From: an uncultured virus (IMG/VR IMGVR_UViG_3300049489_000353) | Lineage: Duplodnaviria > Heunggongvirae > Uroviricota > Caudoviricetes | Length of the DNA stretch: 64,000 nucleotides | Virus record (IMG/VR): IMGVR_UViG_3300049489_000353 | Direction: 5' to 3' (one strand) | Part shown: positions 1 through 64,000 of the stretch, in pieces | Layout: each line of letters begins with the position of its first letter | Position numbering within the stretch: position 1 is the stretch's first letter | Program-made: the position numbers and the translations under genes | The notes under the pieces: model-generated | Told to the model about the DNA's origin: nothing | The model's database searches: none | The model's input: only the letters and a program-made list of their open reading frames with translations

Positions 1-6
1 TTGTAA

Positions 7-63
7 CATAGCTTTTTCATCGGCATTAAAAATTTTTAGAAGGGCGATATGTAGCTTTACCAG
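7..63 (+). repeat. Imperfect direct repeat, copy 1, flanking the Zn-ribbon/HNH gene
   Basis: catagctttttcatcggcattaaaaatttttagaaggg...agctttaccag, similar to 1621-1679. Confidence 0.6.
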
Positions 64-165
64 TAGCTTTTTCGCTGAACTTATATGGTCCCTTTTAAAA
101 AAATTTTTAGCGGAAAATTTATATATACCGTATTGAATTTTTAAGTATTAGGTTAAAATATACGG

Positions 166-1620
166 ATGAATATTAAAGAACTAGAAGCCAAAAGAAAAGA
201 AACAGACGCTAAAGCATGTGCTTTATATGGAAAAAAATCAATTAAAGAAATAGCTACCGAATGTGGTATTTCAGAAAATACAGTCTATCAAATACTATAT
301 AGAAATGGTATATCAAAAGTTCGCTCGTATAAGTTACTATGTCCAGCAGCTAAACCAGTAGCTCAGATAAGCAGCGCAAAAAAATATAGAACAAAAGAGG
401 ACATAATACTGATCCTTAAACAAGCAGGACTTGAAATTGTTAACCCAGAGGAATTTACAACAGTAAAAGACCAGTGCCTTTTAAAATGCTTGAATAATCC
501 TTCACATACGCCATTCAAAAGGGAAATACACGGAACCATTCTTAGGCACGAAAAAAAACCTACGTTTATTTTATGTCCAGAATGTCGAGCATACGAAAGG
601 ATTAAAAAAGTAGCGGCTATGTGTGAACAAAATTTGGAGCTTATTGACTTCAAACATTTGTATACAAAAACAAGTTCATATTATGACATGACATGGAAGT
701 GCAAGCACTGTGAACACATATTCACAAGAACAGACGATGAAACTATCCGTGGAGGGTATGAAGGTTCTAAAAATTGTCCAAATTGTAGACGTATACGAGA
801 AGCAAATTTAAAGTCAATTAAAGATGAGCATGAGAAGCAGAAAAAAGCCGAAAAAGCCGCTTTAGAAGCTTCTAAAAAAGATGCTGCTGCCGCACGCGCT
901 GCCGCAGCCGGCGCGGCTGCAATTAAAAGAGCAGAATTTATATTATCTATAAAATGTAAAATTAAAGACCTTGGATTTGAAATTCAAGAAGAATTTACAA
1001 AATTAGACTGCGTATACACATTAAAATGTACTAAAGATGGAACTATACTTAGAAAAAACTTAAAGGATCTTTTAAAGCTTAAAAACAATTATACTTGCCC
1101 AACATGTCGTATAAAAAAGGTTCTGGAATTATCTCCAAATATAGAACATATACACACTGATGGTGATATCCTTGGCTTTAGATGTAAACACTGTAAGTAT
1201 ATATTCAGCACAGAAAAATTAGAGAATCGTCCATATGATTGCCCAAAATGTGGACGTATTAGACAACGTAAACTTAAGATGTCTGTGTTCACCGACCATA
1301 AACGCTATGAATGGCATTGCCGAAGAGTAACTAAAAAAATAATTACATTATATGATATGAAAGTTAATAATAAAGATGAAGTATTTGACCATAAATTTTC
1401 CATAGCCAAAGCATATCAAAATGCTGTTCCTCCTTTTATTACAGCATATCCAGGTAACTTAGAACCAATGAATAAAGTAGAAAATAACAAAAAACTTGCA
1501 AAATGTAGCATTACCTTGAGTGAGTTGTATATTCAGTTTGGTGAGTGGCTAAAAATACATCCAGAGTACCTAGATTCCGTTAGTATTATAGAAAAACATG
1601 AACTTAAAGAAGTTTCATAA
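166..1620 (+). CDS. Multi Zn-ribbon protein with C-terminal HNH-like domain (putative homing endonuclease)
   Basis: N-terminal HTH-like segment, many CxxC pairs, C-terminal DH...NL...EN motif; AT-rich. Confidence 0.6.
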   Translation: MNIKELEAKRKETDAKACALYGKKSIKEIATECGISENTVYQILYRNGISKVRSYKLLCPAAKPVAQISSAKKYRTKEDIILILKQAGLEIVNPEEFTTVKDQCLLKCLNNPSHTPFKREIHGTILRHEKKPTFILCPECRAYERIKKVAAMCEQNLELIDFKHLYTKTSSYYDMTWKCKHCEHIFTRTDDETIRGGYEGSKNCPNCRRIREANLKSIKDEHEKQKKAEKAALEASKKDAAAARAAAAGAAAIKRAEFILSIKCKIKDLGFEIQEEFTKLDCVYTLKCTKDGTILRKNLKDLLKLKNNYTCPTCRIKKVLELSPNIEHIHTDGDILGFRCKHCKYIFSTEKLENRPYDCPKCGRIRQRKLKMSVFTDHKRYEWHCRRVTKKIITLYDMKVNNKDEVFDHKFSIAKAYQNAVPPFITAYPGNLEPMNKVENNKKLAKCSITLSELYIQFGEWLKIHPEYLDSVSIIEKHELKEVS

Positions 1621-1679
1621 CATAGCCTTTTCATCAGCTTTAGAATTTTTTAAAAGGGAATTCATAAGCAGCTTCCCAG
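1621..1679 (+). repeat. Imperfect direct repeat, copy 2
   Basis: catagccttttcatcagctttagaattttttaaaaggg...agcttcccag. Confidence 0.6.
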
Positions 1680-1697
1680 AAACGATAAATACTCACC

Positions 1698-2246
1698 ATG
1701 GATAATCTTCTCGAACAGCTTAAAGAATCTTGGCAGATCATGTCTGAGGGTGAACAGAAAGAACCATCCTTTTGCTATATGGTCTATGTTGCACCCGATG
1801 ATGCCAAGGATTTTGCTGATATGCAGAAAGAATTGGAGCTAGATGGGGAATTGGTCGAATCTGATAAATTCCATGCGACCATACGGTATGTCAAGACGGA
1901 TAAAGATTACAGCGCATTCGTAGAACATATCAAGTCGATTGAATTACCTTCTTTGACAGCGACCTGTACGAACTTCGCCATTTATGGAAAGAAGAAGGAT
2001 ACTTTGGTTCTGGAACTGGACAGCAAGCCGCTCCATAAGTGGTTTACGAAGATAAATGAATGGTTAACGGAACATGGCTTTCCCAAGTCCGACTTTCCTG
2101 ACTATAAGCCGCATATATCATTAACCGAGAAGGAAGGCATAGTTGCTCCCGAATGGAATGATACATATGCGAAAAAGGTTACCTTCCGTATTCATGTGGT
2201 CACGAATACAGCGCATGACGAGGTTTTAAGACGCAAGAGTAAATGA
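1698..2246 (+). CDS. 2H phosphoesterase, T4 57B/Acb1-like
   Basis: Two HxT/S motifs (FHATIRY, YKPHISL); upstream GATAAATA. Confidence 0.7.
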   Translation: MDNLLEQLKESWQIMSEGEQKEPSFCYMVYVAPDDAKDFADMQKELELDGELVESDKFHATIRYVKTDKDYSAFVEHIKSIELPSLTATCTNFAIYGKKKDTLVLELDSKPLHKWFTKINEWLTEHGFPKSDFPDYKPHISLTEKEGIVAPEWNDTYAKKVTFRIHVVTNTAHDEVLRRKSK

Positions 2247-4937
2247 CCTCTTGCATCTATAAAAGCAACTGCATACTAGTGCGTATGAAACGATATGTGA
2301 AACGCATGGTGATGTATCTGGTACTGATCATCGTATTTCCTATTGGCATCATGGACGGTGTGCTGACATCCCTGTGGCGCTGGCTCACCAATCTGGAATT
2401 TACCGATGTGCATAACAAGTGGCTGAAATACAAAGAGTTATGGGCACGGGTCTATACGGAGACTTCCAAGTAACTGGAAAGTCGCTTCGTCTTGACTTTT
2501 AAAAATAAGCTGTAGTCTGTGACCATGCAGACCGTATCTGATCTATTTTCCCGAATTACGACCTTGTGTGAAATAACTCTGTCTACCACTGATGGTCGGG
2601 AGATGCGGAACAATCTACTCAGCATCCTGAAGCTGATCAATGGTATCCGTACCCATGCAGACGCAACGCCTGATGATATCAAGAGATGTGACCAGATGCT
2701 GATGGTTCTGGACTGTATAAGTAAAAAGATCGAACAATATAGCCAAGATAAGAAACCCTAAAGAAACGCCATGAACCACAAAGAATGGATGACTGATATG
2801 GTGATGGCTATCGAGCAGCAGCGTAAAGTATATAATGAAGAGAACTTATCTGGTGATGAATTGCGGGCACGGAAGCATGATGCCACGCGGGAAGCATTTG
2901 ATAAGGTACTGCATGTGTTCTATAAAGAGTATGGTCTGAGCCTGGATGAAATGTCCGAGATTCTGGAAAAGAAAAAGATTCGTCATGCCTATGGTGTGAA
3001 GAACGCGGCACAGTGGAGATAACCATGAAAAACATCTTATTCTGCGTTTCAAGCCACGATAACGATAGCCACTTTATCGTGTCTTCCGATACATTGACGG
3101 AACAGTTGCAGTCCATATATGACGAAGCCATCAAGAACGATGGTGTATTTTATATGGAAGGATATCCCGAATGCGTCAACAATAAGGATGGTCTGACCTT
3201 GGTTTCTTTACCAGCGACTATTGATGTCGTAATTCATATTCATTGCTACATGTAAGGAAACATATGAAGAAGTTTTCTCTGAATGATCTATCCCGTGAAG
3301 ATTACGAGTCGGCGCGGCTTGTTTTAGAGGCTGTGAATGTTGCTGGGATTGTATGGAGAAAACATGTGCGTGTTCGTGACATGAGTTGGATTTCTGGTTA
3401 CACGGGTCTGTCTATCAAGGTCATCAACCAATCACTCAAGCATCTTCGGAAAAACTATGAGTGATCCTATTCTCACCATAACCGAAACCTATGTCAACTG
3501 TGAGCCTGGCATGTCGCTTCAAGAGGAACGCGAAGCTATGCAGAGAATCAGCGACCATAAAGCCGATATTATACACTTCTTGACGAAAGCACAAGAATGT
3601 GTTCAAGACAACAATGATGCTTTGGCTGCAACACATATACGGAAAGCGCAGCTATTGATGGACTCATTGATCATCTACAAGCTGCACCGAGGAATATAAG
3701 ATGCCATCACTCACCGTCGCTGAATTGATTGTGAAACTCCAGCAGCTTCCCCAGGATCTTCCTGTGGTCGCTGGAACCGATTTTGCGGTTCCTATCGTGG
3801 ATGTCAGTGTGGTGCGTATGGACCAAGACAATTTCCTCGATGAAGATAAGAACGGACCAGGAATTCTGGTAGTCGCATACAGTGAAGGAGAATGGTAATG
3901 ACACCAGCCCAATCATTCGCATGTATTAACAGTCTCTGTAAGATACTTGAAGATAACAATTTTAAAGATATTCGGGAATGTCGGAATACAACGCCCGCCA
4001 TACTTGGTCATGTGAAGCGGATTCTCCAACATCCCGATGTGACTCAACATGATATCGATAAATGTGTGAAGATTATGAATGGTATAGAGAATATTTTGAA
4101 AAAGGAAAAGAAGCATTTAGATAATCTTCGTAGAAAGAAATCATCATGAGATATCGTATTATCTACTGTAAGGAATATAACGACAAACGAGAAATCAAGG
4201 ATACTTGGTGGGAAGTGCAATGTTTGAAGAGCAAATGGTGGAGTTTCGGAGAGCGTTGGTTCACCGAAATGCAAGCATTCTGGTCAACTGGTGGAGATTT
4301 TTATGAGCCTATGCGATTTGAATCGGAAGAACGTGCCGAAGCGTATATAGGTAGGGCATTGAATAACATTCCGAAAAATACAGTCATTCGAGAACCCATT
4401 GCCGATAATATCAAATCAAAATAGGAACATACCATGTCACACTTCCTTGTTTTTTTCGACACACTGACTGATGAAATCGGAGGCGACGGATCCGACTATT
4501 TCATCAAAAAGAATATCGTTGAAGCGAAAAATCCGAAAGATGCTGTCAAGGTCATGATGAAAAAGATCGTCAAGGCGAATTTCGGTGCGAAACCGGATCC
4601 CGACGATCGAGAGGATCTGATCAGGCAGCTTAAAGACGGTGGAGCAACCGTCGTAGAGCTTGTGAGTCCGAAAGTCACCTGTATCGATTTGGATAAAATA
4701 ACATGTATATAAAAACAAAATCCGAGATTCTGGCAATTTACTTTAGTCAACGGATGTATGCTGAACGGTGTGCAGCGGACTTACAAGAGCCGCCAGCGGC
4801 TGATCACAATGATACATTCTTTCGTAATAGTTGTCGGACCATGATTGAGGAAATGGACAAGGAAAGCCGCGACATGGAAGCGGAATATCCATGGCTGCTT
4901 GAGGTCAAAGCCGTTGTTGATAAAATAGGAGCCTGAC

Positions 4938-5294
4938 ATGGGTATAGGACTAGGCAGCCGAAGTAGAGATAGATACGATGATCGTGTATGTACTCGTAAG
5001 AAATCTGACAAGCTGCCGAATCCCGATCCGTCCAATTTCATCATTACTGAAAGCCTCCAGATCGGTAATATCCTGTTGGTGAAGATCAAGTATCCTGACT
5101 GCACCAATTATGAGGGCATGAAGATTCTGGTCTATGAAGATACGACCATACAAGCACTGATTGCCCAGCAGAAGATCGATCCGCATTTCAGCGAGAATGC
5201 CAAATACAAGTCCCCTCTTGCACGCTTCGAGCCGACTGATCATGGCTGGTCGTGTGCCAAGGTGCTTGCCAACATTTTAAGGAATAAGCCATGA
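4938..5294 (+). CDS. Hypothetical phage protein
   Basis: ORF with SD (AGGAG), in a packed gene run. Confidence 0.55.
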   Translation: MGIGLGSRSRDRYDDRVCTRKKSDKLPNPDPSNFIITESLQIGNILLVKIKYPDCTNYEGMKILVYEDTTIQALIAQQKIDPHFSENAKYKSPLARFEPTDHGWSCAKVLANILRNKP

Positions 5295-5931
5295 ATGAAC
5301 GATTAAGCGGTTTTCTTGTTCTTGTTAGTGTAATTATTGTCGTAGTGTTTTTAGGAATGGCTATGGGACATATCATGTTACGGAACAGCGATGGGTCACT
5401 CAAAACAACGTGGTCTGAATATAAAGAAGTCGTTGGAAAGTCATTCAAGTGGAATGGAAATGACATCATAGTTACGAGTATTGGTGACAATGGAACATAT
5501 ATCATTGTTATTCTTGCCGCGAATCCGAACCAATCGCCATTATCGGTGAGAGCGGATCGTGATATGATATATGAAGCCTATAAAGCCGGTCGGCTCGTTG
5601 AGAAATCTAAACAATAATTTAAGGAATAAGCCATGAGAAAATCCGCCATCAAACAAGCCATGCGTGAAATTCAAGAGCAGCGTGTTGAGCTTAACCATCT
5701 TGAATGTTACTTGAAGCAGCTTGCTGCGGGCAAGAAAAGCCCCGTATACAAGGGCATGAGTAAAGAGGAAATCGAAGAAATTCTGACCGGCTGCCAAGGT
5801 TCTGCGGCTGATTTGAGCATGGAAATGGAAGAGCGGCAACAAGACATCACATCCTGTTGCAATGACGGGTTTTAGCGGTTTCTTGACAAGCGACTAATAG
5901 GTGTTAGTATAAACATAACGGAGGATATGCC

Positions 5932-7005
5932 ATGGGCTGTTGGAACGGAACCTGTTTTCTCTCGCATCTGTCCATTTCCCATGGTGATCGGGTTGTCATG
6001 CAACTCCTTATACCGAATACGGGAAAGGGGTCACGAAATTATGTGGATTTAGAGGCATACACTCCTGACCAAGACCCACGCGATATCAATGGTTCATGTA
6101 ATGCGAATGATGAATTGGCACCATTTGCTCCCATACTGACGGGAATCTATAATGATTATGGTTCCATGGATCAAGTGGAATCGAACACGGCGCTGGTATT
6201 CTTCAAGAAATATGTCAAGGCACTGGTCGCCAACAAGCAACTGGTATCATTGGCTCCCGTGGATAAGTGGCTTGGTCGTGTACGGAAAGGCGTTGAGCCG
6301 CCGCTGTTGCGTGGCATAGACGCGACCTATCCCGTGGATGTCGATAATATCGATGAATTTTTGGGTATGGTCGAACGCGGTAGCATTCTCGTCAAGTCGA
6401 TATTTGGTCATTGGGTCCGCTTGCGTTTTGTGATGATGCATGCGGACATCTATGATGGTGTTGTGGCTGAAACGACGAAGATGAAGGATTGGAGTGGCAA
6501 GCGCATATTTGATGCGTATGAAAACAAGCAGCAAGAAATTGTGGATTATTATGTTCGTGGTGTCGTGCCGGGAAAGAAAGATGACGGCGATAGTAACTTA
6601 CATATTGCGAAAAGCTTGCTGGACGAAGCTGAAAAGATAGCTAAACACATAGGGAAAGACACGGCGAAGATTCAAACACAGCGAAAAGCGGTGTTCAGCA
6701 TGTTTGCCAACGAAATGCTCTGGAAAGATTTTTCATATAGTGAATATCGTCCCGAATGTATCAACTACATCAAGGATTTCTGCGAGGACAAGAAAAACAA
6801 ACAGCATGTTGAAACCATCGTGTCTGGTCTATACGATGTGTTAGCAATGGTTCTGTATATCAGCAAGATGCGGCGGTCCTGGGCAATGACCAGCGGCGGT
6901 GGTTCTCAAGACGATAATATCGGCGCGGTCGCCAAACACAATACCATGGTCAACAGCTTCATCAAGAATTACAAGAAAGAATTGAAAAAGAGGTATGCAG
7001 AATGA
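5932..7005 (+). CDS. Hypothetical phage protein
   Basis: 357-aa ORF, GGAGG SD, upstream promoter-like sequence. Confidence 0.7.
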   Translation: MGCWNGTCFLSHLSISHGDRVVMQLLIPNTGKGSRNYVDLEAYTPDQDPRDINGSCNANDELAPFAPILTGIYNDYGSMDQVESNTALVFFKKYVKALVANKQLVSLAPVDKWLGRVRKGVEPPLLRGIDATYPVDVDNIDEFLGMVERGSILVKSIFGHWVRLRFVMMHADIYDGVVAETTKMKDWSGKRIFDAYENKQQEIVDYYVRGVVPGKKDDGDSNLHIAKSLLDEAEKIAKHIGKDTAKIQTQRKAVFSMFANEMLWKDFSYSEYRPECINYIKDFCEDKKNKQHVETIVSGLYDVLAMVLYISKMRRSWAMTSGGGSQDDNIGAVAKHNTMVNSFIKNYKKELKKRYAE

Positions 7006-8164
7006 ATAGCTTAGAATTACGGCGATCCGTCTTTGGGCAAGCAACAGCCGAAGAATTTTTCACATTCATCGAATCGATGGATGCGAAGCGACAGGCATTC
7101 TGCTATTTCACATACTTGGAACGGTTGGTGCGGTTTGATCGCAACCAGGCGGAACGGTTTGTCTCGCGGTGCGAGTCAGAGAAGCGCGGAACAGATCGTA
7201 TTCGGAGCCTCATGCAGAACATGATCAGACGCAGCCGATAGGAAAATATATGGATCTATCGTCAGTCTCTACACACGATCTTACATGTGAATTGCGTAAT
7301 CGTGAAGTGAAACGAAAAGATGAAATACGCGCAGCGGGAGGTTACCATGTGCGTATGACCATAAGTGAACTGGTAGACAAACTAGACAGACAAAATATCT
7401 TATATAAGCACAGAGCTATTAAACTTGATAAAGCATTGTTTTGGCTGGAATATCGAGAGTATTTTAATGCTCATGGTGGTCTTATATATGGTCTGCAATG
7501 TGAAATGAACGGACAATTATACTTCAAAAACCACCTGGAAGCAATGTGTTGCGATATTGAAATTGGAGAATGGTTTAAATACTTTTAATTATTTCTCGTC
7601 TTGGAAGAATTCTTTTAGCTTCTCTTTCAGTTGCCTGGCGGTTTCCGTATCCAATGCAACAGATATTTCATTGTCGTTTATATCCCATGTAGTAATTTTT
7701 ACACATGGAATATATGGATTGATTTTGAGTTGACCCATTACGCAGACATCATTGGGCATTTGTAATTTCCTTAATGTATGATTTACCTGCACCTGGGTTG
7801 CCGACAATGCACCATATTTGTCCATTGGGTAATCCTGCAAATTTAATACCAGCATCGCAGTACGGGCAAGCTTTCTTCAATGGTTTCTGCCAACGATAGA
7901 TTGTCATTCCATCAATTTCGAAGTAGCTTACTATTCCCGTATCCTTACAGACACCACATGCATACTCACTCATGTGGTTCTCGTTCAAGTATTTCCTCGA
8001 TGGACTTCTTTAAATCAAGCATTTCAATACGCAACATAAAGGTGTCTTTGTAACCTTTTGTATTTTGGCATCCACTAATAACCCATTCCAGGTACGCAGT
8101 TTCAACTTTATGTATTTTATTTTTTAACAATACAATGTCACTTGAGAACATTCTTAAGCTCCTT

Positions 8165-8563
8165 TTACTTGTGGTACTCAACCCAATATGGTTTTACAAC
8201 GATAGCAATCTGCCAACCATCAAAGGCAATGGAATCAACATTATCTTGCTTGATATCATTCACCAAGTCACAGTAACCACCGTCAGCAGATATAAACACT
8301 TCAAATCCTTTTCCACAACTTCCATCGCAATCTGGTTCTCGCGGATACTCAATGCTTGCTAACCAACTCTTGATAAACTGAAAGACATATTCAACTTTAT
8401 TTGAACCAAACGGAATCTTCTCTAAACCTTCTTTTTGCCTATGGTAAATATATAAAGTATTATCTAACACCTTGAAACCAGTGATTTTAGGTAATCTCAA
8501 TATCTCCAAGGCACTTTTAAGATGCTCGTCTCTGTCTGATGAAATAGAAAGTTTATGCCACAT
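8165..8563 (-). CDS. Hypothetical protein, minus-strand island
   Basis: One of a run of abutting minus-strand ORFs, 7589-9057. Confidence 0.55.
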   Translation of the reverse strand: MWHKLSISSDRDEHLKSALEILRLPKITGFKVLDNTLYIYHRQKEGLEKIPFGSNKVEYVFQFIKSWLASIEYPREPDCDGSCGKGFEVFISADGGYCDLVNDIKQDNVDSIAFDGWQIAIVVKPYWVEYHK

Positions 8564-8565
8564 GT

Positions 8566-9057
8566 TTATATTCCTCTAGCTTTTTTCATAACTTGTTCCC
8601 ATATTTCGGCTGGTGTATTCTTTTTCATATCGGATATGGCTGTTTGTATATCAACATCAGTTTTAATGCTTTCGATTCTTTTCAATGTCTGCACATCGTC
8701 GGTTGACATATAGAGAAAGTTTGTATGGGAATACTCGCAGTTATTTTTGAAGTTGCGTATGAAATCACGAAATCCATTACTGAGACATACCCAGCCTATA
8801 TTTGAAATTTGCAAATCAGAGCAATATGGCATACGAATCCATTCACCAAATGGCACTGGCTTAACTTTGAATAATTTTTTGAATGAACCACTTGCATATT
8901 CTTCGTAATTGGATTGCAGTCGTTGTAAATTTCTATATGTAGTGTATGCATCCGTAGCGTCTTCTGCGCCGTTTAATATCAATTGTATTTTGATTATGGA
9001 CACTTCGGTATATGATGTTTTTTGCATATCTTCCTCATCATGCTGTGAATAAAACAT
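8566..9057 (-). CDS. Hypothetical protein, minus-strand island
   Basis: 163-aa ORF abutting 8165-8563. Confidence 0.5.
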   Translation of the reverse strand: MFYSQHDEEDMQKTSYTEVSIIKIQLILNGAEDATDAYTTYRNLQRLQSNYEEYASGSFKKLFKVKPVPFGEWIRMPYCSDLQISNIGWVCLSNGFRDFIRNFKNNCEYSHTNFLYMSTDDVQTLKRIESIKTDVDIQTAISDMKKNTPAEIWEQVMKKARGI

Positions 9058-9782
9058 ACGGAATGTGTAAGTCTATTGTGTGTTTTTAGACAGCAATAGG
9101 TTTGTGATTGCATATTGACACAGTGAAGAATCCTGGTAAGCTGACCATATGGAAACGCACAAAGAGCGGCTGACCAAGATCCTCTGGGATGTTGCCCGCA
9201 TGGAATTATGCACGAAAAGACATAAGAAAGACGCACAATGTATTGTGTTAGTTACCTTGGGTGATATTGGTGCGGTAGCTGGTAAGCTGCTTGAGGATAA
9301 AGACTTCCAGCAACTGGCGAAAGATATGTTGAATTCTCCAGGGGACTCGGTAGGATCCGTACCATGACCGTAGAACTCCCCCGTTTCAATCCAGAAACCG
9401 AGTACGATGCTCCCGAGCCATATGCGGTCATGGGTGAATCTTCGTATGGTAGTTACATTCATCGTGATCAACTTAAAGATCGGCTACAAAAGGCGTTAAC
9501 GAGTGCTTCGCCATTCTCTGCGCAAGCAGATGCCTTTCGTGAGGTCATTGCTTGGCTAGGAGAGGACTAGTATGTTGATACACAATTATACAACGACAGT
9601 TATTGGTTGGGCAATTTGGTTTGAACAACCAAAGCAAAAATTTTTGTATAGTAAAACATTTAAAACACGCCGAGAGGCGCGAGACTATTGGCGATGGAAG
9701 ACATGTAAGAACCCAATGTATAAAGTCGTTAAGGTCAAGGAAAAGATACATAACACAGTACGGCTTATAGGAAGGGACTGAC

Positions 9783-10004
9783 ATGAAGTGGATCAAAGTT
9801 ACTGAGGTACTTCCTCCCGATGAAGAAGAGGTTCTTGTCTGGATCGACGGGCATCGCGGTCCATCCTATAGCAATAGTTATGCGATGGTAGCACATCGTT
9901 GGAACGGAAAATGGTGGATATATGGTGACCGTGAGCCATGTGTTGGCGTTGTTCTGTGGACGAAATATACTAAACCAAATAAGGCACTATATGTCCCAAG
10001 ATAA
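9783..10004 (+). CDS. DUF551-like small phage protein
   Basis: MKWIKVTEVLPP...VLVW...W pattern. Confidence 0.55.
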   Translation: MKWIKVTEVLPPDEEEVLVWIDGHRGPSYSNSYAMVAHRWNGKWWIYGDREPCVGVVLWTKYTKPNKALYVPR

Positions 10005-10884
10005 TACCATTCAGCCTAAATCTGAACTTCGCCAGAAGATGGAAAGGGACTTTATACAAGAAGGGCGGCGAGCAGAATTTACGCTTATGTGTTTTGCTGC
10101 CATTATCTCTCGTTATAGAGCGTTCCAGTTTGAGAAGAATTTCTTCGTCAAACATCCCGAATATGCCGAGTTCAAGGACGATAATCGCATGTGGGATTAT
10201 TCGCCAAGAGAAGCAAACAAATATGCCGCTTTGTATGACAATCCCGAGTTTGTGGCGCATCTGGAAGCTCTCACGAAGCTCTGTGATGATTTCAAGCCCG
10301 TTTGTAACGCGGTCGATGACTAAAACCAAACAAGGCACTATATGAATAATAAACATTTTTTCGCGCTGCTGTTCGACAAGCACCGTGAGTTGCTTAAGCG
10401 TCAACAGAAGTTGCGCGAAGAGGCTACTTCGCTGGGATTTGATATTCGTGTCTTTGAAACCATGTTCAAGGAAGCTAAAAAGTCGCTTCCTCCAGAATAT
10501 AACATGTGGTCATTGGCTGATGAAAAGTGCCCATTCGAAACACTGATGAATTTCACAGTTATGCATAAGGGAGAGGAAGTACCATTCCTGTCCGAGACAT
10601 ATTTGTACGAAACCATCGGCAAGGATAATGCACGAACGGTTTTGTCACTGATACGGTCCATCTACACGGCTGCTGGAAAGTCGTGTGATGTATGAGTAGC
10701 AATGAAAAATTGGATATCAGCGTTGTTCGCTTACGCGAATTGAAAAAATCAGTTGATGATTTTGTCAAATCGCGTGGCGTCGATGACTTGGCTGATGTTG
10801 CAAATAAACTCGCCAATATTTATTCAGAAATCAGTGGCGTCGATTGTGTGTTGAAAGTCGCTGGAAAGAGATAAGGAAAATATC

Positions 10885-11211
10885 ATGGCAAAACTCAAAA
10901 TAACCAAATCCAAAACACATCGCGGATTTGCGCACAACACCTTCGTGGATTATTATGGTAATAAATGTTCCATACAAAAGTCCAGTTTGGCTACGGATGA
11001 TGCTATCTGGTTTGGTATCGATGATGCCAAACCAGAAGTCATGGCAATTGATGCAGCCGAGCTTGGTATCAAGACAAACGAAACGACGGGCTGGGTGCCA
11101 TATCCAATTCCCGATAATGTTTCATTGCATACGCGCATGCACTTGACGAGGGATCAGGTCGAGCAGCTTCTGCCGATTCTCAAGCGGTTCGTAGACACGG
11201 GTAATGTATAA
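10885..11211 (+). CDS. Conserved-looking hypothetical phage protein
   Basis: RGF...CSIQKSSLA...IWFG...RMHLTRDQV; AAGGA SD. Confidence 0.6.
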   Translation: MAKLKITKSKTHRGFAHNTFVDYYGNKCSIQKSSLATDDAIWFGIDDAKPEVMAIDAAELGIKTNETTGWVPYPIPDNVSLHTRMHLTRDQVEQLLPILKRFVDTGNV

Positions 11212-11232
11212 ACCACGGAAAAGGAGCTAGCC

Positions 11233-11673
11233 ATGGGCTGCGACATTCACGCATTCTTGGAATATAAGAATAAAAATAAATGGATCAGCAAGGGTCGCAT
11301 CTTTGGCGGCGGCTGGCGTGACTATGAAGTATTTGGTATTTTGGCTGGTGTTCGTACACCCATCACACCAATCATTCCTTTGCGTGGCATGCCGAAAGAT
11401 GCATGCAAAGATGCATTCGAGAGTTTCAAAGAATATGGGTGTGATGGACATTCGCATACATGGTACATGGCTAATGAGCTAATAGATTGGAACAGGAAAC
11501 TTGTTTATAATAAAAAGCCAAAGTTTGAAAGTTGGTATGGATATTCAAAGGATTTTATTTCGGAGAATAAAACGCAAATTCTAGAAAGTTATGAAAGTTT
11601 CATCGAGGAATTAGAAGGATATCTTGAATACGAGCCAAATGTATGTCGCATAGTCATGTTTTTCGATAACTAA
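11233..11673 (+). CDS. Hypothetical phage protein (MGCDIH...FDN type)
   Basis: MGCDIH start, R-x-Y-x-x-F-G-x-L-A-G-V-R core, FFDN end. Confidence 0.65.
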   Translation: MGCDIHAFLEYKNKNKWISKGRIFGGGWRDYEVFGILAGVRTPITPIIPLRGMPKDACKDAFESFKEYGCDGHSHTWYMANELIDWNRKLVYNKKPKFESWYGYSKDFISENKTQILESYESFIEELEGYLEYEPNVCRIVMFFDN

Positions 11674-11685
11674 CAAGGATACAAC

Positions 11686-11997
11686 ATGTTCAATAACAAT
11701 CGCGGATTCACCATAGTTGAATTAATAGTCGTTTTATCAATTATTGCCATTCTTGCTGGAATGATTATTCCGGCAATTGGTTTGGTTATAAAAGCCGCTA
11801 ATAAAAATAAAGACGGTACAACGAGTAGCAATGATCCGTGGAAAACATCAAAGGACATGACACCACACGGTGCAGCCGAGACATATATCCTTACCGATCC
11901 CAAGACAGGTCAACAGTGGGTTATTGTTCGTATGAGAGGATACAGTGGCATTTCTATGCTACCATATAACCCCGAAGTCAAAGTGAAAGTAGAATAG
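11686..11997 (+). CDS. Prepilin-type N-terminal cleavage/methylation protein
   Basis: RG|FTIVELIVVLSIIAILAGMIIPA class III signal peptide. Confidence 0.8.
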   Translation: MFNNNRGFTIVELIVVLSIIAILAGMIIPAIGLVIKAANKNKDGTTSSNDPWKTSKDMTPHGAAETYILTDPKTGQQWVIVRMRGYSGISMLPYNPEVKVKVE

Positions 11998-12244
11998 CCA
12001 TGGACGAAAATGATGTAAAAGAATTTAGAAAAATTGAGAAAGAATGGTCACAGCGAAGGATGTGGAATAATATTTTATTGGTGTTGAATACAGCAGCATT
12101 TATTACATGGTATAATCAACCAACCGTATTTTCGTCACTGATCATACACGCTGTATGCTTCTTTACATTATTAAATGCGTATTGTTTATACAAGATCAAC
12201 AAGCGGCTGGACGCGGCATATGATCGTATCACAAAGGAAGCAGC

Positions 12245-13012
12245 ATGAAAATCCTCATTACCAGCGGCGGAACGAAGATAGCAATCGACCGTGTGCGCCA
12301 CATTGCGAACATGTCGTCTGGAACATTCGGTTCCAAGATTGCCTACGAGGCACTCAAAGCTGGTAATGCTGTCGAATTTTTCCATGCCAATGGATCCAAG
12401 ACACCATTTTTAGTGCATGAGAATCTTGCAGATTTTGATTATGTGCCTGGTGCTGGGCGGCAGCAGTTCGATGATCTGATAGAAAAAATGCATACATTTG
12501 ACCGTGAGGTTAAACTGTATCGTCCAGTTTATAAAGAAACAACCTACGATAGTTTCGCAACATATTTGCTGGGACTTGAGAAGCTTGTTAAAGATACCAA
12601 TCCAGACGCAATCATTCTGGCGGCGGCAGTATCCGACTATGGTGTGGATAATTACATGGACGGTAAGATCCGGTCGAAGGATTCGGATATGTCCATTAGG
12701 CTCAAGCTGCTTCCCAAGGTCATTTCCAAGGTAAGAGCATGGGCACCGAATTCCGTTCTCGTTGGTTTCAAGCTGCTTGTCGATAGCACCGACAATGAAC
12801 TTGTTGAGCGTGCATTTGACAGCATAAAAACTAATGATTGTGATTTGGTGGTCGCCAACGATTTGCGCGACATTAAAAACAACGCACATAAGCTCATTAT
12901 CGTTCGCAAGGATGGAACGACTGCGACATACACAACTGAATCGGTTCATGGTGATAAAAACGGTCTTGCCAAGGCTGTAATCAAAGAAACCATGAAACAG
13001 AAGAGGGGCTAA
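12245..13012 (+). CDS. coaB: Phosphopantothenate-cysteine ligase (CoaB/DFP)
   Basis: ILITSGGT..IDRVRHIANMSSG, AAAVSDY, VGFKL, DLVVAND motifs. Confidence 0.9.
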   Translation: MKILITSGGTKIAIDRVRHIANMSSGTFGSKIAYEALKAGNAVEFFHANGSKTPFLVHENLADFDYVPGAGRQQFDDLIEKMHTFDREVKLYRPVYKETTYDSFATYLLGLEKLVKDTNPDAIILAAAVSDYGVDNYMDGKIRSKDSDMSIRLKLLPKVISKVRAWAPNSVLVGFKLLVDSTDNELVERAFDSIKTNDCDLVVANDLRDIKNNAHKLIIVRKDGTTATYTTESVHGDKNGLAKAVIKETMKQKRG

Positions 13013-13013
13013 T

Positions 13014-14117
13014 ATGATCTTACTCGGAATAACTGGAAGTGTAGCGGCTATCATAAGCCACAAGATAGTCGAACAGTTGAAAAAATACGATGCAGAAGTA
13101 GAAGTTATCGTAACTCCTTCGGCAATGGCGTTTGTTGATATGTTGAAGCTGACTACAATAGCTTCAAGAATATGGATCGAGGAAGATGAATGGAAATGGA
13201 AGATAGAAAATGTTGAGTTTCCTATCTATAAAAAGAAATGGGCAAAGAACGATCCTGTTCTCCATGTTGAATTGCGTAGGCGTGCAAGCATGCTGGTCAT
13301 TGCTCCAGCGACAGCAAACACTATTGCAAAAATTGACACCGGACTGTGTGATAACTTGCTGACTTCCGTGGTTCTTGCCTGGGACAATAACAAGCCCATC
13401 GTTATTGCTCCAGCCATGAATACATACATGTGGGAAAATCAAAGAACCCAAAATCATATCAGCAGATTGCGTATGTATGGATGCAGAATTGTGGAACCAC
13501 AAACCAAGGTTCTGGCATGTGGTGATGAAGGTTGTGGTGCATTAGCTGACATCAGCGACATTATGAAAGCTGTAACACAGCGTTCGTCGCCATTGGATAA
13601 GTGGTGGTTCCCGTTGAAAGACTGCAATGGTATACCACTGAACCCACATCCAGGCGCATTTGGGTACGCTCGCAAAGAATCCAGGCATACGGGTGTAGAT
13701 TTGTACACACATGAAGGTAGCGAAGTGTACGCCGTTGAACCAGGCAGAGTCGTAAGTGTAGAACATTTCACAGGAGAATGGGACGGTTCTCCGTGGTGGA
13801 ACAACACCGATTGCATTCTGGTTGAAGGGGAAACTGGCGTTGTGTGTTACGGAGAAATACAGACCAATAGAAAAGTTGGTGAATATGTTCAGAAAGGTGA
13901 ACATATCGCCAATGTGAAGCGCGTGATCAAAGAGGGCAGAGAACATCCAGAGATAACTGGTTGGTCGCCGTCCATGCTGCATTTGGAGCTATACAGTAGC
14001 GGTGTTCAGAAAGCATCAAGTGGGTTTACCGCTGAATTGCGTGATCCCACACCGCTCCTACTTGATGCCTATGATGGTCCAAACAAAAGCTTCACCTACG
14101 AATTTTATAAACCGTGA
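13014..14117 (+). CDS. coaC: Phosphopantothenoylcysteine decarboxylase (CoaC) fused to an M23-peptidase-like domain
   Basis: LGITGSVAA, APATANTIAK, APAMNTYMW, LACGDEG; C-terminal HTGVDL...LHLEL. Confidence 0.85.
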   Translation: MILLGITGSVAAIISHKIVEQLKKYDAEVEVIVTPSAMAFVDMLKLTTIASRIWIEEDEWKWKIENVEFPIYKKKWAKNDPVLHVELRRRASMLVIAPATANTIAKIDTGLCDNLLTSVVLAWDNNKPIVIAPAMNTYMWENQRTQNHISRLRMYGCRIVEPQTKVLACGDEGCGALADISDIMKAVTQRSSPLDKWWFPLKDCNGIPLNPHPGAFGYARKESRHTGVDLYTHEGSEVYAVEPGRVVSVEHFTGEWDGSPWWNNTDCILVEGETGVVCYGEIQTNRKVGEYVQKGEHIANVKRVIKEGREHPEITGWSPSMLHLELYSSGVQKASSGFTAELRDPTPLLLDAYDGPNKSFTYEFYKP

Positions 14118-15325
14118 GAAAGGAATCAAAATGACCGAAGTAATTAAAGCAGTTGTTTGGGATAGAGGTATCCACGAAATCGACGGTAAGAAAGTCTATA
14201 AGTACCTTATAGGGACTATTCTCGTCACCGACGAACCTATTGATGGCATTACTCCGGGCGATAATGTCCTTATGGGTGAAGTTGAGGGTGAAAATGATAT
14301 TACAAGTGCATTGTCACGAATGAAAAAATATAAACCACCTTACACTCTAGGCGACTTGTCAACTGCAATACTTGACATTGCCGACATGACTCCCGATGAT
14401 ATGAAACAAGAGGGTGATGAAGATGACTAAAAAGAAACTTATTGATGGATATGTAGGATGCGAAAACTGCAAGACCCTTAATAATATTAGGGGTAAATCC
14501 ATCTATGAATTTGGTGGGAAAAGATATTATAAAAAAACTTGTGTTAATTGCGGGTGGGAAGCAATTCCTTTTAAAGAAACTAAAGGAGCTTAAAGATGCC
14601 CGAGGAAATTAATTCTGACGATTTTTTTGAAGTAGGAACCTTCAAAAATCCATGCTGTCGTAAGCATTGGGAAGAGAGAAATAAAAAGAAAGCGGTAGGT
14701 AAGGATGGGGTTCTGTGGAATCCTATTGGCATGCCATTTATTATGTGCAAAGTCTGTGGTAACAAACGCTGCCCTAAAGCAACTGATTGTTCGCTTGAAT
14801 GCACTGGCTCAAATGAGCCTGGGCAAAAGGGTTCTGTTTACGGCGAGCCGCTATAATAAAAGCTTTGACTTATAAAAACGGCATTCACAATACTCATAGA
14901 GAATAAAAGATGCTTCCAGCCAATAAAAATTATTACATTGTTTGGGACAGAAAAGCTAAGGGACCATACCTGGCATGGAAGAAAGGTATCGATTTTTATG
15001 CCGAGTTTATGGGTGAATACAAAATAGATAGAGTTATTGTCAGTTGTATTCCCGTTATATTACCATCAAATAAGAACGCGAATAACTGGATATTAGCCGA
15101 CGAGGAAAAGCCTTTTGTCAGAGACATGTATGATGTGAGTCCCGATATTCTGACATATGACTCAAAACAACATGCCATTTGCGAATGTTTCTACACATAT
15201 GGCATGTCTGGATCTGAGTGGTGTGATTCGGAATCTATGGGTGCATATGACAGACAGAGATACGATCCAGACTATTGGAAGCCGATGCCGACCATTGAAG
15301 ACATGGAAAGAATAGTTAAAGGAAC

Positions 15326-15970
15326 TTGCATATGAGTACAAAAATATACAACGCATACAAATATCGTAAATCTATCGATAAGTTAATGAGTCATATCATT
15401 GACTATCGCATAAAATGGACTGATTGGCAGATTAACAGGTTACATGATCTGCTCGTTGGAATACGAGACATGGGAAGTGGCGAAAAACATGCTAAACTAT
15501 TCGATAAAGAATTTTTATTATGTGATGCGGTCGATGCCGCCATCAAAACAGATAACGAAAAGATGCTTAAGACACATTTCGATGTATTTGATGTGAGTGG
15601 GTCTGTTGTTGTATATTTTCATAAGAAAAATATATATGTTCAAACATTCTTGGAACCGTGTTATACAAATTTTGGTAAACCACCGGAATTTTTGACGAAT
15701 GATATGGTTGATTTCCACTACCAAAATCAAACCGATCCATCGTATGTATATATGGATGGATATAAATCGTTTTCACCAAAGAAAAAGAAATCTCTAGAAT
15801 TGGATTGGAATAATCGTAAAAAAGTATGGGATGATATTTTTAATGATAAGGCTCAATCATTTTCCGAGGCTGGATTAACATACGAAATGACACCAAGCTC
15901 ATTTTTAGTAACATATAAGTTATTTGACCTTATTCGTGATAAAAAGATACTACAACTGAAAAGAAGTTGA
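15326..15970 (+). CDS. Hypothetical phage protein
   Basis: 214-aa ORF; likely start MSTKIY at 15332. Confidence 0.6.
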   Translation: MHMSTKIYNAYKYRKSIDKLMSHIIDYRIKWTDWQINRLHDLLVGIRDMGSGEKHAKLFDKEFLLCDAVDAAIKTDNEKMLKTHFDVFDVSGSVVVYFHKKNIYVQTFLEPCYTNFGKPPEFLTNDMVDFHYQNQTDPSYVYMDGYKSFSPKKKKSLELDWNNRKKVWDDIFNDKAQSFSEAGLTYEMTPSSFLVTYKLFDLIRDKKILQLKRS

Positions 15971-18774
15971 TAGTTTAATAATCATATAAAAAGGAGTCTA
16001 AACATGAGATACCCCGTTGCTTTCGATAGAGTCAATTCCAAACCAGAGACAGACGAGCAGAAGGAAGCCCGTAAAAGGCGGCTTGAAGAAGCCAAGCGCC
16101 GTGAACAACAGTGGCTTGCAGAATCTTCTGTGGTCGATGGTGTGCCCGGTCGTTGTGTTGTTATCAGCCGCGATGATAAAACATTGTGGGTGGATAAGAA
16201 ACTGGTCGAAATGTGGCACAACGATCCCGACAGCATCTTATACCGCTACAATGATATCGAAATTCTTTCTGGCACGGCTGGGTATATCTTAAAGACCAAA
16301 GATGGTCGGATACACCAGCAAGTTACGATTGTAAGTTAAATTATGCAATATGATATAGACCATGTGACGATTCTTAACGCAGCCATACGAACATATGGCG
16401 AGGGAACACAGATAAGCAATATTTGCTACCTTGATACGGTCGGTGAATATATTTCGCTATATGTAACGCCTCCAGCAAATCGTAGCTTCAAAGGTAGATT
16501 TTTCTATCGGAAGCAGTCATTTGACGCGAAAGCCACGGATGATTCACATAGAGCCGTTTAAGAAATACACCAAGAAAGAGATTATGGCTTTCTTGGAATA
16601 CAACGAAGCGCAGTTGAAATTGGCAGAACAGCAACGCTTGGTGGTGTTCTTCGATGGCTGTATGTATGGCGTCTACTTGTTCCAATTCCTTCGAGATAAC
16701 TACAAGCGGCTAGAGGACTTACGAATTTCTTGACTTTTATAGAATGGCTATATAGTTGGGTGTTATAAGGAGAACACCATGGCTTTTTTCAAGGATCTTG
16801 TTGAAGGTAACGGTAAGACCATCGAGCAGAATAACTTGGCTACGACACACAAGTATCCAATCGGAACGCTGGTACAGTTCGAAACGGAAACATGCCACGG
16901 CAAGTGCGTAACCAAGACGAGCGGCACGCTGTATGTGATGGAGCATACGCGAGACTGTGATGGCACGCCACTATATAGTCTTGGAGCCATGGATCTGTCT
17001 AATGAAGGAAACATGCAAGATTATAACGATTATGGTTCTAACCAGCATCATTTTGTCCGTCGTATCTTGCGTAAGGGTCTGTATGACATGATATACAATT
17101 TCGGTGAAGATAGCTTGAAGCCGGTTGAGAAGTAACATGAAGAATCCACACAAGCATTTTTCCATTCGCAACAAGGTGACGGGAAAGCACCTGAACAACC
17201 ACGGTGGTTGGAACGATGCAATGTTCCGTGAGCAGCCACACATGCCTGGGACGCGGTTCTGGAAAAACCTGCCGTTCGCTTTCAACTACATGGATCGTCT
17301 TACATCAGAGTTTGGCTCGTCGCTGGTGGATCTGGAAGTGGTTGATGCAACTGGTGCGATACAAACTCGACCAAAAAATGAGTGGCTTGAGAACGGCGGC
17401 ATCATAAACAAGAAAGATACCTAACCATGAGCTACATTCGTTCTACTTCGAATACTGAGCATATCTACATATTCGAATCCAGTGCTGGTATCGAATTGAT
17501 GAAGGGACCGGGGGAACAATTTGTTATTCCTCCGAGTATCTTTAGGAACCTCATTCGGAAGTACATTCTGGATCAAGGATGCACCGAGGACTACAAGTAT
17601 CGGGGCGCATCATTGAAGTTTTATGTTGATGGTGGCACATGTCTCTGGCACTTGAAGTATAAGGGTATTGATTTTTCCATGTCTGGTGTGGTTCTTGAAT
17701 ATCTTGTCAATGGGCAACCATGGGACTTCTGCACCAAGAAAGAATATGCAGAGTACCATCGCAGCCACTTGTTCAAGTTTTCGCCGTGGAATAAAAGGAA
17801 AACCAAATGAAGCTTAATAAAGAGCGATGCATAGTCGCTTCGGTTTGGATGGAACATTGTAAGAGCATTGAGATATACGAGGGTGTTGGTGGTCCACTTA
17901 AAGGTTGTATGAATAGTTTTATCAAGGAACGCAAGGACAAGATGAAGTATCTTGAAAAGAAATATCCTTGGCTAAAAGGTATTGTAAAAATCCTTTCCTC
18001 CAAAACCCCTTGTCAAATTGGCAAGTACGAATTATAAAATACTTGCTGTTCAAAAACCATCAATAAAATAGCGCACCAAGGAGCTTTCCGTGCTGCAAAT
18101 TGAATTTAAAATGGGTAATGACACCTATAATCTTGATGCGACATGTTTTGGATGCGATATATTTATGAACAAGTCCCACTTAGACACTATTCATGGTGAT
18201 GGTGATGGTCTGACGGAAGGACATTGGATCGGTAAAGCTGTCGAATATATTGTTAATCAAGATACAAGTCCCGCCCAACCAGACGTTTTAACTTTAAAAA
18301 ACCACGCTGAACGCTACGGAAACACATAAGGAAATCCCATGACTAAAAACACCTTCGAGTTGAATATCTCCATGAAGGGTACTGATAAAGCCGCCTTGAG
18401 GCAGAAGTTAGTCGAAATCATCAAAGAATTTGACGATGATTACGGCAAGCCCAGGCAGGGAATCATGGGTGAATTTAATCTTGAAACGAAAATATCGACG
18501 CCGATTTGGGACGGTAAAGAGTATTGATATGGATATTCGTCATCACGAAAATGGTGACTCTGACTTCACATTTTCTGTGAATATGAATGTTGGTTGTTCC
18601 GATAAACGAGGATCGACTGTTACAATTGGCAGCCTATTGAGATACGAAATTTGTTATTGCGAGGAAGATAAATGCTATTCTATTGTTGATGTCGATGGTT
18701 GGACTATTCAAAGTAAATTAGAATCCAAGGCAGCTTGTATTGATTGGCTGATAGAGTCGCTTGGCGGCAAATAA

Positions 18775-19071
18775 TTATCGTTCAACCGATAAAAGTATTC
18801 CGTAGATAGCCTTGCGGCTTATCCAGCCGTTTACATGACCTTTGTTATTGGAAATTTGATACTGACCATGACTCATAGCTGTAACTAGATGAAGATACTG
18901 ATGACCATTGACTTTACACAATACGATATTACCGACTTGTATATCACCATACGGAACAACGGTGCATAGATCACCAGATTTTATCTTCGGTTGCATGGAA
19001 TTGCCTTTTGGACGAAACTTGACAGTCTCACCATTACGCAACCTTTCAATATGTGTTGATGCCCAGCCCAT
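18775..19071 (-). CDS. Peptidase S24/S26-like beta-domain protein
   Basis: GNSMQPKIKSGD, LH. Confidence 0.6.
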   Translation of the reverse strand: MGWASTHIERLRNGETVKFRPKGNSMQPKIKSGDLCTVVPYGDIQVGNIVLCKVNGHQYLHLVTAMSHGQYQISNNKGHVNGWISRKAIYGILLSVER

Positions 19072-21246
19072 AGATTGGTAATTATATAGATATTTTTAAA
19101 AGACAAGAGTATATTTGTATGTTGATGACTTAAAATAACTTATGAATTCAGCTTAAGAGACTGAATTTGAATTGATCTATAAAAAATCAAGATATCATGT
19201 CAGCATGATCAATGGATTTGATTCTGTTGAAGCGTATGCTCGTATGAACCATATCGTTGATATATGTCGTGGCAATCTGTTATATACAAGCTGGGAAGAT
19301 TTACCCGATGAAGTGCGGCAATCATATATGAACGAAGCCGAGGTTGCTGAATATGTTTTGACCGTTGATGATATGAAAGACATTTCCATTTGCCTTTCCA
19401 ATCTTAAGGAAAACCATGCTTAAACGATACCGAGTTGCTAAAAATTCTTCTAGTTGGTGGCTTGAAGAAAGCTTTTTTTATTTTTGGTTTAAGCCAATTC
19501 CGATTGTCCGCTATGAAGTGATTTTAAGGGATGGTCTAGCGGCTGGTTGTAAGGTAACCAGCCCAAAACAACTTGTCGTAAAGTTTGCAGATGACGCAGA
19601 GTTTTTTATCAGCGTAAACAAACATCTTCAAAATGCTTTAAAAGAAGCGGAGCCGGTCAGGTCTAGTGCATTTACGGTTCATAATTACGAAAATCATGTT
19701 GATACTCTTGACTTAGATGAGGTATAAGCACGATGGCAAAATTCGAATATAGGATATCAGAGCAGGATCGTGTTTGCCGACTATGTGGTAAGAAAATTGA
19801 TCGTGGTTTATTTGGCATCGTTTTGCTGGATTGCCACATATCAGCTAAAATATTAGATTTGCATTTTCACGAACAATGTTTTTTCGAATCGTTGGAAACA
19901 GCAAAAGAAAACTATACGGATACTATCATATCTAATTACTGTGGTAAACTTCGTGTTAAAACAACTGACAAGACAACACCATAGCACACCCTTTAAAAAT
20001 GTCATTGACTTCAATCAGTTAGTGTGTAAAGTACACTCATGAACACAGATCCCATATACCTCGCTCTTCGAAACCTCCTTGAAATCAAGAAGGCGGTAAG
20101 CTACTTCGAAGTTGCTTCGGTTGCTGGAGTTAAGCGAAAGGTTGCTCTGGAAGCAATCGTCGCTAACAAACATTTGCTAGGTATGGACGAAAAAGGACGG
20201 GTTACCAGATTCGCCACCGATAAGATGTTGCGTGAGCGAAAAGCCGCATTGGCGTATGCCCGTGGTGAAGTATATACTACACATGATGTAAACTATGGAT
20301 CGGATAAGGAAATTAAGGTTGCTGATGCGTTTAAGGAAAAAATTATTGATCTTGAAATACCATATTGTGTCGGTGGTTTGGGTGATAATTATTGGACGCG
20401 GTATGTTATCGTGTCGGAAAAAACTTGTGATGAAATGCGAAAGCGTGGCTTTATCCCATATGACGAATATTTGGAAAAACTTACCGATAAAGTCGAAGAT
20501 GCTTGGATAAGCACCATCAGGAGCGCACCATGAAAATATTTAAGATACGCAATTTGAAAACTGGACTCTTTTCTAAGGGTGGGCATTGTCCTCGATGGTC
20601 GAAGAAGGGAAAGGTATGGACTAATATAGGACATGTCAAATCCCATATAAACAATATTGCTCGTCATGTAAAAGATATAGAATATTGGGAGGTTGTTGAA
20701 TATGAATTGGTTGAGACAACGATTAGTTCGATGCGTGTGCAAGACATCATCAACGAAAAGCTGCAAGCAGAGCATGACAAGGAAGAAGCACGAAAGCGTC
20801 AAATAGCTGCCCAACAGGAGCTTAAAGATAAAATTATAAGAAAGTTAAGTGCCACCGAGCGTAAAGTTTTGGGTTTATAGAAAGAACACCAAGACCATGG
20901 ATATCATCAAAGAAATAGAGTTTCTTACCGAAGCCTATAAAAAGGCTAAAGACAAGAGCGAATTTGTTTCTAAAATGGTTGAGTTATATAACACACATCA
21001 GATATCAAAAAATGCATTTGATACGATGTTGAGTATGATTGCCAATTCTGGTGGGAATGTAAAAAAGCCGGGGTCGTATGTTGAGAGTGTTGAAACACAA
21101 AACGAAGAATTGATAGATAAGTTGGCATGTGCAGAAGAGGAAATAGAACAACTGCGGAAAGAAATTAAAAAGTTGCAAAAACAGAATAATAAAACTCGAC
21201 CGTCTCCAGTAGTTGATCCGTGTTCTAGTTCACGAAGCACTAGCAG

Positions 21247-22146
21247 ATGCTAAACACAGTTAATGTTTTTGGGTTTGATGTGCCTGTTCGAACGCATTAT
21301 TGTTCGCGGGATGGTGAAACACCCGCTGATGTGATAGTGCCGTATACAGCCATATATGCTCGCGTAACTAATGTATGCCAGGCGGCGTGTAAATTTTGTG
21401 AGTTTCATGGAAAGAACAAACAAGAATTTAATACCGATACATTTAAAAATGTGTACACCGAAGTATCTCGTAAAATGAAAATTAAGAGGTTTAATTTCAC
21501 GGGTGGTGAGCCGACTATTCGTGCAGATTTGATCAGAGAAATTCTTCCATTCATCAAAGATTTGGATAAGAATACCGAAGTGACTATTAATACGAATGGG
21601 TATGACATTGAAAGTCTGTATGACATGTTGGATTATGTTGATAGCGTGTCGATGAGTCGCCACCATTACGATGACAATATAAATGCTAAAATATTTGGTA
21701 TGAGCAAGTGTCCATTTCCTACGGATAAAATCGCCAAATTTCCAAAGAAAAGCATTCTTAATTTCACTTGTAATCTTATGAGAGAACACATAAACAGTGC
21801 TGATGAGTGCCACAAATATGTGGAAACTTTTTCTAGTCTGGGAGTAACTTCATTTGGATTTGTTTCGTTGATGAATGTAAACGACTACACAAGAGACAAT
21901 GTAGTTGATTTTGAGTCGCTTCATTTTGCTGATAGAGACAATGTTCTGAATAACATCCAATGGAATAAAGGTAAGGCATGCAAGTGTCATAATTATCTTG
22001 TATATAACAAAGACGGAGTTATTTCCAAGGTGTATGCGAAATTCACCATGGATCTATGTAAGCACGAAAGTCTTATGTTTTATAGCGATAACATCTTACG
22101 CATGGGATTTAGCGGTCCTATTGTGTTCGATGGGTCTGGTCAGTAA
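21247..22146 (+). CDS. Radical SAM protein
   Basis: CQAACKFC (CxxxCxxC), FTGGEPT, INTNG. Confidence 0.9.
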   Translation: MLNTVNVFGFDVPVRTHYCSRDGETPADVIVPYTAIYARVTNVCQAACKFCEFHGKNKQEFNTDTFKNVYTEVSRKMKIKRFNFTGGEPTIRADLIREILPFIKDLDKNTEVTINTNGYDIESLYDMLDYVDSVSMSRHHYDDNINAKIFGMSKCPFPTDKIAKFPKKSILNFTCNLMREHINSADECHKYVETFSSLGVTSFGFVSLMNVNDYTRDNVVDFESLHFADRDNVLNNIQWNKGKACKCHNYLVYNKDGVISKVYAKFTMDLCKHESLMFYSDNILRMGFSGPIVFDGSGQ

Positions 22147-23319
22147 TTTTATCGGTTGCTCTGGAAATGAAAATTCATCAATTCTTCTAAGGAAATAACA
22201 TGACCAAGCGGCTAACCGAATCCGTTAGAGAACAATATCTTCGCAAAGCGTCTGAAAAGATATGTAAAGATGCCCAAGAAATAATGGCTTTTATTAAAGC
22301 CAAAGGTTTAGATTTTGTTCCAGAATCATGTTCACCCGAGCAAGAAGCTCAACATTGCTACTATGTTGCTAAAAAGATGTGGGAGAAAGATGGATATAGA
22401 GAAGATCCAACCGAATTCGTTAACATACGCAATCGAGAAAATGATTTTTTAAGAAATATACTTCCATGAAAATCCACCATACGGTTGGCGTCTATCCGAG
22501 CGGCACCATGAAACATAACGGTGTTTCGGAGCCACACTTGTTTGAACACATACAATATAACATGTCGTGGCGACCTGGGCGTGCATTGATCGTTGATGGT
22601 GTTTGTGTGTACCAAGGTGCTGTTTCAGATGATGTAATTACGAGTTCTTTAGAAACCATCAAAAAGATGAAGCCTATTGATAGGGACACACAACCATATC
22701 ATTAGCAATAGCTTATAAAAAGTGTTTTACTTTTTATGAGGTTATGTTAGAGTGCGCCTACAACATGACTGAGCCACCGAACGTTTCATATCCATCGTTA
22801 CGACCCAAGCCGTGGTTTGGACCCGATGATTTTGACGATACATTGGGAACCATCGAGGAACAGACGAAACTGCGTGAATTGGAAATTCAACAATGGGATG
22901 AAGCATGGAAGGCTCTTCCGTGGTATAAACGATTCATTCGAACACTATTTGATGAGGTTTCATCATGCAAAATCAAACCATAGAGAAATTTAAATATACG
23001 GCAGAAGATATCAAAAATCTCATTCTTGAAGATGTTCGTAAGCATTTGAAGTCGCCTATCACAAAACAGCGTGTCAAAATCTGGTTCGAAATCGGTGCCG
23101 AGCCTGGTGATGATAGCGAATTTCCCAATCATATTCTCAAGTCGGCGCACATTGACGCTGACATAACCGACCATTAAGGATATAAAAGTGACCAAAAAGC
23201 AACATACAAAATACATGCAGCTTATAAAGACATACCAGAAAAAAGTGAAGCTGCTTACTGATAAAGTCATATCCGACATAAACAAAATCAACTCCAAGCC
23301 ACGCTAAAAGGAATCTCCC

Positions 23320-24444
23320 ATGACTAAGACCAAGACCCCAGCCGCGACCGCAACCACAACCAACGACATCGAAATCGTTGTGTCATTTGACACAACTGGT
23401 TCCATGTATCCATGTCTCACACAAGTCAGACGCGAAGTAGTTACCTTCTTCAAGCGACTGTTCGCTGATATTCCCAACATCAAGCTGGGTGTCATTGCCC
23501 ACGGTGACTACTGCGACGAAGGCAGTACCTATGTCACCAAGGAACATGAATTGTCCACCAACGAATCGGCACTGGTCAAATTCGTACAGAATGTCGGCAA
23601 CACTGGCGGTGGTGACTCCGCTGAATGTTACGAACTCGTTCTCCACAAGGCACGCTCATTCAAGTGGACGGCTGGAAAGAGCAAGGTTCTCATTCTGATT
23701 GGCGACGATGTTCCCCACTCCCCGTCCGAAAGCCAGAACACCAAGAAACTGGATTGGCGCAACGAGTTGAATTGTCTCTTGGAAATGGGCGTCAAGGTCT
23801 ATGGCGTCCAGGCGCTTGGTCGCGGTCATGCAACCAAATTCTACAAGGAAATCGCCAAGATAACTGGTGGCTTCCACTTGACGCTAGATCAATTCTCCGA
23901 CATCACGAACCTCATTTACGCGGTCTGCTATCAGCAAGCTGGTCCCGAGCAGCTTAAGGAATTCGGCAAGCAGCTTTCCGAGAAGAAGCAGCTTTCGCGC
24001 AGCATGAGAATGAACGTCGGTCGCCTCATGGGCAAGGACGATGCCGAGTTGCTGTTCGAAATCCGCAAGGAATGTGGCGACACGGATCTGGCTGCGGTTC
24101 CCGCTGGTCGATTCCAAGTCCTCGAAGTCGAAAGCGACTGCCGCATTGACGAATTCGTGAAGGACAATGGACTTATCTTCCAGAAGGGTAAGGGCTTCTA
24201 CGAATTCACCAAGCCGGTCGATGTGCAGAGTTACAAAGAGGTCGTGCTGATGGACAAGAATACGGGTGACATGTTCACTGGTGAAAAAGCCAGAGAAATC
24301 ATGGGCATCCCCATCGGCACCAATGCTCGTTGCCGTCCAGAGACTTACGGCAGCAAGTATCGCGCCTTCATCCAATCCACCAGCTTGAATCGTAAGCTGC
24401 TGGGTGGAACGAAGTTCCTCTACGAAGTGGACATGACGAGATAA
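23320..24444 (+). CDS. von Willebrand factor A domain protein
   Basis: FDTTGSM MIDAS-like motif, GGGDSAECYE, ILIGDDVPH. Confidence 0.85.
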   Translation: MTKTKTPAATATTTNDIEIVVSFDTTGSMYPCLTQVRREVVTFFKRLFADIPNIKLGVIAHGDYCDEGSTYVTKEHELSTNESALVKFVQNVGNTGGGDSAECYELVLHKARSFKWTAGKSKVLILIGDDVPHSPSESQNTKKLDWRNELNCLLEMGVKVYGVQALGRGHATKFYKEIAKITGGFHLTLDQFSDITNLIYAVCYQQAGPEQLKEFGKQLSEKKQLSRSMRMNVGRLMGKDDAELLFEIRKECGDTDLAAVPAGRFQVLEVESDCRIDEFVKDNGLIFQKGKGFYEFTKPVDVQSYKEVVLMDKNTGDMFTGEKAREIMGIPIGTNARCRPETYGSKYRAFIQSTSLNRKLLGGTKFLYEVDMTR

Positions 24445-25395
24445 GCCATGAAAGACACTCGTACCAAGGAGCAAAAGCGATTCGACCGCAAGCAAGAAAT
24501 TCTCGGCACCATCATGGGCATCTACATGCGGAATAACCACATGAAGCCGCTGCCCATTGATGAAAAGACGCTGAATGAAATTGCGGATCATATCGCCCCG
24601 TTCTATGTCCCGCTGTCTCAAGCAGAATACGAGGATTTCAAGGCGACGGTGGCTGCGCTCAAAAGAAACCAGCCAGCCACCCATTGCATGAACCAGACGC
24701 TCAATAAAGTGCTTAAAAAATTCGATCTTTTCTGTTGAGGATTTATGACCAAGAAAATACTCCAAGTCCAGATACCAGAATCAATAGATACCTATTTTTT
24801 CGATGATACGCTTGATAACATTGCCGAAAAACTTCAAGCGTTAAAAAATAAGTATCAAGGCGATTTCACTAATTTACGCATCAGCGTTGATGTCGATTGT
24901 GATAATATTGATATGACGCTACATGGCGAGCGCGAAGAAACAAATGCCGAGTACACTGACCGCATCAAGAAGGAGCAGAAAGCAGCCGAACGAAAGCGGC
25001 TAATAAAAGAACGAAAAGAATTCAAAAAGCGGCAAGAGGAAATGGCAAAGGGAGCCAGGCAAAAGGAAGATGAATTTAAATCCGCATTTGGTATTCCAAA
25101 AACAGTTGATTTGAAGCAACTGAAAAGCGGGTTGAAGGAATTTTTTGACGAGATAAAAGATGCTCAAGAACCTCAATGAATGGTGGGATAATGTGCCAGA
25201 ACCGAGACGAATGGTGTATTTTATTATCATCATGCATCCCGTCTATTTGATAGGTGCGTTTCCTATATATAGTGTCATAGGAACACTCGTCATCATGGCA
25301 TGGGCATACACAAGAATTTAAAATAATAAACATTATGAAACTTGGTGGGTTGAATATGATAAATATTGGTTACAATGGGGTCGAAGGACGATTTA

Positions 25396-25845
25396 ATGGG
25401 ATCTTGGCAACAGTGTACCAAGTGTCAAATCTATAAATTAGAGTGTGAATTTTCGAAAAATGGTCGAGGCGGAAATCGCACTATTTGCCGATCCTGTGAA
25501 GGTGAGCGCAAGAATTTATGGGATATCGTCAATAAAGAAAAAATTTTATATCGATTGGCAAAACGCCGAGCCGGTAAATTAAAAATAAAATTCAATATAA
25601 AAGTTGATGATATCGTTATTCCCGATATATGTCCGGTCTTAAAGATACCTATATATCGTGACAGTGACGGTTTATGCGCAAATTCGCCTTCATTGGATCG
25701 TATAGATCCAAACAAGGGATATGTAAAAGGAAATGTCCGAGTTATCTCATTTAGAGCCAACACATTAAAAAACAATGCCACGATGCGTGAGCTAACCATG
25801 CTCATGCGCGATGCCCGCAATCTCTACACTTTTAAAAATACTTGA
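25396..25845 (+). CDS. HNH-type endonuclease
   Basis: CxxC pairs, PSLDRIDPNKGYVKGNVRVISFRAN. Confidence 0.8.
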   Translation: MGSWQQCTKCQIYKLECEFSKNGRGGNRTICRSCEGERKNLWDIVNKEKILYRLAKRRAGKLKIKFNIKVDDIVIPDICPVLKIPIYRDSDGLCANSPSLDRIDPNKGYVKGNVRVISFRANTLKNNATMRELTMLMRDARNLYTFKNT

Positions 25846-26808
25846 CATTTAAAAATGGTAGATAACATATAGGCTGAAAGGCATGTGTAATGTTTCACAA
25901 GCATAAACCAGTGACAAAAACGCTATTTGCTAGTGAACTGCCTATGTTGCGGTTTACCAGAGCCATAAATAATCAAACAAAGAAAAAGTTTTATATTCGG
26001 TATCCCGGTTGGGAAAAAGAAATACGATGCCCCGACCACCAGGAACATGAATTAGATTATAGTGGAAAATGTCGGCGCTATTGTCATTATGCGGTTGGTT
26101 TATGTGATGCACCAAATACCGCTAATGTCATCATTACTGTTACGACATGTTTGACATGTAATCATTATGCTATCAAAGCACAAGATAGCGAATATACATA
26201 CGAAATGAATACGGAATATGCCAAGATTCTTATTGATAAAAGTATCAAAGATAAAGAAGATAAGGAAATGGAACGGTTGCTGAATTATGGCAATCCAGAA
26301 TTTGCAGATAAAAAGAAGAATGAAGAGCGGCATGTCAAAATCATCACACAATTACAAGAGCATTTGCGCGGGGCGCTGCATAATCTGAATAAGTCATTAT
26401 CAAATGATGGTCTGTGGGAGTGTCTGCCGGAAAAGGAAAAGATTAAACTGAATGCGAAATATGGTCATGCCGCTAAAAAGTATTCTATTGATGTGGATAA
26501 GACCGTTGAAAAAATCATGAGAGAATGTGAAGCATCATGAACATTGTCTTTGTTCGTGAAAATTCAAGCAGACATTATCCAACGACTGTTCATATTATAT
26601 GTGGTAGTACCGTAGAGTTGCGTTTGGAGCGCATGAGTGTGAATGTTCGTGGTCGATTACAAAAGACCATTGTGCTTACAAAAAAGTCGAATGATGTGGC
26701 AAGCATCGCAAAGATGCTGCAACTCGTCCAAGAATATGTTCTAAAACTACAGAATAAAGGTTACATATTTAAAACCATTCGGCTGTCTTAATTATATAAA
26801 TAGTTGAT

Positions 26809-27495
26809 ATGGATAAGCTTTTAGAGTCGCTGCGCCAGGTTTATGGGGATATTGACGAAGAGCAGCGTATCCTGCGTATTATCGAAGATATATTATTGGT
26901 TCCTTCGACTATTGTTGAAGCAGACGCAACGCAGCAAGGTGACGAGGAATTGCCTCCAGAAGACCCAGCAGCCGATTTAGCGGAGCCTGTGGCTGAACCA
27001 GCCGCCGAACCAGCACCAGCCGAAAAGCCGCTTATACAGCCAACCATGCCGAAGGTTCCCGAACCTTCAAAAGATGTTCTTCCAGACATTCAAAAGTCGC
27101 AAGTCAAGACACCAGCACCAAAGCAACCAGCACCAAAACAAGCGGCTGTACCAGCACAACCACCAGTAGTTCAACCGAAGTTACCTAAGACAGCAGCTAA
27201 AACAGCATCAGCGCCACCATCGAATGATGTCAGTGGTGTTTTAAAGAAATTGCAGAATTATCGTAAGCGTGGCATGATCTTTAGATCGCCGCTACAATCA
27301 TCTGCATTAAGCTACATGTCATATAATCCAAAAACACGGGGGCTGAATGTTACATTTACCAAAAACGGTAGAACATATCATTATAAGGGTGTTGGAATGG
27401 ACAAGGCTGCGCAATTATTTGTAAGCAACAGCAAAGGTAAGTTTTATAATGCTGATATCAAGCCCGTGCATCAGCCTGCGCGTGAAGTGACTTGA
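26809..27495 (+). CDS. KTSC-domain protein with Pro/Ala-rich linker
   Basis: SSALSYMSYNP...Y.YKGV...SKGKFYN; TATAAATA at 26795. Confidence 0.75.
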   Translation: MDKLLESLRQVYGDIDEEQRILRIIEDILLVPSTIVEADATQQGDEELPPEDPAADLAEPVAEPAAEPAPAEKPLIQPTMPKVPEPSKDVLPDIQKSQVKTPAPKQPAPKQAAVPAQPPVVQPKLPKTAAKTASAPPSNDVSGVLKKLQNYRKRGMIFRSPLQSSALSYMSYNPKTRGLNVTFTKNGRTYHYKGVGMDKAAQLFVSNSKGKFYNADIKPVHQPAREVT

Positions 27496-28277
27496 AAATA
27501 ATTATGCAAATAATATACTAGCGGAATGGGTTATCGGGACGAATTACTAGAACGATATGAAGACTGTCTGAATAAAATAGAAACGCTTATTGCGAATCAT
27601 AATGCGCCCGTAGATGCATTTTATTATGGCATACAGTCAGGCAAAATAAAAACACGCACAACTGACATAGCGTGGCTTGAGGAAACTATCGAGCGGCTTG
27701 AGAACACAGCGGCTTTGATGGAGGAAGAGATAAGCCGCATACAGTATAAAAAGAAACAAGGTACTTACATTCCCGATAAAATGAAGTATCTGTAGTTGTG
27801 TCACACAGGCGAGTTGTTCTAAAAACTAAAGCTTGTAAACAACGAAAACAATGATAATGTTCTGGCATGACTTCGTATGCGGAAGGTTTAGAGAAGCAAA
27901 ACATTGAGCTACAAGAGCAACTTGCTGCCGCCCAACATGATGCTGCGATTGGCAAAGAGTTGCTACAATTCATTGAATATGTAGGATTGCAAGCCGAACT
28001 ATTTCAAAAAGATGGTTGTTATCATGTGCGCTGGGGAACAAAAAATTCAGTTTCCATTAGCAAGGATCTGTGGAAACGGATGGAAGCCATAGAAGAAAGA
28101 CGAAAACAGAAACAACTTCTAGAATACGCTGCACTTCTTAAACTCTATGAAGATTTAGAAAGCAAAAAAGCCAAAGAAAAAGAAATGGCGGCTGGAATGG
28201 CTGCTACTCAAGTCCAACAGGCTTTAAATCAACTAAAAGCGTTTCAAAAACTTGAAGATGACAATTAAGGAATCTTT

Positions 28278-28988
28278 ATGAATGATATATGGTTTACATC
28301 AGATACACATTTTCGCCATGCCAATATTATCAAATATTGCAACCGCCCATTTGCGTCTCCTGATGAAATGGACGAAAAGATCATCGAAAACTGGAACAAG
28401 GTTGTTAAGCCAGGTGATCGGGTGTATCATCTTGGTGACTTTGGTTGGGGTGATGTTGATGATTTGTTAAAAATCTACAATCGTCTGAGAGGTCAGAAAT
28501 ACTTTATTATCGGGAACCACGATAAAGAGTCGCTGGACTTGCCGTGGATTTGGCAGAAGGACATCTTTAATTTGCGCTACTTGGAAACAAGTTATTTCTT
28601 GGCACATTACGCCCATCGCGTCTGGAACAAGAGTTTCCACGGCGCTCGTCATGTGTTTGGTCATACGCACGGCATGGCTAAACCATGGGGCTGGTCGTGC
28701 GATGTTGGTGTTGATAGTTGGGAGTATGCTCCCGTCAACATTGACACACTTGAGAAGCTATTTGCCAAGCTACCTCGTTATGTGGAAGAGGAAGCTAATG
28801 CGGCAACCACAGACAACTCATATGGTGGTGATAGAAAAGATACGATTCTTAACCGCCACCAAATCTGGCAGGGTAGGGAATGCATGCTGACGTTTAAGGA
28901 TGCGTTCTTTGGTGACGGTACCTATGACAAGGTAGATCCTGACGAATTAGCCAAGAAAAATCCCGACGAATTCAAGAAAGAATTGTAA
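28278..28988 (+). CDS. Calcineurin-like metallophosphoesterase
   Basis: SDTH, LGD, GNHD, GHTH motifs. Confidence 0.9.
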   Translation: MNDIWFTSDTHFRHANIIKYCNRPFASPDEMDEKIIENWNKVVKPGDRVYHLGDFGWGDVDDLLKIYNRLRGQKYFIIGNHDKESLDLPWIWQKDIFNLRYLETSYFLAHYAHRVWNKSFHGARHVFGHTHGMAKPWGWSCDVGVDSWEYAPVNIDTLEKLFAKLPRYVEEEANAATTDNSYGGDRKDTILNRHQIWQGRECMLTFKDAFFGDGTYDKVDPDELAKKNPDEFKKEL

Positions 28989-29796
28989 TATGAAACGCGC
29001 CATGAAATCATATTTAAAAACCATTACGACATATGGTTTCAAATGGGATACAACACCGCTTGATATGTATAAGCGATGTGTTGGTGATGGCGATATAACC
29101 ATTTCCAAGAAAGATTTGAAGAAACTGATTGTTGTTACCGCCAAAAATCATTATATCTTAACTCAAATCGCAAGAAACAGACGAGTATAATTACATGAAA
29201 AACAACATGAATTTGCTTGGTTCCAACAAAAAATATGCTTCTTCGTTGGAAGAGTATATTGAGGAATTGGAAACAAAATTAGAAGAGTGTATGGAAGTCA
29301 GCAAAACCGATAGGGATATGCTGACTATTGTACGGGCATTTTATACGCGGCAGCAGCATCTTCCATATGATGTTATGAAAGATGTATATGATGCTACGAA
29401 CATGTCTATGAAAGAAAAAATCATACGGAAAATTTATAGAATAAAGGAGTGGTTTAGTGAACATAAGACAGATATATTTTTCTCACTCCTACTAATAGTT
29501 GTAGTTGGTGGCATGGTAACGCTGATGATCGCTACTCTGGTAAGTGAACATCATGGTAGAGAAATGTCCGTAAAAATAGACACCGCCTTGAGGTTTGATG
29601 TGAATGGTGACAGTGTTATTACCGACGATGAACGGCAAAGTCAAATATTAAAGTTTATCAAACAACATAACTTGATGGTCTATGAATCAGATTTTTATGA
29701 TTGTGTTCGTAAGCGGGAATACACAAATTTCTACAGAAATGGTGAAAAAATTGATATTGATGAAGTCTATAAACTCGCAGCACCCTTGGAGAAGCC

Positions 29797-30903
29797 ATGA
29801 GTCAACTTCCCGTTCTCTACTCTCGTACCTCGACCGGCGCTGTTCAACAGTGGCAGATTGTCGTTGAGGGTGATAAATTCTACACCATCGAAGGGCAGAA
29901 GGACGGCAAGCTGACCACAGCAACACCGACCATCTGTGAAGGAAAGAACATTGGTAAAGCCAATGAAACGTCTGGTGAGGACCAGGCGATCAAGGAAGCC
30001 AAGTCCAAGTGGAAAAAGAAAATCGATTCGGGATATCACGAAGATATCAAGGACATTGACATTGAGACATTCACGGAGCCGATGCTTGCCAAGAATTTTG
30101 AAGATGATTTCGACGGTAAGTATCCCGTCTGGTGTCAGCCGAAATTAGATGGTATGCGTTGCGTCTGTCGTAAGGATGGTATGTGGAGCCGCAATGGCAA
30201 GCCGATTATTTCGGCACCACACATCAGAAAGGCGCTGGACAAATTCTTCGAACAGCATCCCGATGGTATTCTTGATGGTGAATTGTATTGCGATAAGCTC
30301 GCAAACGATTTCAACAAGATCATTTCGTTGGTGAAGAAAACCAAGCCAGAACAAAGTGACTTGGATGAATCAGCGAAGATCATTCAATACCATGTGTATG
30401 ACTATATTTCCAAGGGAAGCATCAACTTCAAAAAGAGAAGTGAAGCATTGGCTTTGGATCTTTCTCTAGCTGGCGCTTCCAGTAATTGCATCCGAATCGT
30501 TCGTACTTATGAATGTGCAAATAAGAACGCATTGGATATATATTATGGTGAATTCATTGACCAAGGCTATGAAGGTCAGATGGTTCGTCTGGACAAGCCA
30601 TATGAACACAAGCGCACCAAGTCGCTGTTGAAGCGTAAGGAATTCAAAGACGCCGAATATGAAATCGTAGAGGTTGCCGAAGGCGTTGGAAATCGTACAG
30701 GTACGGCTGGCTTCATGGTTCTGAAAATGGCTGATGGTCGAACCTTTAAAAGCAACATCAAAGGTTCTTTCGATTATTTGAAAGAATTGCTGTCTAAAAA
30801 AGATTCCTTGAAGGGCGTGAAAGCCACCGTAAAATTCTTCTGCTTAACGCCAGATGGCATCCCCCGCTTCCCCTTTGTCATAGGCATACGCGATTATGAA
30901 TGA
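29797..30903 (+). CDS. ATP-dependent DNA ligase
   Basis: PMLA, QPKLDGMR, LDGELY, GYEGQMVR, LLKRK, PRFP. Confidence 0.92.
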   Translation: MSQLPVLYSRTSTGAVQQWQIVVEGDKFYTIEGQKDGKLTTATPTICEGKNIGKANETSGEDQAIKEAKSKWKKKIDSGYHEDIKDIDIETFTEPMLAKNFEDDFDGKYPVWCQPKLDGMRCVCRKDGMWSRNGKPIISAPHIRKALDKFFEQHPDGILDGELYCDKLANDFNKIISLVKKTKPEQSDLDESAKIIQYHVYDYISKGSINFKKRSEALALDLSLAGASSNCIRIVRTYECANKNALDIYYGEFIDQGYEGQMVRLDKPYEHKRTKSLLKRKEFKDAEYEIVEVAEGVGNRTGTAGFMVLKMADGRTFKSNIKGSFDYLKELLSKKDSLKGVKATVKFFCLTPDGIPRFPFVIGIRDYE

Positions 30904-31587
30904 AATCACAACCCACACGTTTGAAACTTTTGGAAAAATCGTCGCACAACACCAAAAGCAATTGGATATTCTGAATTATTACCCGTATGGTAATACTGTA
31001 AAATTCGACCATTGGTTGGGTGGTTGTGCTGATTTATCAAATCTGCCTAATAACGAGTTTCTTGGAAGGCGATATAAGAAATTAACAAGTGAACAATTAG
31101 TATACGGCATAATCGAAGAGGTCGCCAGAGCCATGAATTATTTGGTGGTTCATGGTACACATCCTGGTTTCGACCACCAACGCATTGAAGCGTTCGCATT
31201 GTGGCGGCTGTTTCATAACGGAATAGCTGGCTGGCGTAAGGATGTTATGAAAGATAAGTCTCTAAAGCAGATTGCTGCTTTGGAGAAAAAGAATAAAGAC
31301 TTGTATGATCTTGTTCTTGCTCATGGAAAATATGCCGACGCGGCAGGCAGAAAGAATGAAAAATCGACTGCTGATTATGTCAAGGGACTGACACCAGCCG
31401 AGAGAAAGAAGTGGGTACGCAATCTCAAGAAATCCAGTGATCGTAATCGTAAGGAATATGGTGTGTATATCGTTGATATCTTACCGTTGACGCAATACTC
31501 GAACGCTACCGAGAAGCCGAAGATTCTGTACACGAAACAACAGTTGTGTGCCATTCACCATTATGTGATATGCGCCTTTGAAAATCT

Positions 31588-32052
31588 ATGCTGAACATTG
31601 TAACGGGCAACATTCTCTCGTCACCAGAGCAGTACATTGCCCATCAATGTAATTGTGTCAGCTATAATGCGGCAGGAATAGCTCAAGCTATTTTCACCAA
31701 GTGGAGCTACGCTGATTGTTACTCTATCCGTTGGGAAAAGGATAAGCCTGGCACCATCGAGGTCCGTGGGGACGGTAAAGAAAATAGATACATCATCAAT
31801 ATGTTTGCCCAATTCAACCCAGGCAAGCCACATAAAGACGATGATCCCGAAGATGGTTATCAAGCCAGGAAACAATATTTCGTACAGTGTATGAAGTTAA
31901 TCAAAGATTTAAAGCCACGGTCAGTTGCTTTCCCGATGGGTATAGGTTGCGGACTCGCTGGTGGATCGTGGGACTTTTATAAAAAAGTCCTTGAAAAATT
32001 TTCAAGTGACATTAATATGGTCCTTTATCAGATACCAGAAAAGAAAAAATGA
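31588..32052 (+). CDS. Macro domain (ADP-ribose) protein
   Basis: IAHQCNC, AGIA, IGCGLAGGSW. Confidence 0.85.
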   Translation: MLNIVTGNILSSPEQYIAHQCNCVSYNAAGIAQAIFTKWSYADCYSIRWEKDKPGTIEVRGDGKENRYIINMFAQFNPGKPHKDDDPEDGYQARKQYFVQCMKLIKDLKPRSVAFPMGIGCGLAGGSWDFYKKVLEKFSSDINMVLYQIPEKKK

Positions 32053-32576
32053 AATTTGAAAAAGAAACCAATAACGCAAACGCATTCGAACTGGTTTCTG
32101 CCATTGATTTGTTGATAAAAGCCAATCAATGGAACGAGATTATGCGGTACATGGCATGTACCACACCAAAAGAGTTTATCAAATTCGTTGAGGATTTTAG
32201 AGAAGATGGTGGTGTTGAAAGCATGCTTAAGCCAGAGCGAGTCATTGTGCGGTTTGAAGGCTGGGATAATGATAGCAATTTGAATATGAAAATACCAGTC
32301 ATAAAAGCGTTACGCGAAGCCTTTCAACTCGGGTTGGCTGATGCGAAGTATTTGAGTGAAACCATTCCGTGCGATGTCGCGGCATATGATCGTGAGTCTG
32401 ACATACTTAAATATGTTATTTCGAAACTTGATGTATTTGGAATAAAAATCTGTTTGATTCCAGATAGTAAGACAATTCCATGTAAGTTTCCAAATGTGAA
32501 TACGACTCTTCCGCTGGGGTGGGTGGCTCCGACACATATAAAGATGCCTCCTATAAAGTGTTATACGAGAATATAA
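32049..32576 (+). CDS. Protein containing a ribosomal L7/L12 C-terminal-like domain
   Basis: KIPVIKALREAFQLGLADAKYLSE. Confidence 0.65.
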   Translation: MKFEKETNNANAFELVSAIDLLIKANQWNEIMRYMACTTPKEFIKFVEDFREDGGVESMLKPERVIVRFEGWDNDSNLNMKIPVIKALREAFQLGLADAKYLSETIPCDVAAYDRESDILKYVISKLDVFGIKICLIPDSKTIPCKFPNVNTTLPLGWVAPTHIKMPPIKCYTRI

Positions 32577-32631
32577 ATAAGGTATTGATTTCCTTTTTTA
32601 TACGCTATAATGGTCCAACCCTTGGAGATAC

Positions 32632-33267
32632 ATGATTAAAATACCTTTTCTTTTAGTTTCTATGATGTTTCTCGCGTCATGGTCCAATCCCGACGAAATT
32701 GAAACAGACAGCCAAGTGGTATCGTCTCCGTATACCAATAAGCAGTTTTGGCAAGACGCATACGATTTCAAAATAAGGAACAATCTGGAAATTCCAGATC
32801 ACTATTATGATGAATTGGGTATCGACAATCCCAACATTCCCGCGTATGTAAAAGTACCAGCCACTGAGCATATCATTCAATTCTCGAAGCTGCGTGATCA
32901 GGTTCCAGAATGGGTCCGTAAAGGAATACTATTCACAGAAACCAGATCCGTATACAAAGCATCTGGATTGATAAAGTATGTTGATCAACGCCGTGGACAG
33001 GCTGGTGATATTGGTCCGTTTCAAATGCGTCGAGTCGCATTTGATGATGTGAAGAAGCGCGGTGAAAGCTTTTGGAAAATGGAACAAGATGTCTTGTTCG
33101 CAGAAGAAATGGCATGTCGCTACTTGCTATTCATTTACAATGGTCGCGGCAACAAGAATTGGGAAACAACCGTTCTTCGGTATAATGCTGGTCCGTATGC
33201 CAAAGAATTCACTTCCAAAAACTACACATATTTAAACAGCGTGAAATTGAACGGGAAGAAGATATAA
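32632..33267 (+). CDS. Secreted lysozyme-like/lytic transglycosylase
   Basis: Signal peptide, ET...GPFQM...RYNAG. Confidence 0.65.
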   Translation: MIKIPFLLVSMMFLASWSNPDEIETDSQVVSSPYTNKQFWQDAYDFKIRNNLEIPDHYYDELGIDNPNIPAYVKVPATEHIIQFSKLRDQVPEWVRKGILFTETRSVYKASGLIKYVDQRRGQAGDIGPFQMRRVAFDDVKKRGESFWKMEQDVLFAEEMACRYLLFIYNGRGNKNWETTVLRYNAGPYAKEFTSKNYTYLNSVKLNGKKI

Positions 33268-33275
33268 ATAAGTGC

Positions 33276-33707
33276 ATGCATCGCATTCGCTACTTATTAC
33301 GAGAATCATTCGATCTTCCTTCGCAGATAACAATAGATGAAGCATGCGGCTGGGGTGAACAGTCCTGGCACCATGTCAATGAATTTGCTAAGTGGTGTCA
33401 AGAGAACCTTGGTCTTCCAAATATTCCTCGTATTAAAATCGTTGGTGAACGCGAAGGCGGCATGACAACGGGTGCATACGATCCTCAAACAGATACAATT
33501 TCGGCATATGGAAGCCAGCGTGCATTGGTTGATGTATTGCGTACCCTTGCCCACGAATTGACCCACTATCGTCAGAGACTTCAAAACCGCATCAAGTCAA
33601 CACAACGAGATTGGGATTTAGAAGGAGAAGCAGACGCAGAGGCTGGTAAAATGGTGTATACCTATGCCCATGCGAATCCACAGAACATGTCTATATACGA
33701 GCTATAA
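33276..33707 (+). CDS. HExxH zinc metallopeptidase-like protein
   Basis: RTLAHELTHYRQ...EGEADA; TATAAATA at 33263. Confidence 0.65.
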   Translation: MHRIRYLLRESFDLPSQITIDEACGWGEQSWHHVNEFAKWCQENLGLPNIPRIKIVGEREGGMTTGAYDPQTDTISAYGSQRALVDVLRTLAHELTHYRQRLQNRIKSTQRDWDLEGEADAEAGKMVYTYAHANPQNMSIYEL

Positions 33708-33873
33708 ATCGTTATTGACATTGTGGGTTGTCTGCTACAATTCGCTACTATGAATGAGCTAATACTAGCTAACGGAGGGCGACTTGAAGCCACCGATGCT
33801 GTTCTCATTCAAAAAGCCAATCAAGAGATAGCCAGGTTGGTTAAAGAACTTCAACGCAAAGAAAAGGAATTGA

Positions 33874-34698
33874 ATGATCTACGTGATCTATCACAAAAAT
33901 TGCAATGACGGAACAGCAGCGGCATGGGCAGCATGGAAGAAATTTGGCAATGATGCCAAGTATATCGCCATGCGGTATGAAGATCCGATACCCGAAATGC
34001 CAGATTGTAGCTTCCTCTATCTTGTAGATTTTTCGCTGCCATTAGAAGTCATGCAGCAAATGTACAATGACTTGAACGGTAACATACAAGTTATCGATCA
34101 TCACAAGACGGCGCAAGCAGCCTTGCAGAGATTTCCTAACTGTGTTTTCGATATGACAAAATGCGGAGCGGTTTTGAGTTGGGAATATTTTCATCCCGGC
34201 AAGAAACTTCCCGTATTTCTGCAATATATTCAAGACTATGATATATGGACGAAGAAACTTCCATATACCAACGAAGCCGCTGCATATGTCAATAGTTATG
34301 AGCGCACACTGAATATCTTTGATCAACATGCAAAGACATTTGAGCATGCGTTCGAAAAGGTTACAACCGAAGGCGCTGGTATGTTGCGATACCATCAGCG
34401 TGATATTGATAAGATTTGCCAATCCGCTCGTCCGTACATGTGGGAGGATAGCATCAAGTGCCTGGTCGTGAATACATCTATATTCATGTCTAGTGATGTC
34501 GGTGGAGCATTGGCTGAACGCAATCCAGAAGTCAAATTCATTTGTTGCTACTGCGACACCGAAGAAGGCTTCCGCTACTACTCGCTGCGCTCACGCGGCG
34601 ATTTCGATGTGTCCATTCTTGCCGCAAAATTCGGCGGTGGAGGACATAAAAATGCCGCTGGCTTCATCATTAAAACACCGGTCAAACTATTCTTTTAA
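33874..34698 (+). CDS. DHH/DHHA1 family phosphoesterase
   Basis: YH..C.DG, IDHH, SLRS, GGGGHKNAAGF. Confidence 0.9.
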   Translation: MIYVIYHKNCNDGTAAAWAAWKKFGNDAKYIAMRYEDPIPEMPDCSFLYLVDFSLPLEVMQQMYNDLNGNIQVIDHHKTAQAALQRFPNCVFDMTKCGAVLSWEYFHPGKKLPVFLQYIQDYDIWTKKLPYTNEAAAYVNSYERTLNIFDQHAKTFEHAFEKVTTEGAGMLRYHQRDIDKICQSARPYMWEDSIKCLVVNTSIFMSSDVGGALAERNPEVKFICCYCDTEEGFRYYSLRSRGDFDVSILAAKFGGGGHKNAAGFIIKTPVKLFF

Positions 34699-35358
34699 GG
34701 AATACCATGATTACGATTTCTGAAAAAACCAGAGAAGCAAAAGCTATTGATATCGTTGACGATCGAGTATCAAAAAATCCGTTCATTGGTGAAATCAAGC
34801 TGACGCCGGTGTGGCATGGTTGGCAAAATGGTCGCATGTGGATCTGGTTTCCGTTGACTATGGAATCAGAAATCTTTGGAAAGACGCTTCCACATGAATG
34901 GGTCAAAGTATACCCTCGCGTCATACAATGGACTGATGGGAAGTATTATGCATTCAGAGGGACGCACAGCGCCCTACCAGAGTATCGTATCAAGGGTGAT
35001 AACACGGTTTACTACCGTGAAATTCTTGTTGAGGAAGGCGAGAAGCTGGAGTATTAACCATTATGAGCAAACGCATCAAAGAGTATGTAAAAAATGTCGA
35101 GGTCGAGAATGATCGACTTGACACAGAACGCGAAAAAGCTCTTGATGAAAATGTTAAATTAAAAAGGGAATTAGAGCAACTCAAAAAGATAAATGCTCAA
35201 TACGAGGGCTGTTTATCGCTGATTATGGAGAAATTTGGCTGGCGGGACGCGGAAATCGGCAAGACCATTACCAAGATGCTGAATGAAGCTGCCAAAAATC
35301 TTTTAAAAAAGTAAGAATTCATTATAAATACATGTAGACACAGGAATTAAAAAACTTC

Positions 35359-35385
35359 TTGTACGCCAGAAAAATCTGATAGAAT
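35359..35385 (+). promoter_or_regulatory. Promoter of tRNA array 1 leader
   Basis: TTGTAC-N15-TAGAAT; TATAAATA also at 35323. Confidence 0.55.
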
Positions 35386-35404
35386 AACCTTCAAGGAAAC
35401 ACAA

Positions 35405-35455
35405 ATGAGACGCACATATATAGCATCATGCCAAAAAGGAGAAGGTACAGCCTAG
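35405..35455 (+). CDS. Leader peptide 1, MRRTYIASCQKGEGTA
   Basis: AAGGA SD, 16 codons plus TAG, directly followed by alternative hairpins. Confidence 0.75.
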   Translation: MRRTYIASCQKGEGTA

Positions 35456-35484
35456 AGGGGTTGTAAAGCGTCACACGCTTCCAC

Positions 35485-35516
35485 AACCCTCCAGCCCCCT
35501 GGAGGGTTTTTCTTTT
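35485..35516 (+). terminator. Attenuator terminator, array 1
   Basis: AACCCTCCAG-cccc-CTGGAGGGTT then TTTCTTTT; 5' arm can alternatively pair with GGGGTTGT (35457-35464). Confidence 0.85.
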
Positions 35517-35764
35517 GAAAATCTTAAACATGGTAGCAGACAGTAGATAGAAATATCTTTGCTTTTAAAAAAAGCGTGCTATCATAGTTAAACTTCACAA
35601 ATCTATAGCGTAGAACGAAATCGCAGCGCGACTCACAAGGAACCTGTCTAGCGAACGGCAGGAGGCGCAAGCCTAAGCATTGTCCTCGTATGATGCAAAA
35701 TGAGTAGCGACACTAGTTAGCTCTAGTGTAAAAGCGGTAGTGGACACCTTCGGGTGTCCGTTAT

Positions 35765-35849
35765 GGGATAGTCGCATAGCGGCAATTGCACGACGCTGTA
35801 AACGTCACGCCTCACGGCTGCGTAGGTTCGAGTCCTACCTATCCCACCA
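35765..35849 (+). tRNA. tRNA-Tyr(GTA)
   Basis: Cloverleaf, ctGTAaa loop, variable arm, ACCA. Confidence 0.9.
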
Positions 35850-35933
35850 ATGAGTTTTTCTTTCAGCGGTCACTAGACGAAAGTTTATACCGTGAGTTTC
35901 CCTTCCTCATCGTCAAAGAAACGCAAACTTTAT

Positions 35934-36027
35934 GCCGTATGCTCCTAATGGCTGTCTGTAAAACAGTTGTGCTTCAAAATATATTAGGCGGCTGCACAGT
36001 TGGGTTCAACTCCCTCATACGACACCA
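35934..36027 (+). ncRNA. D-armless tRNA-like RNA, GTA anticodon
   Basis: Acceptor, ctGTAaa arm, T-arm, ACCA; CCTAAT/ATTAGG pairing in place of the D arm. Confidence 0.6.
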
Positions 36028-36029
36028 AT

Positions 36030-36104
36030 GCTGTTCTAGCTCAGTGGTAGAGCAACTATTTTGTAAATAGTAGGTCGCGTGTTCGATTCACGCTAACAGC
36101 ACCA
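36030..36104 (+). tRNA. tRNA-Thr(TGT)
   Basis: Canonical cloverleaf. Confidence 0.9.
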
Positions 36105-36358
36105 AGTATCGATGGTAATCTCACCTGAATTGCGGTTAGGGTATAGCTCTTCGTGCTGTAAAATCAGGGAAAGCAGAAGGATTCGTCCCTTATGTGACTT
36201 GCAAGGATCATAAGTATGCTTCCAGCAACCGACCAAAGCAGTAGATAAATAGTCGCCCACGATTCGAAGGTGGGAAGTGTGAGTCCAAAGATACCACCAT
36301 AACGCCTCCAAAGTTTGCAACTTCTTTGGTGCGGGTCGGAACCTCAAAAGTTGCGTAT

Positions 36359-36434
36359 GGGGGCGCATGTTCCGTACTGGCGAGTCGCACTTGCAATGCA
36401 ACTGTGGTGGGTGGAACTCCCATCGCTTCCACCA
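36359..36434 (+). tRNA. Atypical tRNA-Ala(TGC)
   Basis: G3:U70, ctTGCaa loop, elongated anticodon stem, ACCA. Confidence 0.6.
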
Positions 36435-36529
36435 AAAGGTTTTCGGACAACAGTAATGTTGCCGCCGTTATCCTCGAACAAAAACGGTTGAGTGGACTAG
36501 GGCGACCATTCATAAAACAAGTCCACCAT

Positions 36530-36603
36530 GGGCTGATAATTTAGCGGTAGAATGACTGCCTTGCACGCAGTATACTGGAGTTCGATTCTCCATCGGTCCA
36601 CCA
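36530..36603 (+). tRNA. tRNA-Ala(TGC)
   Basis: Cloverleaf, G3:U70. Confidence 0.9.
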
Positions 36604-36770
36604 TTACGCGCTCGACCGCAACGAGCTAGTGAGTTGCTAACATGAAATGAAATGGAGTAGCCCTCCATAATGCAACGACACCAGATTCCGCTAGTATTTC
36701 TGGTAATAGCCAAAAATCATGGTCGCGTGCCTTCGGGTGTATGCGTGTGGTTGGCGGTGACTAGCTTTAT

Positions 36771-36867
36771 GGTACTGTTAGTGTAACGGCAGCACGGTAA
36801 GTCCGAGACATGTGCAAGCATGGAGTAGGCAACCAAATGACTAGAGTGGTCCGACTCCACAAGTACC
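36771..36867 (+). ncRNA. tRNA-like RNA with a branched insert replacing the anticodon arm
   Basis: GGTACT/AGTACC acceptor, D arm, T arm, no CCA. Confidence 0.5.
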
Positions 36868-36946
36868 TTGACAACGGCTGAATAAGTGATAGGATATAAA
36901 AACACCAGCAATGGCGATGACAAATCTATAACGTAGAACGATTCAT

Positions 36947-37038
36947 GCAACAGTGCGCGGAGTCCGGTCGAACGCCCCTGCCTTTTAAGCAGATTCATTA
37001 ATTTGACACCGTAGGTTCAAATCCTACCTGTTGCACCA
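36947..37038 (+). tRNA. tRNA-Lys(TTT), long variable arm
   Basis: ctTTTaa loop, extra arm, ACCA. Confidence 0.8.
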
Positions 37039-37041
37039 CAT

Positions 37042-37115
37042 GGGGGACAAGCATTAAAGTGATGCAATCGCCTTTTAAGCGATGGAACACGGACCATTAC
37101 CGTGGTCCCCTACCA
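37042..37115 (+). tRNA. tRNA-Lys(TTT)
   Basis: Cloverleaf, divergent T loop. Confidence 0.75.
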
Positions 37116-37132
37116 AGTAAAAGTTGAGTTGC

Positions 37133-37208
37133 GGGCGTATAGCTCAACGGTTAGAGCAGCCGACTCATAATCGGTTGGTTCTAGGTTCAAATCCTAGTAT
37201 GCCCACCA
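37133..37208 (+). tRNA. tRNA-CAT (Ile2 or Met)
   Basis: Canonical cloverleaf, ctCATaa. Confidence 0.85.
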
Positions 37209-37219
37209 GAATATTTCAT

Positions 37220-37313
37220 ACGAGTGTCGCCTAACGGTTAAGGCACCCGGCTTATACCCGGTTTACGATCTGATAAATCGAAGATGTGGGTTCGACTCCC
37301 TCCACTCGCACCA
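37220..37313 (+). tRNA. tRNA-Ile(TAT), long variable arm
   Basis: ctTATac loop; variable arm CGAT-ctGATaa-ATCG. Confidence 0.8.
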
Positions 37314-37316
37314 AAT

Positions 37317-37392
37317 GCACCCATCGTCTAACGGCTCAGGATAGGAGACTTTCATTCTCTTGATCGGGGTTCAAATCCCCGTGGGTGTACCA
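37317..37392 (+). tRNA. tRNA-Glu(TTC)
   Basis: Cloverleaf. Confidence 0.9.
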
Positions 37393-37486
37393 GTAAGATC
37401 ACTTTAGGCATATCCCCCGGAGGCGGGCTTGGTGATCAATGTTACCATCAACTATTTAAAGCGTAGTCGGTAACAATGCCTTTCAT

Positions 37487-37561
37487 GCTCTATTAGAACA
37501 GTGGCTAGTTCATTCGGCTTTCAACCGAAAGAAGAGGGGTCGGAACCCTCATAGAGTACCA
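37487..37561 (+). tRNA. tRNA-Glu(TTC)
   Basis: Cloverleaf, divergent T loop. Confidence 0.8.
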
Positions 37562-37754
37562 TTGCGGGAATCCCGTCCACGAAGTGTCTCCTTATATAGT
37601 ATGATGAATGCCATTCGTCATGCCAGCGTTACGGAGAGATACTTAAAGGTTCGACTCCTTTCATCGGCACCAATGCCGATGTATTCCAGCCGGTGCTGGA
37701 TTCGTAGACTAAAGAGGTCGCCCTATAAACGGTTAGGGAAGAACGGGTCCGCAA
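37562..37754 (+). ncRNA. Family-2 terminal-stem RNA enclosing a permuted tRNA domain
   Basis: TTGCGG-GAAT-CCCGT...ACGGG-T-CCGCAA; inside: T arm, CATCGGC-accaat-GCCGATG, D-like arm. Confidence 0.6.
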
Positions 37755-37833
37755 ACCATCGTGCGCTAGATAGGTGAATGTGGCACAGAGGGATAACCTA
37801 GCCAACCCTGTCTAGTTCGCAACCTTTTCTCAT

Positions 37834-37909
37834 AGGGGTATCGTCCAACGGTTTAAGACAGGAGACTTTGGATCTCTTTATCTAGGTTCGAATCCTAGTA
37901 CCCCTACCA
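37834..37909 (+). tRNA. tRNA-Gln(TTG)
   Basis: Cloverleaf. Confidence 0.9.
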
Positions 37910-37915
37910 AATTAC

Positions 37916-37990
37916 TGGCTCATGTATGTAACGGCAGCATGAAACGCTTTGAACGTTTTCGTCCGGGTTCGAATCCTGGTGAGCCAACCA
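37916..37990 (+). tRNA. tRNA-Gln(TTG)
   Basis: Cloverleaf. Confidence 0.9.
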
Positions 37991-38063
37991 GATGACGAGT
38001 CGCTCTCGTCTGATTTCGGAGTATCACGGGTAAACCGAATAAGAATAACAAATACCTGTCCAT

Positions 38064-38142
38064 AGCAGATTGGACTGGAGATAGATCCAGCGTAGTCTCA
38101 TAAGCTACTTACAGGTTGGTGCGATCCCAACATCTGCAACCA
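38064..38142 (+). tRNA. tRNA-Met(CAT), initiator-like
   Basis: ctCATaa, mismatched 1:72 pair. Confidence 0.75.
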
Positions 38143-38147
38143 TACAA

Positions 38148-38230
38148 TGCGGAGTAGAGAAACAGCCATCTCACTAGCCTCATAAGCTAGAAAAAGCAAC
38201 TAAGTGGTGCGACTCCCGCCTCCGCAACCA
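38148..38230 (+). tRNA. tRNA-Met(CAT), initiator-like
   Basis: ctCATaa, TGCGGAG/CTCCGCA acceptor. Confidence 0.7.
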
Positions 38231-38233
38231 ATT

Positions 38234-38695
38234 AAGACTAGGTTCAGCAAACCCCTATTAGCCCGAAAGGGCTGCCAGTGGCTTTCGAATTTTCCCACAT
38301 TAAAAAGAAAGTAGAAAACTAGTCTGTTTATTTTCCAAGGATATTTACAGCAAACCAAAACAATTTGGTTCGAATCCAAGGTTCCAGCAATGGGACACGC
38401 ACAATCGGTGTGCAAAAATATCCTGTTTTTCCTCAAGGTTGCATTCAGCATTCATAAATCCAAACAGCATGATTGGGTGCGATTCCCAACTTTCGTCCAT
38501 GACGAATGTAGTGTAACAGCAGCACAGCCGTCTCAAAAAAAACGCAACCTGTTTTTTCTTTAAGGATACTTCCAGCAATTATATGCAATGTAAATTCGCC
38601 GCCCTTCGGGGCTTCCGTGGTTCGAATCCCGGTCCACCCACCATGGGTGCGATGGCGGAAAGGCAGACGCAGCGAACGCAACAAACAGTATCCTG
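38234..38695 (+). ncRNA. Four tandem family-1 RNAs (38234-38326, 38337-38425, 38435-38551, 38562-38695); the last three hold permuted T-acceptor-D domains (YrlA-like)
   Basis: Shared AAG(G)-stem-CAGCA...stem-CTGTTT ends with covarying stems. Confidence 0.7.
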
Positions 38696-38704
38696 TTTTT
38701 TCAT

Positions 38705-38779
38705 GCCCGGTTCATCTAACTGGAAGGATTTCTCGCTTCTAACGAGAACATTTAGGTTCGAATCCTAAGCTGGGTGCCA
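38705..38779 (+). tRNA. tRNA-Arg(TCT)
   Basis: tctcg-ctTCTaa-cgaga. Confidence 0.88.
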
Positions 38780-38812
38780 TTGACATTTAATATAATAATG
38801 TATAATATATGT

Positions 38813-39250
38813 ATGCCAAAATGTAAAAAATGTAAGTTAATATTAGATGATAGTTGTTTTTCCACTAACGACTACAATGGTAAATATCGCACTAGATGTA
38901 AAAACTGTCGCAAATTATATAATAAAATATGGTATGAAAAAAATAAAGTAAAACAAAAGAAGAGAGCTAGAGTAAATGCTTTAAAATACAAAAACGAAGC
39001 GAGAGAGTTCGCTAAACACATTTACGCTAAAGGTTGCTCATTATGTGGAGAAAAATGTAAAGAATGTTTGGATTTCCACCATTTAGATGTCTCTAAAAAG
39101 GAATATAATGCAAGTGAAGGATTGAATGGATTTATTTCGGTAGAGACGTTTAAAAAAGAAATAAAAAAATGTATATTGGTATGTGCCAACTGTCATAGAA
39201 AAATACATGCTGGTATTATATCTTGCTCACATATCCCCTCACTTTCCTAA
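38813..39250 (+). CDS. HNH endonuclease
   Basis: LDFHH...CILVCANCHRKIH; promoter TTGACA-N15-TATAAT at 38780. Confidence 0.85.
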   Translation: MPKCKKCKLILDDSCFSTNDYNGKYRTRCKNCRKLYNKIWYEKNKVKQKKRARVNALKYKNEAREFAKHIYAKGCSLCGEKCKECLDFHHLDVSKKEYNASEGLNGFISVETFKKEIKKCILVCANCHRKIHAGIISCSHIPSLS

Positions 39251-39304
39251 AGTGACGAAAGGGTAACTGGATGCATGTAGGTTCAACTCCTACTGTGAGC
39301 GCCA
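39225..39304 (+). ncRNA. D-armless tRNA-like RNA, CCT (Arg) anticodon
   Basis: GCTCACA/TGTGAGC-GCCA, tcact-ttCCTaa-agtga, T arm. Confidence 0.6.
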
Positions 39305-39309
39305 TTCAT

Positions 39310-39386
39310 GCCCTTGTAGCTCATTCGGATAGAGCGTCGGTTTTCTAAACCGAATGTAGTAGGTTCGATTCCTACCAGGGGTGCCA
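39310..39386 (+). tRNA. tRNA-Arg(TCT)
   Basis: tcggt-ttTCTaa-accga. Confidence 0.88.
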
Positions 39387-39391
39387 TTCAT

Positions 39392-39467
39392 GCGGGTTTA
39401 GCTCAGTGTAGAGCGCCTGGGCGCAAGCCTTGGAGGTCGGGCGGTTCAACTCCCCCAACCCGCACCA
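39392..39467 (+). ncRNA. tRNA-like RNA with a GCAA tetraloop instead of an anticodon loop
   Basis: Intact acceptor, D and T arms and ACCA; GGC-GCAA-GCC. Confidence 0.65.
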
Positions 39468-39480
39468 TTAAGGAGAAGAT

Positions 39481-39804
39481 ATGAAACGTAGTCGAGCATA
39501 TGTTCGTGAACAGAGAAAAAGAGTCATTAAGAATCGTAAGAAACTCGTTCGTGATTCCAAATTACCCGATGGAAATCGTGTCGATGGAGAATATGCCAAG
39601 CGTCATCCTTTCGATTGTGGTAAGACCGATTGCATGCTGTGTCATGGGCACAAGAAAAACAAAGCATGTGGCAGCAAATGGAAAGATGAGCGTGGTGAGC
39701 TTGAAGAAATTATCAAAAAAGAAATGCGTGAAGAACTTCGTAATACAGTAGAAGAAACTGGTTGTCCACCGACGATTTATGATGAACTCCACGATAATAT
39801 ATGA
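39481..39804 (+). CDS. Hypothetical basic protein
   Basis: AAGGAG SD; C-x4-C-x2-C. Confidence 0.6.
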   Translation: MKRSRAYVREQRKRVIKNRKKLVRDSKLPDGNRVDGEYAKRHPFDCGKTDCMLCHGHKKNKACGSKWKDERGELEEIIKKEMREELRNTVEETGCPPTIYDELHDNI

Positions 39805-40140
39805 TTACGAAATCTAACAATACAAGGAATCTTCACATGACTTTATCCGTTCACGATCATATCCTTATCGCAGTTGCTCGTAAGCCGAGAACCTCTGCAA
39901 AAATCGTTAAAATCGTATCAAAAGCCACATCCAAGCCGCGCAGGATTATATGGCGCACCATTATTAAGATGATGGAGGAAGAAAAAATCAGATATCGTGA
40001 TGACGGTGCTGATTATACTGGTGGGGCTGAAAAATTACGGAAGGCGCTGAGTTGCTTATCTCACGGATACGATAAACGAGCAAACGAATTGCTTGCGGAT
40101 ATTCTGAGCCAGCATTGATTGAATTAAACTGCTAATGCAT

Positions 40141-40215
40141 TCCCGGGTAGCTCAGTGGTAGAGCAGTTGACTGTTAATCAATTGGTCGCTGGTTCGAATC
40201 CAGCCTTGGGAGCCA
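40141..40215 (+). tRNA. tRNA-Asn(GTT)
   Basis: Canonical cloverleaf. Confidence 0.92.
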
Positions 40216-40312
40216 TCAAGAATATCAGCGTTTACGGTGCGAGGGACGCACGCTGGTATAAACAGAACAGATGACAACAAATATCTATCGTCTCGCGCAC
40301 GATAGATCATAC

Positions 40313-40388
40313 GCGGGTGTAACTCAATTGGCAGAGTGGCAGCTTTCCAAGCTGCATGTTGTGGGTTCAACTCCCTCCACCCGCTCCA
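40313..40388 (+). tRNA. tRNA-Gly(TCC)
   Basis: Cloverleaf, U73. Confidence 0.9.
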
Positions 40389-40536
40389 CTGATCGGCAAT
40401 CTTGACAGACGTTCGCTTATAACGAATCCGCTGTAGTAGTAAACAACACGATGTAAGAGTTGGCAATAAAAATTATATATTAACCCAAAACTCAAAGTCC
40501 ATGAGACTCTTACATAGATTCAAGTCCGATCATCAT

Positions 40537-40611
40537 GTGTCTTTGGTGCTAATGGTAACACAACACGCTTCCAACGTGTGGTCGCTGGTTCGATTCCAGT
40601 AAGACACTCCA
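40537..40611 (+). tRNA. tRNA-Gly(TCC)
   Basis: Cloverleaf, U73. Confidence 0.9.
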
Positions 40612-40740
40612 CGATATACGCGCACGACTGATTCGTGCTATGCACTTGGTACTGACATGACTGCGGGCGTAATATGACCAAGTTGAGTCCGACCGCAGAC
40701 TGCTAGCGCAGCAGACAGAAGGTGAAAGTCCTTCGTTTTT

Positions 40741-40815
40741 GGGCGCGTAACTCAACGGCAGAGTGCTTGCTTTACATGCAAGAAGTAGTAGGATCGACAC
40801 CTACCTCGCCCACCA
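40741..40815 (+). tRNA. tRNA-Val(TAC)
   Basis: Cloverleaf. Confidence 0.85.
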
Positions 40816-40818
40816 CTT

Positions 40819-40875
40819 AAGGATGCCTACTGCAATCAAAAATATTTTAGCAAAAAATAAAAAATGTGCATCCTG
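40819..40875 (+). ncRNA. Family-1 RNA, short form without tRNA domain
   Basis: AAGGATGC-ctactgcaa...GCATCCTG. Confidence 0.6.
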
Positions 40876-40880
40876 TTTAT

Positions 40881-40987
40881 GGTGACTAGTGTAGCGGAAT
40901 GGGGCACCATTTCGTTGCTGGTTACGCAGAGGACTACTGAGGCATCATTAGCTTCCTTCGTTGGTTCGAATCCAACAGTCACCACCA
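40881..40987 (+). ncRNA. tRNA-like RNA with expanded core
   Basis: GGTGACT/AGTCACC-ACCA, perfect T arm, no clear anticodon arm. Confidence 0.55.
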
Positions 40988-41125
40988 GAGTTCGTTTTCG
41001 GGAATTGTATATAGCCATCGGTTGCGAGGCTGCTACCACCACAAGGGAACAGATGATGTATATGGTCTGTTCGCACAGTAACATGATTGGGGTCTATACA
41101 TGAAAGAAAACGAATTCACCACTTT

Positions 41126-41178
41126 AAGGATGCTTCCAGCAATTAAATTTTTTATTGAAAAAAACAAACAGCATCCTG
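41126..41178 (+). ncRNA. Family-1 RNA, short form
   Basis: AAGGATGCT-tccagcaa...AGCATCCTG. Confidence 0.6.
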
Positions 41179-41183
41179 TTTAT

Positions 41184-41258
41184 GAGCATGGAGTAGAATG
41201 GTTTTTACGTTTCCCCTACACGGAAAAATAGGAGGTTCGATTCCTCACTTGCTCACCA
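41184..41258 (+). tRNA. tRNA-Val(TAC)
   Basis: tttcc-ccTACac-ggaaa. Confidence 0.75.
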
Positions 41259-41393
41259 CTGTTATCTGATGCGAAAGTTCTCGTTGCCTGACCAGCATTC
41301 ATTAGAGAACACTCAGCGTGCAGAGTAGAAACGCTCCGTAGGTCACGGTTGGACTTGATCTGTAAAAAGCGCACGCCAGATAACTTTTTCTTT

Positions 41394-41450
41394 AAGGCTA
41401 CTTCCAGCAATTTATATTCTTTCCATTAATAAGAAAAAAACAGTAGCCTG
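41394..41450 (+). ncRNA. Family-1 RNA, short form
   Basis: AAGGCTACT-tccagcaa...AGTAGCCTG. Confidence 0.6.
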
Positions 41451-41567
41451 TTTATTTTGGTGTTACTGGAGCGTTCTTGACTGTTCCATGGAACAAGTCG
41501 GCTCGTCAGAACCCTATGACAAATCGGGATAGACCGATTGACAGGCGTGGAATTAGACACGCATCAT

Positions 41568-41644
41568 GCGGGTATCGTACACCGGATTTAGTATGACACA
41601 TTGCCAATGTGTAGAAGAGGGTTCAACTCCCTCTACCCGCACCA
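41568..41644 (+). tRNA. tRNA-Gly(GCC)
   Basis: Cloverleaf. Confidence 0.85.
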
Positions 41645-41657
41645 GAAAAGATGTACG

Positions 41658-41717
41658 ATTGTAGCTGCCCGAGCAAGGGGTGGTGATATTGTAGCTACCC
41701 GAGCAAGGGGTAGTGAT
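41658..41717 (+). repeat. Two-copy 30-bp tandem hairpin repeat
   Basis: attgtagct(g/a)cccgagcaaggggt(g/a)gtgat twice. Confidence 0.8.
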
Positions 41718-42042
41718 GCACCATCCTGTGGGCGATGCCATCGCCAGGTTAAAAGCCACACGATTCCCACATTGGATAGCATAAACAATGCGCTCGCTGC
41801 CGCGATGAACAGATACCGAGCGAAAGGGTCTATCATCGTGTCTTGCAGAAGAGAGATTACGGTCCACTCGATGGTAATCCGTACCAAGTTGTCCGAAACC
41901 AAAAGTTTCGGGAGGTCAAGGCAGCACATGGAAAGCGGTGGACAAAACCAATCACGGAGCATATGGAATACCGTAAGTTAGTGTACTTAAAGAACACTCA
42001 AATCCGCGTTCAGGGTCGCAAGTCCTTTACATCTTTTCTCAT

Positions 42043-42130
42043 GTGCATATGGTCGAGCGGTCGAAGGCAGCGGTTTGCAAAACCGCTTGGGGAAACCCAC
42101 GCGCATGTTCGAATCATGCTATGCACTCCA
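42043..42130 (+). tRNA. tRNA-Cys(GCA), long variable arm
   Basis: ttGCAaa, U73, TGGG-gaaa-CCCA arm. Confidence 0.85.
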
Positions 42131-42135
42131 TTCAT

Positions 42136-42220
42136 GACTCACGTTACTTTAAACCTGGGAAACCTGGGGCTGGTCCGCAAAATCAGCGTATTAGTGGTGC
42201 GATTCCACCGTGAGTTTCCA
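42136..42220 (+). tRNA. Atypical tRNA-Cys(GCA)
   Basis: 6-bp anticodon stem, U73-CCA, aberrant D region. Confidence 0.55.
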
Positions 42221-42233
42221 TATAAATATTAAT

Positions 42234-42470
42234 ATGAGATTCGAAGATAAGATTCCTCATATTGATAAAGTAGCGAATTTCATCGTCGGATTTACTTTGG
42301 CTGCCATGTTGGTTGGTGTGGTCGGATATGGATTCACACTCGCATCAATCGTCACCATAGCAGCTTTCAAGGAAATTTGGTGGGATCGCAATTACGATAC
42401 GGCAAATGTCGATTGGTGGGACTTTGTAGCACTTATGAGTGGCGCAGCAATAGCTGCAATATTTTTCTAA
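42234..42470 (+). CDS. Small membrane protein
   Basis: Hydrophobic segments; TATAAATA upstream. Confidence 0.6.
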   Translation: MRFEDKIPHIDKVANFIVGFTLAAMLVGVVGYGFTLASIVTIAAFKEIWWDRNYDTANVDWWDFVALMSGAAIAAIFF

Positions 42471-42471
42471 T

Positions 42472-42556
42472 GCCCGAGTGGCGTAACGGCAGCCGCGACA
42501 GTTTCAAAAACTGTTTCCTTAACGGAGTGGAGGTTCGATTCCTCTCTCGGGTACCA
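42472..42556 (+). tRNA. tRNA-Leu(CAA)
   Basis: Class II cloverleaf. Confidence 0.9.
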
Positions 42557-42560
42557 GTAT

Positions 42561-42925
42561 GGGGATGAACCGGCTTCGACGCGAAATCGGATCTATACCT
42601 TGCAAGCCGTAGAGCATAGGCTACGAAAAAAATATGTAAAAAAATAAACGATGATCACATCGATTACACTGGCGTCGAGAACGCCGGATTCGCTCTCGCC
42701 CTCGCGGCGTAAGCACAGGACTTCCAAGAACCACGATTGGAATGCACCTGTAATATAGTGGTTGCTGTTCAGTAGGCTGGTGAGTAACTGAATTTAAGAT
42801 AACACACTACGGGTTGGATACCGTTCACCAACTACCCTGTCTGATGGGGAACAGATCGGAACAAGCTTGTAGACAGATTAGTGAATATCTTGCGGACCAG
42901 GGTTCGACTCCCTGCATCTCCACCA
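42561..42925 (+). ncRNA. ssrA: tmRNA; tag reading frame DDHIDYTGVENAGFALALAA* at 42650-42712
   Basis: 5' GGGGATG...TTCGAC, 3' T arm and CATCTCCACCA, G3:U70, ATAAAC before resume codon, tag ending LAA. Confidence 0.92.
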
Positions 42926-42958
42926 TTGACATTTTTAAGAGATGCGTATAATACGCAT

Positions 42959-43273
42959 ATGAAAACGTTCGAGTTCAATTTCATCGATTCAAAAGTTCCA
43001 CAAGATATTGTGGAAACATTGATGGGTCCATTTGAGGAAGATGATGGGGAAATCATTCCGTTGAATCAAGAGTTTTCGACCATGGCACACATCATGGCGC
43101 GGGCGGGTTTCTTCCGGTCAGTTGGTGAGGCGAGGAAAAACGGCTGGAATAAGCCGATTCCAAGCGGATTTTCAAAATTAGTTGTTGGTAAAGGTGATAG
43201 GATGAAAGTTATTTTCATATTAGCGGATTCACCAATATGGCATAAAGATATGATAGATGATAACAAATTGTGA
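42959..43273 (+). CDS. S4-like RNA-binding domain protein
   Basis: AGFFRSVGEARKNGW...VGKG; promoter at 42926. Confidence 0.55.
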   Translation: MKTFEFNFIDSKVPQDIVETLMGPFEEDDGEIIPLNQEFSTMAHIMARAGFFRSVGEARKNGWNKPIPSGFSKLVVGKGDRMKVIFILADSPIWHKDMIDDNKL

Positions 43274-43315
43274 TATACTAGAAGAGGTTGAAAAGTTATA
43301 GCGTAGAACAATTAT

Positions 43316-43390
43316 CTGCCCTTGGGATAGTGGCTTGTTCCCTAGCTTTGGGAGCTAGTGACGCATGTTCGATTCATGCAGGGCAGACCA
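43316..43390 (+). tRNA. tRNA-Pro(TGG)
   Basis: Cloverleaf. Confidence 0.88.
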
Positions 43391-43441
43391 AAAGGATTTG
43401 GAATTGACTTCCAAATCAAGTATAAATAATAGTGGTGTTAT

Positions 43442-44020
43442 ATGAGTAAGATTAATAAAGAAAAATTAGTAGAGATTTTTAAAAAGTGTTATTCGTATAA
43501 CGATGTGTGTTTAAAATATTTCGGATATTGTAATAGTAAGAAGCTTTCTAATATGCGAAATTTTGCTTTTAATAATGCAATTGATACCACTCATTTTGAT
43601 GCAAAAAAGTATACGACCAAGTATGAAATAGTAGAAAAAATATGTCCAGTATGTGGTGACAAATTTAATACAAAAAGGGGACATAAGAAAGAAAAAATAA
43701 CATGTTCTTATGGATGCTCAAATACATATTTTAGAAGCGGTAAAGATAATGGAGGTTATAAAGAACCCGATGAATTATCTGGAAAAGCAAAATATGTAAG
43801 AATATGTTTCGAACATCACAAAAAAGAATGCATTATATGTGGTGAGAAAAATGTTGTGTCTGTTCATCACTTTGATAACAACCATTATAATGATGAACCG
43901 AAAAATTTAGTTCCAATGTGTCCAACGCACCATCAGTATATGCACAGTAGATTTAAGCATCTTATAGAAGATAAGGTCAAAGAATATATTGAAAAATGGA
44001 AAGTTGGCAGAGCGGTCTAA
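43442..44020 (+). CDS. HNH endonuclease
   Basis: CIICG...VHHFD.NH.N..PKNL..MCPTHH. Confidence 0.85.
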   Translation: MSKINKEKLVEIFKKCYSYNDVCLKYFGYCNSKKLSNMRNFAFNNAIDTTHFDAKKYTTKYEIVEKICPVCGDKFNTKRGHKKEKITCSYGCSNTYFRSGKDNGGYKEPDELSGKAKYVRICFEHHKKECIICGEKNVVSVHHFDNNHYNDEPKNLVPMCPTHHQYMHSRFKHLIEDKVKEYIEKWKVGRAV

Positions 44021-44087
44021 TGCAGCAAGTTACTAACTTGAAGTGCCTTAAATGGCACCGGGGGTTCGAATCCCTCACTTTCCGCCA
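43998..44087 (+). tRNA. tRNA-Ser(ACT), A34 anticodon
   Basis: Ser-type body with G73 and long arm; caag-ttACTaa-cttg. Confidence 0.8.
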
Positions 44088-44098
44088 AGTGGATTTAT

Positions 44099-44189
44099 GG
44101 TGAGTTGGCAGAGTTGGACTATAGCACTGGTTTTGAAAACCAGAGAGGGTGAAAATCCTCCGAAGGTTCGAATCCTTCACTCACCGCCA
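44099..44189 (+). tRNA. tRNA-Ser(TGA)
   Basis: Class II cloverleaf. Confidence 0.9.
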
Positions 44190-44253
44190 CAAGAGGAATG
44201 AAACGTCCTCGCCCCTTTCAAGCCTCTTAACAATGCTCAAACTGAAAGGTCAT

Positions 44254-44327
44254 GTCTGTGTAACTCAATGGTAGAGTGGCTCGTTGCCAACGAGCATACG
44301 CGGGTTCGATTCCCACCACGGACTCCA
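44254..44327 (+). tRNA. tRNA-Gly(GCC)
   Basis: Cloverleaf, U73. Confidence 0.88.
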
Positions 44328-44614
44328 AATGTCGGTTATCACACTACAAAGGGTTTTCATTACAGAGTTATGTTATTTGTAATGAACGATCACCAGCGTA
44401 TAGTTTAAACAGAACACTTTAGAACAACATGGTTGTGGCTGTGTGCTAGGGTGCGCTCACTTCGAGAGAAGAGTAAATGTCTGTAACGGACAAACTAACG
44501 GTCTTCGCCGCATTCCGAAAAATCCCTTAGATAGAGACAAAATAAACAGCACAGTCTCCATTTTAAGGCGCTACAATTCATGCTAAAGAAGAGTGTGCCC
44601 GACAGCTTTATCAT

Positions 44615-44688
44615 GCCTCCGTAGCTCAATATAGAGCGAGCGATTCTAAACCGCTAGGTTGTGGGTTAAAGTCCCACCGAGGGCACCA
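44615..44688 (+). tRNA. Amber suppressor tRNA (CTA)
   Basis: agcga-ttCTAaa-ccgct, ACCA. Confidence 0.75.
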
Positions 44689-44689
44689 T

Positions 44690-44917
44690 TCGGGAATCCT
44701 ACGAAGAGGGTTGATGAGTTATGCGGAGGGCAGACCTTATCCATACTCCGCTACGATAATTTCACTCAAGCCCAACATATGAGGCTGTTGGGGTCCGCAA
44801 GGATAACCTACTTGTAGTTTCAAACAAAACAGCAAGAGATTGAATTGATCTATTGAGCCTCAATTCAACTTATAACGAGCAATTAGCAAGTTATATCTCT
44901 TGAAGATGTAGGTCCGA
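44690..44917 (+). ncRNA. Family-2 terminal-stem RNA, long form
   Basis: TCGG-GAAT-CCTAC...GTAGG-T-CCGA with several internal hairpins. Confidence 0.5.
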
Positions 44918-44925
44918 TTCATTTT

Positions 44926-45002
44926 GCATCCGTAGCTTTCCGGCGAAAGCGCCCGCCTCTAAAACGGGGTCAAGATGGGATCGACACCCATCGGATGCGC
45001 CA
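44926..45002 (+). tRNA. Amber suppressor tRNA (CTA)
   Basis: cccgc-ctCTAaa-acggg, perfect acceptor, GCCA. Confidence 0.75.
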
Positions 45003-45006
45003 GAAC

Positions 45007-45139
45007 GGTGGAGTGGCGAAAAGATACCTTAACGGGTAACAACCAGCACCACATGCTGCTTGTAGTAAACGCACCGCCACATCGGCGGCGGATCCTAGCT
45101 AGATCCAAACTGTAGGTTCAAGTCCTACCTCCACCACCA
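45007..45139 (+). ncRNA. Leu-like tRNA derivative with D-loop insertion and 5-nt anticodon loop
   Basis: GGTGGAG/CTCCACC-ACCA, ccgcc-acatc-ggcgg, long arm, T arm. Confidence 0.55.
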
Positions 45140-45173
45140 TCACAACGCAATAACCAAAGAAAGGACCAGACCC

Positions 45174-45260
45174 ATGCGTTAGCACGAATACGGGTAGAAC
45201 ATTCGTGGACCTCCTTGAGTTGATTGAGACGAAGTTTTCAATCAATCAACCTAACAAGGA
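45174..45260 (+). promoter_or_regulatory. Amber-interrupted leader ORF (MR*HEYG*NIRGPP*) with SD-sequestering hairpin
   Basis: AAAGGA SD; in-frame TAG at 45180 and 45195; TCCTTG/CAAGGA and GTTGATTGA/TCAATCAAC pairing. Confidence 0.65.
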
Positions 45261-45268
45261 ATAAACCC

Positions 45269-45655
45269 ATGAATAAGACCCAACATAAACTCGCAATGGA
45301 ATTTTTCCGTAGCGAAATCCAAATTCTCGCCAAGAGAATTTTCCACAATAAACAGGCGCTTCGCCACAACCAACGAATCGTCTCAAAGGGACTTGACGAG
45401 CCTACCAAGGAATACGACAAGACCGGTGAGAAATACTGGTGGTGTCCAGAGCAGTCCATTGTCAATGACAAGTGGATGATCACTGGACTTCACATAGTCT
45501 ACGGAGAGTTGCGCGGAAAGCCGCATTTAACAGAGGAAAAGAAAAAGAATTATGTTTCACTCATTGAAACAATTCGTAAGAGAATGGATGAGTACATCGC
45601 GTCGAAAGAAGCTGCTCTCGTATCCAACGGAGCCTCCTGCGCCGGAAGTGTATAG
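45269..45655 (+). CDS. Hypothetical protein upstream of the Pth2-like gene
   Basis: AAGGA SD at 45256, ATG at 45269. Confidence 0.7.
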   Translation: MNKTQHKLAMEFFRSEIQILAKRIFHNKQALRHNQRIVSKGLDEPTKEYDKTGEKYWWCPEQSIVNDKWMITGLHIVYGELRGKPHLTEEKKKNYVSLIETIRKRMDEYIASKEAALVSNGASCAGSV

Positions 45656-45659
45656 AGCC

Positions 45660-45989
45660 ATGCTTAAGATGTTCATCCTTATCAGACGCGACATTCTGCC
45701 ACTCGCACACTGTGCAGTACAGAGTTCGCACGCGGCTGCTGAATTCATGGCTCAACATGGTCAGAAGCCATACGTCATCGATTGGGTGAACAACCACAAG
45801 ACGATGATTCTTCTGTCAGCTACGGAATCGGAAATTGCGAGTATCAAGGCACTGTATGATCGTATGGGCTTGTCCTACACGACCTTCATAGAGCCTGATA
45901 TGTCTAATGCAGAAACGGCGACAGCCTTTGGACCAATCAGCAATGATGTCTCGAAGGCGATCTTTGGTCACTTGTCGCTGTTGAAGTAA
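45660..45989 (+). CDS. Peptidyl-tRNA hydrolase, Pth2-like
   Basis: KMFILIRRDI...AVQSSHAAAEF...W...FIEPD...TATAFGP...LSLL. Confidence 0.8.
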   Translation: MLKMFILIRRDILPLAHCAVQSSHAAAEFMAQHGQKPYVIDWVNNHKTMILLSATESEIASIKALYDRMGLSYTTFIEPDMSNAETATAFGPISNDVSKAIFGHLSLLK

Positions 45990-46021
45990 ACAAGTCCCAC
46001 CCAGCAATGGGTGGGCAGTAT

Positions 46022-46096
46022 GCCCGCATCGTACAGTGGTAGATACAACTGTTTTGTACTCAGTAGACGGTGGTTCGATTCCATCTGTGGGCACCA
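46022..46096 (+). tRNA. tRNA-Thr(TGT)
   Basis: Cloverleaf. Confidence 0.88.
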
Positions 46097-46228
46097 GATG
46101 CAAGATGAAAGAGAAATGGATAGTGTTTTGCAGATATTCAACGCCTTACGGCGCTGAAATGGCTTCGGAGTACCAGTGAGCCGGTGAATCACGGGGACTG
46201 TTCTTAATTCGTTCTACGCTATGGGTTT

Positions 46229-46256
46229 AACCCGCTCTTGATTGGGCGGGTTTTTT
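46229..46256 (+). terminator. Intrinsic terminator at the end of array 1
   Basis: AACCCGCTC-ttgatt-GGGCGGGTT then TTTT. Confidence 0.85.
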
Positions 46257-47132
46257 GTTGACTTTTATGAACAATCTGTAACATGGTCACATGCTTTTAG
46301 ATTCGAATGTTTGGAATGTTGACCAAAAAGATATAAAAATTGTTGAGATACTTGCAAACCCAACTCAAGAAATAGAATATGAAAAGGGCGAGAAAGAGAC
46401 GTTTGATTGCCCAGGAAGTCCTGGCTATTATTGTGAAACACATAGTGCAACGGTGTTAATGGGATTTACTGCAAAAGCTGACGAGAAAAATGACAATACA
46501 AAATATGATGACGAGGTTGATAGCAATCATGCTGCGTATGATTATATAAAATTTAACTTAGCAGATATATTCGATGGTTTTGATGATGAATTGACTGAAA
46601 AATTAGATATGCCTAATAAAAATGTCGAATTGACTTTTACAAATTTACAGATTTATGAAAACCTTTATTTTGAAGTTGAGATAGAAATCGAAGCAACCGT
46701 TGACGAGCCGCCCGACGAATGGGCTTGAAATATAAAAAATAAACCTATAATATCCACATGTCATTACTGTTTTTAATCATTAAATGGTATTTTATACTAG
46801 CTGGTGCGTCACTTATCATGCTTGTACTGATGCTGGTATATGATCGCATAGTTTATGGAGTCTGGGCAGACGATGGGAAAAATTATGACTACAAGTAAAG
46901 TTTTTTATATAAAGGATCAGCACGACTACTATTTTAATGTGTGTGATGAATTTTCCGAAGGCTTTATCGGTGATATATTCAACACATATGATAACAGGAA
47001 AGTGTTTCATAATAAGAAAGAGATAAAAGAGTCTCTTGAATATATAAAAATGTATTTTCCCAATCATGACATCTACATTGAAGAAGTCATAACGAAGATA
47101 ACACAAAAGAAAATCAATATAAAAAAGTTTAT

Positions 47133-47453
47133 ATGATCAGTATTGTCAATCGCGCACGATCAGATGATGGTGTATATGTTGCTCGTCCATCCATTTTTGG
47201 TAATCCGTTTGAAATAGGAAAGGACGGGACGCGAGCAGAGGTTATTGTGAAATACGAAGAATATTTTATACGCCAGGTCGCGGTCAATGTAATGTTTCAA
47301 AATGAATTTAAAAAGCTGGTGAACCTGGCTGCACAAGGTGACTTGCGATTGGCATGTTGGTGCCATCCCAAGCCGTGCCATGCGGCTGTTATTAAAAAGT
47401 ATATTGAAATCGAGTTGAGCAAGCTGCAAATGAAGAATCTGTTTGGTCCTTAG
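47133..47453 (+). CDS. DUF4326-like protein
   Basis: VYVARPSIFGNPF...LACWCHPKPCHA. Confidence 0.8.
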   Translation: MISIVNRARSDDGVYVARPSIFGNPFEIGKDGTRAEVIVKYEEYFIRQVAVNVMFQNEFKKLVNLAAQGDLRLACWCHPKPCHAAVIKKYIEIELSKLQMKNLFGP

Positions 47454-47794
47454 ATTTCTTCTAGATGCTTTTTCTTTTTTCCATCTTTACAGCAAGCAAC
47501 TTCTTTTGTCCATTTTTGTGTGAAGCTGTCAATAACGGTTTTAACGAAGTGTTCCCAAATTTCATCTGATACGGTTGGGAATTTTTCAGACAAGCTCTTT
47601 TTACATTCCTTTGTTGTTGCGTGTATAAGTTCGTTATATACTTCTTCGTATTCCTTGCGATACTGTTTCGCGTTCTTTTTGACCCATTCAGCAACGGCTT
47701 CTTCACCGAGGTCACGATTAGCCTTCTGTGATTCTACCCACTTGTACTTTTCTATCTCTATTTTTTGGTTAATGAGAAAAGTTTTTAGATCCAT
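47450..47794 (-). CDS. Hypothetical protein (DUF4032-like motif)
   Basis: EIEKYKWVESQKANRDLG...W; TATAAATA upstream on the minus strand. Confidence 0.55.
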   Translation of the reverse strand: MDLKTFLINQKIEIEKYKWVESQKANRDLGEEAVAEWVKKNAKQYRKEYEEVYNELIHATTKECKKSLSEKFPTVSDEIWEHFVKTVIDSFTQKWTKEVACCKDGKKKKHLEEI

Positions 47795-48544
47795 AAGTGC
47801 CGTCTAAAAATTATTTATATGTTGATTATCTTTACCGTTGACAAAAATCAAGCGGCACTTTTAATATGTTATTTGACATATAAAAGATACGAATAGAATT
47901 TGGTCTATGATTATAAAATTGATACAAGAGATATGTTGTGATGTATGTAATGATGGTATTCATGTGCATATGGATGTGTGTCCTCACTGTCAGAAGAGAT
48001 ATCCTGGCACATCCATATATGGTAATCTTTATGAAGCATGGGAGAAAAAAGAAATACCAACATTCAAATGTGAAATGTGCGACACATATTTTAAAGCGAC
48101 TAAGCCGTGTGGTGAAATAGAGGACATTTATGAAGCAGAATGGGAGAAGATATGACCTATTTCGACGGTATTGATGAACAGAATGAGCGGCTTAAGCGGC
48201 TTATTATAGATGCAAAGCTGCGCGTGGAGGGATTACAAAAAGAGTACAAAACTGTGAGAAATGGTGGGATTCTTCGGCGCAACTTACACTGTACAGATAG
48301 CGAAGTTGAAAAGGAAAATGAGCGGCTTCACGATGAACTAGAGCAATTAGAATGTGACATTACACGGTGGAAAAAATGTATTGAGCGAGCAGCCACCAAT
48401 AATGGCTCTTTTGTTGTCTTGATGACATTTTGTATTGATAAAATGTACGAAGAGGCGGCTTCTAAAATAAATTCCAAGTAACTCATTATTCTTATCTTGC
48501 ATTTTTCAACGCCATGATACGATTCACCAAAATAAGGAGTTATC

Positions 48545-49618
48545 ATGGCGTTTTTCGGTGTAACTGTTGAAGAAATTGAAACCGTCAACCCGATCGAGGG
48601 TGCTGACCGTATCCAAGTCGCTACGGTAAAGGGACTTGTATTCAACTTCGTCATTGCCAAGGACAGCTTCAAGCCTGGTGACAAGGTTCTGTACTTCCCT
48701 ATCGATAGTCTGTTGCCACAAGCACTTGCAGAGAAGCTTGGCGTTGCTGGCAAGCTGGCGGGAAAGAACAAGGATCGTGTCAAGACGGTCAAGCTTCGTG
48801 GCGTTATGTCACAAGGTATTGTCGGTAACCTTGATATCATTGGTGACATGAGTTGCGAATCGTTACTTGGTGTCCCTCGTCTGCCATCTACTGAGGAAAT
48901 TACGGCACACTTGGGTGTTACCAAGTACGAGCCGCCAGAAGTCGTTTGCCAAGGTGGGAAGCTGGTTCGTCACGCCGAAGGTGTTTCGACCTACGACATT
49001 GAAGGTGCTGACCGTTACCCCGTCGTGGTCAATGAATTACTGAACCAGCAAGTCTACATCACCGAAAAGGTCGAAGGATCGAACTGGTACGGTGGCGTTG
49101 ATGCTGCTGGCGAATTCGTCGTTGGTCAGCGGAGCGGTGCGATCATTCCCGACGATGGAAATGTAACGCACACATGGTGGACTGTTGCTGCCATGCAAGG
49201 TCTGCTTGACGCTGCCGCTGCTATTCGGCGTGACAAGTACCCAGGCAAGAGCGTCATCATTCGTGGTGAAATCGCTGGTGGAAGCATTCAAGGAAACATC
49301 TACAAGCTGCCGAAAATGCAAATTTTCGCGTTTGATATTCTTGTCGATGGTCAATATGTCGATGCGCTGACATTCCTTGCACTGACCACGGAATACAAGA
49401 TTCAGACGGCTCCTATGTTGTCTCTCAGCAAGACGCTCCATGAGTGGCTTGATGGTAAGACCGTCAAAGATGCTTCTCATGGTAAGAGTCTGCTTGGTGA
49501 TACGATTCGTGAAGGAATCGTTATCAAGCCTATCGTTGAGCAGTACAGCAAGGTGCTTGGTGGGCGTCTGTTCATCAAGCAGCGTGATCCGATTTACTTG
49601 GATAAGACAGGAAACTGA
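48545..49618 (+). CDS. RNA ligase, DRB0094 family
   Basis: N-terminal tRNA-binding-like IEGADRI...VKLRG.MSQG; TEKVEGS, IRGE, AFDI, REGIVIK. Confidence 0.88.
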   Translation: MAFFGVTVEEIETVNPIEGADRIQVATVKGLVFNFVIAKDSFKPGDKVLYFPIDSLLPQALAEKLGVAGKLAGKNKDRVKTVKLRGVMSQGIVGNLDIIGDMSCESLLGVPRLPSTEEITAHLGVTKYEPPEVVCQGGKLVRHAEGVSTYDIEGADRYPVVVNELLNQQVYITEKVEGSNWYGGVDAAGEFVVGQRSGAIIPDDGNVTHTWWTVAAMQGLLDAAAAIRRDKYPGKSVIIRGEIAGGSIQGNIYKLPKMQIFAFDILVDGQYVDALTFLALTTEYKIQTAPMLSLSKTLHEWLDGKTVKDASHGKSLLGDTIREGIVIKPIVEQYSKVLGGRLFIKQRDPIYLDKTGN

Positions 49619-50346
49619 TGAAAGTCATATTCAAAGTTTTAACTGGTTCGCGTTTATATGGTCTGGATTTACCAACATCCGACTATGATATAAAAGCTAT
49701 TGCGCTACCCAGCAAAGAAGATTTGCTGGGTATGGAAGATACTGCGCGTGAACATTGGGATGATGTCAGTATCGATCCGCCAGGTGATGTTGTGGTGTAT
49801 TCGATTACGAAATTCCTTAAATTGTTCATGACAGGTAACCCAACCGTTACGGAATTGATTTTCGTAGATCCACAATTCTATCTGATGCCATCCTCTTCTG
49901 TGTGGATGGACATGGTTGCTTTTTGTAAAAATCGTCTGATATCCGACAAAGCGATTAGCTCATACCGAGGATATTTGTATGATCAATATAATCGCGTAAA
50001 GAGTCGTAAAGCACAAAACAATCGTGAATGGATGATCGAGAAGTATGGTTTCGATATCAAATGCGCAAGTCATGTGTTCCGGCTTGCCAACCAAGGAGCC
50101 GAATTAATTGTGCATGGAACATGTCATCCAACCATGATTGGATTCACCCGTGATGTGTGTATGAGCATCAAAAAAGGTGAAAAAACATACGATGAAACTA
50201 TAAATCTTTTGGACATTGCTTTGCAACATTTCGAAAAGAGTATTGTTTTGTCGAAACTTCCTCCATTTGAAAAAGAATCGATGGAGCGATATGTCAACGA
50301 TTTCGTTTTCAATATTCACTACCGTGTTGTTATGGGGGCACTATGA
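49618..50346 (+). CDS. Pol-beta superfamily nucleotidyltransferase (YcgL/RlaP-like)
   Basis: GSRLYGL...SDYD, GNPTVTE, K.ASH.FRL. Confidence 0.8.
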   Translation: MKVIFKVLTGSRLYGLDLPTSDYDIKAIALPSKEDLLGMEDTAREHWDDVSIDPPGDVVVYSITKFLKLFMTGNPTVTELIFVDPQFYLMPSSSVWMDMVAFCKNRLISDKAISSYRGYLYDQYNRVKSRKAQNNREWMIEKYGFDIKCASHVFRLANQGAELIVHGTCHPTMIGFTRDVCMSIKKGEKTYDETINLLDIALQHFEKSIVLSKLPPFEKESMERYVNDFVFNIHYRVVMGAL

Positions 50347-53274
50347 GCAGAATCTTCATCGTCCAAGTCGAATGTGTTGATTCAGCCGACAACTACACCG
50401 TCGAGGTCCGTGCCAAGGACAAAGACGAGGCTGCGCATACTGTATATCAGAATCTTCACTTGTGTGAAACCACGGGTCATGTGTATCCGAAGTATAAAAC
50501 CAAGAAAAAGAAAAAGTAAGATGCGTAAACAAGTTACATTTCTTAATCGAAAACCATTGTGTGATAATCACAACACATGGGTATGTTCGTTGTGCTACCC
50601 GTTTGCTCTTGAGATAGGCAAGGTATATAGTGCTGGGTCGCTCATTTATATGAGAAACCATCCGTTGGACAAGCTTGCCCCTAGACAATATGGAAATGGT
50701 ACCTACGCTCTATTACAAGGGCAGGGACATAGGGATGACGAATTGGCTTTTCTTACCGAAAAGCCAATGGTTACATATAATAAAAAGTATAAGTATTTTG
50801 ATATGGTTCCTGGTTACATTGAAATGTGTATGAGCGATGCTGTGGATATATTTCAGTGCTACATCGAAAAGAAGTTTATCAAACCAGATTCAACGCCACA
50901 TAATTTTCAATATTTTTTCATTACGAAACTTGCTAAACTTGTCAGTACCTTCGAAAAGAAACACGGGAATATTGAAAGTTATTACGAGAAATTTTGTAAA
51001 GAGCGAGAGAAGTGGGTTAATGATCGTATAGACAAAAACGTAAGGAAGTAACATGTCAGAAAAAACATCATACGCAACGACATCAACTGGTTTGGGGTAT
51101 CGTGTCACATATAGTAGAGAACATGGAAATTTGAAGTTGTATTTCATGGCTCCTGGTTCACATTCAGAAACTCTTATATGTCTCAACTGTTTATCACCAG
51201 CAGATGTTAGCGATTTAGGTGACTTAATTGCTGCTTCTATCAACACCACCAAGCGATCAAAGAGGAAATAACATGAAACCCAAGAAAGTAACGAAAGTAA
51301 AGAAATCACGGGAACCCAAGGAGCCTAAAGAGCCGCGTTTCCTGGCATTCGTCAAGTTGGCTGATTGGATGACTGACGAGCAACGAAACCACTATGTCGA
51401 AATATTCGGAAGCGCAGCCGCTTTGCTATACTTGGGTGAAATACCGAATATGCGCGGTCATTGTGTCATATACAGTAAAGACACGAATAAGATGTTCGTC
51501 GGCTATCACATCGAAAACTTCGTTGAAATGTCGGAGGAAGAAACATGAAAATCCTTTACGATACTAAAATTCCAAAGTCGCGTAAGCGGGCAAATCAACT
51601 CACTGGAAGCTGTTTCAGTTTTCACTGGAACGGCATCGTTAAAGCTATTCAGCATTACCGAGTGAAGCATGGTTATGCGAATGCTGATGAAGTTGAGAGG
51701 AAAATAGAATCGATTCGTATTACCGACGATGGTATTCAATTTGTTTACGAGGAAGGTGATATCTAGATGAAAAAAATCGTCCTGGCTCAACTAGTAGAAT
51801 TATACGAGAAGAAAGACAAAATGCTTGCTGAAATCAATAGAAGTACATGGGACGATCCATTTACTGGTGAGCCAGAATGTCGTGCGAAGCATCGCATAGG
51901 TCTTGTTGAGAAATTGCGCGACATAGAAAAAGAAATATCTACACTAAAAGGAACACCGTCATGAAACCTAAAAAGTCAAAAAAGCCCATCGTCAAGGGAC
52001 CAGTTGACGGGAACATTTTCTTCATCGCTGGTGCGTGCAGAAAAGCATTGGTTAATGCTGGACTGAAAGACCAGGCGGAAAAAATGACCACCGAAGTCAT
52101 GAACGCTGGCAGCTATGACGAGGCACTACAAGTCTGTATGAGATATGTGGAGTTTGATTTATGAAGAAATCAAAACTGATTCAAGATATGCAACATATGA
52201 GTGACGATGACGAAATCGTCGTTACACTAAAGCAGCCAAGTGTCGGTGGTCACGCATCCGTAGCAGTAAGCAGCGTCGGACATGGTTTTGATTGGGATGC
52301 TGGGAAAATTCTACTCTATACAGAAAATCCCGTCGTTACCCAAGAGCATCTTGATCGTATTCAAGAGTATTGTCGGGCATATGAAAAGTTGCTGTATCTG
52401 TATGCGATGGAAAACAATCTACCATTCAACGGAGTACCCTTGATGGGTTCCAAGGCATGTCCGAAAGGATCGACTGCCCGCGTCTTCAAGGAATATATGA
52501 AAAAGCATGTCAACAAGTACCTTGGAAACGAGAAGTAAGGAGGCACCATGAGCGACGGTGAAGAATGGAAGAATAGCCCCGATGACCATGATGCTGGCGA
52601 GGAATGGAAGCCCGAGGTCAAAAAGAAGAATAAGTGTAGAGGAATGTATTTCCGTCTGCGTGGTGAAGTCATCGAACCAGTTACTGACCAAGCTGATATA
52701 TCAGAAGCTTTTAAAATGGTAAATAGACGGGTCGCCTTGGATGAATTGGGAAATGACTCAAAGGTTTCAACGGTATTTTTAGTAATAGACCATAACATGG
52801 GTTGTTCAGAGACTCCCATATTGTTCGAAACCATGTCATGGTATAACGGTGAAGAATATGAATGTAAGCGATATCCGACCGTTGAAGCGGCTTTAACGGG
52901 TCATCGAGAATCCGTTGAGGCACTTAAAATAGCTATGAAAAATAAGCTATGAGCTATCAAGAGCAGCTTGAGAAGCGATGCGAGGAATTAGAAGAGCTAT
53001 TGGCGGTTGCCCAACAGCGCGGCAGTAATGAAATTAATGATTTATTCATCAGATACCTGGCAGTTACACTCCAAGCTGCTTTTAAATTCAAAGATATACA
53101 CACCGAAGATGATCGGCGTGATTTTATTCGTAAAAAGATCAAACTTATAAAAGTTCTACAAGAGAAGTCTCGGGACTTTAAAATGGGTGATACGGAGAAG
53201 ATGATCAAAGAGGAAATGAAAAACCAATACATCGTGCCATAGATTTCATATAAATAGTTGTATTGGAGAAATCT

Positions 53275-54306
53275 ATGTCAGACATTCTTTACAAGAAATT
53301 GTGCGAGTCATGGGATCAGATGGAGCAACCAAAGCTTATTACCGAAGCCGAGGTTAGAGCAGCTTTCCCAACAGCTTCCGATGGTCACATTCAAGAAGTG
53401 ACTCGATTCTGTGAAGGTTATTTGAAGTTCGAAGAGTTGCTTTTAAATAACTCAGAACAATACCTTGTTGAGCGTTTTGCTGGCGATGACCAGACACTTA
53501 AGCCAGGTGGCGCGGGCGCTGCTTTCCCAAGTAATGCGTCCGATCCAAATTTTGATCCAGAAGCTACCGTTGGAAAGCCAGAAGTACCTAAAGCTGGCGA
53601 TCAGAAAAAGCCAGGCAAGATGCAATGGTTCTCGAAGCTGAAAGATTTCGCCAAAAAAGTCAAAGATGTTTACACACAAGTTCCCAAGAAAAAGGTTCTC
53701 GCTATTTTGGCGGCTGGTCTTGTTATTTCTGCCATTGCTCCACAATTCCCACTCGTTGGCGCATTAGCCAAGGTCGCATTTGGTGGATTCAATATGTTCA
53801 AGGGTGGAAAGAGTTTCTGGACAGAATTCAAGAAAGAAAAGAAGGACCGTAGTAGCGTCAAGGTTGTTCTTGCGGTTCTCCAAGCTGCGCTTGGTGTCGT
53901 AAGTGGTATATCTGGCGCATCGGGAATTGTCGATCAGATAACAGCATTGAAATCACAAGTAGCAAGTGCTGCTGGTGAAGCTGGACAAGCTGCCGCAGCA
54001 CCAGCCGCTGGTGGCGCAGCCGCTCCTGCTGCTGACGCTGCTGGTGCAGCTACATCGTATGCTGGTAAAGCATCAGATACATTGGATAAGATTCAAAAAG
54101 TATTCTCAACAGATCCAGAAAAGGGAAAGATGCTGTTGCAGAAGTTGGGCGATGCCATGGCTTCGGCTGCATCAGAAGGTAAACTTACTGATGCCGAAGC
54201 ATTGAAAGTCATTGGCAAGGTTCTTCCCGCCGACAAGGCTGACGCCTGGTGGGATATGGCTAAACAAGCTTTTGATATGATGACAAAAGCTAAGGGCGGC
54301 GGCTAA
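53275..54306 (+). CDS. Late-promoter protein with hydrophobic and Ala/Gly-rich segments (possible virion protein)
   Basis: TATAAATA at 53249; N-terminal LCES. Confidence 0.55.
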   Translation: MSDILYKKLCESWDQMEQPKLITEAEVRAAFPTASDGHIQEVTRFCEGYLKFEELLLNNSEQYLVERFAGDDQTLKPGGAGAAFPSNASDPNFDPEATVGKPEVPKAGDQKKPGKMQWFSKLKDFAKKVKDVYTQVPKKKVLAILAAGLVISAIAPQFPLVGALAKVAFGGFNMFKGGKSFWTEFKKEKKDRSSVKVVLAVLQAALGVVSGISGASGIVDQITALKSQVASAAGEAGQAAAAPAAGGAAAPAADAAGAATSYAGKASDTLDKIQKVFSTDPEKGKMLLQKLGDAMASAASEGKLTDAEALKVIGKVLPADKADAWWDMAKQAFDMMTKAKGGG

Positions 54307-54915
54307 TTCTTACTCTTAAGAAACGCATCAGCCTCTTGGTTGATGCTTTCTAACTTTCTGTCCGCATCGGACTTGTCAGCATCGGCTTTGCGCTGCTTCA
54401 AGTGGCTTTCCATGCTGGACATGATTTCATCGGTCGAGTTGCTCATGGTTTTCTTCGCATCGGGGGTGCAGTACCACCCATATGCAGCGGAACCAGCGAC
54501 AACGCCGACCGTGAAGAAGAGGACGATGAAGAAGGTACGCATAGTGTTTCTCCTTGCGTGCATCCTAGCACCATTACTAAAAAAATCTATAATGTGAGAC
54601 TACCCCAGCTACGAGTGTATCACACATCACAGCGTGGGGGCATTGATGAATGCGCTTAGGGACTTCACTGTTCGTTCAAGCCGAGCATTCTCTTTTTTTA
54701 GATGTTGTATCTTCAATTCTGTTTCTTTTTTGGCTTGTTCTTCTATAAGCCGTAACTCTTCTTGAGCTTGGCATAAAAGCACCTTCTTATCGTGTTCGGC
54801 TTTCAGCCATATAAAACTAACAGAGAAAATAAACAGTGCTGAGAGTACATAATACATTGCCGTATTATGCGTTTATTTTTTATACAACAAGAGGGAATTT
54901 CTATAAATAGTCTAT

Positions 54916-55920
54916 ATGTCGGATAATCTCTATAACCGTTTATATGAGTCTTATCAAGCCATGGAGCTTGATGAGTTGCTGATTCATGGCGATCCAAAAA
55001 CGGGAAAGCATGTCATTGCACACAAGCAACACTTATGGGTTCTTCCAGATGACATTCCGAGAGAGACAGCCAACCAGATAGCAGAAATTTTATTGCCATC
55101 TTCATATGATAATGAAAATGTTCCGTTTGATGATGGGACACCACCAGAAACAAGTATTCATGATGTCACCCAATTGATCAATGACGCTGACCGCTCTGAC
55201 ATTCTCATGGGAACATTAAACAATGGCGTGTTGTTCTTGAATAATGCGGGACACTTCAAATTTGATCCGAAGTCATCGCTCTTGGTCAAGAAAGTAGCCA
55301 ATGCGTTGAAGGTTAAGAAAGTCACCTACCAAGATGACTTAGAAGGAAACAGCGAGATTTCAACACCTAGAAAAAAGTTGACGGCACAGATTCCCGATAT
55401 TGCATTCCACGGCACATCGTTGAAGTATCTTGAAGATATTCTCAAAGTTGGTTTGGAACCAAGGGGACATCAGAGCAACTATGAGAAGCAGGGCATCTAT
55501 CACGATGACAAGATTTTCTTCGCTACTCGATTCGGTGAGGCAAATCACCATGCTATTCATACAGGCAACTTGACAAAAAACTACCCTATCGTCTTGGAAA
55601 TGTTCATTCCCGATAAGAATCTCGTCATTGCTGACTATGATGTGGATATGCACGGTGGTGAAACGACTTATGACGCACCAAGTCGCAAGTCACATACCAA
55701 GTATGACACCGAAAAGAGTTTTGCGTTGAGTAAGGAATTCGGTGTGTATGGGTATAAAGGGAAGATTTTGCCCCAGCATATTCGTTTCGTCTACATTCTC
55801 TTCAATGAAGAGGCTTACGATGCCACCATCAAGGACTACAAGAAGTTCAGCCCAAAGAAGCTTCGCCAGTTCCTTGACCGCCATGGATCGTTTGATGAAT
55901 TGCAATACTTTGTCAGATAA
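54916..55920 (+). CDS. Putative ADP-ribosyltransferase-fold protein
   Basis: AFHGTS...ILKVGL.P...IFFA; TATAAATA at 54902. Confidence 0.55.
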   Translation: MSDNLYNRLYESYQAMELDELLIHGDPKTGKHVIAHKQHLWVLPDDIPRETANQIAEILLPSSYDNENVPFDDGTPPETSIHDVTQLINDADRSDILMGTLNNGVLFLNNAGHFKFDPKSSLLVKKVANALKVKKVTYQDDLEGNSEISTPRKKLTAQIPDIAFHGTSLKYLEDILKVGLEPRGHQSNYEKQGIYHDDKIFFATRFGEANHHAIHTGNLTKNYPIVLEMFIPDKNLVIADYDVDMHGGETTYDAPSRKSHTKYDTEKSFALSKEFGVYGYKGKILPQHIRFVYILFNEEAYDATIKDYKKFSPKKLRQFLDRHGSFDELQYFVR

Positions 55921-55937
55921 CGAATTAAAAAATATTG

Positions 55938-55997
55938 TTGACTCGTAAAATTCTATGGTATACTAAAACCCAGATAGACGAAGATGCTCTTTAAAAA
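55938..55997 (+). promoter_or_regulatory. Promoter with boxA-like element upstream of array 2
   Basis: TTGACT-N15-TATACT; TGCTCTTTAAAAA at 55985. Confidence 0.65.
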
Positions 55998-56098
55998 GCC
56001 TACGGAAAATACCTCTTGCATGGGCAAGATTTTCTGCTAGACTGTGCCCAGACGCCTATAAATAACCTTCAGAGAGAAACACTCACAAAGACTATCCC

Positions 56099-56227
56099 AT
56101 GACGAACACCCTCAACATCCTGAGCAAGCGCGAGCAGAAGTGGCTATCCCAGCCATTATCGAGCCGCCCCGTCATGGCTCGCCATAATCTCTTTAATATC
56201 ACCGATATTACGGAGAGTCCAGGCTAG
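56099..56227 (+). CDS. Leader peptide 2, MTNTLNILSKREQKWLSQPLSSRPVMARHNLFNITDITESPG
   Basis: 42 codons plus TAG; last codons carry the antiterminator strand GTCCAGG; SD weak. Confidence 0.7.
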   Translation: MTNTLNILSKREQKWLSQPLSSRPVMARHNLFNITDITESPG

Positions 56228-56254
56228 AGAACAGGAGAAATCCTAAACCCTCTC

Positions 56255-56291
56255 GAACCCTGGACCCAAAAAGTCCAGGGTTCTTTCTTTT
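56255..56291 (+). terminator. Attenuator terminator, array 2
   Basis: GAACCCTGGAC-ccaaaaa-GTCCAGGGTTC then TTTCTTTT. Confidence 0.88.
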
Positions 56292-56395
56292 ACAACTACA
56301 TATCTGTGGAAAACACAACAATTCCCGTGAAATGCACGGTAAGCCACCGTAGACCGCTACGGCACGGTAAGTCTAAAACACGGGAGTTGTGGTTT

Positions 56396-56483
56396 GGAAG
56401 GCAAAACGAACAGGGTCCGTCGTTCTTTGCTAAAGAAATGGGGCGCTCTTGCGCCTGTGGTTCAAGTCCACTACCTTCCGCCA
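56396..56483 (+). tRNA. tRNA-Ser(GCT), 8/4-type fold
   Basis: ttGCTaa loop, long arm, 4-bp T stem, GCCA. Confidence 0.65.
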
Positions 56484-56577
56484 GAAAGTCTAGCTGCTAT
56501 TCCCGAGGCAGGACGAATAGACTAAAATTCACGAAGCTCTGATGTCTCGTCAATATCATCTTCGTGGTCGGGAGTAT

Positions 56578-56667
56578 GGAACAGAGAAGCATCGGGGAGA
56601 TGCGTTCGCTTGGAAAGCGAAAGGGCGGTGCAAATCGCCAGAGTTTCGATTACTCCTTGTTCCGCCA
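56578..56667 (+). tRNA. tRNA-Ser(GGA), 8/4-type fold
   Basis: ttcgc-ttGGAaa-gcgaa, long arm, GCCA. Confidence 0.7.
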
Positions 56668-56832
56668 GAGAGTGGCAAATCGGATGCAAACGCCGAGTGC
56701 AGGCAACCCAAAAGGTGAGGCACTAGTCTATGTAGTAAGACCCACTCGTTACCAGAGCCGGTGACAAGCATAACCAACTGCTTCTTTTCCCCCATATGGG
56801 AAATGTAGTTTGATCTAAAATGCCGGCAGTAT

Positions 56833-56907
56833 GCCCGTGTCGTATATGTGGTAATACGCGAGCCTGAAGAGTTCGATCAACCGATTCAAACGCGGTCGCG
56901 GGCACCA
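56833..56907 (+). tRNA. tRNA-Phe(GAA)
   Basis: Cloverleaf. Confidence 0.8.
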
Positions 56908-57019
56908 AAGGTAGATTGTAGGTATGCTTCCCGATTAGGTATGCAACCTTCTAGGCGACTCTGGAGCCTCTCACTTTGAGTGAGTCTCATCGCAGGATGG
57001 GGAATAAACTGGAGGGTAT

Positions 57020-57112
57020 GCAGCCGTTCGCGTAGTCCGGTCGAACGCACCTGACTCTTAATCAGGATGGGTTACTCCCACATCGTAGGTTCAAATCCTA
57101 CTGGCTGCACCA
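57020..57112 (+). tRNA. tRNA-Lys(CTT), long variable arm
   Basis: ctCTTaa; body similar to 36947-37038. Confidence 0.8.
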
Positions 57113-57117
57113 AAATT

Positions 57118-57191
57118 CGCCTGCTCGTACAACGGCAGTATATTCCACGGTCGATGGAAAGAAGGCGGGGTTCGACTCCCCGGCTGGGCGA
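57118..57191 (+). tRNA. Degenerate tRNA-Asp(GTC)-like
   Basis: ttcca-cgGTCga-tggaa, D and T arms, no CCA. Confidence 0.45.
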
Positions 57192-57198
57192 ATCGTAT

Positions 57199-57275
57199 GG
57201 GTTGCAAGCATAAATGGAAGGATGCAATCGCCTCTTAAGCGATAGAGCAGGGTTCGAATCCCTGGCGACCCACCA
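57199..57275 (+). tRNA. tRNA-Lys(CTT)
   Basis: Cloverleaf. Confidence 0.85.
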
Positions 57276-57366
57276 AAAAGCGCGAATTGACTTGACAACG
57301 CTACGGTAATCCGAGTCGCTTTAGCGGGTGACTACGATGCACGGTCGGTGTTCGCGCCGGTTTTAT

Positions 57367-57446
57367 AGCGGGTTCGTATACTAGGTGTTTACGCTCGTCT
57401 GTTAAACGAGATAAGGTTTTGGGTTCGAATCCCCCGCCCGCTGCCA
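57367..57446 (+). tRNA. tRNA-Asn(GTT)
   Basis: ctcgt-ctGTTaa-acgag, GCCA. Confidence 0.75.
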
Positions 57447-57507
57447 AACTTGATTAAAAATTATTTCAACTTGTGTTATAATATAAATACGAGTAAGGGA
57501 ATAAAAT

Positions 57508-58041
57508 ATGTCAAGATTATCAGATAATGTAAAAGCATGGAGACGGAATAACAAGTTAAAAATTATAGAAGCAATGGGTGGTAAATGTGTATGTTGTGGA
57601 TACCACAAATCTACATTCGCTTTAAGTTTACATCACATAGATCCAAATGAAAAGGATATATCTTTTAACCGAATTAGGGCTAATCCAATTGCTTGGAAAA
57701 AAATAGTTGTGGAATTAAGAAAGTGCGTGCTTGTTTGCTCAAACTGTCATATGGAAATACATGAAGGTATAACAAATATTCCTAATGATGCACCTAAATT
57801 TAATGAAGATTACTATACGGTTAAAGAAAAGGAAGATAAGTGTCCAGTGTGTCAGAAAAATAAAAGCATATATAGATTAACATGCTCACGCACATGTGCA
57901 AGAAAATTATCATGGAAAACAAATTGGGAAAATATAAATCTGAAAAAAGAATTAGAGACTAAAAGTATAACTCAATTAGCAGATGAGTTAAACATATCTG
58001 ATTCAGCTATTCATAAAAGATTGAAGAAATATCATTCCTAG
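57508..58041 (+). CDS. HNH endonuclease with C-terminal HTH
   Basis: GGKCVCCGY, LHHIDP, CVLVCSNCHMEIH. Confidence 0.85.
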   Translation: MSRLSDNVKAWRRNNKLKIIEAMGGKCVCCGYHKSTFALSLHHIDPNEKDISFNRIRANPIAWKKIVVELRKCVLVCSNCHMEIHEGITNIPNDAPKFNEDYYTVKEKEDKCPVCQKNKSIYRLTCSRTCARKLSWKTNWENINLKKELETKSITQLADELNISDSAIHKRLKKYHS

Positions 58042-58125
58042 GCAACATGACAGGACATGTACCGTGCTGTTAACACGGAGCGAGCGAAAGCCGATAAGGG
58101 GGTTCGAGTCCCTCCCTAGGAGCCA
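58036..58125 (+). tRNA. tRNA-Asn(GTT), long variable arm
   Basis: ccgtg-ctGTTaa-cacgg, GCCA. Confidence 0.75.
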
Positions 58126-58128
58126 CAT

Positions 58129-58205
58129 GACACATTAGCTCAATTGGATAGAGCAATAGACTACGGATCTATAGGTTGTAGGTTCAACTCCTACATGTGT
58201 CGCCA
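58129..58205 (+). tRNA. tRNA-Arg(ACG)
   Basis: Canonical cloverleaf. Confidence 0.92.
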
Positions 58206-58207
58206 GT

Positions 58208-58329
58208 AAGGTTGTTTTCAGCAAATTAAATCCAAAACTAACTGATAATTAGAAGGTCTTGGTTCGAATCCAAGCTCGCCTTAAGCAAGCGATGTAGTGT
58301 AACGGCAGCACAAAATAAGGAACAACCTG
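58208..58329 (+). ncRNA. Family-1 RNA enclosing a permuted tRNA-Ile(GAT)-like domain
   Basis: AAGGTTGTT-ttcagcaa; anticodon arm, T arm, closed acceptor, D arm; AACAACCTG. Confidence 0.65.
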
Positions 58330-58356
58330 TAACGCCCCAACGCTAAAGGGGCACAT

Positions 58357-58430
58357 GCCCGGTTCATCTAATGGAAGGATCCAACGCTACGAACGTTGGC
58401 ATTTAGGTTCGAATCCTAAGCTGGGTGCCA
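58357..58430 (+). tRNA. tRNA-Arg(ACG)
   Basis: Body nearly identical to 38705-38779. Confidence 0.88.
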
Positions 58431-58516
58431 AACATCGGAAGTTGCTGGTTTAAGTCCAGCCTAGAAGGCGAAAGCATTCTAAGTAGTTTTAAATGGATAA
58501 AATATCCGCTGCGTAT

Positions 58517-58592
58517 GGTGATATTGATGTAGTGGCAGCATCATCGGTTTGTGACTCCGAAAGTGACGGTTCGATTCCGTCATACCACCCCA
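58517..58592 (+). tRNA. tRNA-His(GTG)
   Basis: ttGTGac loop, C73. Confidence 0.8.
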
Positions 58593-58728
58593 CATGAGCA
58601 TGTACTAGTCTTGCTCTAGGAATGACTATTGCCTATATGCGCCAGGAGTGCGCGAGAAAGAAAGTCAGGCTTGGCAACCTAATGAAAGCGCGGATTAATT
58701 ACCCGTTGCTCAACAAGTGGCTTGTTAT

Positions 58729-58814
58729 GGTGGGTGAAGTCCAACGGCAGGACAACAGATTGTGGCTCTGTGCTAGAAATAGCCTTGCGGGTTCGAATCC
58801 CGTCATCCACCCCA
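58729..58814 (+). tRNA. tRNA-His(GTG), long variable arm
   Basis: G-1/C73, GCTA-gaaa-TAGC arm. Confidence 0.8.
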
Positions 58815-58819
58815 TTTTC

Positions 58820-59064
58820 AAGGTTGGTTACAGCAATTCAAACGGTATAAACGACGCTCCTTCGGGATAGTTGCGAGAGTGGTTCAACTCCGCTCGATCA
58901 TACACGAAAAAAGTAAGTGTATGGAATACCCAACCTGTCTTTTTTCAAGGATGCCTACAGCAATTCAAAGCACACATACTAAGCCGTAGGTCACGAAGTT
59001 CGAATCTTCGTCGCAGCAACCATGCTGCGTAGCTCAGTGGTAGAGCAACGAAAAGTGCATCCTG
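58820..59064 (+). ncRNA. Two tandem family-1 RNAs (58820-58937, 58947-59064) with permuted tRNA domains
   Basis: Second copy: T arm, CGCAGCA-acca-TGCTGCG, TAGCTCAGTGGTAGAGC. Confidence 0.7.
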
Positions 59065-59075
59065 TTTTTTTTTAT

Positions 59076-59161
59076 GCGCGAGTGGTGGAACGGCAGACAC
59101 ACTACCTTGAGGTGGTAGCGGGAGCAATCCCGTGAAGGTTCGAATCCTTTTTCGCGCACCA
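59076..59161 (+). tRNA. tRNA-Leu(GAG)
   Basis: Class II cloverleaf. Confidence 0.92.
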
Positions 59162-59168
59162 TTTTCAT

Positions 59169-59245
59169 CTAGCCGTGGGATAGCAGTTTCTGTCCACTAG
59201 TCTTGGGAACTAGGGGTGCTGGTGCGACTCCAGCCGGTTAGACCA
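59169..59245 (+). tRNA. tRNA-Pro(TGG)
   Basis: Cloverleaf. Confidence 0.82.
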
Positions 59246-59371
59246 AACAATGGGGAGTTCCAACGGTGGTACGCTACCTATTGCCGTAGAGTAGCAACAG
59301 GGTGGAGAGAGGCGGCAAACCTTACCACGCCTGATTAGTCGGTTCGATTCCGACGCTCCCGACCCATTCAT

Positions 59372-59446
59372 GCTCGCATCTTCCATGTATTAGGAAACCC
59401 GATTCTCAATCGGATAAACAGAGTGAAAGTCTCTGTGCGAGTACCA
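59372..59446 (+). tRNA. tRNA-Glu(CTC)
   Basis: ttCTCaa loop, divergent T loop. Confidence 0.75.
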
Positions 59447-59489
59447 AAAGCAATGTAACGATTGAATCAATTTTTTTATAAATAAAGGT

Positions 59490-59867
59490 ATGACACAAGA
59501 CAAAAGTAGCGAATCGGATAAACTTTTGCCTACATCGGTCCCTCCTATTGAAGAGATAGCTCATAGGACGGGAAGAATACCTAAAGGATATGTTTGCCCA
59601 TCGTGTGGTCATCTTGCCGTGGATGAGGACGAGTTGCTTGGTTTAACTTGTCCAAAATGCCTACAACAGTGGTTGGTTGATCAGCAAGTATCACAGATGG
59701 TGTCCATAAAGGAGATGGCAACAGATCGGGACAGCGCCTTAATGAAAACAGTAAAGGTAGGCAATGAACCGATGGGCAAACATCCTTATGATGAAACGAC
59801 GAAGATTGTGGCTGAAAAAGAGAAGAAAAAGAAAACCGAATCCGACGATAGGATTCCTGGTTTGTAA
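59490..59867 (+). CDS. Zn-ribbon hypothetical protein
   Basis: CPSC...CPKC; TATAAATA upstream. Confidence 0.6.
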   Translation: MTQDKSSESDKLLPTSVPPIEEIAHRTGRIPKGYVCPSCGHLAVDEDELLGLTCPKCLQQWLVDQQVSQMVSIKEMATDRDSALMKTVKVGNEPMGKHPYDETTKIVAEKEKKKKTESDDRIPGL

Positions 59868-59868
59868 T

Positions 59869-59945
59869 GTCCTTGTGATGGAATTGGCATACATACTACG
59901 CTTAGAACGTAGGTCTTGTGGGTTCGACTCCCACCGAGGATACCA
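59869..59945 (+). tRNA. tRNA-Leu(TAG), short variable loop
   Basis: ctacg-ctTAGaa-cgtag. Confidence 0.85.
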
Positions 59946-59948
59946 AAT

Positions 59949-60023
59949 GCGCGACTAGTTTAGTGGTCTAAACACTTGATTGACATTCAAGAGATTCTGG
60001 TCCGATTCCAGGGTCGCGTACCA
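59949..60023 (+). tRNA. tRNA-Val(GAC)
   Basis: Cloverleaf. Confidence 0.85.
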
Positions 60024-60026
60024 ATT

Positions 60027-60082
60027 AAGGTTGCTTCCAGCAAATTAAAAAATTACTATGTTAAGTAAAAAACAGCAACCTG
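60027..60082 (+). ncRNA. Family-1 RNA, short form
   Basis: AAGGTTGCT-tccagcaa...AGCAACCTG. Confidence 0.6.
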
Positions 60083-60087
60083 TTTAT

Positions 60088-60159
60088 GGGGAACTAGTCC
60101 GAGAACAGCTAGGTCATCGAAACCTAGAAAGAATGGGTCAGCACCATGAGTCCCCGCCA
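60088..60159 (+). ncRNA. Degenerate tRNA-like RNA (TCG loop)
   Basis: GGGGA/TCCCC-GCCA, ctaggt-caTCGaa-acctag. Confidence 0.45.
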
Positions 60160-60163
60160 ATTT

Positions 60164-60240
60164 GGGTGTATAGTGTAGAAGTTTCTGCACACTTGATTGT
60201 CAATCACGAAGTATGGGAGCGTTACCCATTACACCCGCCA
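60164..60240 (+). tRNA. tRNA-Asp(GTC)
   Basis: ttGTCaa loop, G73. Confidence 0.75.
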
Positions 60241-60243
60241 GAT

Positions 60244-60319
60244 GGCTCCATCGTATAGTGGATTATTACGTTTCCCTGTCACGGAAAAAATGCGAGTTCG
60301 ATTCTCGCTGGAGTCGCCA
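60244..60319 (+). tRNA. tRNA-Asp(GTC)
   Basis: Cloverleaf. Confidence 0.88.
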
Positions 60320-60412
60320 AAAAGTGGTGTGCGCCACTCATCGCCGCACAGCGATGTTAAAGCAATGAGTAAAGGCTTTATAGACACTCAGCTTGGAATC
60401 TAAAGTTTCCAT

Positions 60413-60484
60413 CGGGTGATAGTTAAGAGGTTATAACGCCAGTCATTAGACTGGAATCATCGGTTCGAATCCGGTTCATCCACC
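60413..60484 (+). ncRNA. tRNA-like RNA with shortened anticodon loop
   Basis: ccagtc-atta-gactgg; D and T arms intact. Confidence 0.5.
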
Positions 60485-60488
60485 TTTT

Positions 60489-60563
60489 GGGGACATAGTT
60501 CAGTGAGAGAACAATCGCTTCGCACGCGATAGACTTCGGGTTTGATTCCCAATGTCTCCACCA
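60489..60563 (+). tRNA. tRNA-Ala(CGC)
   Basis: G3:U70, ttCGCac. Confidence 0.82.
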
Positions 60564-60573
60564 AATAAGCGAA

Positions 60574-60656
60574 TGGAAATCCTACCGAAGTTCCAGACTT
60601 TGAATCTGGCTAAACGGGTAGCGTAAAAAGCGCGGCATACAGCAGGAGTAGGTCCG
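60574..60656 (+). ncRNA. Family-2 RNA displaying an isolated Gln(TTG) anticodon arm
   Basis: TGG-AAAT-CCTAC...ccaga-ctTTGaa-tctgg...GTAGG-T-CCG. Confidence 0.5.
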
Positions 60657-60670
60657 AGTAGCTTATATAT

Positions 60671-60757
60671 GGAAAGTTAATCACTCAAGGAGTGACTTCG
60701 TTTCGAAAACGAATGGGCGGCATCGCCGCTATGGTGCGAGTCCATAACTTTCCGCCA
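60671..60757 (+). tRNA. tRNA-Ser(CGA), 8/4-type fold
   Basis: 8-bp acceptor GGAAAGTT/AACTTTCC, 4-bp T stem. Confidence 0.78.
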
Positions 60758-60761
60758 ACAC

Positions 60762-60835
60762 TGGATCTTGATGTAAGGGCTGCATAACTGACTCTGAATC
60801 AGTTCGTGGAGGTTCGAATCCTCCAGATCCAACCA
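60762..60835 (+). tRNA. tRNA-Gln(CTG)
   Basis: Cloverleaf. Confidence 0.9.
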
Positions 60836-60838
60836 TAT

Positions 60839-60912
60839 GGGGCAATCGTATATCGGTAATACACTAGCATGGCATGCTTGAAAGCAGGGTTCGATTCCCT
60901 GTTGCTCCACCA
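60839..60912 (+). tRNA. tRNA-Ala(GGC)
   Basis: G3:U70, atGGCat. Confidence 0.85.
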
Positions 60913-60923
60913 GTTCAGTAAAA

Positions 60924-61062
60924 TGGGAATCCTATCCGTGCTATGTCCAAAGTAGCATGCTAGTGGTTTGACTCCACAACGCCCGCCAATGGGCGTAAAT
61001 GGCAACCGAGTTGCTGGTAGACTAAACAAGTCGCTCAAGTTGAATTGAGAGAAGTAGGTCCA
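60924..61062 (+). ncRNA. Family-2 RNA enclosing a permuted tRNA domain (CCA loop)
   Basis: TGG-GAAT-CCTAT...T arm, ACGCCC-gccaat-GGGCGT...GTAGG-T-CCA. Confidence 0.6.
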
Positions 61063-61078
61063 AAGTAACTGAATATAT

Positions 61079-61152
61079 GCTGAATTCGGATAGTGGGAAT
61101 CCGCTCGTTTCGTAATCGAGATACGGTTGTTCGATTCAACCATTCAGCACCA
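61079..61152 (+). tRNA. tRNA-Thr(CGT)
   Basis: Cloverleaf. Confidence 0.85.
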
Positions 61153-61157
61153 TATGC

Positions 61158-61231
61158 GCTGCTTTCGGATAATGGCATTCCGCCTGCTTGGTATGCAGGA
61201 TACGCTAGTTCGATTCTAGCAAGCAGCACCA
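61158..61231 (+). tRNA. tRNA-Thr(GGT)
   Basis: Cloverleaf. Confidence 0.88.
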
Positions 61232-61235
61232 TCAT

Positions 61236-61309
61236 ACGTAGATCGTACAATGGCAGTACCTCAGATTCCAAACCTGATGATGTGGGTTCGATTCCTACTC
61301 TACGTGCCA
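61236..61309 (+). tRNA. tRNA-Trp(CCA)
   Basis: Cloverleaf, G73. Confidence 0.88.
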
Positions 61310-61519
61310 GAGCAGTTGCTGAAATGACATGAAAAACTCATCGTAGGCAATTGATAACGCGGCTAACCGCAGTCTAACACCGCTATACAATAAAGTTAAA
61401 CGCCATCCTCGTAGGAGGACGCGGACTGCACCATCTTTAAGTGCCTTAAAAGCAGCTTCGGAAACGAAGAGCAGATTATCAACCTTGGTTCCTGCTAAAA
61501 CAAAACAAGGTCCATTCAT

Positions 61520-61596
61520 GGTCACATAGCTCAGTACGGCAGAGCATTCGTCTGATACACGAAAGGTCGAAGGTTCCATTCCTTCTGTGACTACCA
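61520..61596 (+). tRNA. tRNA-Ile(GAT)
   Basis: Cloverleaf. Confidence 0.88.
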
Positions 61597-61599
61597 TAC

Positions 61600-61677
61600 G
61601 GACATCAGCTTCGCCGGTTGCGGAGGTTCGCCTGATAAGCGAAATTAGCATAGGTTCAACTCCTTGGGTGTCCACCA
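61600..61677 (+). tRNA. tRNA-Ile(GAT), divergent D arm
   Basis: ttcgc-ctGATaa-gcgaa. Confidence 0.7.
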
Positions 61678-61823
61678 AGTAGCAATCGTCTAAACATAAA
61701 GACACTTCAAGGGGAAATAAAAAGCCTAACTATGTGGGTTGAAGTCCCACGATTAAGTTCCCAGGACGGGTAGTTATCTTGAAGATGAATGTGGCTTATG
61801 TAGCCGTCTTGCTACATTTTCAT

Positions 61824-61898
61824 ATCTGTGTGGGATAGTGGTCTGTCCACTTGTTTTGGGAACAAGGGGTGTTGGTTCGATTCCAACCATGGATACCA
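61824..61898 (+). tRNA. tRNA-Pro(TGG)
   Basis: cttgt-ttTGGga-acaag. Confidence 0.82.
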
Positions 61899-62012
61899 AG
61901 TCGTTAGTCCTGAAATAAAACTTACGGTTAAAAACCAAACAGTTCCGGTCTGTTAGTTCACAGTCAGAGTCGAGAAACTAACCGCTGCGCCGAGCGTTCT
62001 GACAGGCGTTAT

Positions 62013-62086
62013 CAGGCATTAGGATAATGGTAATCCACTAGCTTCGGGAGCTAGGGACGGCAGTTCGATTCTGCCATGCTTGACCA
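62013..62086 (+). tRNA. tRNA-Pro(CGG)
   Basis: Cloverleaf. Confidence 0.88.
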
Positions 62087-62091
62087 GTTAT

Positions 62092-62166
62092 CGTGGTGAC
62101 GTTCAATGGATGGACGGCTGTTTCATAAGCAGCTTCAAGTAGGTTCGATTCCTATCGCCACGACCA
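62092..62166 (+). tRNA. tRNA-Met(CAT)
   Basis: gctgt-ttCATaa-gcagc. Confidence 0.8.
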
Positions 62167-62167
62167 T

Positions 62168-62484
62168 GAGTAAATCAGACAATCGCTAGAGGACTCCAAA
62201 CTCTAGAGGAAAGTCGGGGCACCAAACAAAAATCTACTGGTTAACGACCAGCACACTTTTCAGTAGGTGTGAGGAAAGGGCAGTAAGAAATAAACCGCCG
62301 ATGGCTTCGCAAGAAGATCAGGTAAGGGTTGAAAATTCGGCTTAAGAAACCGGACTTCTCATAGCGATATGAGTCGAGTGTAACCCCTAGATGGTGCAAG
62401 GCAGTAATTGCCGCTTGAGGTCAGCAGTAATGCTGATCCTAGACAAATGATTGTCCTAGACAGAACCCCGCTTACCGATTTACT
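62168..62484 (+). ncRNA. rnpB: RNase P RNA (bacterial type)
   Basis: P1 AGTAAATC/GATTTACT; GAGGAAAGTCGGGGC and ACAGAACCCCGCTTA P4 signatures; GGTAAGGGT. Confidence 0.9.
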
Positions 62485-62557
62485 TTACTGATTTTTTATG
62501 CTATAATGGTTTACCGTATCTTATACTTTGCCGTATAAATACAATTAGGAGATCATT

Positions 62558-63085
62558 ATGGCAAAACCTCGTACATTTACCGATGAACAATTTATAGATG
62601 TCGTTAAAAATTCTTATTCGATACGAGAATGTCTACGAAAATTAAAGCTTAAAACTACTGGTGGTAATTATAAGTCTTTTTATTGGAGAGTTAAAAAAAT
62701 GGGCATTAAAACTGACCATTTCGTGGGACAGTCTCATATGAAAGGTAAGAAAAATCCATCTCATATTCAGATACCTCTCTCTGATATATTAAAAGAAAAT
62801 GTATTTTATCAAAGTCATAGATTAAAATTAAGATTGATAAAAGTTGGATTGAAAGAACATAAATGTGAAATTTGTCGCAATACGGAGTGGAATGGGGCGG
62901 CTATTCCTCTTGAATTGGATCATAAAAATGGTGTACATACCGACAATAGAATAGAAAATATACAATTAATATGTCCAAATTGTCATGCTTTAACTCCAAC
63001 ATATCGGAGTAAGAATATAGGTAAACATAATGTGTCCGTAGCGCAATCGGCAGGAGGCGATAGTTTTAAAAACTATACAGTGTGA
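62558..63085 (+). CDS. HNH endonuclease
   Basis: CEIC...LELDHKNG..TDNRIEN.QLICPNCH. Confidence 0.9.
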   Translation: MAKPRTFTDEQFIDVVKNSYSIRECLRKLKLKTTGGNYKSFYWRVKKMGIKTDHFVGQSHMKGKKNPSHIQIPLSDILKENVFYQSHRLKLRLIKVGLKEHKCEICRNTEWNGAAIPLELDHKNGVHTDNRIENIQLICPNCHALTPTYRSKNIGKHNVSVAQSAGGDSFKNYTV

Positions 63086-63109
63086 GTTCGAATCTCACCG
63101 GGCACACCA
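63032..63109 (+). tRNA. tRNA-Leu(TAA), short variable loop
   Basis: atagt-ttTAAaa-actat. Confidence 0.85.
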
Positions 63110-63115
63110 TTTCAT

Positions 63116-63191
63116 GGGCGTTTAGTTCAGCGGCTAGAATGTCGCTTTCACATAGCGAAGATCGTTGGTTCGATTCCAACAACGCCTACCA
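63116..63191 (+). tRNA. tRNA-Val(CAC)
   Basis: Cloverleaf. Confidence 0.88.
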
Positions 63192-63335
63192 GGGGACTTG
63201 GATTAAGATGGAAAATCAACCTAGTTGGGGCGGTAAACGCAACAAAGACAGGTGCCATAAAAGGAGCTTACAAGCTGCTACCGCGAGGGTGTGGTGACAT
63301 AAGCTATGTCGGTTCGAATCCGATAGTCTCCACCA
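63192..63335 (+). ncRNA. Ala-acceptor tRNA-like RNA with large central insert
   Basis: GGGGACT/AGTCTCC-ACCA (G3:U70), D and T arms. Confidence 0.6.
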
Positions 63336-63340
63336 TTCAC

Positions 63341-63419
63341 GGGGTTGTAGCAGAATTGGCAAATGCGGTATGCTCAAACCATACGACTTATGTGGGTTCG
63401 AATCCCACCAGCCCTACCA
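63341..63419 (+). tRNA. tRNA-Leu(CAA), short variable region
   Basis: gtatg-ctCAAac-catac. Confidence 0.82.
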
Positions 63420-63560
63420 AATGATCCACTGGCGCAAGCCCAGCGGGGGACATCCACAAAATATTCGCCAGTAACGAATACTACGGAGAGTCCGCTGCCG
63501 TGCCGTGTAAGGACGGGGATCGTTATCAAACCACGTTGTGTTTTCCACAGATGCCCTCAT

Positions 63561-63637
63561 GTGTCTGTAGCCCAATCGGCAGAGGCGTTGCTCTCAGAAA
63601 GCAAATGATGGTGGTTCGAATCCACTCAGGCACACCA
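63561..63637 (+). tRNA. tRNA-Leu(CAG), short variable loop
   Basis: ttgct-ctCAGaa-agcaa. Confidence 0.85.
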
Positions 63638-63641
63638 ACAT

Positions 63642-63716
63642 GCCGCTATCGTTCAACGGATAGGACAAGACCCTCCGAAGGTCAAAATCTAGGTTCAATT
63701 CCTAGTAGCGGTGCCA
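63642..63716 (+). tRNA. tRNA-Arg(CCG)
   Basis: Cloverleaf. Confidence 0.88.
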
Positions 63717-63733
63717 TCTGTTATACTATATGT

Positions 63734-64000
63734 ATGATGCTTGTCCCGACCTATGTTGACAAGTCGCTTATACATGGGCTTGGAATGTTCACCACCAACG
63801 CTATTAAAAAAGGTGAAGTTATTTGGAGATTTATTCCTGGCTTTGACCAGCGGTTTACAGCAGCCGAATATTCGGCTTTACCGGAGCTTGCCAGAAACTA
63901 TCTCGACACATACGCATGGACCAGTAAGAAAAGCGGCTTGTTAGTTATGTCCATGGATAACGACAAGTTTGTTAATCACTCCGATAGCCCCAATACATTA
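63734..64000 (+). CDS. SET-domain protein, truncated by the window end
   Basis: Manual translation: KSLIHGLGMFT...IKKGEVIW...KFVNHSDSPN. Confidence 0.85.
   Translation, partial: MMLVPTYVDKSLIHGLGMFTTNAIKKGEVIWRFIPGFDQRFTAAEYSALPELARNYLDTYAWTSKKSGLLVMSMDNDKFVNHSDSPNTL

Follow-up and report, generated by a model that had tools for sequence, protein, structure and literature searches.

Two short reading frames, each lying between a promoter-like site and an intrinsic terminator ahead of a tRNA array, probably act as ribosome-mediated transcription attenuators that provide each array with feedback on its own decoding supply. This proposal is based on sequence analysis and RNA folding of the window, i. 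e. the complete stretch of 64,000 nucleotides from an uncultured virus of the Caudoviricetes (IMGVR_UViG_3300049489_000353). In both leaders, the regulatory codons are cognate to the product of the operon, and many different codons are present instead of a run of one codon. Moreover, the codon set of leader 2 is the mirror image of that of leader 1. The source of the DNA is a huge freshwater phage.

Organization of the two leaders and the two tRNA arrays

At leader 1, a promoter-like site, a ribosome binding site, a short ORF, an antiterminator strand, a terminator and a U-tract are all present, and they follow each other in this order. The features of both regions are:

35359-35516, + strand: leader-1 unit, from the promoter-like site to the U-tract
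35359-35385, + strand: promoter-like site of leader 1 (TTGTAC, 15-nt spacer, TGa-TAGAAT; extended -10 form)
35383-35404, + strand: 5' UTR of leader 1 with the motif AATAACCTTCA and the ribosome binding site AAGGA (35393-35397)
35405-35455, + strand: leader ORF 1, 16 sense codons and TAG; MRRTYIASCQKGEGTA
35457-35464, + strand: predicted antiterminator 5' strand GGGGTTGT, beginning 2 nt past the stop codon of leader 1
35466-35480, + strand: small hairpin B (AAGCGT/ACGCTT), inside the antiterminator helix
35483-35490, + strand: predicted antiterminator 3' strand ACAACCCT, overlapping the terminator 5' arm (35486-35494)
35485-35516, + strand: intrinsic terminator of leader 1, 10-pair stem (35485-35508) followed by the U-tract
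35559-35585, + strand: second promoter-like site, 3' of the leader-1 terminator (TTGCTT, 15 nt, TGc-TATCAT; extended -10)
35765-46096, + strand: tRNA array 1, mostly U34 anticodons plus Tyr, Cys and Gly
46229-46252, + strand: strong terminator closing array 1
55938-55964, + strand: promoter-like site 5' of leader 2 (TTGACT, 15 nt, TGg-TATACT)
56057-56063, + strand: second -10-like element of leader 2 (TATAAAT), adjoining the shared 5' UTR motif
56099-56227, + strand: leader ORF 2, 42 sense codons and TAG, preceding array 2
56217-56223, + strand: predicted leader-2 antiterminator 5' strand GTCCAGG, formed by the last codons of the ORF and pairing with CCTGGAC (56259-56265)
56255-56292, + strand: terminator and U-tract of leader 2, 11-pair stem (56255-56283)
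56396-63716, + strand: tRNA array 2, mostly G34/C34 anticodons, with the RNase P RNA at 62167-62490

Re-reading of positions 35405-35455 gave the ORF ATG AGA CGC ACA TAT ATA GCA TCA TGC CAA AAA GGA GAA GGT ACA GCC TAG; this sequence and the span of the unit are as stated in the first-pass annotation, which had proposed an attenuator at this site. The ribosome binding site of leader 1 is located 7 nt upstream of the ATG, and Shine-Dalgarno-like sequences (AAGG, AGGA or GGAG) precede 31 of the 58 phage ORFs, mostly at this same spacing. Leader 2 starts with ATG but has no Shine-Dalgarno sequence, and 71% of its codons carry C or G at the third position. The motif AATAACCTTCA is common to the 5' UTRs of both leaders, with exact copies at 35383 and 56061 on the + strand. 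The promoter-like site of leader 1 is not listed by the consensus promoter scan, since the scan demands a spacer of 16-18 nt. Both terminators are the strongest terminator-like sites on the + strand of their own regions; for leader 1, this holds for positions 34500-47000. The upstream neighbour of the leader-1 region is a gene at 35063-35314. A search with cmscan (Rfam) of 35359-35516 and 55925-56300 detected neither a T-box nor any other cis-regulatory family.

Together, the two arrays read about 99.5% of the codon usage of the phage. tRNAs for Cys, Gly and Tyr are confined to array 1, and Asp, Phe, His and Trp depend solely on array 2, which may extend past the end of the window. Some tRNAs depend on the mode of detection: the tRNA-Lys(TTT) of array 1 (37042-37115) was found by ARAGORN at a relaxed threshold only, and neither by its default run nor by Rfam at E<=1, and the array-2 tRNAs with the anticodons GCT, CGA and GGG (the latter with an intron) also require relaxed detection. 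A low-threshold ARAGORN run that allowed introns gave too much noise to be used. In addition to tRNAs, array 1 contains a tmRNA (42561-42925) and a gene for the peptidyl-tRNA hydrolase PTH2 (45552-45989). Both have functions in ribosome rescue and would be coherent cargo for an array that is proposed to be induced by stalling. Genes for RNA repair (RNA ligase, RlaP) and Acb1 are also present in the window, and the identity of the RNA ligase to phage records does not exceed 30%.

The promoter-like site at 35559-35585 possibly allows a bypass of the leader-1 attenuator, as judged from its sequence; the caveat raised earlier on this site stays valid, as it is located 3' of the terminator. Moreover, array 1 itself contains three promoter-like sites with 10 of 12 matches (36868, 38780 and 41538), each with a perfect TTGACA -35 hexamer. 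Thus, the attenuator may govern only a part of the output of array 1.

Codon content of the leaders

According to the first-pass annotation, 14 of the 16 sense codons of leader 1 have a cognate anticodon in array 1, with CGC and GCC as the exceptions, and we obtained the same count. After the start codon, array 1 reads 13 of the 15 codons (12 of 15 with the strict tRNA inventory, which lacks tRNA-Lys(TTT)) and array 2 reads 2 of 15; in leader 2, array 2 covers 40 of 41 codons (35 of 41 with the strict inventory) and array 1 covers 11 of 41. In binomial tests against the codon usage of the phage, the match of leader 1 to array 1 has a p value of about 1e-3, and its avoidance of array-2 codons p<=1e-4. 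The exclusive codon classes differ between the two leaders with p=1.4e-8 in a Fisher test (3.8e-7 if U34 also reads G). None of the 9,568 in-frame 15-codon windows from the 58 phage genes equalled the own-minus-other score of leader 1, and only 10 of 48,686 six-frame stop-free windows did so; the score of leader 2 was equalled by 1 of 8,060 gene windows. The preference persists if the peptide is held fixed: synonymous choice favours the own array at 9 of 11 positions in leader 1 (4.15 expected, p=2.5e-3) and at 20 of 20 positions in leader 2 (12.4 expected, p=2.7e-5). The residues follow the same division, as leader 1 contains four that are served only by array 1 and none served only by array 2, and leader 2 contains four served only by array 2 and one, its last codon, served only by array 1. 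Finally, the leaders are broad, sampling 12 of 19 anticodon species of array 1 (5.5 expected, p=1.5e-4) and 24 of 29 of array 2 (16 expected), respectively. Window, binomial, synonymous and breadth tests agree that the match between leader codons and array anticodons, on which the earlier proposal had been built, goes beyond chance. The stop codon had been included in this match as well: two tRNAs with the CTA anticodon are indeed encoded in array 1 (at 44615 and 44926), but a correspondence between TAG and CUA tRNAs is unfit for a logic in which stalling switches the array on, because a missing suppressor merely gives a stop.

Predicted alternative RNA structures

The pairing suggested by the first-pass annotation was found again: GGGGTTGT at 35457-35464 is complementary to ACAACCCT at 35483-35490, and the latter overlaps the terminator 5' arm. 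The calculated folding energy of the antiterminator with the enclosed hairpin B is -17.7 kcal/mol versus -16.9 kcal/mol for the terminator, and the antiterminator belongs to the minimum free energy structure of a transcript that ends before the terminator 3' arm. A possible anti-antiterminator, hairpin A (35446-35453 with 35457-35464), is weak, and with -9.4 kcal/mol against the -17.7 kcal/mol of the antiterminator, leader 1 has no stable 1:2 hairpin of the trp type. The untranslated nascent RNA is therefore predicted to adopt the antiterminator form, with read-through as the default.

To follow the ribosome in silico, a footprint of 28 nt was masked at each of its positions. In the nascent leader-1 RNA without the 3' arm, the predicted pairing probability of the terminator 5' arm is 0.64-0.80 if the ribosome is absent or has its A site at one of codons 1-13, and it drops to 0.22-0.24 once the A site holds codon 15 or the stop codon. 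The same behaviour is predicted for 10 of 11 leaders, in which the 5' arm remains paired until the A site reaches the last 6-10 codons. The earlier idea that loss of any of the listed tRNAs would release the array is too broad, as a stall at the last two to three codons would mask the antiterminator. At equilibrium, the terminator is predicted for leaders 1 and 2 at every ribosome position (Pterm 0.83-1.00), so that control would have to be kinetic, by kinetic trapping; the leaders L155 and L044 switch structure even at equilibrium. Shuffling of the upstream RNA resulted in an equal sequestration of the 5' arm in 14 of 100 cases for leader 1 and in 7 of 100 for leader 2, and all 11 leaders exceed their own shuffle mean, leaders 1 and 2 modestly. 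For the antiterminator duplex alone, the comparison with shuffles gave p=0.08 (leader 1) and p=0.02 (leader 2), and 11 of 13 leaders are better than 97% of the shuffles.

Leaders in a related strain and in other phages

Over 560 nt, the corresponding contig of a related strain shows 47 differences along with 5 gaps, and it is about 9% diverged in the flanks. None of the listed differences falls into positions 35335-35490, which cover promoter, leader and antiterminator, and the inner terminator stem is altered with compensatory changes. In the promoter-like site at 35559, the -35 element has a G>A change, and the TG and the -10 hexamer are intact. When the two leader regions were compared by blastn with 50,697 phage records, there were only tRNA-level matches or none, and no cultured relative. 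For leader 1, no homologue was found beyond near-identical strains. A protein-anchored search led from the 334-aa neighbour to the phage G001, where its counterpart does not adjoin the tRNA array, and the search with the 274-aa neighbour gave none. Scans of viral_contigs for the terminator junction of leader 2, the antiterminator/terminator of leader 1 and the 5' UTR motif yielded only G001 or chance matches.

Homologous or analogous modules of promoter, leader and terminator head tRNA arrays in G001, at 9 of 80 metagenome loci and in 3 viral contigs; the other 71 loci of the metagenome scan, with the same terminator shape after protein genes, were set aside. The ORFs of these relatives stay open while the peptides diverge, the distance from the stop codon to the terminator arm is 19-30 nt in 13 of 13 leaders, and the antiterminator strand co-varies with the bases that flank the terminator arm. 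In G001, the equivalent of the leader-2 antiterminator is CCCCAGG/CCTGGGG. The match to the array differs among these leaders: 29-32 of 48 codons are matched in G001 (p=0.003-0.01), 28 of 48 in G002 (0.71 expected), and 20 of 31 in G003 (0.56 expected), or 25 of 31 if wobble is allowed (0.62 expected, p=0.02). In the G001 leader, five codons for Asp, three for Gln and two for Thr are without a cognate tRNA in G001, and no leader was found for the second arrays of G002 and G003. Other uncultured phages share the module, but their leaders mirror the array codons weakly or not at all. Leaders of the freshwater group contain 17-20 of the 20 amino acids, and protein windows of equal length contain 15-17 on average; the idea that the leaders are pangrams found only modest support, with individual p values of 0.008-0.43 against protein windows.

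Proposed mechanism and rival explanations

We propose that transcription begins at the promoter-like site and proceeds through the 16 codons of leader 1. If uncovered, GGGGUUGU just past the stop codon would pair with ACAACCCU, and as this pairing sequesters the terminator 5' arm, the polymerase would continue into array 1. A ribosome that has arrived at the last codons or the stop codon when the terminator 3' arm emerges would cover GGGGUUGU, the terminator would form, and transcription would stop at about 35516. Since the tRNAs of an array decode the sensing codons of the leader in front of it, slow decoding would delay the ribosome and raise the expression of that array. Each sensing codon would be sampled about once, and slowness at any of them would count. 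The outcome would be a negative feedback on the supply of a tRNA set in the case of starvation, decay or cleavage of host tRNAs, or early in infection. That the leader is translated and that the ribosome races the polymerase are inferences, as is the physiological trigger. In silico, the attenuation logic of the first-pass annotation is supported by the anatomy, the codons, the folding, the second leader, the relatives and the related strain. A link between the leader-1 attenuator and anticodon nucleases is a conjecture.

A bolder version of this proposal, which we regard as possible rather than probable, is that a nearly complete tRNA set is split by wobble class, one operon carrying the U34 anticodons along with Tyr, Cys and Gly and the other the G34/C34 anticodons, and that the two codon-mirror leaders are independent closed-loop controllers of decoding capacity. 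If any one of its dozen or more tRNA species were depleted, for instance through an anticodon nuclease, a controller would sense this and co-induce replacement tRNAs and, along with them, tmRNA, peptidyl-tRNA hydrolase or RNase P RNA. As a late override, the suppressor tRNAs of the phage itself would read the TAG stops.

It is conceivable, but unlikely, that the leaders report any slowdown of translation, as caused by starvation, ribosome-targeting toxins or host shut-off, rather than the supply of the own-array tRNAs, and that the codon mirror is secondary. The leader codons of G002 and G003, which match the arrays no better than genomic usage predicts, the many G001 leader codons without any phage tRNA and the 17-20 amino acids in the freshwater-group leaders would be in line with such a general sensor; the amino acid diversity is, however, only modestly above that of protein windows, and a generic timer would need none of the partition by array that the leaders of the window exhibit in codons, synonymous choice and amino acids. 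Slightly less probable still is a switch based on suppression, in which abundant CUA tRNAs would allow ribosomes to pass the TAG, to cross antiterminator and terminator and to block the hairpin, thus locking the arrays in the ON state late in infection (by positive feedback or as a sensor of a code switch). Indeed, TAG ends only 5 of the 58 phage ORFs yet both leaders and the G001 leader, and the read-through frames are open, in leader 1 through the terminator to the TGA at 35516-35518 and in leader 2 for 105 further codons. Yet seven of 13 leaders end with TAA (L044, L087, L105, L112, L155, L271, L272), L097 has another stop six codons past its TAG, no CUA tRNA was found in G001, a search for TAG recoding of the window genes gave no convincing merged ORFs, and the codon partition would be unexplained.

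The two remaining explanations do without any control of the arrays by a leader, and we consider both of them very improbable. The terminator might simply end the upstream operon (gene 35063-35314), with the array driven from 35559 and the 16-codon ORF being accidental. Short ORFs are common, a promoter-like site does follow the terminator, and the same terminator shape stands behind ordinary protein genes at 71 of 80 metagenome loci. This idea is difficult to reconcile with a codon partition that recurs in only 0 of 9,568 and 1 of 8,060 gene windows, with a second, complementary leader in front of array 2, with open ORFs in frame and constant stop-to-terminator spacing in diverged relatives, and with a diverged strain that has no listed change at 35335-35490. 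Alternatively, the product itself might be the RNA of about 125 nt that results from termination, or the peptide of 16 residues, acting as a small RNA or micropeptide unrelated to control of the arrays. The conservation at the nucleotide level in the related strain would agree with this, and in Sinorhizobium the trpL attenuator sRNA and the leader peptide act in trans, as described in PMC6614838 and PMC7298713. On the other hand, the peptides are not conserved between homologous leaders (e. g. leader 2 and that of G001), no Rfam family was matched, and the fit to the array anticodons would have no explanation.

Implications of the proposed attenuation at tRNA arrays

tRNA genes are the textbook case of control at the level of the promoter, by growth rate and the stringent response. 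If the attenuators proposed here are real, phages gauge the decoding capacity of the cell codon by codon and replenish only the tRNA set that runs short. This would account for the ability of phages to afford very large tRNA arrays and for their response to defences that cleave tRNAs. tRNA genes would then be a new class of attenuation target, and the multi-codon test strip a new sensing design. On this reading, attenuation of tRNA operons would appear to be widespread in uncultured large phages, and two complementary leaders in front of two complementary arrays, i. e. a built-in swap control, make the window an especially clean case. The design of the leaders might also be usable as a compact, programmable sensor of tRNA availability.

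Comparison with known systems

Full-text searches of the literature turned up no account of tRNA genes controlled by leader-peptide attenuation. The use of phage tRNAs as a counter-defence against tRNA-targeting systems (PMC10264068, PMC11555353) offers a reason for a tRNA supply on demand; these two papers describe constitutive or strong promoters, and the terms 'attenuat' and 'leader' occur in neither text. Among the attenuators that respond to antibiotics (msrD, vmlR, bmrCD, mef/mel, erm-type; PMC10314930, PMC9226507, PMC4191407, PMC4335068), a stalled ribosome prevents the terminator and a completed leader permits termination, and no 1:2 hairpin is needed, as proposed for the phage leaders. 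In the antibiotic-responsive leaders, the stall is due to the drug and a specific nascent peptide, whereas slow decoding of tRNA-cognate codons is predicted for the phage leaders.

T-box riboswitches resemble the phage leaders in that transcription antitermination answers to the status of tRNAs. The T-box binds uncharged tRNA via a specifier codon and controls genes for aminoacyl-tRNA synthetases and amino acids without translation; in the phage, an ORF for translation takes the place of the T-box, and Rfam gave no T-box match. A likeness also exists to the attenuators of amino acid operons in enterobacteria, such as trpL, hisL and pheL and the multivalent leaders of thrL and ilvGMEDA. As in these systems, a short ORF is located close to the promoter, antiterminator and terminator are mutually exclusive, the position of the ribosome would decide between them, and the regulatory codons are tied to what the operon supplies; the general logic of leader-peptide attenuation is outlined in PMC1183508. 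Unlike the amino acid operon leaders, the phage leaders would regulate tRNAs, together with tmRNA and RNase P RNA, rather than biosynthetic enzymes, and they present about 12-24 different codons, each once or twice, instead of a run of one codon. Moreover, the default in the absence of a ribosome is predicted to be read-through and not super-attenuation. Finally, the phage leaders differ from the amino acid operon attenuators in being encoded by a phage, and in two complementary copies.

Two tRNA arrays in a freshwater phage

The window belongs to a large, uncultured phage with about 42% G+C. The DNA runs containing the sequence stem from freshwater and freshwater-sediment metagenomes, and searches of the leader regions and the RNA ligase against phage records found no close relative among cultured phages. 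ARAGORN identified 61 tRNA genes in two plus-strand blocks, and only about 0.5% of the codon usage of the phage is unread by both arrays combined. The arrays and their neighbourhood comprise:

1698-2246, anti-CBASS protein Acb1 (E 3e-14)
32049-32576, protein with a ribosomal L7/L12 C-terminal domain
35765-46096, plus strand, tRNA array 1 (ARAGORN)
42561-42925, plus strand, tmRNA inside array 1 (117 bits; tag peptide DDHIDYTGVENAGFALALAA)
44615-44688 and 44926-45002, plus strand, two tRNAs of array 1 with a CTA anticodon (amber suppressor-type)
45552-45989, PTH2 peptidyl-tRNA hydrolase gene inside array 1
48545-49618, RNA ligase with a PHA02142 OB domain
49618-50346, RNA-repair nucleotidyltransferase RlaP
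56396-63716, plus strand, tRNA array 2 (ARAGORN), perhaps continuing beyond the window end
62167-62490, plus strand, full-length bacterial class A RNase P RNA inside array 2, directly 3' of tRNA-Met (190 bits, E 3e-60)

Acb1, the RNA ligase, RlaP and the L7/L12-domain protein form a counter-defence and RNA-repair neighbourhood, which also includes a DNA ligase. Given the RNase P RNA in array 2, the phage therefore has its own tRNA 5'-processing ribozyme. The anticodons of array 1 are GTA, TGT, TGC, CCT, CAT, TAT, TTC, TTG, TCT, CAA, GTT, TCC, TAC, GCC, GCA, TGG, ACT, TGA and CTA (default ARAGORN and Rfam gathering score); Lys-TTT (37042-37115), with a good cloverleaf and an atypical T-loop, was detected only once the threshold was relaxed. 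A relaxed threshold was also needed for Ser-GCT (56396) and Ser-CGA (60671) of array 2, where Pro-GGG was called with an intron. U34 species account for 11 of 20 in array 1 versus 3 of 29 in array 2: array 1 is a U34 array and array 2 a G34/C34 array.

The arrays hold further elements. At 35935-36028 (+), a second Tyr-like tRNA with a GTA anticodon loop, a long variable arm and a CCA end is visible by eye but absent from both the ARAGORN and the Rfam calls, and several other gaps may hide atypical tRNAs. In array 2, 60163-60239 and 60413-60484 contain a weak candidate with the anticodon TCA and a tRNA whose anticodon loop is 6 nt long. A hairpin element some 60 nt in length (TTTAAGG..., A-rich loop, ...CCTGTTTAT) occurs in three copies between tRNAs (40815-40885, 41122-41186 and 41390-41458, +); copy 3 carries compensatory stem changes (GGATGC/GCATCC vs GGCTAC/GTAGCC), and in Rfam the element matched an unrelated family, below threshold in every case. 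Between tRNA-Ser(TGA) and tRNA-Gly(GCC), 44214-44250 (+) matches the abiF RNA motif of Rfam (RF03085) with 50.3 bits against a gathering score of 37; since this motif usually accompanies abortive-infection genes, it may be a decoy. The arrays of the window (22 bits, 40106-40198) and of the related phage G001 (47.6 bits, locus L027, 9461-9588) also contain matches to YrlA (Y RNA-like) that fall below its gathering score of 69.

Each array is preceded by a leader

Both arrays are headed by a short open reading frame and a terminator:

35359-35385, promoter-like site of leader 1 (TTGTAC, 15 nt, TGa-TAGAAT)
7 nt 5' of the ATG, ribosome-binding site AAGGA of leader 1
35405-35455, plus strand, leader ORF 1 (16 codons), ending with TAG
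35457-35464, antiterminator 5' strand GGGGTTGT, beginning 2 nt past the TAG
35466-35480, small hairpin B
35483-35490, antiterminator 3' strand ACAACCCT
35485-35508, stem of the leader 1 terminator, with U-tract; top-ranked plus-strand terminator-like site within 34500-47000
46229-46252, plus strand, the other strong terminator of 34500-47000, closing array 1
56099-56227, plus strand, leader ORF 2 upstream of array 2 (42 codons), ending with TAG
56255-56283, leader 2 terminator, an 11-pair stem 27 nt past ORF 2

Leader ORF 1 is present exactly as described in the first-pass annotation, and this observation is strengthened by the complementary leader 2. AAGGA is the usual form of the ribosome-binding site in this phage, in which an SD-like tetramer precedes 31 of 58 ORFs. 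The two leaders have the 5' UTR motif AATAACCTTCA exactly in common. At the third codon position, leader 1 has A in 10 of 15 codons and leader 2 has C or G in 29 of 41; the phage genes have 26% A3 and 42% C3+G3.

Leader codons mirror the downstream array

Codon usage was taken from the 10,380 codons of 58 plus-strand ORFs that lie outside the arrays. The claim that the codons of leader 1 match array 1, CGC and GCC excepted, holds: 13 of 15 codons are read (usage fraction 0.45, p=1.1e-3; 12 of 15 with the strict inventory, which omits relaxed-threshold calls), with the same two mismatches, and the match is better than random given codon usage. Array 2 reads only 2 of these 15 codons (0.63-0.67 expected, p<=1.1e-4). 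Leader 2 is the converse: array 2 reads 40 of its 41 codons (p=1.8e-6; strict inventory 35 of 41, p=1.5e-3) and array 1 reads 11. Among codons read by one array exclusively, leader 1 has 13 own-only and 2 other-only, and leader 2 has 30 and 1 (Fisher p=1.4e-8; 3.8e-7 if U34 also reads G). An own-other difference at least as large was found in none of 9,568 in-frame gene windows for leader 1 and in 1 of 8,060 for leader 2; for six-frame stop-free windows, the counts are 10 of 48,686 and 105 of 22,743.

The mirror extends to synonymous choice and to residues. With the peptide fixed, the own-array codon is used in 9 of 11 cases in leader 1 (4.15 expected, p=2.5e-3) and in 20 of 20 in leader 2 (12.4 expected, p=2.7e-5); allowing U wobble, the values are 6/8 and 11/11 (p about 0.02). 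Of the residues served by one array only, leader 1 has two Gly, one Cys and one Tyr and lacks Asp, Phe, His and Trp; leader 2 has each of these last four once, lacks Cys and Tyr, and has a single Gly as its last codon. Moreover, the leaders sample 12 of 19 (5.5 expected) and 24 of 29 (16 expected) anticodon species; conditional on match number, this breadth has p=0.014 and 0.011. The unmatched codons are CGC (codon 3) and the last codon GCC in leader 1, and the last codon GGC in leader 2: a ribosome stalled on either of these last codons would by then be covering the antiterminator.

Predicted RNA switch

The proposed pairing of the strand just past the stop with the terminator-arm region is recovered in the predicted folds: a leader 1 transcript ending before the terminator 3' arm forms the antiterminator GGGGUUGU:ACAACCCU around hairpin B (-17.7 kcal/mol; terminator -16.9, hairpin A, a weak upstream alternative, -9.4). 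For the full transcript, the predicted fold (z=-3.4) consists of hairpins A and B and the terminator. In leader 2, GUCCAGG of the last codons is predicted to pair with CCUGGAC of the terminator arm. We then masked a 28-nt ribosome footprint at each A-site position. In nascent leader 1 RNA, 5'-arm pairing stays at 0.64-0.80 when no ribosome is present or its A site is within codons 1-13, drops to 0.49 at codon 14, and lies at 0.22-0.24 for codon 15 and the stop; in leader 2, it is 0.65-0.66 through codon 35 and 0.15-0.38 beyond. The same pattern appears in 10 of 11 leaders, that of G001 being weak (0.63 to 0.51).

Controls temper this result. At equilibrium, the terminator dominates at every ribosome position in leaders 1 and 2; the leaders L155 and L044 of relatives switch even at equilibrium. 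Shuffled upstream RNA gives mean arm pairing of 0.48-0.63; all 11 real leaders exceed their own shuffle mean, and 14 of 100 (leader 1) and 7 of 100 (leader 2) shuffles reach the real value. Among 13 leaders, 11 have an antiterminator duplex energy better than that of 97% of shuffles; the other two are leader 1 (0.083) and L105 (0.22).

Variation in strains and relatives

Contigs from four other runs were aligned to 35250-35850. One diverged contig has 47 differing positions and 5 gaps over 560 nt: among the differences listed (13 of 47 unplaceable), none falls within 35335-35490, and from 35491 on changes occur every few bases. The inner stem of its terminator has changed from CCAG/CTGG to TGGC/GCCA with pairing preserved, and the outer ACCCT, also the antiterminator partner, is unchanged. 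The leader is unchanged in two other runs covering it; a low-depth contig (2.4) has lost the GGA codon by an in-frame 3-nt deletion at 35437. The promoter-like site at 35559-35585, past the terminator, has a G>A change in its -35 in the diverged contig; because TG and -10 are kept, it is not dismissible, and the caveat raised initially about this site stands.

G001, a 332-kb viral contig, encodes a homologue of the 334-aa protein of the window (54916-55920; 46% identity), and its main array is headed by a 49-codon leader ending with TAG. It has the terminator and downstream sequence in common with leader 2, and the peptide is unrelated. The antiterminator strand and the terminator arm co-vary (CCCCAGG/CCTGGGG vs GTCCAGG/CCTGGAC in the window). 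A scan of metagenome contigs with the terminator pattern returned 110 stretches. Of the 80 loci retrieved from these, 9 combine a consensus promoter and a leader of 32-51 codons with the same terminator and tRNA arrays. Viral contigs yielded three further leaders, L155 (phage G002) and L271 and L272 (G003). The stop lies 19-30 nt from the terminator arm in 13 of 13 leaders, the ORFs remain open despite peptide divergence, and co-variation links the antiterminator strand to the bases on the flanks of the conserved arm.

The relation of leaders to arrays across genomes holds in part: leader modules precede tRNA arrays in relatives, but the codon mirror is not general. The G001 leader matches 29-32 of 48 codons (p 0.003-0.01), that of G003 20 of 31 (p 0.24), or 25 of 31 with wobble (p 0.02), and that of G002 28 of 48, or 35 of 48 with wobble, neither of them above expectation. 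Neither G002 nor G003 shows a leader at its second array.

The other 71 of the 80 loci were set aside, as they carry the same hairpin, but behind protein genes. The hairpin AACCCTGG....AAAAA.TCCAGGGTT with a T-tract follows a protein-gene stop (...FTNL*) in more than 100 freshwater phage contigs (L040-L119, L150-L229), a subset of which has the same terminator behind tRNA leaders. In G002, three tandem consensus promoters (TTGACA-N17-TATAAT) precede the second tRNA array (L273, reverse strand, C1, about 96.6-96.8 kb); this promoter region contains no leader ORF and no terminator.

A proposed race between ribosome and transcription

The attenuator reading of leaders 1 and 2 is well supported in silico by their anatomy, the codon statistics and the nascent-RNA folds; equilibrium folding, which favours the terminator at all positions of both leaders, speaks against it. 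In its simplest form, it would be a race of the ribosome against transcription. Since the antiterminator would be the first structure to form, read-through would be the default. If a ribosome arrived in time at the last codons or the stop, it would cover the antiterminator 5' strand, and the terminator would form. A slow codon anywhere in the sensing part (about codons 2-13 in leader 1 and 2-35 in leader 2) would delay the ribosome and keep the array on. The tmRNA and PTH2 in array 1 fit a stalling-induced operon.

The coincidence noted earlier between the stop codon and the array is real: leader 1 ends with TAG, as do leader 2 and the G001 leader, and array 1 encodes two CUA tRNAs. TAG ends 5 of 58 ORFs of the phage genes, and no TAG recoding is evident in the ORFs of the window. 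The read-through frame of leader 1 is open exactly through the terminator.

Full-text literature searches turned up no account of tRNA genes under leader-peptide attenuation, and the main text of two papers on phage-tRNA counter-defence (PMC10264068, PMC11555353) mentions neither attenuation nor a leader. In trp-type attenuators, a stable 1:2 hairpin makes an untranslated leader terminate, whereas leaders 1 and 2 would read through by default. The proposed logic resembles that of drug-responsive leaders.

Follow-up and report, generated by a model that had tools for sequence, protein, structure and literature searches.

In the ermC/cat and secM-secA attenuators, a ribosome on the leader frees a hidden Shine-Dalgarno (SD) sequence, while in the +1 frameshift autoregulation of prfB an in-frame stop gauges release-factor activity. 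The RAPP/RGPP/RAGP arrest peptides (ApdA, ApdP, ApcA, SecM, CruR and the S. lividans uORFs) are the set with which we compare our locus. According to the main text of PMC12992588, RGPP is the most robust arrest core in several contexts, and the motif alone is insufficient, upstream residues being needed; the terms 'phage', 'amber' and 'stop codon' have no match in that main text. In code-15 phages (Lak, crAss-like), a suppressor tRNA permits genes with in-frame stops, as described in 10.1101/2021.08.26.457843 and PMC8346664. The latter also states that TAG encodes Gln in the Lak phages; a TAA-reading tRNA is present in 51 of 51 Lak genomes, and the paper finds no evidence that TAA is recoded there (PMC8346664). 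For phage XacN1, the authors were unable to identify targets of the CUA tRNAs (PMC5852040).

Here we analyse a 64,000-nucleotide stretch of DNA from an uncultured virus (the window, meaning this whole stretch), in which a short leader with two in-frame TAG codons lies between two CUA tRNAs and a Pth2-like operon. Our main reading of the locus, to which we assign a probability of about 0.7, is translational attenuation gated by stop-codon readthrough. Like the RAPP/RGPP arrest peptides, the leader is a uORF that ends in RGPP and lies 5' of a gene whose SD is held in a hairpin; Ile precedes Arg in SecM and ApdP, as it does in the phage leader. It differs from that set in having 14 codons and no signal peptide, membrane segment or force-release partner, in being carried by a phage, and in its input, which would be amber readthrough. 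As in prfB, an in-frame stop would serve as a gauge of release factor, but escape would come from a dedicated suppressor tRNA and the output would be a downstream operon, controlled through RNA structure. The freeing of a hidden SD likens the leader to ermC/cat and secM-secA, with readthrough as the inducer, not a drug or a secretion defect. In contrast to the code-15 phages, the window phage is not recoded: TAG ends its ordinary genes and in-frame ambers are confined to the regulatory leader, and in Lak the same operon position uses TAA. By analogy, the leader would work like an RGPP arrest-peptide attenuator, of which it is a putative member with a new input. Searches of the open literature returned no description of such a gate.

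The leader, the CUA tRNAs and the downstream operon

Its gene content suggests that the window belongs to a jumbo phage. ARAGORN finds 60 tRNA genes and a tmRNA, an Rfam search finds RNase P RNA, and the ORFs are many, short and mainly on the plus strand. The tmRNA, the RNase P RNA, an RNA ligase and an RlaP-like nucleotidyltransferase (42561-42925, 62167-62490 and 48545-50346) are carried by the phage itself and amount to a wide set of functions for RNA repair and translation rescue. In the window TAG acts as a normal stop, and the next gene often abuts TAG-ended genes, and the same is true in 35 kb of a distant jumbo phage relative (G001, see below), in which a single gene, the Pth2-like one, contains an in-frame TAG. 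Genome-wide TAG recoding (code 15) was considered and ruled out for the window and these 35 kb: a CUA suppressor tRNA is present in the window, but in-frame TAG in many ordinary genes is absent from both, and TAG ends ordinary genes.

Two CUA tRNAs were predicted to lie just upstream of the leader, and both ARAGORN and Rfam find them on the plus strand. The first, of amber suppressor type (44615-44688; Rfam 55.4 bits), has an A.C mismatch at 31.39, the last pair of its anticodon stem, and the second (44926-45002; 38.6 bits) has a C.A mismatch at the same position. The 'Pyl' label that ARAGORN gives such tRNAs follows the anticodon, and no Pyl gene was found among the 20 window proteins scanned for families. 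The acceptor stem of the second tRNA resembles what we take to be that of bacterial tRNA-Arg. Two other RNA elements were noted nearby. An abiF RNA lies within the tRNA array at 44214-44250 (Rfam, 50.3 bits against a cut-off of 37) with no sizeable adjoining ORF, and is possibly a decoy antitoxin RNA. At 45007-45139 there is a tRNA-like element (z -4.25) missed by both ARAGORN and Rfam. It has recognisable acceptor and T arms and a long variable arm, but its D region carries an insertion and its anticodon loop is odd; a variant of it is present in run X4.

The leader uORF occupies positions 45174-45218 of the plus strand and reads M-R-amber-HEYG-amber-NIRGPP-TGA. The AAAGGA SD-like sequence (45160-45165), the first amber at codon 3 (45180-45182), the second (45195-45197) and the terminal TGA at 45216 are found exactly where the original prediction had placed the frame, its SD and both TAGs. 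The IRGPP codons (45201-45215), a putative arrest core of the RAPP/RGPP class, are at the same time the 5' arms of the helices that mask the downstream SD. Frames of the form SD-ATG...R[GA]PP-stop occur once on the plus strand of the window and not at all on the minus strand, and 60 mononucleotide shuffles give a mean of 0.0. By inspection, the peptide of 14 residues is polar and has no N-terminal localization signal, which is typical of Sec/YidC-monitoring arrest peptides. Only 10 residues precede its Arg, and an aromatic residue five positions before the Arg is kept across the distinct leaders (Tyr in 5, Phe in 1).

Downstream, ORF1 (45269-45655, plus strand) encodes a three-helix protein of 128 aa, and its terminal TAG (45653-45655) lies 4 nt before the ATG of the Pth2-like gene at 45660, so that the coordinates agree with the predicted spacing. 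Readthrough of this TAG (45653-45667) would add 4 codons and end at a TAA just within the Pth2-like gene. In one relative (L017, ~3415-3429) a Gln codon stands at the same distance and the frame stops at the corresponding TAA, and in G001 the TAG lies within the Pth2-like gene. ORF1 has no family match and no usable Atlas match; a structural search gave a best Z of 7.1 and none of at least 8, which is uninformative for a helical protein.

The second gene of the operon (45660-45989, plus strand, 109 aa) encodes a putative hydrolase. Its predicted Pth2 fold held up, with a PF01981 match of 40.3 bits against a cut-off of 23, but the assignment as a hydrolase did not fare as well: the protein scores below the equivalog cut-offs (PRK04322, 31.3 against 126 bits; TIGR00283, 19.6 against 82 bits), and a weak alignment to 2zv3 by HMM places His at the catalytic Lys site and the Asp one residue off, reading these sites from the Lys/Asp/Thr positions that we take to be catalytic in Pth2. 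It may therefore lack the catalytic Lys. Compared with archaeal and eukaryotic Pth2 (PF01981; PDB 2zv3), the phage protein is alike in its full-length match above the Pfam cut-off, and differs in scores far below the NCBIfam equivalog cut-offs, in the His for Lys and in an FxEPD motif. Searches of the literature on PTRHD1 yielded nothing useful. Between the stop of this gene and a tRNA-Thr there is a strong GC hairpin (45996-46015), and similar hairpins lie 3' of the gene in L002 and G001.

A contig from run X1, a possible source of this DNA, is identical to the window over 44500-46200. RNA run X3 gave three short contigs identical to parts of the region, none spanning the leader, and neither strand nor level can be read from them.

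The original prediction had also drawn attention to leaders of the tRNA arrays. Both do end in TAG, at 35405-35455 (16 aa) and 56099-56227 (42 aa). These short ORFs are followed by intrinsic-terminator hairpins 5' of both tRNA arrays (35405-35510 and 56099-56292), and look like transcription attenuators. As part of the switch they are unsupported, being placed before terminator hairpins like ordinary attenuators. A mechanical search of G003 and G001 gave candidate counterparts, which terminate with TGA or TAA.

Conservation and folding of the leader

A search with an ORF1 alignment returned six metagenome loci, one of which starts within ORF1; the remaining five all have the leader and, taken with L002/L019, collapse to four distinct sequences: MR-amber-NAEYG-amber-LIRGPP, MR-amber-NKEYG-amber-LIRGPP, MRR-amber-KEYG-amber-LIRGPP and MR-amber-NKYG-amber-LIRGPP. 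Together with the window they make up the five close leaders, among which ORF1 is 60-91% identical at the DNA level. A wider ORF1 alignment was too divergent for use as a scanning profile. A CUA tRNA lies 33-662 nt 5' of the leader in all five, that of L017 being found only at a relaxed ARAGORN threshold, and in L013, L014, L016 and L017 it resembles the first tRNA of the window and has the same 31.39 mismatch.

Searching for an amber-x-IRGPP-stop pattern led to a distant sixth leader, in the jumbo phage records G001 and G002, which are identical over 3 kb and are counted once. Several features outside the search pattern accompany it. A CUA tRNA lies directly 5' of the leader, which has an SD and an M-T-amber start; a hairpin masks the next SD, and there are also a Pth2-like gene with an in-frame TAG and a gene remotely like ORF1. 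The first leader pattern scan had given no match; later scans gave 10, 6 and 11, of which 7, 3 and 8 have no context and look like chance matches, the tRNA-leader-ORF context being confined to the G001, G002 and G003 records. A narrow leader pattern had one match in a species-genome collection, again without context, and no cellular copy was found there.

Across the six distinct leaders, the gate codons are TAG at 12 of 12 positions. The final stop is TAA or TGA in all six, never TAG, the indels preserve the frame, and an AGGA lies 5' of every ATG. The first amber is codon 3, or codon 4 in L016, and the second lies two codons ahead of IRGPP in each. IRGPP itself is present in all six, so that the C-terminal R-[AG]-P-P core is conserved at the peptide level throughout. 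Conservation of the frame, the ambers and RGPP had been proposed as a check of the prediction, and its loss as grounds for abandoning it; all are kept in the five leaders beyond that of the window.

The hairpin proposed to hide the SD of ORF1 is also predicted by folding. In the window, the inner hairpin (45212-45260, plus strand; arms beginning at 45212 and 45242) pairs the Pro-Pro codons and the following bases with the AAGGA SD of ORF1 (45256-45260). In the preferred fold, the Ile-Arg-Gly codons pair with the start codon region of ORF1, forming an outer helix (45201-45208 with 45267-45274, plus strand) that is kept in the five close leaders. The segment 45210-45275 folds at -16.8 kcal/mol (z -3.7), which none of 200 shuffles equalled, and a helix that overlaps the leader and buries the SD is predicted in all six leaders, with little covariation: both sides have changed at only 1 of 23 pairs. 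The CACGAAT/ATTCGTG hairpin that had been noted after the first TAG does exist in the window (45183/45201), but the preferred fold uses 45201-45208 for the outer helix instead, and we discarded it as a conserved element, the CACGAAT arm being absent in the relatives.

To represent a translating ribosome, we imposed a footprint of 25 nt, an assumed size, on each leader fold. Without a ribosome, the ORF1 SD had a probability of 0.01-0.27 of being unpaired; placing a ribosome at either amber gave 0.01-0.36, and placing it at RGPP or at the final stop gave 0.35-0.85. In the window, the cost of opening the SD already falls from 10.5 kcal/mol to 4.0 with a ribosome at the second amber, against 2.8 with one at RGPP. 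This modelling supports a gate that would open only past the second amber.

We propose the following mechanism. By default, the predicted and conserved long hairpin would bury the SD and start codon of ORF1. Most ribosomes that start the leader would terminate at one of the two UAG codons, before they reach the SD-masking helix, leaving ORF1 and the Pth2-like gene off. When the phage CUA tRNA beats release factor 1 at both ambers, a ribosome would reach IRGPP and probably pause there, as on the RAPP/RGPP arrest peptides; the paused ribosome would hold the hairpin open and allow translation of ORF1 and the Pth2-like gene. With two ambers in series the threshold would be sharper, and the output would be proteins that handle peptidyl-tRNA or stalled ribosomes. 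The readthrough gate is the part that we hold to be highly probable, and a contribution from a pause at RGPP is somewhat favoured. The original prediction, that the operon is switched on only when both ambers are read through, agrees with the conservation and with the footprint folding, while the stall at RGPP is something we infer, and a ribosome at the final stop does equally well in the model.

It follows from this last result that plain translational coupling could suffice. The same gate could then operate without arrest: ribosomes would cross the hairpin arm and end slowly at Pro-Pro-stop, with IRGPP serving mainly as anti-SD and anti-start RNA. The Ile (ATT) and first Pro (CCT) codons are both invariant and base-paired, so that RNA structure would partly explain the conservation of IRGPP, and RGPP is not universal, since other leaders of the wider group end in VVPP-stop (LR745206), RGP-stop (Lak-B) or contain RGSP (Lak-A). 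Against an RNA role alone, the changes in the R, G and second P codons are all synonymous, and two of them, the second-Pro codons CCA and CCC, lose a hairpin pair and keep the Pro. Moreover, the distant G001 keeps IRGPP even though its Ile-Arg codons are not paired with the start codon in the predicted fold, and in many bacterial phyla no 4-mer is avoided more than RGPP, according to the main text of PMC12992588. We regard the gate without arrest as unlikely, and retain attenuation by a readthrough gate with a contributing pause.

Gated Pth2-like genes in other large phages

We examined 21 phage records with a Pth2-like gene, which were hand-picked for diversity from tblastn lists and do not give a frequency. 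In 16 of the 21, a TAG occurs at codon 2-4 of the Pth2-like or HD-Pth2 gene, after a plausible start: LR756500, XacN1, Catera, ScoobyDoobyDoo, Phabba, Xoo-sp13, LR756501, LR745206, LR756504, ME3, CBB, RsoM2USA, Arash, pT24, LR756511 and BF. Moby and Aeromonas phage 65 are ungated, and the status of RaK2 is ambiguous. A CUA tRNA is present in 12 of the 16 gated phages (11 by ARAGORN, with LR745206 at a relaxed threshold, and XacN1 from PMC5852040) and was not found in the examined parts of the other four. An in-frame start follows soon after the amber in 5 of the 16 genes, so that re-initiation is possible there; several gated genes have been annotated far too short or missed, because no later start is available. 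LR745206 also has a separate leader, MM-stop...VVPP-stop, on an SD-like hairpin. Pattern-based censuses of suppressor tRNAs and of SD-ATG-TAG sites gave about as many matches in controls as in real sequence, and the former missed known tRNAs.

Other genes recur around the gated ones. In CBB (L049, 1515-2081) and BF (L056, 1620-2186), the HD-domain gene that follows the gated Pth2-like one also contains a conserved in-frame TAG, and in XacN1, Xoo-sp13 and pT24 the two domains are joined in a single fusion. YqeY-like genes lie close 5' of the gated genes in three phages (L036, 2001-2423; L037, 330-773; L042, 154-600), and are annotated as glutamyl-tRNA amidotransferase in two records.

The Lak phages show a different stop at the same place. 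Lak-A1 and Lak-B5, reached by Pth2 homology alone, have no amber gate; their order is a UUA tRNA, a leader with an in-frame TAA, a gene that resembles ORF1 by eye only, and the Pth2-like gene. The tRNA and leader span 739-1020 in L046 (Lak-A1) and 847-995 in L047 (Lak-B5), and the leaders read MKLQHW-TAA-VTLSRGSP... (Lak-A) or MELQHW-TAA-VTCDRGP-stop (Lak-B). Seven further Lak loci, found with a TAA-containing pattern, all have a UUA tRNA upstream. In these sequences, the gate codon and the suppressor anticodon change together, in one lineage. We read the attenuator of the window as one form of a more widespread phage module, in which expression of a Pth2-like gene depends on a suppressor tRNA dedicated to it.

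What the gate may sense

Two of the gated phages have release-factor genes that contain stops of their own. In G001, an RF1-type gene with PPT and GGQ motifs (L035, 1405-2119, minus strand) is shortened and split at CTT-TAG-C, at codons 43-44. In LR756511.1, an RF1-type gene (L139, ~253-335) needs two tandem +1 shifts, at CTT-TAA-C and CTT-TGA-C, and its coding body has no in-frame ATG, GTG or TTG. These CTT-stop-C sites resemble the prfB frameshift site, and they occur separately from the leader. No independent relative of the G001 frameshift was found in IMG/VR, and no release-factor gene was found in the G003, G004, XacN1 and LR756500 records searched.

The suppressor tRNAs and the gate context can be set beside these sites. 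A 31.39 mismatch is present in 10 of the 16 suppressor tRNAs that could be parsed (1 of 17 could not), which suggests weak suppressors. A purine follows the gate amber in 25 of 27 cases, against 9 of 15 terminal TAGs (p 0.016, with rows that are not independent). Taken together, the release-factor frameshift sites, the 31.39 mismatches and the purine context favour a gauge of termination in which a detuned tRNA is set against release factor. What is sensed would most likely be how much charged suppressor tRNA there is relative to active release factor, that is, failing termination; that termination failure acts as a physiological signal has, in our judgement, a little less than an even chance.

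The same gate could serve another purpose. In a negative feedback, the gated Pth2-like protein, its HD-domain partner and ORF1 would act on the suppressor tRNA or restore termination, and the gate would keep readthrough low and shield the TAG-ended genes of the phage. This would fit the adjoining of the tRNA and the Pth2-like gene across unrelated phages, the use of TAG as a stop in the phage, and the missing Lys that we take to be catalytic, which would leave room for another substrate. Yet it gives no reason for keeping a suppressor tRNA at all, and the stop-sensing frameshift sites in the release-factor genes point to release-factor shortage as the variable, so that we find it rather doubtful. 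A timer or self-check that senses no stress, with the operon made once the phage suppressor tRNA has accumulated, is improbable to us: the tRNA is co-located and probably co-transcribed, and such timing was proposed for the late genes of recoded phages by Borges et al. (10.1101/2021.08.26.457843), but Lak has an efficient TAG tRNA and yet gates the operon with TAA and a separate UUA tRNA, and the 31.39 mismatches suggest weak suppressors. Very improbable, finally, is regulation without any readthrough, through drop-off from an M-x-TAG minigene or ribosomes waiting at the ambers with the frame beyond incidental, because indels leave the frame intact, only readthrough would make sense of the second amber and of IRGPP, and several gated Pth2-like genes have no later start. 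In its favour, the structure is partly loosened once a ribosome stands at the second amber, in some gated genes the amber is directly followed by a start codon, and two-codon minigenes depend on Pth.

Returning to a readthrough gate that gauges termination, we could speculate that many large phages run a termination-surveillance circuit, in which a weak suppressor tRNA competes with the host release factors and a loss of termination is turned into expression of a rescue module. The stops that do so would be those of the leaders, those near the start of Pth2-like and HD genes and those of the frameshift sites in phage release-factor genes; a host defence not yet recognised, which disables release factors, may be the trigger. 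We consider this broader circuit possible but tentative. If true, it would explain why jumbo phages with the standard code have 'orphan' amber tRNAs and why the ochre tRNA is universal in Lak.

The readthrough-gated leader would give a job to phage suppressor tRNAs that have no known target, and the leader and its relatives provide concrete, testable targets for the CUA tRNAs of XacN1 and for the TAA-reading tRNA of Lak. It would also be a sensor of stop-codon readthrough that occurs in nature and is based on an arrest peptide, and could be used as a reporter. Moreover, it implies that the annotation of many phage Pth2-like genes is too short or absent, and it suggests how phages might come to retain suppressor tRNAs at a stage that precedes full recoding.

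Follow-up and report, generated by a model that had tools for sequence, protein, structure and literature searches.

A candidate leader-peptide attenuator whose codons match the tRNA array downstream of it in a giant freshwater phage

What controls the transcription of a large phage tRNA array? To our knowledge, the regulation of such tRNA sets is essentially unknown, and in textbooks bacterial tRNA genes are under promoter control, not attenuation. The question arises at a locus of a giant freshwater phage, within the 64,000-nt stretch of DNA that we analyzed (the window), where a promoter, a 42-codon ORF and an intrinsic terminator precede an array of tRNA genes (Table 1). A preliminary description had read this leader, and a second one ahead of another array, as sensors of tRNA availability. 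The codon match, the geometry of the putative switch and the conservation of both the ORF's frame and the terminator support that reading. Judging from the sequence, we assign a probability of about 0.6 to the proposal that 55938-56291 is a leader-peptide attenuator, which would gate tRNA array 2 by sensing how well supplied the cell is with the tRNA species that the array encodes.

Table 1. Positions of the leader, switch and tRNA array features in the window
Feature	Position	Strand	Description
Promoter P1	55938-55964	+	TTGACT (55938-55943), 15-nt spacer, extended -10 element TGg-TATACT (TATACT at 55959-55964)
boxA-like 13-mer	55985-55997	+	TGCTCTTTAAAAA; one mismatch to the E. coli rrn boxA consensus
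5'-leader hairpin	56000-56040	+	in MFE and centroid folds; inner stem 56014-56029, then a T-run
Common 11-mer	56061-56071	+	AATAACCTTCA; exact copy in leader 1 at 35383-35393
Leader ORF 2	56099-56227	+	42 codons, MTNTLNILSKREQKWLSQPLSSRPVMARHNLFNITDITESPG, then a TAG stop
Antiterminator 5' strand	56217-56223	+	GTCCAGG; codons 40-42, 2 nt short of the TAG
Intrinsic terminator	56255-56291	+	11-bp stem GAACCCTGGAC / GTCCAGGGTTC, loop CCAAAAA, tail TTTCTTTT
Precursor motif	56292-56309	+	ACAACTACATATCTGTGG; head of the array-2 tRNA precursor
Structured spacer RNA	56311-56395	+	between the terminator and the first tRNA
tRNA array 2	56396-63716	+	about 37 tRNA genes; anticodons almost all G34 or C34
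RNase P RNA	62167-62490		inside array 2
Leader ORF 1	35405-35455	+	MRRTYIASCQKGEGTA plus TAG; AAGGA Shine-Dalgarno upstream
Leader 1 switch	35455-35516	+	GAGGGGTTGT (35455-35464) as antiterminator strand; stem of the terminator at 35485-35508, with a T-run as far as 35516
tRNA array 1	35765-46252	+	U34-type tRNAs plus Tyr, Cys, Gly, two CTA-anticodon tRNAs and tmRNA

Codon content of the two leaders

Leader ORF 2 lies between promoter P1 and the terminator, and the first tRNA begins 169 nt downstream. Under standard wobble rules, array-2 tRNAs read 39 of the 41 codons that follow the ATG (40/42 with the ATG included); CCC and GGC are the only exceptions, and our recount is identical to that of the preliminary description. 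The baseline is 66%, the share of ordinary gene codons that array 2 can read. When codons were drawn from the 52 plus-strand ORFs that lie outside the arrays and are 100 aa or longer, the null expectation was 27.0 ± 3.0 matches, and 39 or more of 41 were reached in 9 of 1,000,000 draws, a figure that, like all of our codon statistics, is post hoc, computed on a feature that had already been singled out. The match is specific to the reading frame, since the two alternative forward frames give 24 and 25 matches against 39 in frame, and it ranks leader ORF 2 first among the window's 272 ATG-initiated ORFs of 30-60 codons. Four of the 39 matches depend on two tRNAs that ARAGORN called at its relaxed threshold only, Ser-GCT (56396-56483) and Ser-CGA (60671-60757), both of which are plausible type-II cloverleaves with a CCA end. 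With default-threshold calls alone, the match is 35/41, equalled in 1,366 of 1,000,000 draws (p = 0.0014).

The ORF also samples most of the array, covering 23 of 28 array-2 anticodon species (length-matched p = 0.002). When length is not matched, leader ORF 2 ranks 7th of 272 in species coverage and leader ORF 1 ranks 18th of 414. Among those listed, the ORFs that equal or better the two leaders in coverage are mostly longer.

None of the leader 1 codons that the preliminary description had reported missing from leader 2 (AGA, ACA, ATA, GCA, TCA, CAA, AAA, GGA, GAA and the Tyr and Cys codons) was present when we checked. All six Lys, Glu and Gln codons end in G (gene frequency 0.39, p = 0.0037), and array 2 has U34 tRNAs for exactly the four A-ending codons that do occur (CTA, CCA, TTA and CCA; p = 0.0008). 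An accidental ORF in a G+C-rich leader might avoid A-ending codons in this way. The G+C content of leader ORF 2 is 54%, compared with 42% for the window; the 66% baseline is itself high, and the feature was chosen after the fact. The rarity of such a match among the random draws, the 24-25 of 41 in the other frames and the first rank among 272 ORFs weigh against chance, as does the mirror-image leader 1 (below); we strongly disfavour an accidental origin and give it a very small probability.

Leader ORF 1 has the opposite codon preference, with 13 of its 15 codons readable by array 1 only and 2 of the 15 by array 2, and its array-1-only fraction ranks first among 414 ORFs of 12-25 codons. Taken alone, the match of leader ORF 1 to array 1 has p = 0.014-0.043; the reciprocity of codon classes across both leaders and both arrays has a Fisher p of 2.5e-7. 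Together with the frame specificity and the random draws, this reciprocity bears out the earlier argument that two matched leader/array pairs are unlikely to have arisen by chance. Array 1 ends in a strong terminator (46229-46252). A MAFFT alignment of leader 1 with leader 2 gave nothing informative except the common 11-mer.

Terminator, antiterminator and the predicted switch

The terminator at 56255-56291, with seven G-C pairs in its stem, is the top-listed terminator-like site within 46000-64000. Across 34.5-64 kb, the longest G+C-rich plus-strand stems are those of the two leader terminators and of the terminator at the end of array 1 (9 pairs), whereas other plus-strand sites have at most 7 pairs. 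Array 2 begins 105 nt downstream, and our scan found no promoter-like site between the terminator and the first array-2 tRNA. The complementarity behind the competition that the preliminary description had proposed is exact: GTCCAGG, in the last codons of the leader, is complementary to CCTGGAC (56259-56265) in the 5' arm of the 11-bp stem. In RNA folded as far as the terminator loop, when the 3' arm is absent, these two segments are predicted to pair, and a ribosome whose A site is anywhere from codon 37 of 42 through the stop codon would block their pairing.

The same geometry recurs in leader 1 and in a distantly related phage contig of 331,849 bp (G001), which has only 10 window ORFs in common. 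In G001, a leader at 175566-175715, with an ORF similar in size to leader ORF 2, lies ahead of a tRNA array, and a hairpin nearly identical to the 56255-56291 terminator precedes that array. In all three leaders, the best partner of the terminator's 5' arm along the leader is the segment at the stop codon, and their pairing would be prevented only by a ribosome that has reached the stop or its vicinity. Compared with random 27-nt windows from our stretch of DNA, the antiterminator duplex of leader 2 has a free energy of -12.2 kcal/mol (p = 0.008); leader 1 has -9.8 kcal/mol (p = 0.02) and the G001 leader -17.1 kcal/mol (p = 0.0003). The two strands differ in a matched way between leader 2 and G001, being GTCCAGG with CCTGGAC in the former and CCCCAGG with CCTGGGG in the latter. 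Stop and stem are 27 nt apart in leader 2, 29 nt in leader 1 and 28 nt in the G001 leader. The stop is TAG in 3/3 leaders, a codon that closes 6 of the 63 ORFs in the window and 22 of the 238 in G001.

What the sequence shows is the anatomy, the codon statistics, the conserved frame and the covarying stems; we infer from it that the leader ORF is translated, in which direction the switch works and that tRNA supply is its signal. The transcript would begin at P1 or, alternatively, near 56071, and the ribosome translating its 42-codon leader would sample 23 of the array's 28 anticodon species. When decoding is fast, the ribosome would reach the TAG while the polymerase is still making the terminator; it would then mask GTCCAGG, the 11-bp terminator would form, and array 2 would be off. 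When any sampled tRNA is scarce, the ribosome would lag, GTCCAGG would pair with CCTGGAC and the polymerase would enter array 2. Leader 1 would apply the same scheme to array 1 with the complementary codon class, and the two leaders would form two demand-driven channels of phage tRNA supply. The antiterminator has 7 bp and the terminator 11 bp, so the switch must be kinetic. We found no anti-antiterminator (1:2) or pause hairpin for leader 2, and when the ribosome is absent the fold to the terminator loop keeps the antiterminator; untranslated transcripts are therefore predicted to read through, and the gate to be leaky.

Translation could also be coupled to the terminator in reverse, or by another route. 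For example, the CTA-anticodon tRNAs could read TAG, so that the ribosome crosses the hairpin region and prevents its formation, creating a positive-feedback latch. All three leaders end in the rarest stop (a frequency of about 0.1 each), array 1 encodes two CTA-anticodon tRNAs, and the frame behind the TAG is open past the terminator's 3' arm in 3/3 leaders. However, of the 6 remaining frames, 4 likewise run open through the terminators, and the open frame behind the TAG is consequently not significant. The G001 leader ends in TAG, yet ARAGORN found no CTA-anticodon tRNA there, and opening TAG lengthens G001 ORFs little. We regard such a route as improbable. A composite of the two schemes, taken as a whole, is a similarly long shot. 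It would make the leaders a wobble-class, two-channel sensor of a failing host tRNA pool, with an A-ending (U34-read) channel and a C/G/T-ending (G34/C34-read) channel, so that the matching replacement set alone would be transcribed when the pool fails, for instance after attack by a host anticodon nuclease. Phage amber-suppressor tRNAs would then accumulate, ribosomes would cross the terminators and both arrays would be latched open.

Upstream elements, translation initiation and conservation

The leader's 5' parts can be compared with a relative that is about 93% identical, found in one (X3) of four DNA sequencing runs whose contigs were aligned to the window; no RNA run was listed. The P1 hexamers are unchanged in X3, where the spacer has 5 substitutions and the segment just downstream has 5 substitutions and a 1-nt deletion; the promoter consensus scan did not list P1 because it accepts 16-18-nt spacers only. 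The boxA-like element noted in the preliminary description is present, with one mismatch to the E. coli rrn boxA consensus that served as the pattern, and 55985-55996 are identical in X3 between variable flanks. Matches with up to two mismatches are no rarer than chance in the window, so its role is putative. No such element was found in leader 1 or in the G001 leader. The inner hairpin at 56014-56029 was itself scored as terminator-like in our terminator scan.

The preliminary description also reported a common element before both leaders, and AATAACCTTCA is indeed exact at both, with a third exact copy in the window on the minus strand (53412-53422). In both leaders it is preceded by a -10-like hexamer and followed by GAAACAC, and no change is listed in X3 for 56048-56095. 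AATAACCTTCA may be a second promoter or transcript start, or a translation-initiation region.

We found no Shine-Dalgarno sequence upstream of leader ORF 2 or of the G001 leader; such a sequence accompanies roughly half of the gene starts at a first ATG in the window phage and in G001. The equilibrium fold of the full-length leader places the start codon of leader ORF 2 in an 8-bp stem formed with 56170-56177. Leader 2 RNA is far more stable than its shuffles (z = -5.8), which would also be expected of a structured non-coding RNA. The leader might then act by binding a protein, a tRNA or Nus factors, as in boxA-type antitermination or a riboswitch-like element, and the ORF would be incidental; the boxA-like 13-mer, placed just after P1 and conserved in the relative, and the lack of a Shine-Dalgarno sequence fit this proposal as well. 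We nevertheless consider it quite unlikely. The codon match exists in frame only, indels are in frame inside the ORF and not outside it, G001 conserves an ORF of similar size and not its sequence, and a search of 55938-56291 against Rfam, T-box included, returned no match at E ≤ 0.1.

Leader ORF 2 is kept in two close relatives, with one codon gained and one lost; in X3, at least five substitutions fall inside the ORF. Relative to the window, 2/2 indels in the ORF are multiples of three, compared with 0/8 of those listed outside it, which argues that the ORF is translated. The X3 terminator has three compensatory pairs. A phmmer search of the leader 2 peptide against 1.84 billion representatives returned only the cluster of close relatives and one spurious repeat protein (P0004), which we rejected as a relative of the leader peptide, its match consisting of 15 weak stretches in an unrelated protein of 3,667 aa. 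The likeness between leader 2 and the G001 leader is not significant for either peptide or ORF DNA (p = 0.07-0.39), and we therefore claim homology for the terminator and the downstream motif only, not for the ORFs. With no peptide family and unlike peptides in the two phages, it is the architecture that is kept, not the peptide sequence. The earlier expectation that a homologous leader tracks the content of its array stands for G001 in one respect, as its leader covers 16 of the 17 tRNA species of its own array. The tracking is weak in another, with only 31 of 48 codons matching that array (rank 102 of 627 ORFs) versus 39 of 48 matching the window's array-2 set.

The start of the tRNA precursor can be compared in the same way. 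The motif ACAACTACATATCTGTGG has no second copy in the window at fewer than two mismatches. In G001 it has two exact copies, each just 5' of a tRNA cluster and one directly after a plain promoter, which indicates that tRNA precursors of this lineage can start leaderless. The structured spacer RNA that follows it in the window has no Rfam match (the fold of 56288-56398 has a free energy of -34.2 kcal/mol, z = -2.8), and the RNase P RNA, sought as a lineage marker, was not found in G001.

The leaderless start at the second G001 tRNA cluster would suit an independent small unit, in which 55938-56291 encodes a 42-aa protein or specifies a small RNA and has a terminator of its own, and the array is fed by leaky read-through or unrecognised promoters. 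The strong promoter, the frame-kept ORF and the efficient-looking terminator also fit a normal small gene, and the codon bias could mean that this gene is expressed when array-2 tRNAs dominate. Yet the only family members of the peptide are near-identical relatives, G001 does not conserve it, and there is no promoter-like site from the terminator to the first tRNA. Nor would such a unit account for the reciprocal way in which the two leaders divide the codons between them, or for the segment centred on the stop codon of three leaders that is complementary to the terminator arm. We judge an independent unit unlikely, and attenuation by the leader peptide remains the reading that we prefer.

Our search for further leaders of this type covered several collections. 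Neither window leader region, nor the G001 leader, has a DNA match in GenBank phages. The terminator pattern matched G001 and three unrelated terminators behind a structural gene in viral_contigs, the X3-type terminator pattern had 0 matches there, and the motif pattern had one chance match, without tRNAs, in metagenome_contigs. Searches with an alignment of the leader peptides in viral_contigs and genome_contigs, and for relatives via the window's 343-aa protein, found none. The window's 334-aa protein, used by itself or in an alignment with the homologue from G001, retrieved only G001 from viral_contigs and nothing from genome_contigs. A distant relative of that protein occurs in Vibrio phage VH7D (KVP40-like, cultured), which has a 30-tRNA array headed by T4-type promoters, with intron-bearing tRNAs; in the 900 nt examined, no leader ORF with a terminator was seen before it.

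Known systems and implications

In the enterobacterial attenuators trpL, hisL, leuL, thrL, pheL and the multivalent ilv leaders, the position of a ribosome on a short ORF selects which hairpin forms. The phage leader has the same parts: a promoter-proximal short ORF whose codons name what would be sensed, an intrinsic terminator and an antiterminator that uses the terminator's 5' arm. It differs in that its target is tRNAs instead of biosynthetic enzymes, that 23 tRNA species are sampled mostly once or twice each instead of by consecutive copies of one or a few codons, that no 1:2 hairpin was found, and that a phage carries it, in two versions that serve different wobble classes. The pheM leader of the pheST (phenylalanyl-tRNA synthetase) operon senses the charged tRNA that is served by the operon's product, and it shares with the proposed attenuator the control of a component of the translation apparatus by a leader peptide; in contrast, pheM concerns a single amino acid, a protein product and a host chromosome.

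T-box riboswitches act without a ribosome, by binding uncharged tRNA directly. They resemble the phage leader in that tRNA status sets the choice between terminator and antiterminator ahead of translation-related genes, whereas the evidence at leader 2 points to codons read in frame and the leader has no Rfam match. Processive antitermination by boxA and Nus factors acts on rRNA operons and at lambda nut sites, and here too a boxA-like 13-mer lies just after the promoter of a long untranslated RNA operon. It would be an accessory element at most, and it leaves the ORF and its codon match unexplained. In the literature that we searched, we found no description of a codon-matched leader attenuator before a phage tRNA array.

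Since one genome holds two reciprocal leader/array pairs, each serving as a control for the other, the window is a clean case in which to test the proposal. If the proposal is true, a leader that samples the tRNAs of its own array would report decoding capacity directly and calibrate itself, and a classic amino-acid-sensing mechanism would be extended to the translation apparatus itself. It would provide a compact part for the synthetic control of tRNA supply. It would also explain the timing of phage tRNA synthesis, with a bearing on host takeover, on codon-usage mismatch and on escape from tRNA-cleaving defences.

Two tRNA arrays divided by wobble class

The window (G+C 42%) comes from a large phage genome, and the window's + strand carries essentially all of its long ORFs, together with two long tRNA arrays. 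Array 1 encodes U34-type tRNAs (Thr, Ala, Glu, Gln, Lys, Arg-TCT, Gly-TCC, Val-TAC, Ser-TGA and Ile-TAT), Tyr, Cys and Gly-GCC tRNAs, two CTA-anticodon tRNAs and a tmRNA, and it is closed by a strong terminator. Array 2 encodes almost only G34 and C34 tRNAs, its sole ordinary U34 tRNAs being Pro-TGG, Leu-TAG and Leu-TAA. The roughly 65 phage tRNA genes are therefore divided by wobble class, U34 plus Tyr, Cys and Gly in array 1 and G34/C34 in array 2, and the combined arrays form a near-complete tRNA set.

Other RNAs lie within the arrays. The RNase P RNA is a full-length bacterial type-A molecule (190 bits, model positions 1-367) and is absent from G001, a distant phage contig; the tmRNA (117 bits) encodes the tag peptide DDHIDYTGVENAGFALALAA; and an abiF RNA motif from Rfam (50.3 bits, gathering score 37) separates two array-1 tRNA genes. 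Among the unusual tRNA genes, two carry the amber anticodon CTA, a tRNA-like one combines anticodon TCA with an odd 7-bp D stem, and another has TT(A) in an anticodon loop of 6 nt; despite these tRNAs, the window's genes use all three stop codons normally. Arg-CCT, Ile-TAT, Lys-CTT and Asn tRNAs reach 90-94 nt, outside the Ser, Leu and Tyr classes. The two arrays flank genes for an RNA ligase (PHA02142 OB fold and RNA_ligase domain) and an RlaP-type RNA-repair nucleotidyltransferase; with a DHH/DHHA1 phosphoesterase, these resemble a toolkit for tRNA repair placed next to the tRNA genes.

Features of the window, in window coordinates
Feature	Position	Strand	Description
DHH/DHHA1 phosphoesterase	33874-34698
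Leader ORF 1	35405-35455	+	MRRTYIASCQKGEGTA, TAG stop
Array 1	35765 to ~46221	+
tmRNA	42561-42925		in array 1
abiF motif	44214-44250
Unusual tRNA genes	44615-44688, 44926-45002, 60163-60239, 60413-60484
Array 1 terminator	46229-46252
RNA ligase and RlaP-type genes	48545-50346
334-aa protein	54916-55920		just upstream of leader 2
Promoter (from sequence)	55938-55964	+	TTGACT, 15 nt, TGg-TATACT
BoxA-like 13-mer	55985-55997	+	1 mismatch to consensus
Leader ORF 2	56099-56227	+	42 codons, TAG stop
Terminator	56255-56283 (stem)	+	11-bp stem, then TTTCTTTT; first listed terminator-like site in 46-64 kb
Motif ACAAnTAnATATCTGnGG	56292-56309		behind terminator
Structured RNA	56311-56395		between terminator and first tRNA
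Array 2	56396-63716	+	extends to window end
tRNA-Ser(GCT)	56396-56483
tRNA-Ser(CGA)	60671-60757
RNase P RNA	62167-62490		in array 2

Codon content of the two leaders

The preliminary description read a short ORF ahead of array 2, leader 2, as composed of codons that this array decodes, and its count holds under standard wobble: array-2 anticodons read 40 of the 42 codons, or 39 of the 41 after ATG, the exceptions being CCC and GGC. We compared this match to a baseline of 52 + strand ORFs of at least 100 aa, leaving out 11 ORFs inside the arrays or behind position 55930, in which 66% of codons are readable by array 2. Drawing 41 codons from the baseline usage yields 27.0 +/- 3.0 matches, with at least 39 in only 9 of 1,000,000 draws, and none of 7,760 real 41-codon gene segments reaches 39. 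Four matches (AGC, AGC, AGT and TCG) hang on tRNA-Ser(GCT) and tRNA-Ser(CGA), which ARAGORN lists at a relaxed threshold only, though the drawn type-II cloverleaf of each is good and has a CCA end; without these two tRNAs, the match is 35 of 41 (1,366 of 1,000,000 draws).

The codon-match signal is a property of the reading frame. The other forward frames of the same DNA give 24 and 25 matches of 41, versus 39 in frame, and leader 2 ranks first for codon match among 272 ATG-ORFs of 30-60 codons on both strands. G is the third base in all six of its Lys, Glu and Gln codons (gene frequency 0.39, p = 0.0037), and its A-ending codons are limited to CTA, CCA, TTA and CCA (p = 0.0008). Of the 28 array-2 anticodon species it samples 23 (length-matched p = 0.002); its rank is 7 of 272 when length is left unmatched, the ORFs above or level with it being mostly longer.

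Leader 1, preceding array 1, is the mirror image of leader 2 in codon content. Array-1 tRNAs alone read 13 of its 15 codons and array 2 reads the other two, the highest array-1-only fraction among 414 ORFs of 12-25 codons, and 12 of 19 array-1 species are sampled (p = 0.0008). By itself, leader 1 shows a modest array-1 match (p = 0.014-0.043, varying with the tRNA set and wobble rule). Cross-tabulating the two leaders against array-exclusive codons (13 and 2 versus 1 and 22) gives a Fisher p = 2.5e-7. All leader statistics are post hoc. Chance is a very unlikely source of the match, as had been argued from the two reciprocal pairings.

Predicted anatomy of the switch

Both leaders were said to follow a common 11-mer, AATAACCTTCA; it is exact in both, and the minus strand has an additional exact copy at 53412. 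The boxA-like element reported upstream of leader 2 is present with a single mismatch, but it is only suggestive, because matches with up to two mismatches are as numerous as expected by chance. A promoter scan found no promoter-like site between the leader 2 terminator and the first array-2 tRNA. The ~85-nt structured RNA in this interval has a long outer stem and inner hairpins (z = -2.8), without an Rfam match.

We modeled cotranscriptional folding by ending each leader RNA at the terminator loop, so that the 3' arm is still missing, and placing a 30-nt ribosome footprint on every codon in turn. In leader 2, the terminator's 5' arm (CCTGGAC, 56259-56265) is predicted to pair with GTCCAGG in the last codons (56217-56223) when the A site lies anywhere from the start codon through codon 36, and the pairing is lost only with the A site on the last six sense codons or the stop. 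Leader 1 behaves in the same way, its partner (35453/57-35462) lying at and just behind TAG. Along each ORF-to-terminator stretch, the stop-codon segment is the terminator arm's best partner, with duplex energies of -12.2 kcal/mol in leader 2 (p = 0.008) and -9.8 kcal/mol in leader 1 (p = 0.02), relative to random 27-nt windows. The proposed competition for the 11-bp terminator agrees with both predicted fold and duplex energy. A weak point is that the antiterminator has 7 bp versus the terminator's 11.

Without a ribosome the antiterminator still forms in the fold, and an anti-antiterminator is not seen. Consequently, the design would be one in which timely completion of the leader leads to termination and any other course leads to read-through. 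The stop-to-stem distance is 27 nt in leader 2, 29 nt in leader 1 and 28 nt in G001. PMC4824070 reports repression of an intrinsic terminator placed a few base pairs downstream of a translated gene and recovery of its efficiency with distance, which is compatible with this spacing. All three leaders stop at TAG, the stop codon of 6 of the 63 window ORFs and of 22 of the 238 G001 ORFs.

A Shine-Dalgarno sequence (AAGGA) precedes leader 1; a further weak point is that none precedes leader 2 or the G001 leader, whereas in both phages roughly half of the gene starts at a first ATG have one. In the full-length equilibrium fold of leader 2 (-96 kcal/mol, z = -5.8), the start codon is paired with 56170-56177. 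So stable a fold would also fit a leader that acts as a non-coding RNA; for a translated attenuator, it would agree with a kinetic, single-round design.

Leaders in related phages

G001 (IMG/VR, 331,849 bp, 35% G+C) was found via the 334-aa protein (46% identity) and has only 10 window ORFs in common. Distant homologues of this protein (25-29% identity) occur in 51 Vibrio phage records; those listed include KVP40-like phages, and one homologue bears the annotation poly(ADP-ribose) polymerase catalytic domain protein. The main G001 array (17 ARAGORN tRNAs and an intron-bearing Pro-TGG) is headed by a promoter, a 49-codon TAG-ending ORF (175566-175715) and a terminator nearly identical to that of leader 2. 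CCCCAGG, just 3' of TAG, pairs with the terminator-arm CCTGGGG (-17.1 kcal/mol, p = 0.0003), covarying with the window's GTCCAGG/CCTGGAC. The two leader ORFs have no significant likeness in peptide or DNA; it is the architecture that is kept. In G001, ORF lengths give no sign of TAG recoding, and ARAGORN detected no CTA-anticodon tRNA.

Tracking of array content, proposed as a test for homologous leaders, is only partial in G001. The G001 leader samples 16 of the 17 species in its own array (p = 0.003-0.0045, tied first of 627 ORFs), among them Tyr, Cys and TCA, all missing from leader 2 and placed in array 1 of the window. Just 31 of its 48 codons match its own array (p = 0.006-0.018, rank 102 of 627), 5 Asp, 3 Gln and 2 Thr codons having no cognate G001 tRNA, and the window's array-2 codon set fits at least as well (39 of 48).

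ACAAnTAnATATCTGnGG has two exact copies in G001 (175782-175799 and 265424-265441), each before a tRNA cluster. In both phages the motif identifies where tRNA precursors start at the 5' end, in one case immediately after a plain promoter, and it may be a processing or binding site. Phage tRNA genes in G001 (183007-183123, 197791-197907, 198848-198953 and 275593-275713) and at the array head of Vibrio phage VH7D carry anticodon-loop inserts of 35-48 nt; three of the four in G001 resemble a tRNA T-arm (GGTTCGA-type hairpin).

In closer relatives, the leader changes length by whole codons. The protein database holds two near-identical leader 2 peptides (93% and 88%), with one codon gained, one lost and a few substitutions. 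Contigs of a public DNA sequencing run (X3) contain a ~93% identical relative with a 3-nt insertion inside the ORF, all eight indels listed outside it being 1 or 2 nt. There, the promoter hexamers and boxA-like positions 55985-55996 are unchanged amid variable flanks, and in place of the terminator stands a stem containing three compensatory pairs. Across 1.84 billion representatives, an exhaustive phmmer search returned this close cluster only, a matched repeat protein being rejected as spurious. The device is not universal, because the 900 nt at the array head of VH7D, a cultured, distant phage, contain no such leader.

The systems for comparison are the trp, his, ilv and pheM leaders, T-boxes and boxA. 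A full-text literature search, judged by titles and abstract openings, found no account of tRNA genes controlled by leader-peptide attenuation. The feature is real, and sensing of tRNA availability, as proposed for both leaders, is its best-supported mechanism from sequence and predicted folds. With a probability of about 0.6, leader 2 is a leader-peptide attenuator that reports the decoding speed for the tRNA species encoded downstream, paired with a reciprocal attenuator of the other array.
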